From Botryllus schlosseri (Eukaryota): a DNA stretch of 64,000 bases. Shown here piece by piece: positions 1 to 64,000 of the stretch (positions are counted from its first letter, which is position 1; each line of letters starts with the position of its first letter). Position numbers and translations under genes: made by a program. The notes beneath the pieces were generated by a model. It worked only from the letters and a program-made list of their open reading frames with translations, was not told the DNA's origin and ran no database searches. The stretch is from the NCBI GenBank assembly GCA_051294905.1, contig CM119372.1:34722001-34786000 (forward strand), written 5' to 3'.

Positions 1-279
1 GCGAAAAGTTCTAATGTGATAGCAAAAAGTCGTCAACTGAGTCAGCTAGCCTTTTAGAATTTCTATGCTTGTAAGAGGTTCTAAAAGAGAATCTACTTCC
101 CCAACACCGAACTTCACCGCACGTGACTGATTAAATTGATAAAAAATGGCAACGGATTGATTTTTATGCACTTGATCTCTCATTGGACTACGGCACGCAT
201 GCGCACCATAACGTTGCATGGGACTTCCCCAGCATCAAAGCGAACACGCTTTCGTCACGACGTCGGATCCCATGACCAT

Positions 280-993
280 CAGAGATGAGCATGGATTAGG
301 ATTAGGTTTTGAAAAAACAGGATTTGTGAAATTTTGTCGGATTTGGATTGGATTTGGATTAGACATTTTTTTCAGAACGGATTAGGATTTGGATTGGATT
401 GACCTATTTTCTGGGAGATCGAAATGTCGTGTGGCGAATGGCGACAAACTTTATTCAGATCAGTTATTAGGTCCGTGGACATATGAGCATGCGACATTAC
501 AGCATGCGAGACTTCGGCATGCGACACTTTGGCATGCGACACATGAGCATGTGGGTTAAATTACGGGTTAGGGTTAGGTTAGGGTTGGATTTAGGGTTGG
601 GTTAGGGTTAGGCTTTAGGTTAGGTTAGGCTATGTTTCGGGTTGGGGTAAGTTTTGGGGTTATACAGTCACATGCTGAAGTGACGCATGCTGATGTGTTC
701 CATGCTGAACTGTCGTTTTCCATTGTGTCGCATGCTCATATGTCGGGCAACCCAGTTATTAATGTACTTATGGCTACTAAGTTATCTTGAATCAAGTGAA
801 TCGTTGGTTGTGAAAGGAAATCTTCGAATCCCTCCATTGCATAAATTAGTATTTTTTTCTGAATTTCCAGTTGGAATCGGATTAGGATTGGACATGGACT
901 TGAATATGTAAAAGTTATGGATTAGGATTTGGATTTGAAGGTTCGGATTTGGATTGGATTAGGACATAGAAATTTCAAATCCGCTCATCTCTG
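280..993. mobile_element. Non-autonomous hAT-type MITE with GGATTT/GGATTA subterminal repeats
   Basis: TIR CAGAGATGAGC...GCTCATCTCTG; 8-bp TSD ATGACCAT at 272-279 and 994-1001. Confidence 0.9.
470..752. mobile_element. Small MULE/foldback-like MITE with a telomere-like core, nested in the 280-993 element
   Basis: GG...CC ends; inverted GACATATGAGCATGCGACA arms; 9-bp TSD CAGTTATTA at 461-469 and 753-761; TTAGGG/TTAGG run at ~566-660. Confidence 0.8.
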
Positions 994-1679
994 ATGACCA
1001 TGCGGTTAAGTTTTAGCGCGACATGACTTATCGAGAGTGGCAATGATGCAGGCGGGTATATTGTTTAGTGACTTCCAGTATAGTTCACGGCTGCAGGATT
1101 TCTATTAGTAGGATATATCGAGTGAATCAGTTATCATAGGAAATGTATGCAATGCATATTATAATCAATACCGTCTTTATGCTATAACTTCTATTATCAA
1201 TAGGCTAGCTTGTAGGTGTTCATGGGAAAGAATAGCCGTAAATCTGAGAACCAATCTTTTGCACCCGATCAAAGGGATAAATAGGTTGTAGCACCCCATC
1301 GCTTGATCAGTAATGACTAGCTTATATATAGCTTATATACTGACTTATATATAAGAGCAGTGTTATTATATCGGCTGATTGTCTCGAAAGCTCACAATGA
1401 ACTATACGCCAGTCCTCTTCAGCCGCGGTCGCTATGTTTTACTCAAATTTACTCAAAATTGCATATCTCAATCCACATAATACATTGAATGCGTACTGTG
1501 TAGTAATTCTAAACGAGATAAGGCTGCAAGGTTTAATACTAGTTAATGCTAAAACCTAACCACGCTCGATATTCCCTGACCGCGACCTCACTAAATGGTT
1601 ATCGAGCGAAGTCTGTGAAGCATTTTCCGGAAAGCCTTTCTGCGAAACGATTGAAAATCAAATTTGTGATAATATAAAC

Positions 1680-2841
1680 CAGGGACGGGCAACATACGGC
1701 CCGCGACGGGATTTTGTCCGGTCCGCGGACAGTTTCCCGTCTTGCATGATAATGTGACCCGCGGCCCCAGTCTGCCGAGATTCCCCACTACTTGCTTAAA
1801 CGTCAAATTGTAGTGACTCTTTGTTATTATATACGTGTGTGCGCAGCGTGCGAAAGTAGAGGTTACGCGTAAGTTCGTTGAACCGAGAAGACTTGCATTA
1901 TCGGCATTTACCATGTACTCAACCCAATGAATTGATATATTGGTCAATTTGCGGTACCGGGCTTATCGAACGCCTTGAAATCTTAATTAAGGATTGCACC
2001 ATAGTGTCCTATATGGTGTGGACACAACCAAATCTCACGGCTCAGTGAGATTGGTCTACGACACACTTTCCATTTCGCTAAAGGCAATTTGACGGTAATT
2101 TTTGATCGTCTTGCCGAGCAGTCAAGTTGATAAAACTGGTATCAATCGAAAGCTACCGCGGTTTTGATTGACTAAATATAAATTTTATTTTGCTTGTGAC
2201 CCTGGAACCCCTCAAAATCAGCCTCGTATGTACCATTGTAACGGAGTTTGAGGTTGTGACGCAGCGATGCCGTCTGAGCAACTCGGTAGCAAGTGCGCAC
2301 GAGAGTGAGAGTGTGAATGCCCAATCGGTTGCGCAACAATGGCCAATACGCTTGCGATTTGCGCTGCTCCCACTTGCTTCCAGACGGCACGGTTGCGTCA
2401 CAATACCAAACTCCGTTATAATGCAACTTTCAGGGCTGATTTAGGGGGGTTCCAGGGTCGTGAGCAGAATAAAATCTGTATTTTCGCAATCAGTACCGCG
2501 GTAGCTTTCGATTGATACCCGATTTATGAAATTTCTCGCTCGGCAAGCCGGTCATTATAGTACATTAAGATTACACCGTGTGTTAATTGATCAGAGAGAA
2601 GCAGACATGGCGGCGCCGGAATGACAATGCTGTTCTCAAATCCACATTGTCTTCGTAATTATCGGCGAGAAATGTCTTTAAAGTGACATTGCAATGCTGT
2701 CGTTAAATACATTAATTAAATACGATTTATTCCGTGTACATATATGTGGATAAGTAGGCTAGTAATGTATCCATTCAGCAATCCGGCCCGCCAAGTGCTT
2801 AATTTTCCTATATCCGGCCCGACGATTGGAGAAGTTGCCCG
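1680..2841. mobile_element. Decayed hAT-Charlie-like element with an internal inverted-repeat segment (~2110-2547)
   Basis: CAGGGACGGGCAAC...CGGCCCGCG left end and CGGCCCG...GTTGCCCG right end; internal inverted arms ~2110-2222 and ~2433-2547; no TSD found. Confidence 0.5.
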
Positions 2842-3973
2842 AAGGTAAATCATAAGAAGCAGTTTGCTGATTAGCTGCTAAAACTTCATGGCTTACCTTA
2901 GCTGACTGGCAGTTAGCGGTAAAATATCATACTGTGGCTGCTCATTTCAACTGCGTGGAAATGAGATTTCCCATTGTACTATTCACGTTTGACACGGAAA
3001 AAAATCACATTTTCAAATATTTGAATAAAATTGTTTTTGTGCCGGGCATAATTTTTCTAATTATTGCGTTCAATCAATCAATCAGTCAGTTTTTATTAAT
3101 ATTTTCATCATTTCAAAACATCACAAGACTGCGATACAACGAAAAGATAGAAAGGTGTCGATACAACTTAGAGTAGCCTTTAAGATCAGACACCCATCTT
3201 AGCCTAGCCCAGGGGTTCTCAAAGGGTGGGCCACAGGAGCATTTGAAGTCGGCCACAAAGCTATTTAGAAAATTTTAGAATTAATGTAAGTTTAGGTATA
3301 TTTGTTATGTTAAACGCTAAAAATATATTCATAAACCTTTCTATCCGACTCTGATGAGACGTAGTAGCACGTACGGAGTCAGAACGTACAAGTAGAAAAC
3401 GGGAGGGACAAACGGTGGCTTTTTCCAATGGTTATGAAAACCTACGGCTAACAGCAACTAAAATAATTTGGAGTATTTACTAACTGGACGGTATTGCTGA
3501 AGTAACCAAGCACTCCGGCAGGGTCATATGTCGTATGCCGTTGGAAGGGGTGTGCAATAAACTCGGAATGAAGTGCAATTGATGGATAGATTTCCTGTAC
3601 TTCGGCAGGTCGTATTATTGTAAGATAAAAATAGCCGTAATTGCAAATTATTAGCAACTTCTGGTGAAGGTATACTGCACTACTGCAACGAATCGTAATG
3701 GATTGAGGATTTAGCGAAGCGCATTAATCTTTGGAGTCGGTTTAAAATGTCCGGCCTGGAAATCATTGTACATAATGTAAGAGTCACATGAATTAATTGT
3801 ATCACTGGATTGGATATTCTGACATCGCAACTTCAGTTAGTTTGATACAAGACATACAATGTACATTGTACAGCATGCATATTAAAAAAAACTCCTTCAC
3901 TTCTCTGTAGTAGGCTACCCCATTCATTAATAAATTGTTTGAAGCTGGCCCAGAATGATGATGAGAACCACTG

Positions 3974-4080
3974 ATTTAGAATAAATTGCTTGTATTTCGA
4001 CTTGAATGCGGTCATGCTCGACGACTGTCGGATATCCGGCGAGATGCTGTTCCACAATTGCAGTACGGCATTCTTGATAG
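3974..4080 (-). mobile_element. 3' fragment of a non-LTR retrotransposon (CR1/L2-like ORF2 C-terminus)
   Basis: Translation WNSISPDIRQSSSMTAFKSKYKQFIL fits the WNxLP...S...FK..LK C-terminal motif of this LINE group. Confidence 0.55.
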
Positions 4081-7000
4081 AGTTATAGACATCATGCGAG
4101 AGGATGCATCATGACATCGTAAAACTGTCGGGTTATAACACTGCAGCTAGTGGACCTTTGACGTGCCACAATTTTATGTAGAATATTTTAAAATCTACTG
4201 AAGATTGATCTGATATCAGAGCATTTCAGCGTTGTAGCCTAATCCTGGTTTTGATATAATCGTGATAAGGATAGGCTATTGTTACTGTCATTGCTGAAGT
4301 CGAATTAAATCGGCGTTAGATTTTGCCTTCGAATATTATTGGAACATATCAATAATAACTTAAATATAATCATTATTGAGCCATAGTAATAGCATTGCTT
4401 CTTAACCTTTTTAGCGATCGTAACCCTTGTGCTTCCAATGGGATTTCTCGTAGCCGCTATGTCCATTCTCAACACAACCTCTGATGGTACCTATATTAAA
4501 AATCAGAAAGCCCATTCACATAAAATCGCGCGAAGACTATATTCCAGTTGAATAAATTGGCCAGGAAATTATTCCACAGCATATAGGCCTGATTCCACAA
4601 TGCATCTCCTACACCCTGCTGTGGTGATTCATACCCCGATGGGGTCTACGGACCCTGGTTAAGAACCCCTGGAATAGAAATGTCCAATCGGCGAAGAATT
4701 CATTCGTGTTACAGCTGTAGAGCGTACTACTACCCTACTCGCCACCGATAATAACACGGATAAAGAGAACAAACAACAAGTTTGTTGAGATTTCAGCGAC
4801 TTTTGTAGTAGTTTTTGTGTGAACTTTAAGTTCTTATATCTAGAAAAGATATATGGCACTTGAATATATTGTTGAATACTTGAAATTCCAAAATGCCGTC
4901 GCAGGCCGCATGCGGCCCGCAGGTCGTGTGTTTGAGACCTCTGTTCCAGAGTTATTTTCCTCAAGGTCGATTTGGGTGATAGAGTCTGTCAGAGTTTATC
5001 GACTTTCGAAAAATCGTGGTTTTCAGTCCGTTTCCTGTTTCATATACCAGAAAAGCGTATTCCGTCTACTTTTTCTGTAATTCTTTTTTTGTGTGCATTA
5101 TGAACTGAATGAAAATCGTATAAAATGGGAGATTCCCTTATAATTTAAGCGCCACGATTTTGTCTAGCCTATAGTAAATGCAATATATATCAGGGCTCAT
5201 GCGGTTGCTATTGTTTGGACTTTGGAGTGATATAAAATCCCACTATAGAACAGGGGTGACCAACACGTGGCCCGTGTGGTCATATTTTGCGGCCAGCGAT
5301 GAGTTGAAAATCCGGAAGAAGGCTTATTAAAGACTTTTGAAATGCTGGAATTTCAGCTTCAAAATATTATCGTTGTTGTTCAAAGTAGAAGGAGGTGAAT
5401 AGGACGAAGTTAATAGGTAATTGGCACGCATGTCTTTTATTGCACGATTTTTTAGTCCTAATTCTATATTGTAGATCGTGAAATCGTTTACAAATGATTG
5501 GTCTCTGTTTGGCTACGTACCCAGTGAGCTATTGAACGACGAATATATTGTCATTCGAAAGTCAGAGTTCGAACAGTCAATGCTAACATGCCCACCAGCC
5601 CACTACATAACGTTGTGAGCGAGGAATTCTGCTCTTTAAATTCAACCCAAAATATATTTCTGCAAGGATGATGATACGCTTTTGAGAGGACTTGCATTCG
5701 AAACAAGGCTATGCCTTTCTTCGCACAACTGGCTAAAGATAATTAATAGGAACGCTCGCATTACTGACGGATTTTGTGTTTGTATGTTGAGTAGGCCGCG
5801 CATTTGTTTGTTTGTTTGATTATTATTTTCATCAATTACAATCACCAAAACATCGCCATGCAATTGATAGGAAGGAGTCGAACTGACATCTACCTTTGCA
5901 TTGCATATAGAAATTTCAAATACTCGGAATTGAAAATGAATGTAATTTTCGCTTGATTTCCTGCAAATGATATTCGGTAATTGCGCGATCTTCTTAAGGT
6001 TAAATCCACTGTGTTTCTGTATTATAGCCAATGGGTGTTGAAAGTCGCTACGATAATATGGATTGATCATGAAACATGTGCCTCTATTCTTGTATTACAC
6101 AATTAGGTTTGATGTCATGGTAACATTTGTCTGACATTTGGTTTCCCTGAAGAGGTTCAACGTGCGTGGTAATATGCCAGAAAGGCTGCTTCTGTTCGAC
6201 CTGCTAAAGTTAACCAGTCGTATCACAGAAGCCTAACGTTTTCTTACGAGCTGGTCGTCATTTACTGCCCTGGAATGGCATCCCACAAAATAGTTATTGA
6301 ACGTAGTGATGGTGTAAACGTGAGATTCACGTTCCCGTTCTGTGTGTGAACCTCTGGAATTTGGAGGTTCGCGTTCGCAAACTAACCTTGGACTGTGAAC
6401 TTCTCTCATGTCATAAAATTCCCACGTCATCATAACGCAGTGGTTCCCAAACGGTAGGGAATTCCCCACTGGTGGGGAATTCAATGGTTTCTGGTGGGGA
6501 ATAGACGCATTCGTTCAAAATTATATACAGGACAGTCTACATATTCACGGAGACGCATGAGCAATTACCGTTACCAGTTAACTGCTCTGGAATATATGCA
6601 TCGAAAATTATATTGCGTGTTGTTCACAAAACTTCATTTTTAACTCTGGATGGCCAATAATGGCGTCACAAACGCATTCAGCACGACTAGTTTGACGTGA
6701 AATAACGCTTTCGCGAAATTTTAAGCGTTACTGGTATCGGTTCACGATACGTTTTATGTTGCAGGTTTAGGCGATTGTCTTGCGTATTGGTGTGGTTGTG
6801 TGTCTTGTGTAGTCAAACCAGCAGATAGCTGGTCTGTGATGACAAAAGTGCTGGGTAGTGGGGAAGAGGACCGTAACAGCCGCACCCCAAACCCCGCGGT
6901 TGGGGGGGGGGCGAGTTCGAAGAGGCTCAAAATTATTTGGCAAATTAACATAAATTAAAGTAATTTTTTTGGAAATTTATGCCACCTTTTCGAAATTTTT

Positions 7001-7714
7001 TCGCGCTGCTTGCGCGATTCAATATTGCCGAGTATCCGATTATTGGGTACCCTTCCCCCACGAAAATAAGTAGAATTTATAGAAACGGAAACTTCGGCGT
7101 CTGCCATTACTGCGCCACGAAGCACCAAGGCATATTAAGTTATAGGCTATGTAACATGCAACTCCGAGAAGTGTGGCAGAACGATCAGCAGCAAGAAGAG
7201 CTTGGCCTAGACGTAATGGCCTTGTGGTGACCGGAAACTTCGATACAGTATACATATATGTTTAATTGTCCATAGACGGCTAAATGGCTGGCGCCAAATG
7301 TTCCTGTCCAGGCGATCTGAACCCCCCAGGGCAAATGCCATCCCGCAGGGAAAAATTATTTGCCAGTAAAGCAATACCAATTTGAAATCGTTTGCGCCTT
7401 TTAGTTTTGGCGATTTCCATATCTTTTGACATAGCAGATAGGAGGTCACAAAATAGCATAATGTCATGAATTCAATATACCAACGGGTCCGCCCGAGATG
7501 TTTAATTCATATTTAGTGGTCCTACCTTTTCCAACACACCTCACTCAGCTCTACCGGTAAATCTGATTACGTGAGCAAAGAGGGGATAAAAAATTGATAA
7601 CAAAATATATGCACTTCCCAATCATATTGACCGATTCAAACACGAAATATGAAAATTTTTCGCGCTTGGCGCGTTTAGTCGAAGTAAGGCGACGCAAGTA
7701 GTATAGTAGATCGG

Positions 7715-8210
7715 TCGTGACCTGCCATTGGTTTCTTATGGGCCCGCTGGTGAGGTGCCGCGAAACTCGTGTTGGTGATGGCACCCTTTTGACCCCCCCT
7801 TCCGCTGGTGAGGTGCCATGTGTTCTTATGGGATCTCTGGTGATGGTACCCTTTCGGGTATAGGCTTCGTCGGTGATGTGCCGTGAAAACTCGTGTTGGT
7901 GATGGAACCCTTTCAGACCCCCTATCGCTCGTGATGTGCCATTGTTTCTTACGGGATCTCTGGTGGTGTACCATTGGTTCTTATGGGATCTCTGGTGAGG
8001 TGTCATGTGTTCTTATGGGTGCGGTCGTGACTCGCCTTTTCGGATATAGGCCGCGGTCGTGATTCGCCGTGAAAACTCGGAGTCGTGACTCACCTTTTTT
8101 GTTATAGACGGTGGCAGTGATTCGCCTGTCGTGTATTCTTACGGGATCTCTGGTGATTTACCATGCGTTCTTACGGGCGTGGCGGTGATTCGTACTTTCG
8201 AGTATAGACA
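7715..8210 (+). repeat. GC-rich subterminal tandem array (~30-bp GGTGAT-anchored units, ~124-bp higher-order period); mirrored at ~21690-22185
   Basis: Recurrent GGTGATG/GTGATTCGCC, TTCTTATGGG and AAACTCGTG motifs. Confidence 0.85.
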
Positions 8211-8663
8211 TCTCTCGCGCGGTGTTGAATATGTACGAGTCACCAACAATAACCGCACCAACGGAAACGCGGCTTGCAATAGGATTACGCGTGCGACCTA
8301 TATTTCGAATGACCTGCGCGCTGAATTATTTCTCGTCCAGCCGCTACTATCGATTATTACACTAGACCGGTCAGTGTGAAATAGTTTGATCGTAAATTAT
8401 GATATATGATGTCGTAGTTTAGTCGTGTCAAATGACCGATCGTGTTCCTCGCTATTGATTGCTACCTGAATAATACTTTCGGCTTATTCGCTGTTTCGCA
8501 CCTACAGAATAGTCTGCTGTTCACAGTCACAACTTCATCGCGATAGCACAATTTTCACACCTCGATCAGTAGAACAACACCGCACTAACCCAGTTGTCGA
8601 ATCACATAGGTCATACATTTTACGCGAAATGAAATATTGTATTGTGGTATACAAATATGCAAA

Positions 8664-9299
8664 CTATTCTTTCAATTCAACAAGTCTAGTTAACGAATCG
8701 ATTTTCAAGCTACCGACACAGTTTCTAACACGAGTGAGTTGATATTTCTTCCCGGGTACGAGCGAGGCTTTGTTCCATTGATCCAAAACCACCTCGCCAG
8801 TATCATCCTTCAATGTAAAACTGTATAATTTCAACTCCTTTCCGGCGCCAGAATTGACCATCTTCTCCTCTCGAGAAACACAAGTAGCGGCGATCGAGAC
8901 GTATTCATCTTTATTTCCGTATACCGATTCACAGGTCAATAATGGGTATTCTTCAGTCGTATGTCTCGATTTTCCATGTAGAGTTACTGACGAAGCCCGA
9001 CCAAGTAATACAGCGGGTTTTCCAGTAAATTTATCAATTTGAACCCAACCGGATTTGACCATGAGTTTTTTTCGTTTGGTGAATGCTTTCTCAATGTTCC
9101 CGAACAAATCACGATTGAAACACGTGAAAGATATCTCTTCGTTATTGTCGTCGATGAATATACCTTTGAGATATTGGCTAACGCCGCCTCTTTTTGGTGA
9201 TGAGGCGAATTTGACACCGACGTGGAAATTTGAAGTTGCTCCGACTTGCATAGTGTTGACGCTGTTCGATGTCACATCGTTTGATAAAGTGGGAGTCAT
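8664..9299 (-). CDS. 211-aa putative ssDNA-binding protein with two tandem OB folds (RPA1/SSB-like)
   Basis: Intact ATG-to-TAG ORF; motifs KGIFIDDNNEEISFTCF and LYSFTLKDDTGEVVLDQWN resemble the D-x-[ST]G-x-I-x-x-T-x-[FW] strand motif of RPA-type OB folds. Confidence 0.75.
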   Translation of the reverse strand: MTPTLSNDVTSNSVNTMQVGATSNFHVGVKFASSPKRGGVSQYLKGIFIDDNNEEISFTCFNRDLFGNIEKAFTKRKKLMVKSGWVQIDKFTGKPAVLLGRASSVTLHGKSRHTTEEYPLLTCESVYGNKDEYVSIAATCVSREEKMVNSGAGKELKLYSFTLKDDTGEVVLDQWNKASLVPGKKYQLTRVRNCVGSLKIDSLTRLVELKE

Positions 9300-11279
9300 C
9301 AGTGTAACTCACTACACAAATCAAGTTGAATCGTATTTGAATGTATTGATTCGACCCAACTCAAATCCTATTAACGCGATCTGTTGAATCGAACGTAACC
9401 TGAATATTACTGACGCCAACATTCACCCTCATCGGATCATTCACACATTCCACGCCGCTGTTTTAACACTTATAGAATCAATACCAACTATCTCTGACCC
9501 GATAATATTCAATCATTTTGGTAATTCGCCAACTTTAAATCCATTCGCGGGATGTACTAAAGGTAAATCCAAATAATCCAGAATGAAATATTTGGACTTT
9601 GACATTGTGTGAATTGAAATAGGATTGACAAACATGACTACCAACTTTGATCCAGCCACATTTCAAGATTATACTTTGAAACAAGTAATGTAACATTACA
9701 ACTCTATTCACAATCCTGCTTTCCGTTTATCAAAGAGATATTTTAACATCTTACCATACTCAAAAGAATTATTCACAACATTAACAATTGTTAAAAATCT
9801 AGTTTCACTTACTTGATTATATCATTACAACTCACAAATTTGAATTAATTCATCCTGGTTGTATTCGTATGCTCTATCTTTTTATTCAATTGTAAAGGTT
9901 GGTACTATTCTGAAGACAAAGTATTTACTAATCGGCGCATATACCATTTGACTTGGACATATTATATTTTGAGTATACGAGATTTGAATGTCTGAACAAT
10001 AACTGAGAATTAATTTATCACAATTAAATCCGTATATTACAGCGTAAAAGATATTGGGATGTCAGCAACTCTGTACGGTCGTAGTTACAACCACATTAAC
10101 TAATCTACCCAGGCAACTCGTCATGATCATTCCTGAAATCAACACAAACACGACCACTGACTTGAGTTAACCGCGAAACACCATCAAGTTTTAAATCCGC
10201 TTGCAGCTGACGGATTATTCGAATGCATCGATGGGGAATATTATTGAACTCGTCGGTATTGTTACTTCAACAAATTACACCGACTGCGAAAGTTAATATC
10301 GAATGGTAAGACTTGATCACATATTTGTTGATCACAGACATGACGAAAAAACATTACCGAGATTTTATAAACTAGTCATATTACTCTACACATCTATCAA
10401 TATCAAAATGCGAGTCATCCAATTATTCTACTAAAGTAACATTGCACTTTCGGATTCGAATTCGGTATAGTCATACAAATTGTATTAAATCCAACATCAA
10501 AACAAAAGGAATTTTTTTTTTAGTTTATTGAAATCAAATCATTCGTCTTCGACTTGTGCTTTTCTAGATTACCCGCGACAATTCGTTTCGAGTGAGTTGT
10601 AACCAAAGTCAAGATATCTTTGTGTCCACAGATATGGAAGATGAATATAGCTAACACAATCACGAATCGACGTTTCAGAGTATTTCACGGGTGTAATAAA
10701 CTTGTTAGTGTCACCTATCTAAAAGTACGCACGCGTTCGATTTCCATACCGACTGTTGCGATGTTTAGGATTCACTTACAATAACCACGGGTGAGGATTT
10801 AACATCGATGTCGTTACTGTCGGAATTTGCGACAGAGAATTGAAACATATGCACTTTACAGAGTGTGAAAATATCACTTTGAGTATCGAGTACCGTTCGA
10901 AGCTAGCGATCAATTCTTAATCATTTCAGTAACTCCCCATTGTGCGTGCTAAATGTAAAATATCGCGAGGTTATACACTCTAAGACTTTGATTATTGTAA
11001 AAGTAAATTGTGATATGTTTGTTAGATGCATCCAATTCAACTAGAAGTGTCTAGTATCCAACACTCGTAATATCAAAAAAGTACTCGCTACACTGTTATT
11101 TGCTAAACGTGTTTTGCATTGTTGTTCATTTCTAGTATTGATTGAAATTGTTTTTGAACCCTCAAATAATAATTCCCGACATGAAACTAAGCCGCCGAAA
11201 GTCGTTACCATCACAAAGAAACAATTTGCACGATGTTTACTAAATGTATCCTATAGTTAGGTGTACTGGAATTATTTGT

Positions 11280-11282
<3 letters not shown>

Positions 11283-11318
<36 letters not shown>
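11283..11318 (+). repeat. (AC)18 microsatellite, mirrored as (GT)18 at 18580-18615
   Basis: Counted directly; absent from the homologous position (~58065) of the diverged copy. Confidence 0.95.
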
Positions 11319-11320
<2 letters not shown>

Positions 11321-13039
11321 TCAGAGAAATTGGAAGTTTTTCCGTTGTCATTCGCTAAAGTAAATGTCATCACAATACTCTGTCACTAAAAGACGTTACT
11401 TGGACGTGCTTGAATTCTAGACATAGTTCTGATTTACCCAACACAAGACCCAAGGACAACCCTAGTTTCAACCGAACACAGATATCCAAAATATCACACA
11501 CTTCGCTATTCCTAAAGCACAAACACACGATACAAAATAATCCTTGTTGTGTTGTTGCGGCATCATCACTCAACAATATCACCCTCAATACAAATGATGT
11601 TTATGTGTAACATGCTATTGATTTGAACCACACCCACCTGACGGAAGAGGATTTACTCAATCTTTACAAAATGGATATTGACCAACATCACATCACCGGA
11701 TTGTATCTGTTTCGCTGGATACGAGTTATGTTAGTTTAACAGTAAACAAATTTCACCCTCTTGGATTATGAACTCAATGCGTTAGCAGTCATTCAATAGT
11801 TTGTTTGTGTCAACTAGTTACTTGGTATGTTACTCCACAACTCTTACAAAAGTACGAAGGATATTAACATCGCACTAAGTAATTAACTTTACTCGATATT
11901 CTCGCATTACGAAACTAAAGAATGGTTGGTTAGACTCTACAAACTGTTTCGATATCACAAGACCTTTATTGTCTGAATGGGTGTTCATGTGTCTTAAGAA
12001 CCAAATAGTTCAACACAGCACTAGTACCAACAGAAACATCAGAGTTGTTTACACAAAAGTTTGTATGTGTACAGTATGCGAATACCACGTGTAAGTCCAG
12101 CACAATTGCAGTATCCATCCGAGTTTAGTCAACACAAATTTATTACAACGGAGCCACGTAAACTTTCGTGAAAGAAAAGCATACTCACTTCCAGAGGGTT
12201 ATGTCAACACCATAGCAGTAAATCAGCTACTCCAACAACAAAGTACATATGTTTCTAGCCACGATCCTTACATCTTTCACATAGATCAATCTAGTTTGCT
12301 AACGAAAAGTGCTGAGTCACCACATGATCGACCTCACAACAAAACAACTAGTAGATATTATCATTCAAAATATTCCTAACCCTTTACACACCAGTGACAA
12401 ATCATACAACGAATATGTTTTGTGGGTCGAATTGTTGTTCAGTGTCAAGTCTACCTGTTGAAACGTACATTAAAACAGCGCAATTCAATTAAAACCACGA
12501 ATCTATTTTCATTTCCTCACAAACTGTCACATACAGAAAAATAAATTTTATTCCGCCAAAACATACTTGTAACCAATCGCTTTCATTAAACACACAACAC
12601 CATAAAAGTATTTACTTTCTACAACATAGACATTCTGATGTAGTCAAGAAATATTTTTATTAATCAAAATCATCGACTTCTGTTTACGGCGTTAGTGTGT
12701 GCATGTGGGATCCGTATTAAAATGGACACGACACGACTGAATGTAAGGAGATAGAAGTCTATCGCATAGATTTACATGTGGTCTTCGCTACGGTTTCAAA
12801 AAACGAATCATCTCTTTTGCATTGATCGAGACCGAGCAAGTTAGTTAATGGTCATGATTGTGTTTGTCATATGCGAATGATAGGGTTACTGTCAAATCTA
12901 CATACAACAACCTTCTGGCACTCATAATAGTAATTTCATTCTCTCCCTTCGTAATTGTAGACTCACGACAAGTATATTGTACAACTCGACAGCTACGTTT
13001 ACCAACACCAACGACACTAAACATACGATACCTACCCAA

Positions 13040-25047: not shown

Positions 25048-25152
25048 AATCGTCAGCACCTAGTAGAGAATTGGAAAGAACATTGTATATCTACAATCGT
25101 ATCACAAATTATGACGTCACCAGCATAAAATGAGATCTAAATAAAAGAGCGT

Positions 25153-25480
25153 TCAATGTACTGTTTTAAGATGGTACACGAACTCCTTTTATAGACAAAG
25201 CTTGGGCTGATGTATTTTGATAAAGGTCGACTGCAAGGCACACAGCTAGAAATGTGAGCGGCCTCTCCCGATGACGCGAAATCTGTCGTCTCGATAATTT
25301 TTCGCACGACTGGGATTATCCAACAGATGTTTGCCAATGGCAGAATTTATGACCGTTGATCGCTCAGCTTGTGCGGATGAGTCAAGGGTGAGCTTTTCAC
25401 CGAGCGTGATGCACGTGTTCTGATAAATCCAAGGACATGCTAGTTTATGCGTTCCAGCAAACGCTTCGAAGCTTGTCTAA
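25153..25480 (-). mobile_element. Penelope-like retroelement remnant (C-terminal GIY-YIG endonuclease region, with stops and a frameshift)
   Basis: Manual translation: QASKRLLERIN*HVLGFIR...SAIGKHLLDNPSRAKNYRDDRFRVIGRGRSHF*LCALQSTFIKIHQPKLCL*KEFVYHLKTVH*. Confidence 0.8.
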
Positions 25481-27105
25481 TCGTGACGGACAGTAACGCC
25501 GGTATAAATCAAATACAGTCTTTTACTACAATGATTTAATATAACGGCCCAAAGTTGGCAAAGGTAGACTCAACGTATGCAAAGGTATCAAATTGGAGTT
25601 TTAACAATCGTCAGCCGCCTCTACATCAAAGTACCTAGCAAAAACTGAGCTATAGCAATTGAATATATACGGAAAGAAAACGCCGATTGATAATAATGAT
25701 TGAAAGGAAACGCGCGGTAATGAAATCGAAATAATCAAGTACGGAAATGCTGCCGTTGAGTCGTGAACGCCAGCTACGCACCTGCTTTATCGTTGTGTGA
25801 GAGTGCATTTCAATATGTAAGTTTTTCACTCAGGCAGTTAAAAGCAATCATAGACGTCAGATGTTCATTTTCTGCAATGATGCGATTTCGACAACGTAAT
25901 GAAGATGTTGTCATAATGTGACATAATTGATAAGGATGCCGCCCAATAGAATGACAGTCATCGATATTACCAATTACTTATTTTACGATATTTAATACGA
26001 TTACGATATGCTACTGTGAAGCGGCAGCTGAGTACTCAGCCGAGAATAAAAAGAAAGATGAAAAAAGGGGGGATTTGAAAATGATTCAAATTTAACGAGG
26101 TATCATCAATTTATTAGGGATAACTACATATGTAAATATCGGCGCTTCTTTGATATGCCCCCGAGATCAAACACGTGTTGCCAATGACACCAATTATTGT
26201 CTACCATGAACATGCTAAAATTTATTGATTGCTATATCAATTTTATTGATTGGTTGAATAAGCATAATTGCCAGACTACCTACATACATGTATTTCGTTC
26301 TTGATGTTGTGTGTACTTAAATTCACAAAACCAACACCGAAAATGAATGTCCTCCCTTATACTAATATTCACCGCAGGACCGTAACTGCCGCACCACAAA
26401 CCCCTTAATTGTGGGGTCAATATCGGAGGGGTCCAAAAATGATATTGTAAATCACCATAAGTATACTGGACCGTGACTGTTCAACACAGAGAAGTCGATA
26501 TTTATTCTAAGATAGCTGGACCTGTATTAGTTTTAAACTGTAACAATCGATTTATATGGATAGCTCTTATGAATACGCATATATCAGACCTTATACAACC
26601 TATTATATCAATGTATATCCTGCTTGAAATGCAGATTGAACACGCAAAAACGTTTCCCGCAAAATTGAATTTGTAACGTGGTTCGCGTGAATGAACGCCC
26701 GATATATAAACAATTGTATCTTCCGTTCTAGACGTCATTTAACCAATTACAGTTATCTTCTATGACTTGTTGTTGGTCATGCTATTCTATGAAAGTCCTT
26801 ATATCGAAGATTAGCACGTAGATGATGTTTCAAATTGTCGTGAAAGAAAGCAATACCTTATTACGTGAAAATCATGGCTGCGTAAGATTACCCGACTCGT
26901 TGCGGTCTCAAACAAATGTACAATTGCTTCAGGCAATTGCAAATTGTACCTATGGTTAGCCATTATCCTGGCATATTCATCAATATCCCTTTCATGGAGC
27001 TTAGTTTTGTATAAGAAAGCCGACACCAGCCCTAACACTGCACAAATATGCGTGCGAGCTAGGCTATTTTAGTACCCGAGCCTGTAATAACAACATCATA
27101 TAGAG

Positions 27106-28292
27106 CAGAGGTCTCAAACTCAAATGTGCTCGCGGGCCAGTTTTCCCGTTTTGACGACGCCGCGGGCCGCACCACTTATAGGGGCATTCTATGTCTTTCC
27201 CAGTAAGTCTTATTTGGCGGGAATGAATTGACCTATTGAAAGTGAGCCGATCCAGCAGACTGACAGTAAACACACTTCGTCAAAATGTGATTTGCTCTTG
27301 TATCAATTTAGGCCTGGCACGAAAAGAATCATCACATTTATACCTATTTGAATAGAATTGTTGTTGTATTTGATATATATATATTAATTAAAAGATATAG
27401 ACATCATATGGGCAGACAAAGGTATGATGCCATCATAAAAGCTATTGGGTTATAATTTTGCAGCTACTATGAATATTTTGAATTTAACAGATTGATAATA
27501 GAGACTGATCTGATAACAAAACATTTTTAGGTTGAGCATTGTAATTCCAATCCAGGATTCGGGTGTACTTCTGATATGTAGGCTATGAATCTCATGGCCA
27601 AATATCTTCAAATACAGGAGCAGAAAAAAATATAAATAAATTAATGAAACACACTCTTAGTGATTGAAATGTCGGAACGCCGAACGGCCCATTGTTGTTA
27701 CATCGTTGGGGCGTACCACTACGGTACTCGGTACCTTGAAGTGGCCTTAATAACATGGTTTAGCGACCAAAGATGTAACTAACAGATTGCCCATGGTTGC
27801 CATAACTACTTGCTTGGTTAGCGAAATACCAAGCTGCGACCTTCTGATCTATTACTATTTCCCTGATACGCGATCAGTTTGTTGCGTCCATGGTTCTAAC
27901 AAATTCACGGCATTCCGAGTCACTCCGAGTCAACTCGAGTCATTTTCATTTTGCCATCGAGTTAGCCCGAGTCTGAGTAATTCTAAGAAAGGTCGCGTCC
28001 AATTCCAACTCACAAATTTCAGTCACGAATCGTCTAAGGGTCAGGTTTTGTCATCATGAATTGGAAATGTGGCGAAATACTGAATCTTTCCCTGCATGGT
28101 AGCGTTTGCAATGGATGTGATAGTGAAGTTTGACGAATAGTTTCAGGCTTTCGGAGCAATTTAAAAGGGAATATTGACTTTATAACCTGAAAATATTTAT
28201 GTGACACTTATATATTGTCAAATTATTAAAAATCTAAAATGTTGTCGCGGGCCGCACAAATGCTCTGGCGGGCCGCGTGTTTGAGACCTCTG
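27106..28292. mobile_element. Non-autonomous hAT-Charlie-like element, 1187 bp
   Basis: TIR CAGAGGTCTCAAAC...GTTTGAGACCTCTG; GCGGGCC subterminal motifs; TSD ATATAGAG at 27098-27105 and 28293-28300. Confidence 0.92.
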
Positions 28293-29013
28293 ATATAGAG
28301 GCAGTTATATATCTGTTTTAGACGACACACGAAGTTACTGTTGGTTTCTATGAATACTGTTGATCATACATGGAACATTAGCCGTGTAGAATATAGTTCA
28401 AATTTATGTGAAATAAAGCAATAATAATGTATCACGTGAAATGACTTCTCGACCGTATATGGGCAATTGGGCACTGGGCAGTGTCGAATAAGGCAATATG
28501 TGTATTGTGTATACTTACGGATCCCTTATGCAGTTGCGAGTTATATATAACCAGCAACGAATGTTGATAACACTTCAATAGCATGGAGATATATACGATA
28601 GGCAAAATTGCCAAGGCAGTTACTATGTTATGCAGAACTGGACGCGCGTTGCCTTCCGCGGGAATACACGATTACGTAATCGATTACTCATCGGCGGCGG
28701 CCGTGTCGTTCGGGCTTACCATCTCTACCTTTCCAAGATCGTAGTGCTAGGCTATGAAGCACTACAGTAGCGTGTAATGTCTCGTTGGAACGTACGTATT
28801 CATGCGGAAGGCAATCAGGTGGTCATATGGAAAGAGAGGGCCTAAGTATGACGTCAGGAGATATAGAAGAACAAAATTGTATTTTATTTTCAAGAAATCG
28901 AGAGCATTTTCTCGCATAACGCTATTCTCTCTGGCGTCTGAGCCGTGAGAGTATCTCAGACCGCTAGGCAGCTACTTCAGGTTTACGCCAATACATTGGG
29001 CGTCGATTTAGGC

Positions 29014-29964
29014 CAGTGGTTCTCAACCGGTGTGCCGCGAGCGATTTCTTCGGAATTTTGAAATTATGCGCAAAATAATTCTAGTCTATAGCAAACGATC
29101 AATAATCTAAATCGAGCTTGATGTGAAGTTTGTACATTTGACAAATAAAAAATGATGTTATGCCCGCAATCAATAACCCCCTCGAATTCGCTTTACCGGA
29201 CATATCGCGTGCCTTGAAGGCTGAATTCAGTTTCGCACAATACGTTGATTGATCGCAGAGAAGAGCAGACATGGCGGTGCCTGTATGACATTGACAATGC
29301 AGTTTTCTAAACCTCATTGTCTTCCCAATCACCAGCGAGAATTAAACTTATTTGGAATTGACGTTGGCGTTAACAAATTATAATTACAAACATGGCAATC
29401 AACATTGCGATCGTTAGGTATCGTGCCGGCACTTCCGTTAAGATATAGGCTTGTAGCACAACGTTGTGTTACTGTCGACGAATATGAGAATTGAGAAGTA
29501 AGGTATAGCTAAAATTATATCAGTAAATAAACCTCTTCGCCGCTGTGGTTATAATGTTGGTTTGTTGGAAGTATAATTGAACTGTGGGTGACTGCCAGTA
29601 TATCAAAATGTATATCAAAAAGACCACTTTTACTTTCGTCTGAATACGCCCCTGGCCCGAGGAAAACGACGACTTTCCATCACGGTTTAGTAAGCTATAT
29701 GAGGGACACTTTACGTACAAAAGTTTTCTTATAGAAATATGTCTATGGTGAAGTTGATTTCAAAAGAAACGAAGTACAGAAACATTTTGGATTGACTGCA
29801 GAGGTGGTCACATTAGTCAGCGTTTCTACTGGGTGCTAATAAGTATTCTGGGTAGTTTGCAGATGCCGTAAGCCAAAAAATTTCAGAACCACTGTGACGG
29901 TGTGCCGCGAACGATTTTTCTATTCCAAAGGGTGCCGCGAGGTCAAAAGGGTTGAGAACCACTG
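29014..29964. mobile_element. Non-autonomous hAT-Charlie-like element, 951 bp
   Basis: TIR CAGTGGTTCTCAACC...GGTTGAGAACCACTG; GTGCCGCGA motifs; TSD ATTTAGGC at 29006-29013 and 29965-29972. Confidence 0.92.
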
Positions 29965-31212
29965 ATTTAGGCCATAGGTATGACATTTTATCGTTTTTTT
30001 TGTGGATGCAGTAGGCCGGCCGATTACAAAGGGCTAACTTGAAAATTATCTTCACGCGATTTAGTTTTATCGGATATCTTGATTTTGATATGAGTGCATA
30101 AATATATAGAAAAACCAATCATATCAGCAATACGTCATCCTAATATCGCACGATACGGTTGGGATGCTTTTGTCAAAGGGTGGGAGCGGAGATGTTAGGC
30201 ACGGGCATTTTTTGCAAGAGATTAAGCAAATATTACGTGTAATAAACGTTAGCTCTGATGCTTTGGCAACCCAAATTATACCCCTCTGGTCATATACTTA
30301 ACGAACCGCTGGCGTTCAAGGTTTTTATAACAGCCATCGGGTACGAGCTCATACCATCTGGTTCGGGCTCGATGTACACATCCCGAATTCAAATCCACGA
30401 TTGGCAATGCCGGAAGATAATTGTATTGGGTTTTGTTTTGTTGCTTTTTGTGGCTAGTAATTCTACTGACAACGTGGCAAAGATCTTTGCTAACACTGAA
30501 TTTAGTACTGCACCCAGTAATTTACTTTAACATGAAAGTATTCAAAACCAAATCAGCCTTTATGATACGACGAGGAAATATTCTGAGGATTCAATTTTGT
30601 AGCTCTCAAATTCAGGCATATTTAGTTAATCATTTCGGCCGAAAGCTTCAAAGCATCGTTAATGTACAACGGGTTCCCTCTCAAAAGTGGTACAGTGCCT
30701 CTTACTTCGATTTCTACACGCTGTTCGCTGCAGGATACAATACCTTGTTTGGAACATTTTGTGGAAAATAACCCGAGCTAGCGTGACGGAAGTGTTTCAA
30801 CGGCGAATTGACGATGTAAAAGTACGCGCAATTGATTTTACCTGAATTATAATAAACCTCTGCATTCATGGAAACATGTTGCAAACATCGACAGTATATA
30901 TTTCGCGTGTACGTCGACGGAAGGATTCGTGATTTGACAGATTCTGTCGAATATTAATTTGCACTGAGAACTCAGGGATATGTATAGAGCTATTATTCTA
31001 CTATAACCATATTCCCCTCATATGCCCAGCGTCCCCCTTATCGCCTCTGGGCGGATCAATTAAAATTGCGTAGTATTGCTGCGATTGAGTTTGACATCAA
31101 CTAACCTACAGCCCCTGAAATGTTCCATGCGAATTTTACTTCCTCGACTTGCTATTTCAGATCGTTTCGTTACAAATACCAATAAGCATTTTTATCATTC
31201 ATATTCAATACT

Positions 31213-32927
31213 TTGAAGTTCACCAAGACCAGAATTCCCGGATGCCAGGTCTCTGTGATCTGTGACAAACATTTTGGTCAATTGAGGAGTGTCATGGAGT
31301 CGCATCGTCAACGATTTCATGATGATGGTATCAGTCATAATTGTTCAATTTGTGGGAAGGAATTTGCTCAAGAGGGTCTCCTCACGGCTCATACCAATAT
31401 TCATCATTGGTGCGACATATGTGGAAAAACCTTGTCTACAAAAAGCAATTTGAAGTTGCACAGGAATAGACATGCTGGTGTCCAAAAAAATCAAAAGACT
31501 TATAAATGTGGTGTTTGCGATAAAAAGTTTCCTTTGCGATTTGACTTTAAGATGCATATGAATGTTCACTTGGGAGCTGAAAATTATGACGTTTGTGGCA
31601 AGACATTCTCCTTGAAAAGTTACCTGAAGCGGCACATAGATAGACATACTGGAGTTAAAGTCAAATGCGATATATGTGGAAAGGAGTTTTCTACGGCATA
31701 CCACTGGAAGACGCATATGGCTATACATTCGGGTGCTGGGAAACATAAATGCACTATTTGCGGGAGAGACTATTCTTGCAAATCCTACTAGAAGACCCAT
31801 ATGGTACTGCATACTGGAGTCAAACATTATAACTGTGATATTTGTGGGAAAGGTTTTTCATGGAAATACCACCTGGAGAGGCATATCAAACATGTACATG
31901 ATGGTGTTAAAAACCATAAATGCCAAATTTGCGGTATACGGTTTTCTTTCAAGTGCAACTTGAAGAATCATTTGGATGTACATGCTGGTGTCAAAGCTCA
32001 CAAATGCGATGTCTGTGGAAAGACATTCGCGAGAAAGCACTATGTCAAGTCTCATATGAAGAGCCATAATACGGAGAAAATCCACGGATGCGAAATTTGT
32101 GGAAAGGATTTTTCATCCAAAGAACACCTCCAGATTCACATTAAAAGTCATAGTGCAGATAAAAGTCACAAATGTGACATTTGTGGCAAGGAATTTCATC
32201 TAAAGAATAACCTGAAGACTCACGTAAATATTCATAGCGGTGTTAAAGATCATCAATGTGAGAAATTTGTGGAAAAGAATTTATTCAGAAAATTAACCTC
32301 AAGACTCACATGAATATTCATATTGGCGATAAAAATTATAGATGTGATATTTGTGGAATGGAATTCGCTGCGAAGCACAACCTCAAGAACCACGTGGCTC
32401 TTCATAGTGGCGTTAAAAATCATCAATGTGACATCTGCGCGAAACAATTCGCTACTCGTCAAGTTCTGAAAACTCATTTGAATATTCATAATGATGTGAA
32501 AAATTATAAATGTTACATTTGTGGAAAAGAATACGGTTGAAAATTTTGCCTTACAAGTCATATGAAAATTCACAGTGACGATAAAAATCATGAATGTGCG
32601 ATCTGCGGTAGAAAATACCGTCATAAGTGCGCCTTGAAGACTCATATGAATATTCATTACGGTCTTAAGGAACATAAGTGTGATGTATGTGGGAAGGAGT
32701 TCTCAAAAAAGACTAACCTCCTTACTCATTGCAAAATTCATATTGGTGCAAAAGATTATAAATGTGAGGTTTGTGGAAATGAATTCACTCAAAAGTCAAA
32801 TCTCAATAAGCACACACACATTCACAGTGGGGAAAAGAATCATCAATGTCAAATCTGTGGGATGAAATTTACTCAGAAGAACACCCTCGATACTCACTTA
32901 ATAAGTCATAGTCGAGGAAACAGTTAG
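31213..32927 (+). pseudogene. Tandem C2H2 zinc-finger array (~20 fingers), disrupted
   Basis: Repeated C-x2-C-x12-H-x3-H with [TS]G[VE]K-type linkers; in-frame TAG at 31789-31791, +2 frameshift near 32260, in-frame TGA at 32538-32540, one finger lacking its first Cys; candidate splice acceptor at 31160. Confidence 0.9.
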
Positions 32928-35073
32928 AAAAGTGGGCATTTGCAGGCGGAAATATCTGGAAAGGATAGCCTCAGAAAGCATATATTGTCCATTGTCTCTT
33001 CACAGCGGGAAGAAAAAATTCGTTCAGAAGAGCAACCTCGATAATCTCTCAACAAGTCATAATTCTGGCATAAATTCGAAATGAAGCATTTATGGGACGG
33101 AGCCTTAAAGCTCGCTTAGATATCCTTTGTGTTAGTGTGGTGTAACCATACTACCATAGAAGTCTCGGCGGAACTTGAATGACTCATCAGATTTCACGAG
33201 TCGTCAGTGCGTTTTTGTTGTAAATGACTGTCAAAAGAACATCGTAAAACACTACTCTTGTTATTGGAGTAAATTAGTAAACAATGCATGTGAACATTAG
33301 TGCTGAAAATGAGCTGGGAAGCCTAGGGCTATTTTTGAAAACATAATTCGTTTTCAAGTGCTTGAATATTGACTTCTCTATAATCATATTAACGTTGAAG
33401 TTGAAAATTTTGTTGTCGTGTTCATTTCTTTTACCGCATACATTCGCATTTCTTGAGTGTTTTAATAAATGAGCAAAATTTCATTTAGGGAGTATTAGGG
33501 CATTCCATAGTACTACACAGTGAACAGTAGATTCAGTAATACTGAGCAGTGAGAATCTGTAAAAGAACGGCACGCGTTGGTTATGGCGGCTCTGTCATTG
33601 TTTGCGTGTGGACCATTGTCACGTCAAGTCAAGACCCATTCGTTGCTATCAGAAAGTTTGCCGTCATTCCCGACAAGAACATATTCTATAGCAGGGATGG
33701 CCAAACTGCGGCTCTGGGCATTTTATTGTGGTTCTTAAATGATTGCACAGATGCAGATGCAGCTATACCGTTATTGGTGAGATATGTAATATGATTAGGC
33801 GGTCGATCTCTGAAATCCGTTTGAAATGGACGATTCATGCACGACAATGTCTACATTGCGTTCAGCGATGAACTAGAATTCAGTGTTTACCAAACTTTGT
33901 TGAGCTACAGCCCCCTAGACAACGAATAAACTCTCAGCGCCCCCCGACCCGCTTCGCCACGCCTGAATCATAAAAACGAAAGTTGTTCTGCATTTACTAC
34001 AGCTAATAATGACACGGGTGAAGCTGGTGTATTATTTTCACCATCCTCGTCATATTAGGTTTGAGTTTTGATACGAACAATCTCATTCTAAATTATCCAG
34101 TCTCCACGTTCCGTACTGGCAAGTAGGTTTTTGCTGTGAGTCAGAAACTTTGTCACGTCACGTCGCTGAAAGCACGTTCTAATAAATATCAGCGGGGAAG
34201 GGCAACGACGAAAAAGGCAACCCTCCCAGTGGGGGTATTACTATTTGATTTAATTGTATATCCAGAGTTGTTGATTGGAGATATTGAACTTTCAGTTGAA
34301 CTAAAAATTGTTCTACACTACAAATATAATCAGCTCCACAATTATTTCATGCTCGGAAACTTTACAGAATGGATTGATTGTCCGGTAAGGGATTTGTAAT
34401 AGGGATATATCCTGGAATCAAATCACCATATCCTCGTGCAGTTTTCTGAAATGGTTGATTTATGTTTCTCCGTCAAAATATTATATTCGAGCTGGATGCA
34501 AGCTTGAGATTCGGAACAATTCACGTGTCGCAAAATTTCGGTGAAATATCACTGGCTTACCACTAAATCCTGGCAGTGCCATTTTCACCTTTATGCGTTT
34601 TCATATTACTAGCAACGGATATATTCTACCTATGAAGTTTGGAAAATATGCCCGTCAAGTGGAAACGATATCGCTTCTCGCAACCCTGCTAAAAGCCACT
34701 GTGGCAGCACTGTGGATAATCCACGATCGTATGAAACAGAGATTGGAATCACGCAAGACGATTTCTCCTAAAAAGCTATCACAACTTGGCGTGAGCAATA
34801 GCTGCTCAAATACTCTGTAGTCGTCACAACATACAATGAACCACGATTTCTAGGGATTTTGCCGACTGCTAAATTAGTCCATTGATGTAGGGTAGGTGTT
34901 TTTGCGCGGCAGTCTGAATCCTGCCGATTATAGGTGCAGAAGCCTGTCTAACGGGTTACGTACGAATGCTAATCGTTGTAATTCATACACGATTTCCATG
35001 ACTTTAATAACACAATAGCACGCACAAGTCGGATTCGAAGGAATATATAGCTGAAAAATAGTTTAGCAACAGC

Positions 35074-35528
35074 CAGTAGTGGCTTTTGGGGTGGGCGAGG
35101 TGGGCGGTCGCCCGGGGTCCCCCTGGTCGAAGGCCCCTCCTATTTGGATGATGCGCTTTTTTCACGGATAATAATGAACCAACATGGAAATCCGTGTACC
35201 AAGCAAGAAAATGATACCGTACAGATGTGTCAATCATCATCAAATCTATGCATTTGTTAGAAAAGTCCCGTATCCCGATAATCATCACGTCTCTGCATGC
35301 GGTAGAATTTCTTAGTTTTGATGTATTCTATCCTTTGCACACATGCAATAATAGACATGGCCGAATCCAGCACCTTACCGAACCTTACCGTGGAGAAAGA
35401 TAGATAATAATAAGAGATGGGAAAAGGGGGTCTGCGGGTGGAGCCCCCCAAGAAGTTACGGTTAGATGCTTATAGGGGGGCCCCCGGTAAGTCTCGCCCA
35501 GGTCCCTCCGTTCGTAGGACCACCACTG
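35074..35528. mobile_element. 455-bp hAT-type MITE with GC-rich ends
   Basis: CAGTAGTGG...CCACCACTG; TSD GCAACAGC at 35066-35073 and 35529-35536. Confidence 0.8.
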
Positions 35529-36235
35529 GCAACAGCAACATACTGCTAGATGAAGATAGCAGGCACGAAGTACAGCAACATCAACAAACAGCCGGCGAAC
35601 GGAATAAAAGTAAGATCAACGCAGGAATGACGTAGGTAAGTAAGGAACGAACGTGAGTAAGATTTACAATTAACTTTGCCACAACGTAAATAACCAACAT
35701 AATTGGTAGTTCACACACGCTTTATATAGTGGCGAGAACAGCCCATCTGAAAAGGCTTGATTACAAATGATTACTAAAATCAGGATTAACAAGCGAAATG
35801 CGTAATCGCAAACAGTGAGGTTACCATACGTCATGGTACAGGAGTCATTATCGCCAGATATCGCCCTGGGGCATAATGCCGAGTAGCTAAGCCCCAATTC
35901 CCCCTACTATCTATCTACCTAGCATACGTCCTCTTTTAGATGGATTTGTCCTCTTTGTTCACTAAATTGAAAGTGTCTTTGGAGGACCCCTAAATGTCCT
36001 CTTGTTTGGTAATTTGTCCTCTTTTTATTAGAAAAAGTAATAAAACATTATGAATTACAATCGCCCATTTCATGCCCAGCGCCCCTTCACATTCGCGAGC
36101 GCCCACTTTGGGAACCACCGAACTAGATCAATAATTGTTGTTGGCGGTAAGTTTATATATTTTGAAAGTTAAGTGACGATGCCGAATTATGGTAGCCAAA
36201 CTCAGTGATAAAAATTGAAAAGTAATAGCTTAAGC

Positions 36236-37723
36236 CAGTGGTTCCCAACCTTTTTGTCTTCATTCCCCACTTCAGATTTATTCCGAGCCTTCATTCTCCA
36301 CTAGGACCGTAACAGCACTTCGTCAGCCCCGCCCAAAACCCGTTGATCTTGGGCCCCCAGAGGGTGATAAACCCAAAGCTAAAGCCCCCCAGAACCTTCT
36401 CAACCCCGCTGAGCCTGTATGTTTTTTCCCCGCTACTTATTAGCTACATTGGGTCTACTGTTTAGTGCGTCGCCTTACTTGGACTAAACGCGCGAAGCGC
36501 GAAAAATTTATATATTTCGTGTTTGAATCGGTCAATATGATTGGGAAGTGCATCTTTTTTGTGATCAATTTTTTATCCCCTCTCTGCTCACGTAATCAGA
36601 TTTACCGGTAGAGCTGAGTGAGGTGTGTTGGAAAAGGTAGGACCACTAAATATGAATTAAATATCTCGGGCGGACCCGTTGGTATATTGACGTCCGTACA
36701 TTATGCTATTTTGTGACCTCCTATCTGCTATGTCAAAAGATATGGAAATCGCCAAAACTAAAAGGCGCAAACGATTTCAAATTGGTATTGCTTTACTGGC
36801 AAATAATTTTTCCCTGCGGGATGGCATTTGCCCTGTGGGGTTCAGATCGCCAGGACAGGAACATTTGGCGCCAGCCATTTAGCCGCCTATGGACAATTAA
36901 ACATATATGTATATTGTATCGAAGTTTCCGGTCACCACAAGGCTATTCCTTCTCGGCCAAGCTCTTCTCGCTGCTGATCGTTCTGGCACACTTCTCGGAG
37001 TTGCATGTTACATGGCCTATAACTTAATATGCCTTGGTGCGTCGTGGCGCAGTAATGGCAGATGCCGAAGTTTCCATTTCTATATATTCTACTTATTTTC
37101 GTGGGGTAAGGGTACCCAATAATCGGATATTCGGCAATATTGAATCGCGCCACCAGCGCGAAAATTTTTTGAAAAAGTGGCATAAATTTCCAAAAAAATT
37201 ACTTTAACTTATGTTAATTCACGAAATAACTTTTGGCCTCTTCGAACTCACCCCCCCCCAATCGGGGGGTTTGGGGTGCGACAGTTACGGTCCTCTTCCC
37301 CAATACCCAGCACTATTGTCATCACAGACCAGCTATCTGCTGGCTTGACTACACAAGACACACAACCACACCAAAACGCAATACAATCGCCTATAACTGC
37401 AACATAAAACGTATTGTGAACCGATACCAGTAACGCTTAAAATTTCGCGAAAGCGTTATTTCACGTCAAACTAGTCGTGCTGGATGCGTTTGTGACGCCA
37501 TGATTGGCCATCCAGAGTTAAAAATGAAGTTTTGTGAATAACACGCAGTATAATTTTCGATGCATACATTCCAGAGCAGTTAACTGGTAACGGTAATTGC
37601 GCATGCGTCTCCGTGAATATGTAGACTGTCCTGTACATAATTTTGAACGAATGCGTCTATTCCCCACCAGAAACCATTGAATTCCCCACCAGTGGGGAAT
37701 TCCCCACCGTTTGGGAACCACTG
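36236..37723 (-). mobile_element. Uninterrupted 1488-bp copy of the hAT element that hosts the Polinton-like insertion
   Basis: TIR CAGTGGTTCCCAA; TSD GCTTAAGC at 36228-36235 and 37724-37731; reverse complement matches 6438-7696 joined to 22208-22437. Confidence 0.94.
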
Positions 37724-38294
37724 GCTTAAGCTAATATGTTTTTCCGAGAGGCGTGTGTTAGTGGGTTAGGTAAGATCGGTTAATCATATTTCGGAATTCG
37801 AATATTGACTAGTTATCAACGTTATCGCTAAATGGTAAATTCATACACGCTGAGCGTTTCCAACTGACAATGCGGCGATGTAGTTTCCTCCGTATTGTGA
37901 GAAATCAAGGTTAATTAGGTTATTGTTCCTCTGAATGTACTGCCCCAGTAGTAAAAAACTATCACACGCACCGCAGGCGAGAAAAATGAAATCGCGCGCT
38001 CACATTTTGACCCGTCGAGTCTTACAGGATGCCGAGGCGGCGTACTTACCGAAACCTGAAATGACTACATGAGATAACTCGTTCAGACGCCAAACGCCGC
38101 GCTGCAGCTGAGATTACGTGGCGTTTGGTAGGGCGAAAGGTAGGGATGTGTGAACCTCTGAAAGGTTCAGGTTCGTGTGAACGCGAACCTTTTTGCAAGG
38201 TTCTGTGTGAACGCGATAGTGAACCTCAAGATGTCATGTGACGTCATATTGCTAATTCCAAATCTAGATTTCAGTGAAGTGATAGCCTATTATA

Positions 38295-40185
38295 CAGTGG
38301 CGGCTCGTCCTATAGGGCAACTGGGGCATTGCCCCACCTAAAATTCTGTTCAATAACAATTCTTTACCATTTATAGACGCACACCTATCTATATAAACCG
38401 AAATCACAGCGAAAATCGTATACTTCTTGTCCTTTCGCTTGTAAATGCCCATATATAGCGAAGTCTATGCGAAAATCAAATTATCTTCTGTGTTTTCGCT
38501 TTGCGAATGCCTAGCCGGGGCTTGCCCCGGTAGCGCTCATAACAAGCTTTCACTGTCTATTCTCTCAAAACCGCGCATAATAAAGAAACGGTGATTTACT
38601 CTCTCCTATTCATAAAATTACCGAGCAACCGGGGCACGATAGCTCTGTGCCCTTAAGGTGTGATGTAACAATCGTATCTATAGCTGAACTCTGTTACCGT
38701 CATATGCGTTTAGTCGACCTTTGTTGGTATAGGTCGATTTTAATGGGGTTTCACACCATGAAAACTCTTGAAACTTGTTATGTCATGTCGTGATGGTGGT
38801 ATTTAACACTGCCCCAAGTTTCAGGGTTTCTACTTAAAGTTTAGGGTAGTAATTCCGTTTCCGAAGTTGAGTGTGTGCTGATCCGTCATGTATCGCAAAC
38901 AGATTTTACTCAAAAGCCGGTATTGGTATCCATTGGTTTTGACGGTGTTCAATACTGAGATCGGTTATGACATTTGGCACGGTAAGTCTTAATGTTAGTA
39001 TCGAACGCTGTACCAAGTTTTAAGTTTGTCACTGAACTGTGTTAGTGGTAATTTCGTTTCCTAATTCGAGTGAGAGCTGACTCGTCATTTATCGCTAACA
39101 GATTATACGCAAAGCCGGTATTGGTCTCTATTGATTTTAACGATGCTCCTTACCTAGATCCGTCATAAGCTTTTGCACGGTATGTCTTGATTTTAGTATC
39201 GAACGCTGTGCCAAGTCTCAAGGTTGACACTCAATGATTAGGGCAGTAATTTCGTTATCAAGGTCGAGTATGGTAAAGATGTGCTCCGATCTGACACTTT
39301 AGCCTACAACACATTGCGGATTTCACGCAAAAGCCGGTGTATCTGCGGTAACGTTAAGTGAGATGATGATATCATTCTCAGTTTGCATTCAAATATTTAC
39401 TTTGATCGTATATTCTCCAATGTCAATTTCACCGTGAAATTGTGGCCTTCAAGCCATTTGCGTACAACCCCTCGTCACTTGATCAGCCTATTCCTCAGTA
39501 AATTTTACGCAAAATTCGGTGTTGGTCTGTTCGCATTAATTTTGACAGTGTACCATACCGAAAAGGGCCATGAGGCCACTTCTCGATAATGTCATGTAAC
39601 AGTGTACCAAGATTAAGGCTTTCATCCACGTATTTATTCGGTAATATATTTTTCAAAGGCGATTTCGCAGCAGACCTATAAGACAGTAATAAAAACGTAT
39701 GTGTCGTGTTACAGTCTCCAGTTTCAAGGCCAAAATCTCTTATGCTGTACCGAGACCAAATTTCCGAGGCTGCTATTCTTAGTCCTTTACAATGATGTTT
39801 TGGATTCAATAGGACAGGCCCAATCTATGAGATAACAATTGCGTATCTGTCCGAATTCGTTTACCTTTTTAATTAGGCTTACGCTATCTCTCGAGTTATA
39901 GTCATTTCCATTTCTGCAGATAATTAGTCAGGTCTAATGCGAACATGAACCGTGTTGAATCTTTGTTCCGTACGCCGTTTACGCAGTTACCACACTTCAA
40001 GTCACAGCTCACCAGCGGACCTCTCGTGGCATATACGTTAAAATCACTGTTGCCGGGAAATTCATGTTACCGTACCATCATTAAGTTACTTGTTTACGTT
40101 GGAAAACGCCATTGTGACGTCATCTTGATAAAAAGTCGCTTGCAGCCCTTGCCCCACCACCCGATATTGTCACGAGCCGCCACTG
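38295..40185 (+). mobile_element. 1.9-kb non-autonomous hAT-type element, copy 1, with internal ~200-bp degenerate repeats
   Basis: TIR CAGTGGCGGCTCGT...ACGAGCCGCCACTG; TSD CTATTATA at 38287-38294 and 40186-40193. Confidence 0.93.
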
Positions 40186-41361
40186 CTATTATATTAATGT
40201 ACAATTGTACACGATACCTAGCGACGATTACGACCACATCATGTCACAATGCTGCGGTATATATCGACGTTTTAAACGTCGCCATATGTATCAACTGGGG
40301 CCATCTAATGATATAATATTCCCATAAAATCAATATCTTCTGTCGTTTTGCCAACAATTTCGACGAGGACTTGCAAGGGAATATAAGCTTCGTCTCAACG
40401 GTCTGGGCCAGACCGGACAATATGTTCAGCGTCTGAGTATTGTAACGTTGATATTGAGCAGAGTGTATAACGGGGTTCTATACTTGCTACCGATATTACC
40501 CCATTACCAAGTTACAGCAGTAGCCAACACCCCAATCGCACGGATTTGGTTTTTATAATACAATAAACATATGAAATCAAGATTGGCCAGTACGCCTGGT
40601 AGATTTTTTTACATCAGACAAGGATATCAATTTCATTGATTGGTTGAATAAGCATCATTCTCCGACTACCTACACGAAGTGTATTTCGCTCTTGATGTTG
40701 TGTGATTGCGGGTCAAGTTCACAGCAGAGATTCACTACATATTCGAGCAACGTTTGTAACAAAACACGTAAACTTTTGAGGTTGTCAAGGTGAATGCTCG
40801 CTTAGTGTTGATTTTTTGATGCTGCCAGCGCCATGCATATAGTGCATATGCACAAAAGTTGAGTAAAGCCAAAAATTTTCATCACGCTTCACGCGCAGTG
40901 GATACGAAATGACCTGTATGATTTCACGCAAGTATCGGTGAACTTAATTTAGGTCGCGGGTTGGCTTGGTTCCGTTTACACCAATGGTTCTCAACCGCCG
41001 GTCCGCGACGACATTCCTGCCGGTCCGCGAGGTATATTACAATTTTATACTTCAATTTCAAGATGTAATGTCGAAGGCTGGTCCATTGATAGAATAAATA
41101 AAACATAAAATTTTAAAATGATTCAAAAATTCGTGAGGTAACATTAAACCGGAAACCGGAAACCGGATACTCTGCATTAGAAACCTAGCATTGTCGTGAT
41201 TCCCGATCTGTGATCGTGCTTACACACGATGCGTGAAAGATGAGTCGTATAAATATTGCATGGGAATGCATAATATATGTTATGATTAGTGACTGGTATG
41301 TATATCGCGTTAGAGAGGCGCTACATCAGCTACGCTTTCATTCGGTTAAGGGTGTAAACAG

Positions 41362-42325
41362 CAGTGTAGGAATCAAGTCACTACCTTCGAGTCACGAGTC
41401 ATTTCGAGTCATTGCACATTTTGACTCGAGTCAAGTCAAGTCAATCGATTTTTGAAGGTGACTCGAGTCAAGTCAAGTCACTCGATTTTTGGAGATGACT
41501 CGAGTCAAGTCGAGTCAAGTCAAGTCAAGTCACGAGTCAAGTCAAAATTCAAGTCAAGTTGCCTTTTCGAAGTATAAAGCATGGTTACGTCATTATATTT
41601 CGCCAGCTGTCTGAATTACAAATTAATTGGTCATTGATTCTGAACCGACGAACGAATATAGAGTTAAATATACATGCAATAAGGGGCTGTATCGCTTACA
41701 TATGCGTAGAACTGCTAAACTGCGTAATTGCATAGCCTCAGTTAATAGTTACCAGCCAAAATAAATAATAAAGAAACGAATTGATAAGATGCAATACATT
41801 ACCCATTTATACATATTGATATGATACAATTCGTGTCTGCGCCAATGGTTGAGGAATATATAAACTCTATTCGATTTTAATTTCAAAATAAAATAAAAGG
41901 TTCGGTTAAGGTAAGAACAGCAAGAGATATTTTGGTATTAAACTACTCGACTACTAGTTTACGACAACGTAAGCTGTAAGCTTCGATCGCTTCGTTTGTG
42001 GTCAATATATTTGTTGGAGAATAATGTAGGCTCAGTAAAACACACGATCATTGAATGATTGGTCGCTCTCACGAGTTACGCCAGCGTTTGACGAGCAATC
42101 CGAACATGCAAGATACAGTGATTTTTATCGTCACCGAATGCTTGATGACTTGAAATTGACTCGTGAATTTTGCTCCGAGTCACGAGTCAATCCATATTTT
42201 TGATACGCCGAGTCAAGTCAAGTCAAGTCATTTTACCAAAGTGACTCGAGTCAAGTCAAGTCATACCAAAAAGTTGACTCGAGTCTGACTCGAGTCAAGT
42301 CATGACTCGAGTCATCCCAACACTG
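41362..42325. mobile_element. 964-bp hAT-type MITE with GACTCGAGTCAAGTC subterminal repeats
   Basis: CAGTGT...ACACTG ends; TSD GTAAACAG at 41354-41361 and 42326-42333. Confidence 0.9.
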
Positions 42326-44640
42326 GTAAACAGTATCGATTACATCTAATTATATCCACGTATCATGTTCACAATCAAGTCAATGTTACGATGGCTAATA
42401 TAGTGATCAAAGCTGTGTGTATCGCATATCACGAAACTACCAGTTCCGATCACAACAATGTCGACGCTTCTATTCTATGATGTGTCAATTTCGGCGGATA
42501 TAGTGCGAAGCAGTATTCCGACATCATGATAATGTAAGGAGTCACCTTGGGGATGCCGCTTCACTGCATTTTTAGGCAGGTGTGGTCAGAATTGATGCAA
42601 TGTGAGTATATAGTAGCTGCTTGTTGAACGTCTGATATAGTTGTGTTTGGTTCGATCAACAAGTAGTGTCATTCAGCCGTAAAATTTAGTGATACGTCGC
42701 CTGAATAGACTAAAACGATGGGTCTTACCTTTTGTTCAATTTGACGCCCCCTTAACATCATCTACTTTGCTTCATTCACATCAATTAAACGGTCTTGTTA
42801 GAGTTCTGACGTGAATTCTTCTATCGAGACTCACGGTTGCGTGAGTCTATACGAGATTAAGCTGTAGAGCAGGATTCAGACGTCTCGGTTACTCCTGAGC
42901 CCGACATCGACATGTCAAATGATCCCACAATCAATACCATTTTTCGATTGTACGCTCCAATATTATGGATATAGGCCTACATAATATATAATAATACGGA
43001 TCATTATGCCTCTATTCTGGAAAAATGTTCATTCGCATACAATGAGATTAGCAATATATGGTTGATTGAACGCAGTTATGAATCATTAAAACGGCGGCTC
43101 TGAAGCTAATGGTCACGGCGATATAAGGTCGCTATCTCATCTCCCTTTCCTTTGTTCCTGATGCGATGTTTGCACTGCGTCTGCGTAGCAAGGAATACAA
43201 GGGATTTTGCCTTAAACGAATTTGGTTGATTATTATTAAATCCTCATTCGACAGTTTAGTTTTGCGTCTTTGCCTATGCGACTAACTGGTATTCCGTCGG
43301 ACTTTCTTTGAAAATTCTGCACTCTGGGTGTAGTTTTCGCTCTTTCCAGAATTAAGAGTCAATGTGACATACTTTTAGTTGATGGTGACTATCGTGACGT
43401 TTCTACATTGTAGCCGGACGATCATAATGTGACTTATGAACTTGTTGGACATTTGAGATGTTCGGAAAAAATTAAATTGACAGCATTTCTCAATAAAAAT
43501 TGTAGTTTCTGATTGAAATGGGCCGGAAAATACTAGCATTGCTTCATTCACTCTGCATTGCATCACAAGTTGTATGTTTTGCATCCCTGTTGTAGAGTAT
43601 ATGCCACGGATCGCGCACCCCGAAAAGTAGTTTAAGGTTTAAAAAAGGAACGAAAACCCGTGACTGCCTTTGAAAACCGACGGCCTGATGTCTTATGGTG
43701 TTGTATTTTACTAATCAAGGTCTGTCGACATGCATCCTATGGTCATTGGTCATAGCAATTGTACACCAGCCCGCAGATATTTTTTATGATTTCTGAGCTG
43801 AGTTATGGGAGTTTGGATGGTATCGCTCATTGTCCAGGTATGAGATGACAAGATAAATAGTTAGGTTGGAACTCGGGAATAGATCCCGGTCGGAATTGCA
43901 CCCGCGACTCAGTGATGTTGTACCTGTAAAACATACCACTACGATATACAGTATTTATTATTCGTCACCATCATGCCGTATCGTGCGTATGGATCAATTG
44001 CAATTATTGGTGACCTAATTGTCGTGTCATTGCCTGTCTGTCAAGTTTTAAGGATGGTCACTGCAACTACATCGTAGCATTTATATATTTCGGTAGCCTT
44101 CTCTTGTGACATCGGAGAACAAACTTTCTTAAAAACGAATCACGCTAGGCGAAGAACTGGATAAACATCAAACTTAAAGGTCAGTCATTCATTTTGTATT
44201 CAAACTGATTGGATTTTTCACACGATTATTCATTCCGTGATTAATATATAATTAGACATTTTCGTCCTACAGCGATTATCAACTTTCAAAGTATAGGTCG
44301 ATAATGCCAAAAATACTAAAATCGGTGAATCAGCGGTATATGTGTGCTTAGTTCTTGTGGATGCACATCTAAGACTGACATTATTATCAATTACCACCAT
44401 ACTTATATCAGCCAATAGTTCGCGTTGGAATCATAATTACGGGTTAGTCGCACCAATAATGTTAGTCCAAGAATGTGAATTCGCATAATTTCGAATAGTT
44501 TTCATGTGCATTTGTCATCCAATCTGATTCAAGTTAAACGAACCATGTTTGCTATCAATCTTCAATTATTTTATCGCTGTGATCGACGTTGTATTTACCA
44601 CGTGTGAGGAAGTTGCGAAATAACGCCGGTAACGTCCTAC

Positions 44641-46078
44641 CTTGCATATGAGTGTCGGAAGTTGGAACATTTCGCGTCCGTACGTTTTGCGATACACTAC
44701 AAAGCCGCTGTTAACAGCTGATGCAATATCACTGACACATAAACTCACCAATATGTGGTTGAATGCAGATCTGGAACAAATAAATTGAAGATAAAGTGAT
44801 GTGCTGATCTCGCATGAATAGAGTTCGATTCCTGTAAGCGTATAGGAACATAGTGCTCTTCGTGGAATGGATAAGACCGGGCCTGCTATCACTGGCAATA
44901 ACTGCGATACCAGGAAATAAAATTTAGTCTCTTTTGAGTTGGACGATTGGAGCGATTTAATCTCATTAGTGCGGATGGTACTGCTCTGCGATTTTCACAA
45001 ACAAGTAATCGTAGCTATGTTCGAGGTGACTTAAGCCGCGAACAGTGTTATTCTGTAATTTCATGGAATTGAATAAACAACTTTGGTACAAAAAATGGTG
45101 TGGATAGGGAAACTAAAGGATAGCTAGATATCCCCGGAGAAACTTTATCGTAATGTATTTTCACGACAGATATCGCACAAGTCATGGCATTATACCCATA
45201 TGAATATCCATCATAAGAGCAGATACATACTAACTACAGCCTGCTCATCAAATCTTTCGCGCTCTTCTCATTTAAGTATATCCAAAACTGTGATGACAGC
45301 AATGGTCATATTTTTAATAGCAATCTGCGGCACAGGATGTTTGATATACCATGATATATACAAAGTTGAAATTATGCTCTTCCAAAGTAATATCCTTCAT
45401 TCGTATTTCGTAGGCTATCATTTACAAGAAAATAACATATCGAAACCCTCTACCTTTCAGTTCATTATATTTAAAAATGATGTCCAATCGTGGTAATATA
45501 CGGTATGTACTTTTGACTCACTTTTTCAGGGAAGCATTATCGTAAATGACGAGAATTGTGACTACGTTTGCTGCGATACCGAACACAGCCATGATTGCAA
45601 TTGAAACAATCAGTGCGATAGCTTCCGAGTCTGCGAACGACGCTCTGTAATATAGTATACTGGTTAATATGATTTGGTCTTTTTATAAAGGGTATGGTGG
45701 CTAATATTGTCTCAAAACCCGATTTCATTGCAGAAGAGCTTGGATTTATGGTCAAAATTCTAAGATGTAACACTATATATATAGGTGGATTCGTAGCTCA
45801 AAGATCCAATATTCCGCTGTAAACCATGTGAACCTTCATGGATTAAATGATCAATATGCAATATACAATTAAACTGAAGCCGGACTGGTGCTTGCATCAT
45901 TACTGTCTGTACTCAAACATTGACGAATTTCCATCTTGCCTCACGATGTTGAAGGATTAAGTTGTTAGTTCGAATTGTGTTACTTACTGATCCCTAATGG
46001 TGATTCATTGCAAATATCGTTAAGTCGTAGCACGTCCTACCCAAATTGTCCGTAAGTTTCATTTGAAACCGACAGCAT
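44641..46078 (-). CDS. 5' part of a class A (rhodopsin-like) GPCR gene: exons 46078-46041, 45644-45522, 44770-44641
   Basis: GT-AG junctions splice in phase to MLSVSNETYGQFGASFADSEAIALIVSIAIMAVFGIAANVVTILVIYDNASLKKSAFNHILVSLCVSDIASAVNSGFVVYRKTYGREMFQLPTLICK: N-glycosylation site, TM1 G..xN, TM2 LxxxD, Cys at the top of TM3. First exon is least certain; downstream exons not found. Confidence 0.8.
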
Positions 46079-46648
46079 AGTCGCAAGGTTTTGCTCCGCT
46101 GAATCCGTATCTCCGGGGTGATTTCGTGGGTTAGTTTCGTGACACGGAATGAACGCTCGATGAATACTTTGGTAAAGGCAGACTATACAAACGATCCAAC
46201 TGCTTAGCACACATTTTTAGCGTAATAAGTCGATATTTTATCATCAGATGCTGATGTTTTAGTGTTCATCGCACCTCGACTATATTGGTCATTGACTACA
46301 TTGGTCACCTGACCGGTATTCGTTATTATGATCAATGGGATGCGACCTTTTAGTACGGATTTTTTTAGTGCTTTATAGGCTTTTCTAACACACCCCACAG
46401 ACCAGGGTTTCCCAAACTTTTTATGGTCGCGATCCTAATTTGCAATTTGAAATTGTCCCCGACCCAACCTCATAACTTGGTGTGCTGATTCCTAAAAACT
46501 GGTCAACACTTTCGCTCAGACCTACTCAAGGTCTATGTGAGAAAGCTGGCGACTATGTGCGCAGTAATAGCAATTATGCAATTATGAACTCTTCCACCTC
46601 CATCCTTAGATTAAGAAAATCAACGAAGATTATAGCAACGTATATTTC

Positions 46649-48060
46649 GTAGGGGTGGTGTGAACGTGAGGTTCACGTTCGCGTTCTGTATATGAACCTA
46701 GGAAATTTAGAGGCTCACGCTCACAAACGAACCTTGGTACGTTCTGCGCTGTGAACCTTTTTCATATATTAGAATTTTTGACGTCAATAAAACATCTTTG
46801 GTTATAATTATTTGCATTTCAACTCCGGGCCAATCTGTGCATCGCGCTGGCTGCATAAAAAAATCAATACTGAACGAGTATGTACTTTCCAATATCGAAA
46901 AAGTTTGCTCGAAATATTTAGCTTTCCGTTAGTGAATATTTAGTTACTCTCTGCTGTGAGCTTGACCCGCGATCACACAACATCAAGAACGAAATACGCT
47001 ACATGTAGGTATAGTCAGTGAATAATGCTTATTCAACCAATCAATGAAATTGATACAAAGAATACATCGTTATTTAATGTAAAGAATCCAGTACGCATAC
47101 GAGATCCATCTTGATTTGATATATTTATTGTATCATAAAAATGAAATCCTTGCGATTGGACTGTTGGCTAACTTGTTTATTGGTTAATATCGGTAGCAAG
47201 TATAGAAGCCTGTTTTACACTCTGCTCAATATCAATGTACCAATAATCTGATGTCGAATACGTTGTCCGGTCTGGCCTAGATTGTTAAGGCGTAAGCTCA
47301 TATTCCCTTGCAAGTCCTCATCGAAATTGTTGACCAAGCGACGGATGATATTGATTTTATGGGATTATTATAGCATTTGCTTGCTTCAGTTGATACATTT
47401 GGTGACGTTTGAAATGTCAGCATATACTTCAGCATTGTGGCGTATTGTGGCGTATTGTGGCCTGGGTCATCGCTAGGTATCGTTTACACTGATATGTAGT
47501 AGGGCGGAGCACGAACCGGAGCCGGATTGGATATCCAGCCGGATTTTTTCAATTTTAGCTGGAGCCGGATCGGAGCCGGATCAGTACTTTTTCTGATACG
47601 GCCGGAGCCGAATCAGTACTTTTTTGATACGGCTATAAGGATCTTTATTGATAAGCATGACCTTTGTAACTAAATAACTACCAACGAACCACACACAATT
47701 AACCGCCAAGCGAGTGCAAAAATAAACGAGCCGTGTTTATATATTCACGGAGCAACCGTACCATGTAGGGCGGAGCATGGACCGGAGACGGATTCGATAT
47801 CCGGCCGGATTTGTTCATTTTTAGCCGGAGCCTGATCAGTACTTTTCCTGATACGGCCGGAGCCGGACCAGATAACTGAAAAACAGGATCGGAGTCGGAC
47901 CAGAGAATTTGTTGATCCGCTCCGCACTAATATGTAGGGTTGGAATTACCAATATGACGTCACGAGACGTTATAGGTTCACGTTGGCGTTCACACAGAAC
48001 CTATCAAAAAGGTTCGCGTTCACACGAACCTGAACCTTTCAGAGGTTCGCGCAATCCCTA
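46649..48060 (+). mobile_element. Old ~1-kb dispersed repeat with GTGAAC/GTTCAC-rich ends; relatives at ~23750-24220, ~38141-40730 (inverted), ~6315-6430 and ~26220-26330
   Basis: Shared blocks such as ATGCTTATTCAACCAATCAA, CAAGTATAGAA and GGTTCGCGTTCACACGAACCTGAACCTTTCAGAGGTTC recur at these loci; no TSD found. Confidence 0.65.
47500..47929. mobile_element. 430-bp hAT-type MITE with GCCGGA repeats and an internal duplicate of its left end (~47766)
   Basis: TAGGGCGGAGC...GCTCCGCACTA; TSD ATATGTAG at 47492-47499 and 47930-47937. Confidence 0.85.
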
Positions 48061-49139
48061 TCCCCAGCGTTAAGATTCGATACTTAGTTTGCCAAACAAC
48101 GCACACCATATCAGTCAACATTTATTAATAGCTTCATCGTGGACATTTTATTCTCCGGAAGTTCAGATTTCACAATACTGTTTCCGAGCTCATCAAAAAA
48201 AGGAATTTAGTGATGCAGTTTTTGTCACACTTTTGTGGCCTGTAATCCACTTACAAAGCAACTGGATGCTGCAAGCTCCGAACACAACACAATAGCGACA
48301 CTAAATGTTACATATTCAAATTATTTCTTGCAAATATGCATCATCCCACAGTAGACAATATCTACGATTACGTTCTCAAATTTCCTAACATAAAGTTAAA
48401 CTATCCTCTCCTTGTCCAATACGTTGTTAAGTAACCTCTTGTCTATACGCGAAGAAGATATATAACTAAATTTCAATACCATTCTACAAAATTCATTATC
48501 AATATTTCATCGCGCCTGAAAATTATGTCTGAATAGTACTAGTTATGCCTACGGCCACCATAAAACCACACATCACAATCTAAGATCGAATTACTCGATT
48601 TGTTATTCGATGGTAACCTTTCATCACAACGTAATACAGTCTTGCGATTTATCCATACCATATCACATGCAGCGAAAGCCCTTGTGGAAAGCAACCCAAC
48701 CGTTATTTGCGCTACCTACCAGAAATGGTGAGCATAGTAGTACTTCTACTTTATGAAGTAACCCAGTGGTTTTCCACTACTTTTAGTACTTACTCAAGTA
48801 AATCTAATTTCCCGCTACTTCTAATAAGTAATATTTTGTGATTTACTTACCTACTTTTCGCTGTTTTAAGGTTGTGACGTAGAAGTAATATATTGCGAAA
48901 AATAGAGTGAGAAACTGAGGAATTTCGAGACTGTTTTTGCGGAGCACCAACAAGAATATAATTTTCACAAAATTTAAGTAAAGCCCAAGATTCTCGTCGC
49001 GCATCGTGCCAGGTAGATATGGAGTAATAAAGCCGTCTTAACGAAAGTAATGGCCAATATAATTTACGTAGCGGGTTGCGTGGTTCTGTTCGCACCGCAT
49101 TGTCTGCCATATGTCATGTTTCATCAAAGTAAACATGGC

Positions 49140-49802
49140 TCATCACGATCTGGCCGATTATCGAGGCCATTATTCCGAACTTTCCCGATTATCGATATCG
49201 GCCTATGAATTGAATTTGAACTTAATTCAAACTCGTGTTCCAGTAGAAGAGGTCACTCTTCTAGTTAGCCATAATGACTCATCTATATCATGCATAATTC
49301 CATGCATCTCAATACTGAAGATGTTACCTCAAGAGTACTGAAAGTAGCCGTATAGATGACGAACTATAGCTATACCTCAAAGAACCGTTATTAAATAGGC
49401 AAAAAGATGACCCACTTGAATGGTGGAAAAGCAATAGCGAAATTGCTATAGAGTTACACTTGCAAGACAAGTTTAACTGGTGAGCAATAAGCATGCAGAG
49501 AAACTGTGCTTCCTGATTATAATCTACCTCTACTGGACTGATCTGCTATTTTGTATCACGTTTGGCTTTTTGGGTCTGCGTAAATTCAAATGAATGTGCA
49601 CAATTCAGCAACAGTTCTTTTTGATTTCAGTTTGCTTCTTTGTTGTTTAGCTTTCTGTGGCATGTACCAGTGTCATCTTGCGTAATGTATAATACTTTGG
49701 GTAAATGGTTATCTGCTCCTTCCATATTATTATCGGCAATGTGAGCATGTCGATAATAGGTATCGGTATCAGCCTGCAAAAATCAATATCGGTCGACCTC
49801 TT
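49140..49802 (+). mobile_element. Deleted hAT transposon retaining part of the transposase C-terminal dimerisation domain
   Basis: 49352-49530 translates IDDEL*LYLKEPLLNRQKDDPLEWWKSNS...KHAEKLCFL; flanked by CCGAT/ATCGG repeats; boundaries approximate. Confidence 0.75.
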
Positions 49803-52057
49803 GTCTAGACACGCAAAACCGGTACATATTATTTGTGACGACACGCTATTTTTTGTTGCAGGTAATTAGGCGCGATCGGTAGATGAATTGTGAATGCCGT
49901 AGTTACCGGCCGTGCAGCGAGTTTGGGTTTAAAATCTAAACACCGTCCGTTTAAAGTGCCACTCTATCTCCAGTCTTAATTGCAATGGTTCTTAACCGGC
50001 ATTCCATGTAACATTAGGGGTTCGCCGAACCAGTCTCCAGGTTCTCTGGAGGTGAAGACATACACACTTAACTCATGTATGTGATTTGTGATGATACTCC
50101 CATTTTGGCCATCATTGGTTGCAGAAATTTAGACCTTTTGAGTGATTTTTATTCAAGTATGTACATAAAATATCAATAATTTCATAAAGAAAATCTTTCC
50201 CTTTCATCGGGTCATCTCGTCTCAGCCGTCGCCGAATTTAGACCAGACCAGTATATAGTCGAATTGCGACTGTTGCTGTGGTACGGCGTGTGTAACGGCA
50301 ATGGGGAGACGTGGAGCTCGAAATCGAACAAGGTGAAACCCCGCATTTTGAACTGATAACTGAACGAGAACAGCCGATTCATGAAAAGTGATGCATTGTT
50401 GGTCATAAGCATCCCAAATTTCGAGGTGAGGCTATCAAAGTTACGTCGGCATTTCATTTTCTTGCTGATCACCAGTTTCAAAAATTACCCGAGGACAGCT
50501 CAAAACCTTCCCGCGAGCCAAATGTGACGCGCGGGTCACGGGTGGGCCGTCCGTGCCCTAAGCATCCCACAGTCTCCGATAGTGTTTCCACAGACATCAA
50601 TGTCGGACAAATCTTATCATGGATACAATCATATTTGTGTAATGCAAAGGTCGACACGTTTTCATGATCAAGCCAAATTGTAGTACCGACTTTTCTGCGG
50701 GTTTCTCTTATTGGCTTGTTGGAGAAGCCCAACGAAATATCCTCGCTGCAAGAAATTCAACAAATATTACGAAGATCGCGCGCTCTGGTGCTGTCGCGAC
50801 CCAAAACTATACCCTTCTCGACTCATGACTAGGTCGTGAACCACACTGTAGGAACCCCTGTCATACAGCGATCATAATTGGTTGCATGCTAAATTATCTT
50901 TACTACGTAGTCATCAATTTCTTAGTTTTCTCTTTTCAACCACAGTTAAATGCTTTACCGTTTGTGATGTGCTAAATAGTGAAGTAACTGCGTGATTGTA
51001 GTAGCTTCCGAGATCTAGAACAAACGAGTACTTGTCAAAATTTGATTTTGTGAAGCCATGTTTTGCAGAATCTCGTGAAGCTGATGAGGTACTCAATACT
51101 TTCATCGAGTGGAAGCACTCGGCCGCGATAATGACGAAGAAGACATCGCGTGATACTGCATTATTGATGATGATCATGAACTTGTAATATAGGCATTGTC
51201 GTATAGAGATCTCAATATTTTGAATTCCCTAATTAAGCATTGAGCTTCCAACCATTTGCAGCATATTTACGTACCGCTAGATTCTTTCATTGCATAACTC
51301 TCAACTTCTCCATAAGACAAGAAAAATTAGTATTTAATACATAACGGTAGGTAGAAAATGCAGGGTACAGCTATGGTCTATTTACAGGGGTGGTCACTTA
51401 CGAAGTAGGTGATCCTTTTCGGAATTTACTCAAGTAGGTTTTATCTACTTGCAATACTCAGTCAAGTATTTATATGTTTTCGGACTACTTCAACTTCTAC
51501 TACTTACTATACTTAGTTTATATACCTTGACTTTTAAAAAGTAGAAAGTAGTTTTGGACTCTTTTTGTATCACTTTGCCTATCTTGCAATGTCGACAGCA
51601 GCACATTTCCGATTTACTGCGACGCCTCCACCTAATCTATTTTCACAGAACTAGTAATAATAATTTCCTGCTAGTAGTTCACGACTAGAAAACAGATGGA
51701 AACCATCGATGCGTACGATACAAAAGAGTCCCGCATTAAAAGATAATACAGAGGAACAGTTTCAGTGACATCTACATGTACCTGACAGGATCGATGGCCT
51801 GTTTTGTAATGAATCCTACTTTCTTGAACTGCTCCGCGAAGAACTGGTTGTCAGCACCTTCTCTGTGTCATATATCCCAATATAAAAACGTACCATACTA
51901 ACATTAAAACTGCATTATTTTGTAGATGAATGAGTCGTGGGTCGCGAGACGTTAATAAAACTCAGATTTCGGTCGCTTTCTAAAAAGTGTGAGGGCCACT
52001 CCATTACATTCATTTAGCTCTTAACTTCGTAGCAAAACGTCGTGGAAGTGTATCCAA

Positions 52058-53972
52058 CAGTGGCGGCTCGTCCTATAGGGCAACTGGGGCATTGCCCCAC
52101 CTAAAATTCTGTTCAATAACAATTCTTTACCATTTATAGACGCACACCAATCTATATATACTGAAATCACAGCGAAAATCGCATTCTTCTTGTCCTTTCG
52201 CTTGTAAATGCCCATATATATCGAAGTCTCTGCGAAAATCGAATTCTCTTCTGTGTTTTCGCTTTGCGAATGCCTAGCCGGGGCATGCCCCGGTAGCGCT
52301 CATAACAAGCTTTCACTGTCTATTCTCTCAAAGCCGCGCACAATAAAGAAACTGTGATTTACTCTCTCCTATTCATAAAATTACCGAGCAACCGGGCACG
52401 ATAGCTCTGTGCCCCTAAGGTGTGATGTAACAATCGTATCTATAGCTGAACTCGGTTACCGTCATATGCGTTTAGTCAACCTTTGCTGGTATAGGTCGAT
52501 TTTGATGGTGTTTCACACCATGAAAACTCTTGAAACTTGGTATGTCATGTCGTGATGGTGGTATTTAACACTGCCCCAAGTTTCAGGGTTTCTACTTAAA
52601 GTTTAGGGTAGTAATTCCGTTTCCGAAGTTGAGTGTGTGCTGATCCGTCATGTATCGCAAACAGATTTTACTCAAAAGCCGGTATTGTTATCCATTGATT
52701 TTGACGATGTTCAATACTGAGATCGGTTATGACATTTGGCACGGTAAGTCTTAATGTTAGTATCGAAGGCTGTACCAAGTTTTAAGTTTGTCAGTGAACT
52801 GTGTTAGTGGTAATTTCGTTTCCTAATTCAAGTGAGAGCTGACTCGTCATTTATCGCTAACAGATTATGCGCAAAGCCGGTATTGGTCTGTATTGATTTT
52901 AACGATGCTCCTTACCTAGATCAGTCATAAGCTTTTGCACGGTATGTCTTGATTTTAGTATCGAACGCTGTGCCAAGTCTCAAGGTTGACACTCAATGAT
53001 TAGGGCAGTAATTTCGTTATCAAGGTCGAGTATGGTAAAGATGTGCTCCGATCTGACACTTTAGCCTACAACGCATTGCGGATTGACGCAACAGCCGGTG
53101 TATCTGCGCGGTAACGTTAACTGAGATGATGATATCATTCTCAGTTTGCATTCAAATATTTACTTTAATATTATATTCTCTAATGCCAATTTCACCGTGA
53201 AATTGTGGCCTTCAAGCCATTTGCTTACAACCCCCTGTCAAACGCGATAGCTATTTAGTTTTCGATGGCGGCTAACAGCTGATCACTTGATCAGCCTATT
53301 CCTCAGTAAATTTTACGCAAAATTCGGTGTTGGTCTGTTCGCATTAATTTTGACAGTGTACCATACCGGAAAGGGCCATGAGGCCACTTCTCGATGATGT
53401 CATGTAACAGTGTACTAAGTTTAAGGCTTTCATCCACGTATTAATTCGGTAATATATTTTCCAAAGGCTATTTCGCAGCAGACCTATAGACAGTAATAAA
53501 GCCGTATGTGTCGTGTTACAGTCTCCAGTTTCAAGGCCAAAATCTCCTATGCTGTACCAAGACCGAATTTCCGAGGCTGCTATTCTTAGTTCTTAAGAAT
53601 GATGTTTTGGATTCAATATGACAGGCCCAATCTGTGAGATAACAATTGCGTATCTGTCCGAACTCGTTGACCTTTCCAATTAGGCTTATGCTATCTCTCG
53701 AGTTATAGTCATTTCCAGGTCTAGTGCGAACATGAACCGTGTTGAATATTTGTTCCGTACGCCGTTTACGCAGTTACCACACTTCAAGTCACAGCCCACC
53801 GGCGGACCTCTCGTGACACATACGTTAAAATCACTGTAGCCGGCAAATTCATGTTATCGTACCATCATTAAGTTACTTGTTTACGTTGGAAAACGCCATT
53901 GTGACGTCATCTTGATAAAAAGTCGCTTGCAGCCCTTGCCCCACCACCCGATATTGTCACGAGCCGCCACTG
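52058..53972 (+). mobile_element. 1.9-kb non-autonomous hAT-type element, copy 2
   Basis: Same TIRs and highly similar interior to 38295-40185; different TSD GTATCCAA at 52050-52057 and 53973-53980. Confidence 0.93.
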
Positions 53973-56900
53973 GTATCCAAAGACTACGTGAGCAAATATT
54001 ATTATTTTAGCATCAAAAAGCTGGTGAAGTAGATTGATTATACAAACAATACTACGTGAGTAAGTAAAACTAGTAGATAACTCTGCTTGAGTACTACGGA
54101 AAAGTACTTCTTTAATGATGAACTCTAAATTTCAGGAGGGCGGTTAACATATGCCGAGCATGATAAGGGGAGGGGGGAGTGCTTGGATGCAGCTGGTCTA
54201 ACCGGATTTTAAAAATGATATTACTGTTACCTCATATTTGATAAATTTGTGTTTATTTAAATCTCTCTTTTATGCTCGTAATTGTGCCCTTGACTCTTGA
54301 CAAGACGCAGACTAATAGTCGTCGAGTTATGTATATTTTACTGCAATGATTGTAGATTGCGCAACATAGTGCAATTCATTCCATTTCTACACTTTAGTGT
54401 CTAAAATGCACTTAAGTGATCACTATTGGCGCATATTCACTTTCGGAAGTATATCTTTTCTGAGACAAAATAAGTAGGCTAATGATAACTCATAGAAGTC
54501 GATGTTTATGCACTTACGCATAATGTACCTCGATTTGGCCCTCCATAGCAATTCAGAAGGTGTATTTAATTGCGGCGATTATATATCGGCGTACTATTCT
54601 GAGATATAATATTGATCATCGACAGCAAATGTATTTTACGGATAGTTGGTATTACTATATATATGAGGAAATCCGTCGATGTATTTGTATGAAGTTCTGA
54701 AATAGGGTAGCATTATAGGCAACTGAAGGTCGAAATGGTGGCTACCAATGTTTTGGATATTTCGACATCGCGGATGGCACCAAACGAAACGCTTTATCGG
54801 TTTGAGTAAGTATTCCATTTACATATGTTTCGACTCGTCAGCCCCGTTAGTAGTATAGTAGATCGCTCGTGATGTGGCAGGGGTTCTTATGGGTGCGGCG
54901 GTGACGCGCCTGGAAACTCGTGGTGGTGATGCGCCTTTTTAGACCCCCCTCTCGGCGGTGATGCGCCATGTGTTCTTATGGGTGCGGTCGTGATTCGCAC
55001 TTTCAGGTATAGGCCGTGGCGGTGATGCGCCTGGAAACTCGTGGTGGTGATGCGCTTTTTTAGACCCCCCTCTCGGCGGTGATGCGCCATGTGTTCTTAT
55101 GGGTGCGGTCGGGATTCGCCCTTTCGGGTATAGCTCGTGGCGGTGATTCGCCGTGAAAACCCGTGGTGGTGATTCGCCTTTTTTGATATAGGCTGCGGTG
55201 GTGATTCGCCTCTCATGTATTCTTACGGAGTCTCTAGTGATGCGCCATGTGTTCTTATGGGTGCGGTCTTGATTCGCCTTTTCGGGTATAGGCCGCGGTG
55301 AAGATTCGCCGTGAAAACTCGTGGTGGTGATTCGTCTTTTTTGGTATAGGCTGCGGTGGTGATTCGCCTGTCATGTATTCTCACGTTATTCTTATGGATA
55401 CGGCGATGATTCGTACTTTCGGGTATAGACCGCGGCGACACGGTAGCTGATATAGACGCGACATGATAGCGTTACAGGTATAGGGATCGCTCACACGGTT
55501 CTACATGAAGACATCGTAGTTTAGTCGTGACAAATGACCGATCGTGTTCTAACTCAAGTCTTTGCGCTGTGCGATTTTGAAAAACAGATGTTGGTGGTTG
55601 CGTTTTGACATGTGTGACACAATAAAATCGTTCGTTTCGCTAAACCGGAAATTCACTAAACCGCAGTGCATTGTGCGATTTTGAAAAACAGATGTTTGCG
55701 CTTGCGTTTTGATATGTGTGACCCACTAAATACGTCCGTTTTGGAAACGCGGCCTGCTCAAGTCTTTTACGGCGATTCGAATACCAACAATAGCCGCGTT
55801 CACATACTAACACTCCAAAAAGGTGTGAAATATTTGTAAAATCCTACGATCGCTCAGAAGATAACACATCAGAATACCCATCCCTCGTGGTTTGATGTTA
55901 CAAAGGTAGGAATTACGCACAAGTAATATTTTGGTAATTAGTTTGTCACGGAGCCGGCGTAGACGGCGATTCCAATACCAACAATAGCCGCGTTCGCAAA
56001 CCAACACTTCAAAAAGGTGTGAAATAGGTTGCAAACCCCGCGCTCGCTGACAAGATAACACCTCAGACATAGCGATCACTCGCGATTTTCTGATACATAC
56101 ATGCCGATCGTTCACAATGTAATATTTTGGTAATCAGTATGTCACAGAACTGGAATTCGCCGGTAAGATTTAATAAGTAACGAATAACCGAACCGTCGCA
56201 GACGGTGATTCGAATACCGACAAATTCTCACTTATTTCTGATCGAACCCTAATCCTTTGCGAAGTTGGCGCTTATTCGAAAAGGTGTGAAATAATTGTAA
56301 AACCCTACGTCGCTGACAGGATAATGCGTCAGACATAGTGATCCAGTTATAGCACGATGTCGGAATCCATTCGCGAGACGTTCTATAGGTACATTGATGT
56401 AATCCGAAGCGAAATATTTTGACTTTGAGGTAGTGTGAATTGAAATAGGATTGACAAACATGACTACATTTTTCCCCCAGCGCCATTTCGATATTATACG
56501 CACATTGATTTGAAACAAGTAATGAAACATTACAACTCTTCGCGATCCGGCTTTCCGTTTGTCAAAGAGACATTTTAATATCTTACCACCCTCAAAATAA
56601 TTATTCGCAACAACATTCACAAGTGTTAAATCGATTTTGCCTTACTTGATTATATCACTACAACTCGCAAACTTAAATTAATTCATCCTGGTTGTATTCA
56701 TATGACGATAATTTTTATTCAACTGTAAAAGTCGTTACTAATCTATAACACAAAGTAATTACTATACTCGGTGCATATACGACTTGACATAAACATATTG
56801 TATTTTGAGTATACGAGATTTGAATGTCTGAACAATAACTGAGAATTAAATAATCACAAGTGAGTCCATATATTACAGCGTAAAAGATATTGGAATGTCA

Positions 56901-58743
56901 GCAACTCTTTACGGTCATAGTTACAACCACATTAACTAATCTACCCAGGCAACACGTCATGATCATTCCTGAAATCAACACGTACGCAGCCACTGACTTG
57001 AGTTAAACACAAAACGGCATCGAGTTTTAAATCCGCTTGCAGCTGACGGACTATTCGAATGCATCGATGGAGAATATTATTGAACACGTCGGTATTGTTA
57101 CTTCAATAAATTTTCGCTTACACCGACTGCGAAAGTTAATATCGAATGGCAAGACTTGATCACATATTTGTTGAACACAGACATGACAAAACACATTACC
57201 GAGGTTTTATAAACTAGTCATATTACTCTACACATCTATCAATATCAGAATGCGAGCCATCAAACTTTTTGTTAAATGTAACATTGCACTTTTGGAATCG
57301 GATTCGTTATAGTCATACAAATTGTATTAAACCCAACACCAAAACGAAAGGACTTTTTAGTTCATTGAAATCAAATCATTCGTCTTCGACTTGTGCTTTA
57401 TTAGATTGCACGCAACAATTCGTTACGAATGAGCTGTAACCAAAGTTAAGAAATCTTTGTGTCCCCAGATATAGAAGATGAATCTACCTAACACAATCAC
57501 GAATCGCTGTTTCAAGTATTTCACAGATGTAATAAACTTGTTAGTGTCGCCTATCTAAAAGTATGCATGCGTTCGATTTCCATACCGACTGTTGCGATGT
57601 TTAGGATTCGCTTACAATGAACAAGAGTGAGGATTTACCATCAATGTCGTTACTGTCTGTATTCGCAACAGAGAATTGAAACATTACACGGTGTGAAAAT
57701 ATCTCTTTGATATCATAGCATTATCCCAATGTACACGATTAATACTCAACTCCGTTCACACTTTCTATAGAACGTGCTAAATGTAAAATATCGCGAGGTT
57801 ACACTTTCAGACTTTGATCATTACAAAAGTAAATTGGGATATGTTTGCTAGACGCATCCAATTCAACTAGAAATGTCTAGTACACAACGCTCGTAATATA
57901 TTGTTGTTCGTTTGTAGTATTGATTGAAATTGTTTTAGAACCCTCAAATAATAATTCTCGTCATGAAACCGAGTCGCTGAAAGTCGTTACCATCACAAAG
58001 AAACAATTTGAACGATGTTTGCCAAATGTATCCTATAGTTAGGTGTACTAGAATTATTTGTGTAACACATACACCGACAATGCAATCGAAAATTTTTCCG
58101 TTGTCATTCGCTTAAGTAAATGTCATCACAATACTCTGTCACTAAAAGACGTTACTTGTATGTGATTGAATCCCTAACAATTACCTCAATAAACCGAACT
58201 CCAAAGAAAGTTTACTCACTCGACGGATATGAAACAGCGTCGCTTAATCAGTCTATATCGTTTTTTTAAAGGTAAATCATATCCATCCAATAGAAAACAA
58301 TTTTCACTAGCTTGGTAATCAAACCGAAGAGTGGGTCTTCATTCAATATTTTGTTTGTGTCAAATACTTTGCAATAAACACACTGGATTGGTTGAGCTTT
58401 ACATCATCAGGCTGTCATCTGTAAATCAAGCTTACATCCGATTTGTAACTGTATTGTTTACCTAACCGAGTTGTATGCAGAGTTTGATATTTTTGATATA
58501 TTGATACTGTTACTCCATTGATCGGTATTCTCGAGCGGGTCGATTTTCAAACGAGTAAAATTTATTACTTGAGTTGTTCTGCTTACTATATTTAAATGTA
58601 AACTCACCCGTCTTTCAAAACCACAACAAACAATGATAAAAAAGTATGCAATCAAACACAACAAGTTTTACTGTAGGACACTAATTATTATCCCACATAA
58701 CTCATTTCTTACCGATGGCATATGAAATATATTCATGTTACAC

Positions 58744-59205
58744 TAGGCTTACCATACGTCCTCTTTTAAGATGATTCGTCCTCTTTTTTGACTTTTTTGA
58801 AAGTGTCCTCGGAGGACGCCCTTTTGTCCTCTTTTTTGAGATTTTGTCCTCTTTTTTGAAAATTTAGGTCAGATTTAGTGGAAATTGCGAGTGATATGCC
58901 GCAAATTAGCGCAGAAGTGAAGCTCCGGCGGGTATTTCGGAGGGAAAAGTGGTGATTTCAGCTCTGAGCGAAAAGAAGACCTTTTTTTTTTTTTTTTTTT
59001 TTTTTTAGTCATCCACCTAGCAATGTGGAGTGTAAAACGTGTTTTTGAGCTCTGAGCGGAAGTGATGACCTTTTTTTTTTTTTTAGTCAACTGATCATGA
59101 AGCGGGTGAAATTTACCTGTTTTTGAGAATTCTTCTCCAGTTTTGCTTGTTTGAAATTTCTGAAAAAGTATCCTCTTTTTTCATTTCCGAAATATGGTAA
59201 GCCTA
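58744..59205. mobile_element. 462-bp hAT-type MITE with GTCCTCTTTT repeats (related fragment at ~35920-36030)
   Basis: TIR TAGGCTTACCATA...TATGGTAAGCCTA; TSD TGTTACAC at 58736-58743 and 59206-59213. Confidence 0.92.
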
Positions 59206-60024
59206 TGTTACACGAAAATACTCGATATTCCCATGCTACAAACCTGTACAATGATTGGCGGGGCTTTCAAACTGTTTCGATACCTCAAGAACTTTATTGT
59301 CCGAATGGTTGTTCGTGTATCTTAATAATCAAATAGTTCAACACAGAACTAGTACGAACAGAAACATCAGAGTTGTTTACACAAAGTTTGTATGTGTACA
59401 GTATGCGAATACCATGTGTAAGTCCAGCACAATTGCAGTATCTATCCGAGTGTAGTTAACACAAATCTATTACAACGAACCACGTAAACTTTCGTGAAAG
59501 AAAAGCATACTCACTTCCCGAGGGTTCTGTCAATTTCATAGCAATAAATCAGCTACTCCAACAACAGAGTACATATGTTTTCTAGTCACGGCCCTTACAT
59601 CTTTCACACAGATCAATCTACTTTGCTAACGAAAAGTGCTGAGTCATCGCATGCTTGTCCTCACAACAAAACAACCAGTAGATGGAGCTGTATTAAAATT
59701 TTCCTAACCCTTTGCACACCAGCGACAAATTGTTTAGTGAATCGAGTTGTTGTTCAGCGTCAAGTCTCCATGTTGAAGCGTACATTAAAACAGTGCAATC
59801 ACAAGACAATAAAACCACGGATCTATTTTCATTTCCTCACAAACTGTCACATACAGAAAAATAAATTATATTTTCCCAAAACATACTTGTAACCAATCGC
59901 TTTCATTAAACACACAACACCATAAAAGTATTTACTTTCTACAACATAGACATTCCGATGTAGTCAAGAAATATTTTTATTAATCAAAATCATCGACTTC
60001 TGTTTACGGTGTTAGTGTGTGCAT

Positions 60025-61603
60025 CAGAGTTGGATCAATTGTAATTTGTAATTGTAATTGAATGTATTTAATTACATTTTTCAATGTAATTGTAATTTAA
60101 TTCTAATTGAGGCATTTTTATTTTGTGTAATTGTAATTGTAATTGTAATTTGAAAAAAATTTTGCTCAATTACAATTTCAATTACATTAAGTTGTTATTG
60201 AGACCTGACAAGCACAACATAAAAGAATTGAATTATAATGCGTTCTCTTTAAATGTCGACAAGGAATTTGGTGGATCCATTCGCGGAAGCCCTGGACTGC
60301 GCCCATGCGGGCGAAGTTTTTTCTATATTTTTACCGCTATGCTGGCCTCGGCTGCCATTGTATACAATTTTTAGATTACTAACCAACGGATGGATTCGCA
60401 ACACGTGACTCACGATTGAATACGGCGAGAAGCGAACTGCTGAACGGGCTAAAAGCAGCAGAATTTATAGTACCATAGCTGGCGATCCAAGCGTCGAAAT
60501 TTGATATGTAAGGTCCTAATCGAAAGCTAGTGTCGCACTGATTCCGCAATAAAAGTATATTTCCAGGCAATGGTACCATCCCAAAATAGTCATGAAAGTC
60601 TGGGAATCGGCATTGTTCTGAACAATCGCTGGGCGTAATTGGTAATTGTTGTGGTCATGCTGCTGCAGCGCTCTCACTTTTCAGAACAGTCGGCCTTAAA
60701 CGGCTATTTTGGAGCAGTTACATTGCCCTGACGAGATTTTATTTTGTATTTTCGGAATTAGTACATCAATAGCTTACGATAAAGACCAGATGCATCAAAT
60801 TTTGACGCATGGATCGCCAGCTCTAGGACTACAAAGTTTGCTGCTTTTAGCCGGCTCTGCAGTACGTTTGTCGGTGCATTCATCCGTGACTCACATCTTG
60901 CGCATCTATCCGTGGGTTGGCAATCTACAATACGATTTCAGATCACGATGCTGCATCGTTACTTCGTCTGGCTAACTAACCAGACCATTGGATATTATAT
61001 AACGTCTTATCTGACAAAGCACGGTTTTGTTTTTACTCCTCATCCTAATTCCTACGTCCCTCGATAAAAATAATATTATTTCTTTAATTATATACTATAT
61101 ACGCAAATCCCACACGTGCATATATTATAATACTTTTTCAACGACATACTGCACCCTATCCTTAATCCTAACCCATAGGAAATTAGGTAAATAACATTTT
61201 ACATTCCAATTACGTGAGCCATAATTACCGAGCATGCAACACACGCTTATATCATGTCACAATGACATCTTAAATAGCATACCATGTAGTATGTACGGCG
61301 TACGCACATAAACGCATTTATTACTACACAATCTGAACTAGACTTGAATTGTTGTTAAATACGACGCTACGGTTGTCAAGAAGCACGGTAGAATTTATGA
61401 TTATTCAATTAAATGTTCAACAGCAGCAATTGTAATTGTAATTGTAATGTAATTGAAGCATGCAAGGAGTAATTAAAATTGTAATTGTAATTTGATATTT
61501 TTAGCATGGAGTAATTGTAATTGTAATGTAATTGAAACATGCATGAAAGTAATTGTAATTGTAATTGTAATTGAACTGAAATAATGTAATTGATCCAACT
61601 CTG
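60025..61603. mobile_element. 1579-bp non-autonomous hAT-type element with (GTAATT)n subterminal repeats
   Basis: TIR CAGAGTTGGATCAATT...AATTGATCCAACTCTG; TSD GTGTGCAT at 60017-60024 and 61604-61611; empty site at ~12697-12704. Confidence 0.93.
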
Positions 61604-63819
61604 GTGTGCATGTCATACATGTGGGACCCGTATTAAAATGGACACGACACGACTGAATGTAAGGAGATAGAAGTCTATCGCATAGATTTACGTGTGGTCT
61701 TCGCTACGGTTTCAAAGAACGAATCATCTCTTTCGCATTGATCGAGACAGAACAAGTTAGTTACATGTATTCACGGTCATGATTGTGTTTGTCATATGTG
61801 AATGATAGGGTTACTGTCAAATCTACATACAACAACCTTCTGGCACTCATAATAGCAATTTCATTCTCTCCCTTCGTAATTGTATATTCACGACAAGTAT
61901 ATTGTACAACTCGACAGCTACGTTTAACAAGACCAACGAAACCGAACCCACGACGTTTACCTATGTGAAATTACCACTTTCACTTGGTTGTCCGTCGTTT
62001 AACTGAGTAAACATATCATTTTCCTTTGGAGATCTGACGTTTACCTAGACTAAGAAACCATTTTCACTTGGAAATATATTTTTCCCTCAGCAACAAACCA
62101 TTTTCACTTGGAAATATATTTTTTCCCTCAGCAACAAACCATTTTCACTTGGCGGTCCGTCGTTTACCTGAGTAAAAACATCACTTGCCTTTAGAGATCT
62201 ATCGTTTACCCAGAGTAACAATACAATTTGACTTTGGGTTCAATCCTTTCCTAGAGTAACAAAACCCTTTTCGTTTGCAAATCTATTTTTTTTCCTACAG
62301 CAACAAACCATTTTCACTTGGAAAAATACTTTTACCTAGAGTAACTAATTATTTTCTTTTGGAAATATATTTTCTCCCTGGGTAACAAACCTTTTTCGTT
62401 TGGAAAACTATCATTTACCTGAGTACCAATACCGTTTTCACTTGGAAATCTATCTTTTCCCTGGGTAACAATACCATTTTCGTTTTGAAAACTGAAAACC
62501 ACACCCGATATTTTGATATTTTTGTATATTGTTACAACGGACAGTGACAAAATACACACCAACAACGACTCCGATACATTTGTGTAATCGCATATTCACT
62601 TGTGCTGGTGCATCCCATCAAAATCATCGGTTACCCACATGCAATGTGCTCTTGTATATCGAAATGCATGTTTTGGAAATTGGACAATAGGTTTCGACAT
62701 GTCCGCGATGTCCGGGTTCGTGCTTTGGATTTTCCAGAGTCAAAATGTCTGAATAAAACACCTCCTCGACGATGGTTGGTACGTGGATAATGGTGTTCGG
62801 AAAACGGTTGGATTTATGTCACCCATCGCGATAACAATTCCAGGTCGAGTTTTCCCCCGCATGTTTACTATATTGTGTCTTTATTGGTCAATGTATGTCT
62901 CAACAATGTCGACATGACAGTACGGGCCCTATTATCCAGTCCATATACAATTCAGACTGTCATTGAATTCGTATTGGCTACCCGATTAATCTAATTATTT
63001 GCGGATATATTATTTTCGACGTGGTCTGGTGCACAAGACCTTAGTAGTTAAGCACCATTAACCCCACATACAACAACAACAATATATGATCCGCACTGCT
63101 GCAAAATAAGTTTAACTTATATAGCACTTCATATTAAACTACAGTCGACCTTGTTATTCATAATTGCTAGTGGTTACTATGAAATCACAGCAGGCATGGT
63201 GAGTTGAGTGAAACGAGATATTTACAATCTCGCAAAAATATATGTTCACCTACATTCAAATTTTCGTTTGAAAATATTTCAATGCTAGTTATAACTAGGC
63301 TATATAAAAACGTCAATTAGAATTACCCCCCAAATATTGGTAAATTACCCCTTTGGGGGTAATTACCCCAGGTTAAGAACCGCTGGATTAGAGCATACGT
63401 TGCCATAGTAGAAGTAGTAGTAGATTAATAGCAACGTATCTGTGTTTCTTAGTCGGCTAGCAAACATTGCGCAGTGCTCACCTTTACCAACCCTCATAAA
63501 TAATTTAAATCGAATTATTATCGTTTATGCGTTCATGTTCTCACGGATTGGTAGTGTATGGTACCATATAAATTTGCTTAAATTTCTCAAGGCTTCGTAT
63601 TCGCTCCTCTATTTTAGCTGATAATAACAGACTGTGGCATGTAACTATATACAGTTTCTCACTTATTTCATTGGCAGTTCTAGGTGTTTCTGTGCGATAC
63701 AACGCCTTTTTGCATGCATATTTACCTTTATATTCGTGATTTGGTTAAAAATAAATGGCTAATTATTCTGTCATTCACGCAGCTGACAAAATGTTATGAC
63801 TTTGAAGCATCACTCATAC

Positions 63820-64000
63820 TTCGAAAATTCAATTTGACTTGAATTGCGACTTGACTCGTGACTTGACTTGACTTGACTCGACTTGACTCGAGTCACCTCC
63901 AAAAATCGAGTGACTTGACTTGACTCGAGTCACCTTCGAAAATCGATTGACTTGACTTGACTCGAGTCAAAATCTGCAATGACTCGAGATGACTCGTGAC
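63820..64000 (-). mobile_element. Partial inverted copy of the 41362-42325 MITE family, running off the window end
   Basis: Reverse complement matches ~41390-41570 (GACTTGACTCGAGTCA repeats). Confidence 0.85.

Follow-up and report, generated by a model that had tools for sequence, protein, structure and literature searches.

How a 14.5-kb element, 94% of which is a palindrome, came to lie within a hAT-type MITE, and whether it arrived there as one unit, is the question raised by the window, i.e. the whole stretch of 64,000 nucleotides from Botryllus schlosseri that was analysed. Palindromes of several kilobases with perfect arms are normally unstable, and they are often discounted as artefacts of long-read sequencing.

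Empty target site and element boundaries

An uninterrupted hAT copy in the same window served as reference for the insertion site. The two hAT copies and the junctions are defined by the following features:

36236-37723, minus strand: intact sister, a hAT-type non-autonomous element of 1,488 bp with TIR CAGTGGTTCCCAA and 8-bp duplication GCTTAAGC
36466-36471, minus strand: single empty GACGCA target in the intact sister, read from the sequence
6438-7696, plus strand: left part of the interrupted hAT copy, with the 8-bp duplication TCATAACG outside
22208-22437, plus strand: right part of the interrupted hAT copy, terminating in its own TIR
7691-7696, plus strand: left GACGCA of the 6-bp target duplication, adjoining the AGTAGTATAGTAG start of the insert
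22202-22207, plus strand: right GACGCA of the 6-bp target duplication, adjoining the CTACTATACTACT end of the insert

The host MITE is an ordinary element. Its copies carry 8-bp target-site duplications (TSDs; TCATAACG and GCTTAAGC), CAGTG termini and a short TIR of the YARNG type. This is in line with the 8-bp TSD and YARNG termini given for hAT elements in PMC3014272 (Table 1), where one anole family has the TIR CAGTGGTTCCCAACCT. The host shares the CAGTGGTTCCCAA-type TIR, the 8-bp TSD and the lack of a transposase ORF with the non-autonomous hAT MITEs described in that source, and no notable difference from them was observed. The duplications of the interrupted copy (TCATAACG) and the intact sister (GCTTAAGC) are each 8 bp long and differ in sequence. 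The sister has a separate 8-bp duplication; it is a paralogue and not the orthologous empty allele.

On the minus strand, positions 36453-36480 of the sister read AAGTAAGGC-GACGCA-CTAAACAGTAGAC and contain one GACGCA, as stated in a preliminary description of this locus. The same description placed GACGCA on both sides of the 14.5-kb element in the interrupted copy, where we located it at 7691-7696 and 22202-22207. In the alignment to the sister, the left half (6438-7696) differs by 62 substitutions over 1257 columns plus three 1-base indels, and the right half (22202-22437) by 9 substitutions over 236 columns with 0 indels. Pooled over both halves, 71 of 1,493 columns (4.8%) are substituted, with the GACGCA 6-mer entering the column counts of both halves. 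The three indels lie ~760 bases away from the junction and the closest substitutions are found at 7681 and 22236. When the reverse complement of 36236-37723 was aligned to 6438-7696 joined with 22208-22437, no indel beyond the 6-bp duplication was present at the junction, and retaining both GACGCA 6-mers produced exactly one 6-base gap. A weak DNA stem-loop is predicted within 36440-36510 (minus strand; -7.0 kcal/mol for the stretch), and the empty 6-mer belongs to its 3' side.

The insert spans 7697-22201 (14,505 bp), beginning with AGTAGTATAGTAG and ending with CTACTATACTACT. It displays the (AGT)2//(ACT)2 termini as well as the 6-bp target duplication of Maverick/Polinton elements (GACGCA on both sides, single in the sister). 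The sister alignment and register shifts uphold the earlier statement that these boundaries are fixed to the base: shifting them by -6 to +6 gave no alternative duplication of more than 2 bases. At window composition, the chance of a 6-base match at the junction is p ~3.1e-4. The window has 14 AGTAGT and 12 ACTACT sites, of which 7697/22201 is the sole pair accompanied by a 6-bp duplication. The remaining sites were tried as element ends and formed no element.

Mirror symmetry reaches 0 bases into the flanks. The hAT host runs on without mirroring on either side, which rules out a simple fold-back chimera as well as a chromosomal inverted duplication. The preliminary description had drawn two claims from the empty site, namely that it speaks against such origins and that the palindrome was inserted as one unit. 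What stands is that flank-mirroring forms are excluded and that the outer ends were joined in one event. The target duplication is blind to the interior, and an interior fold-back that leaves by an ordinary TIR survives this argument: the left TIR is the reverse complement of the right TIR, so an assembly folding back inside an ordinary element can exit to the right with the TSD kept. Local conversion to a palindrome after insertion would likewise keep the target duplication. The probable arrival of the palindrome as one unit rests on evidence other than the empty site. The empty site is ordinary evidence, equivalent to routine boundary validation, but it anchors an unusual element. Further, PCR genotyping of the locus could draw on its unique-flank junctions and on the empty site as reference.

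Arms, loop and a second family member

The interior of the insert and a related element in the window comprise the following parts:

7697-14496, plus strand: left arm, 6,800 bp, starting with AGTAGTATAGTAG
14486-14496: 11-bp dyad GACTC-T-GAGTC at the left arm/loop boundary
14497-15401: loop, 905 bp, not self-complementary and multi-copy in public runs
15401-15413: 13-bp dyad TGACTC-A-GAGTCA at the right arm/loop boundary
15402-22201, minus strand: right arm, exact reverse complement of the left arm, ending with CTACTATACTACT
54849-62905, plus strand: diverged second family member, starting with AGTAGTATAGTAG and collinear with arm positions 7697-14182

Comparison of the two arms showed 0 mismatches over 6,800 bases. 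Arm divergence is therefore below 0.044% at 95%, ~1/100 of the divergence between the host copies. Unless equalisation of the arms is ongoing, this makes the insertion much more recent than the hAT copies. Perfect arm identity could also be partly an assembly effect. The left arm contains subterminal degenerate 32/123-bp repeats and a 41-42-bp array at 13042-13760. The two dyads lie exactly at the arm/loop boundaries and could represent a turning or resolution site.

The second copy tracks the arm to 14182/62905, 314 bases before the loop; it has several insertions and no right end within the window. Over four aligned segments, 295 substitutions separate it from the arm in 3,187 columns. The indels between the two window copies are mostly not multiples of 3 (39 of 45), and the spacing of substitutions lacks a codon period. 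Judged from this pattern, most of the arm has been evolving as non-coding DNA for a long time. As a consequence, the evidence for Maverick descent consists of the end motif and the TSD. The second copy also contains a ~1.6-kb insertion (60024-61618) with AATTGT-repeat inverted ends and a palindromic 560-bp element inside (60369-60930).

Coding content

The longest stop-to-stop frame within the element is 214 aa long. A Pfam search of all six frames of 8300-15402, with X at stops, returned 0 families, a result which strongly decayed remnants could escape. None of the Maverick core genes (pPolB, retroviral-like integrase, ATPase, protease, capsid) was detected by Pfam in this region. Two open frames were characterized:

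8664-9305, minus strand: 213-aa open frame, predicted tandem OB-fold, RPA/SSB-like, with a mirror copy at 20593-21234 on the plus strand
14878-15141, minus strand: loop ORF of 87 aa in which family variants favour third positions

The features of the 213-aa frame are similar to those of RPA-type OB-fold clusters. Its structural model was built from 3 sequences and has a pLDDT of 54.9, so the OB-fold assignment is one of fold class only. The model matches the tandem OB folds of RPA70, HIN and Teb1 (best E 1.8e-6, TM ~0.4), with a weaker match to viral SSBs, e.g. LEF-3. On the basis of the modelled fold, the protein may bind ssDNA. Relatives retrieved in protein searches were limited to P0004 (97%) and P0005 (25%, E 1.4e-4), and the A1 profile had no significant match among PDB sequences. 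Pattern matches for the OB-fold protein led to confirmed loci in 0 of 147 cases in viral_contigs and 0 of 118 in metagenome_contigs, and phage records gave no match. The terminal pattern of the element had 0 matches in both metagenome_contigs and viral_contigs. The second copy in the window is without the OB-fold ORF, with unrelated sequence (~55430-56364) at the ORF's place in the arm, and the gene is therefore not needed by every lineage.

In case of the 87-aa loop ORF, synonymous third-position changes make up 7 of the 11 family variants listed (p=0.04, in a small selected sample taken from the best-supported 40 of 85 places). Homologue searches with this ORF found none. A plus-strand loop ORF of 93 aa (15020-15301) was rejected as a gene given its synonymous share of 1 in 7 listed variants and weak Atlas recognition. 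We also rejected a PIF1-like helicase remnant at ~9400-10600, presumed from motifs: it had no Pfam support, a best E of 0.36 among PDB sequences and no codon signal between the copies.

Arm and loop sequences in public runs

Part of 13780-15401 is present in 20 of 24 listed runs from 9 studies, and no RNA run is listed among them. Four of the 24 runs (X1, X4, X12 and X24) were compared with 13780-15446, and X24 was then left out as its 50 reads included 49 that lie only partly on the stretch. The contigs on 13780-15446 numbered 34,845 for X1, 2,144 for X4 and 158 for X12, with depth in 30 of 30 bins, which indicates that arm and loop are both repeated. Public runs and the second window copy thus define a multi-copy family sharing arm and loop.

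The ratio of mean summed depth between 12 arm bins and 15 loop bins was 4.3 for X1, 2.1 for X4 and 2.8 for X12 (three boundary bins excluded; summed contig depth is not copy number). In all three runs alike, depth drops at the 14452-14507 bin. No depth step would be expected at the arm/loop boundary from an ordinary element whose interior is unique. Relatives having the same arm but another loop would push the ratio up as well. X1 may come from the same sample as the assembly. X12, labelled as another organism (organism B), also contains arm and loop sequence and shows the depth step, which a related species, a mixture or the labelling may explain. In X1, 14531 is joined to 14480 near the arm/loop boundary at a depth of 132.6; this could reflect a differently folded relative or a small duplication.

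Of the summed depth, no more than 2.3% in X1 and no more than 0.2% in X4 supports the letters that the window has at 14034 and 14350, yet both arms carry them. From these rare letters on both arms it follows that the two arms changed in concert, which favours templating of one arm by the other over majority polishing. One X4 contig (15316-15413; 7 other letters, ~92% alike) runs from the loop into the first 12 right-arm letters. These 12 crossing letters are themselves a short dyad, and the contig is the sole fold-crossing piece among the matches listed. None bridging the fold at 15401/15402 by at least 31 letters was present among the matches listed (which comprise 24 of the 37,187 pieces and 22 of the 547 loose ends).

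Comparison with known elements

According to PMC8097293, (AGT)2//(ACT)2 ends with a perfect 6-bp TSD are the commonest signature of vertebrate Mavericks, Maverick/Polinton termini being (AGT)2//(ACT)2 or (AG)3//(CT)3, and intact vertebrate copies measure 12.7-24.6 kb with TIRs of 46-1,447 bp. With the autonomous elements described there, our element shares the termini, the perfect 6-bp TSD, the presence of TIRs and a length within this range. It differs in its TIRs of 6,800 bp compared with 46-1,447 bp, and none of the eight core genes was detected. In place of TIRs of tens to ~1,500-2,000 bp around a unique coding interior, it consists of 6,800-bp arms around a 905-bp interior, and the pPolB, integrase, ATPase, protease and capsid genes of autonomous Mavericks were not found. 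By core genes and TIR length, the element falls outside autonomous Mavericks.

The nearest precedent in the literature covered is the butterfly polintons (10.1101/2025.02.07.637071), which have ~2-kb gene-bearing TIRs and include mobile forms without polB. Expanded TIRs that duplicate genes and mobility despite core-gene loss are common to both. However, butterfly polintons keep capsid, protease and other core genes, whereas the TIRs described here are >3x longer and contain no core gene. A likeness also exists to snap-back/copy-back defective viral genomes as outlined in PMC13506859: near whole-length palindromes, one terminus present twice and helper dependence. Such genomes are mainly known from negative-strand RNA viruses and are transient and non-integrated according to the same source. 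Unlike them, the element is integrated and heritable and has a 905-bp loop and ORFs. Considered as a candidate helper-genome end, the arm has a terminal motif that fits and is non-coding between the window copies.

In an anole survey (PMC3014272), non-autonomous Polintons were looked for without success. No whole-element palindromic Maverick was found in the literature covered, with Repbase, most subscription literature and supplements outside this scope, and no whole-element palindrome is described in the accessible parts of PMC9863843, PMC6431247, 10.1101/2024.01.15.575659 and 10.64898/2026.07.28.741278.

Origin of the palindrome

We consider it likely that the element is a recent copy of a Maverick-type satellite that is non-autonomous and pre-folded, its arms being made equal as it propagates. 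This is based on the 6-bp duplication, the empty sister site and the (AGT)2//(ACT)2 ends, on the 0 arm differences in 6,800 bases compared with 71 of 1,493 between the host MITE copies, and on the combination of no Pfam family in 8300-15402 with arm and loop copies in many runs. Arrival in the folded state is suggested by the multi-copy loop, by the depth step at the arm/loop boundary in three studies and by the second copy, which stays with the arm until 314 bases from the loop.

It is improbable that the element is instead a giant foldback transposon, moved in a cut-and-paste manner by another DDE transposase, with coincidental or inherited Maverick-like ends and no protein-primed replication. 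Such an origin would explain why neither a Maverick gene nor a remnant was found, and the layout does resemble that of the Foldback transposons Tetris, FB and sea-urchin TU, which according to PMC4079207 are non-autonomous and carry tandem repeats inside long TIRs that flank a middle domain. However, the Foldback transposons in that source, with a suggested place in the Mutator superfamily, have TSDs of 8-10 bp and TIRs of up to 1,735 bp, both values being those given for Tetris, whereas the element has a 6-bp TSD, 6.8-kb arms and AGTAGT ends, the latter common to the second copy. The rare alleles on both arms are also unexplained by cut-and-paste alone.

Still less probable is an ordinary TIR-bounded Maverick derivative that was made palindromic in place, by template switch or gene conversion of the right half, with the TSD kept. 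The empty site is blind to such an interior change, and a recent local event predicts both 0 arm differences and rare alleles on both arms. Yet a fold specific to this locus would leave no family-wide step, whereas the loop is multi-copy, the depth step occurs at the same boundary in three studies and the ~92%-alike contig passes from the loop into the first 12 arm letters.

The least probable explanation is an assembly artefact, either a fold-back or amplification chimera within a longer element that exits by the true right TIR or imperfect arms equalised by consensus calling: exactly 0 differences in 6,800 bases, the artificial palindromes which amplification and missed adaptors can give in long reads (PMC6218980) and the lack of a piece bridging the fold by at least 31 letters among the matches listed would all fit, but the depth step is also seen in X4 and X12 (two further samples and studies), multi-mapped polishing would favour majority alleles where both arms carry rare ones, and the 905-bp loop is unrelated in sequence and has a codon-biased ORF of its own. 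A weaker form of this explanation, in which the arms were homogenised by a locus-specific long-read consensus, stays compatible with the data.

For the pre-folded Maverick-type satellite, the following course of events can be envisaged. The ancestor may have formed in the manner of a snap-back defective genome, with the polymerase turning on the nascent strand and doubling one terminus. During propagation, the displaced single strand would fold on itself over 6.8 kb, so that one arm could template or correct the other, and the OB-fold protein may handle this strand. Such correction would leave the arms without differences when the element inserts, even as its lineage diverges from the rest of the family. 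With inverted repeats making up 94% of its length, the molecule would fold almost fully and present a duplex terminus like that of its helper, and integrase and protein-primed polymerase would be supplied in trans by an autonomous Maverick. The already hairpin-shaped palindrome would then have integrated recently into the older hAT MITE through a concerted two-end reaction with a 6-bp staggered cut. A related cycle has been modelled for Polintons, in which the excised single strand forms a racket, is copied by pPolB and then integrates (cited from a secondary account, PMC4196379); this single-stranded racket model came from sequence analysis.

More tentatively, the element could be a heritable, integrating snap-back satellite of a Maverick/Polinton virus, replicating as a self-annealed 7-kb hairpin in which arm is rebuilt from arm in each cycle, turning at the boundary dyad, with polymerase and integrase provided in trans, while the element itself encodes a single-strand-binding protein and a small loop protein under selection. 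If this holds, arm divergence would be reset at each insertion. A high-copy, recently inserting palindrome family with Maverick ends would constitute a satellite class for Polintons and would offer a natural test of the single-stranded racket replication model.

Other features of the window

Several further repeats and one gene-like array were noted. Another hAT-type MITE at 29014-29964 has CAGTGGTTCTCAA ends and a perfect 8-bp duplication, ATTTAGGC. Short palindromic MITE-like elements lie at 23068-23687 and 2103-2554, and related repeats with AGTCA/TGACTCGAGTCA arrays at 41391-42314 and 63671-64000. A C2H2 zinc-finger array on the plus strand (31186-32927) is split into several frames by stops and a frame change. 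Finally, 38294-40189 and 52057-53976 form a direct repeat pair that is 92.7% identical, each member having a 198-bp tandem unit.
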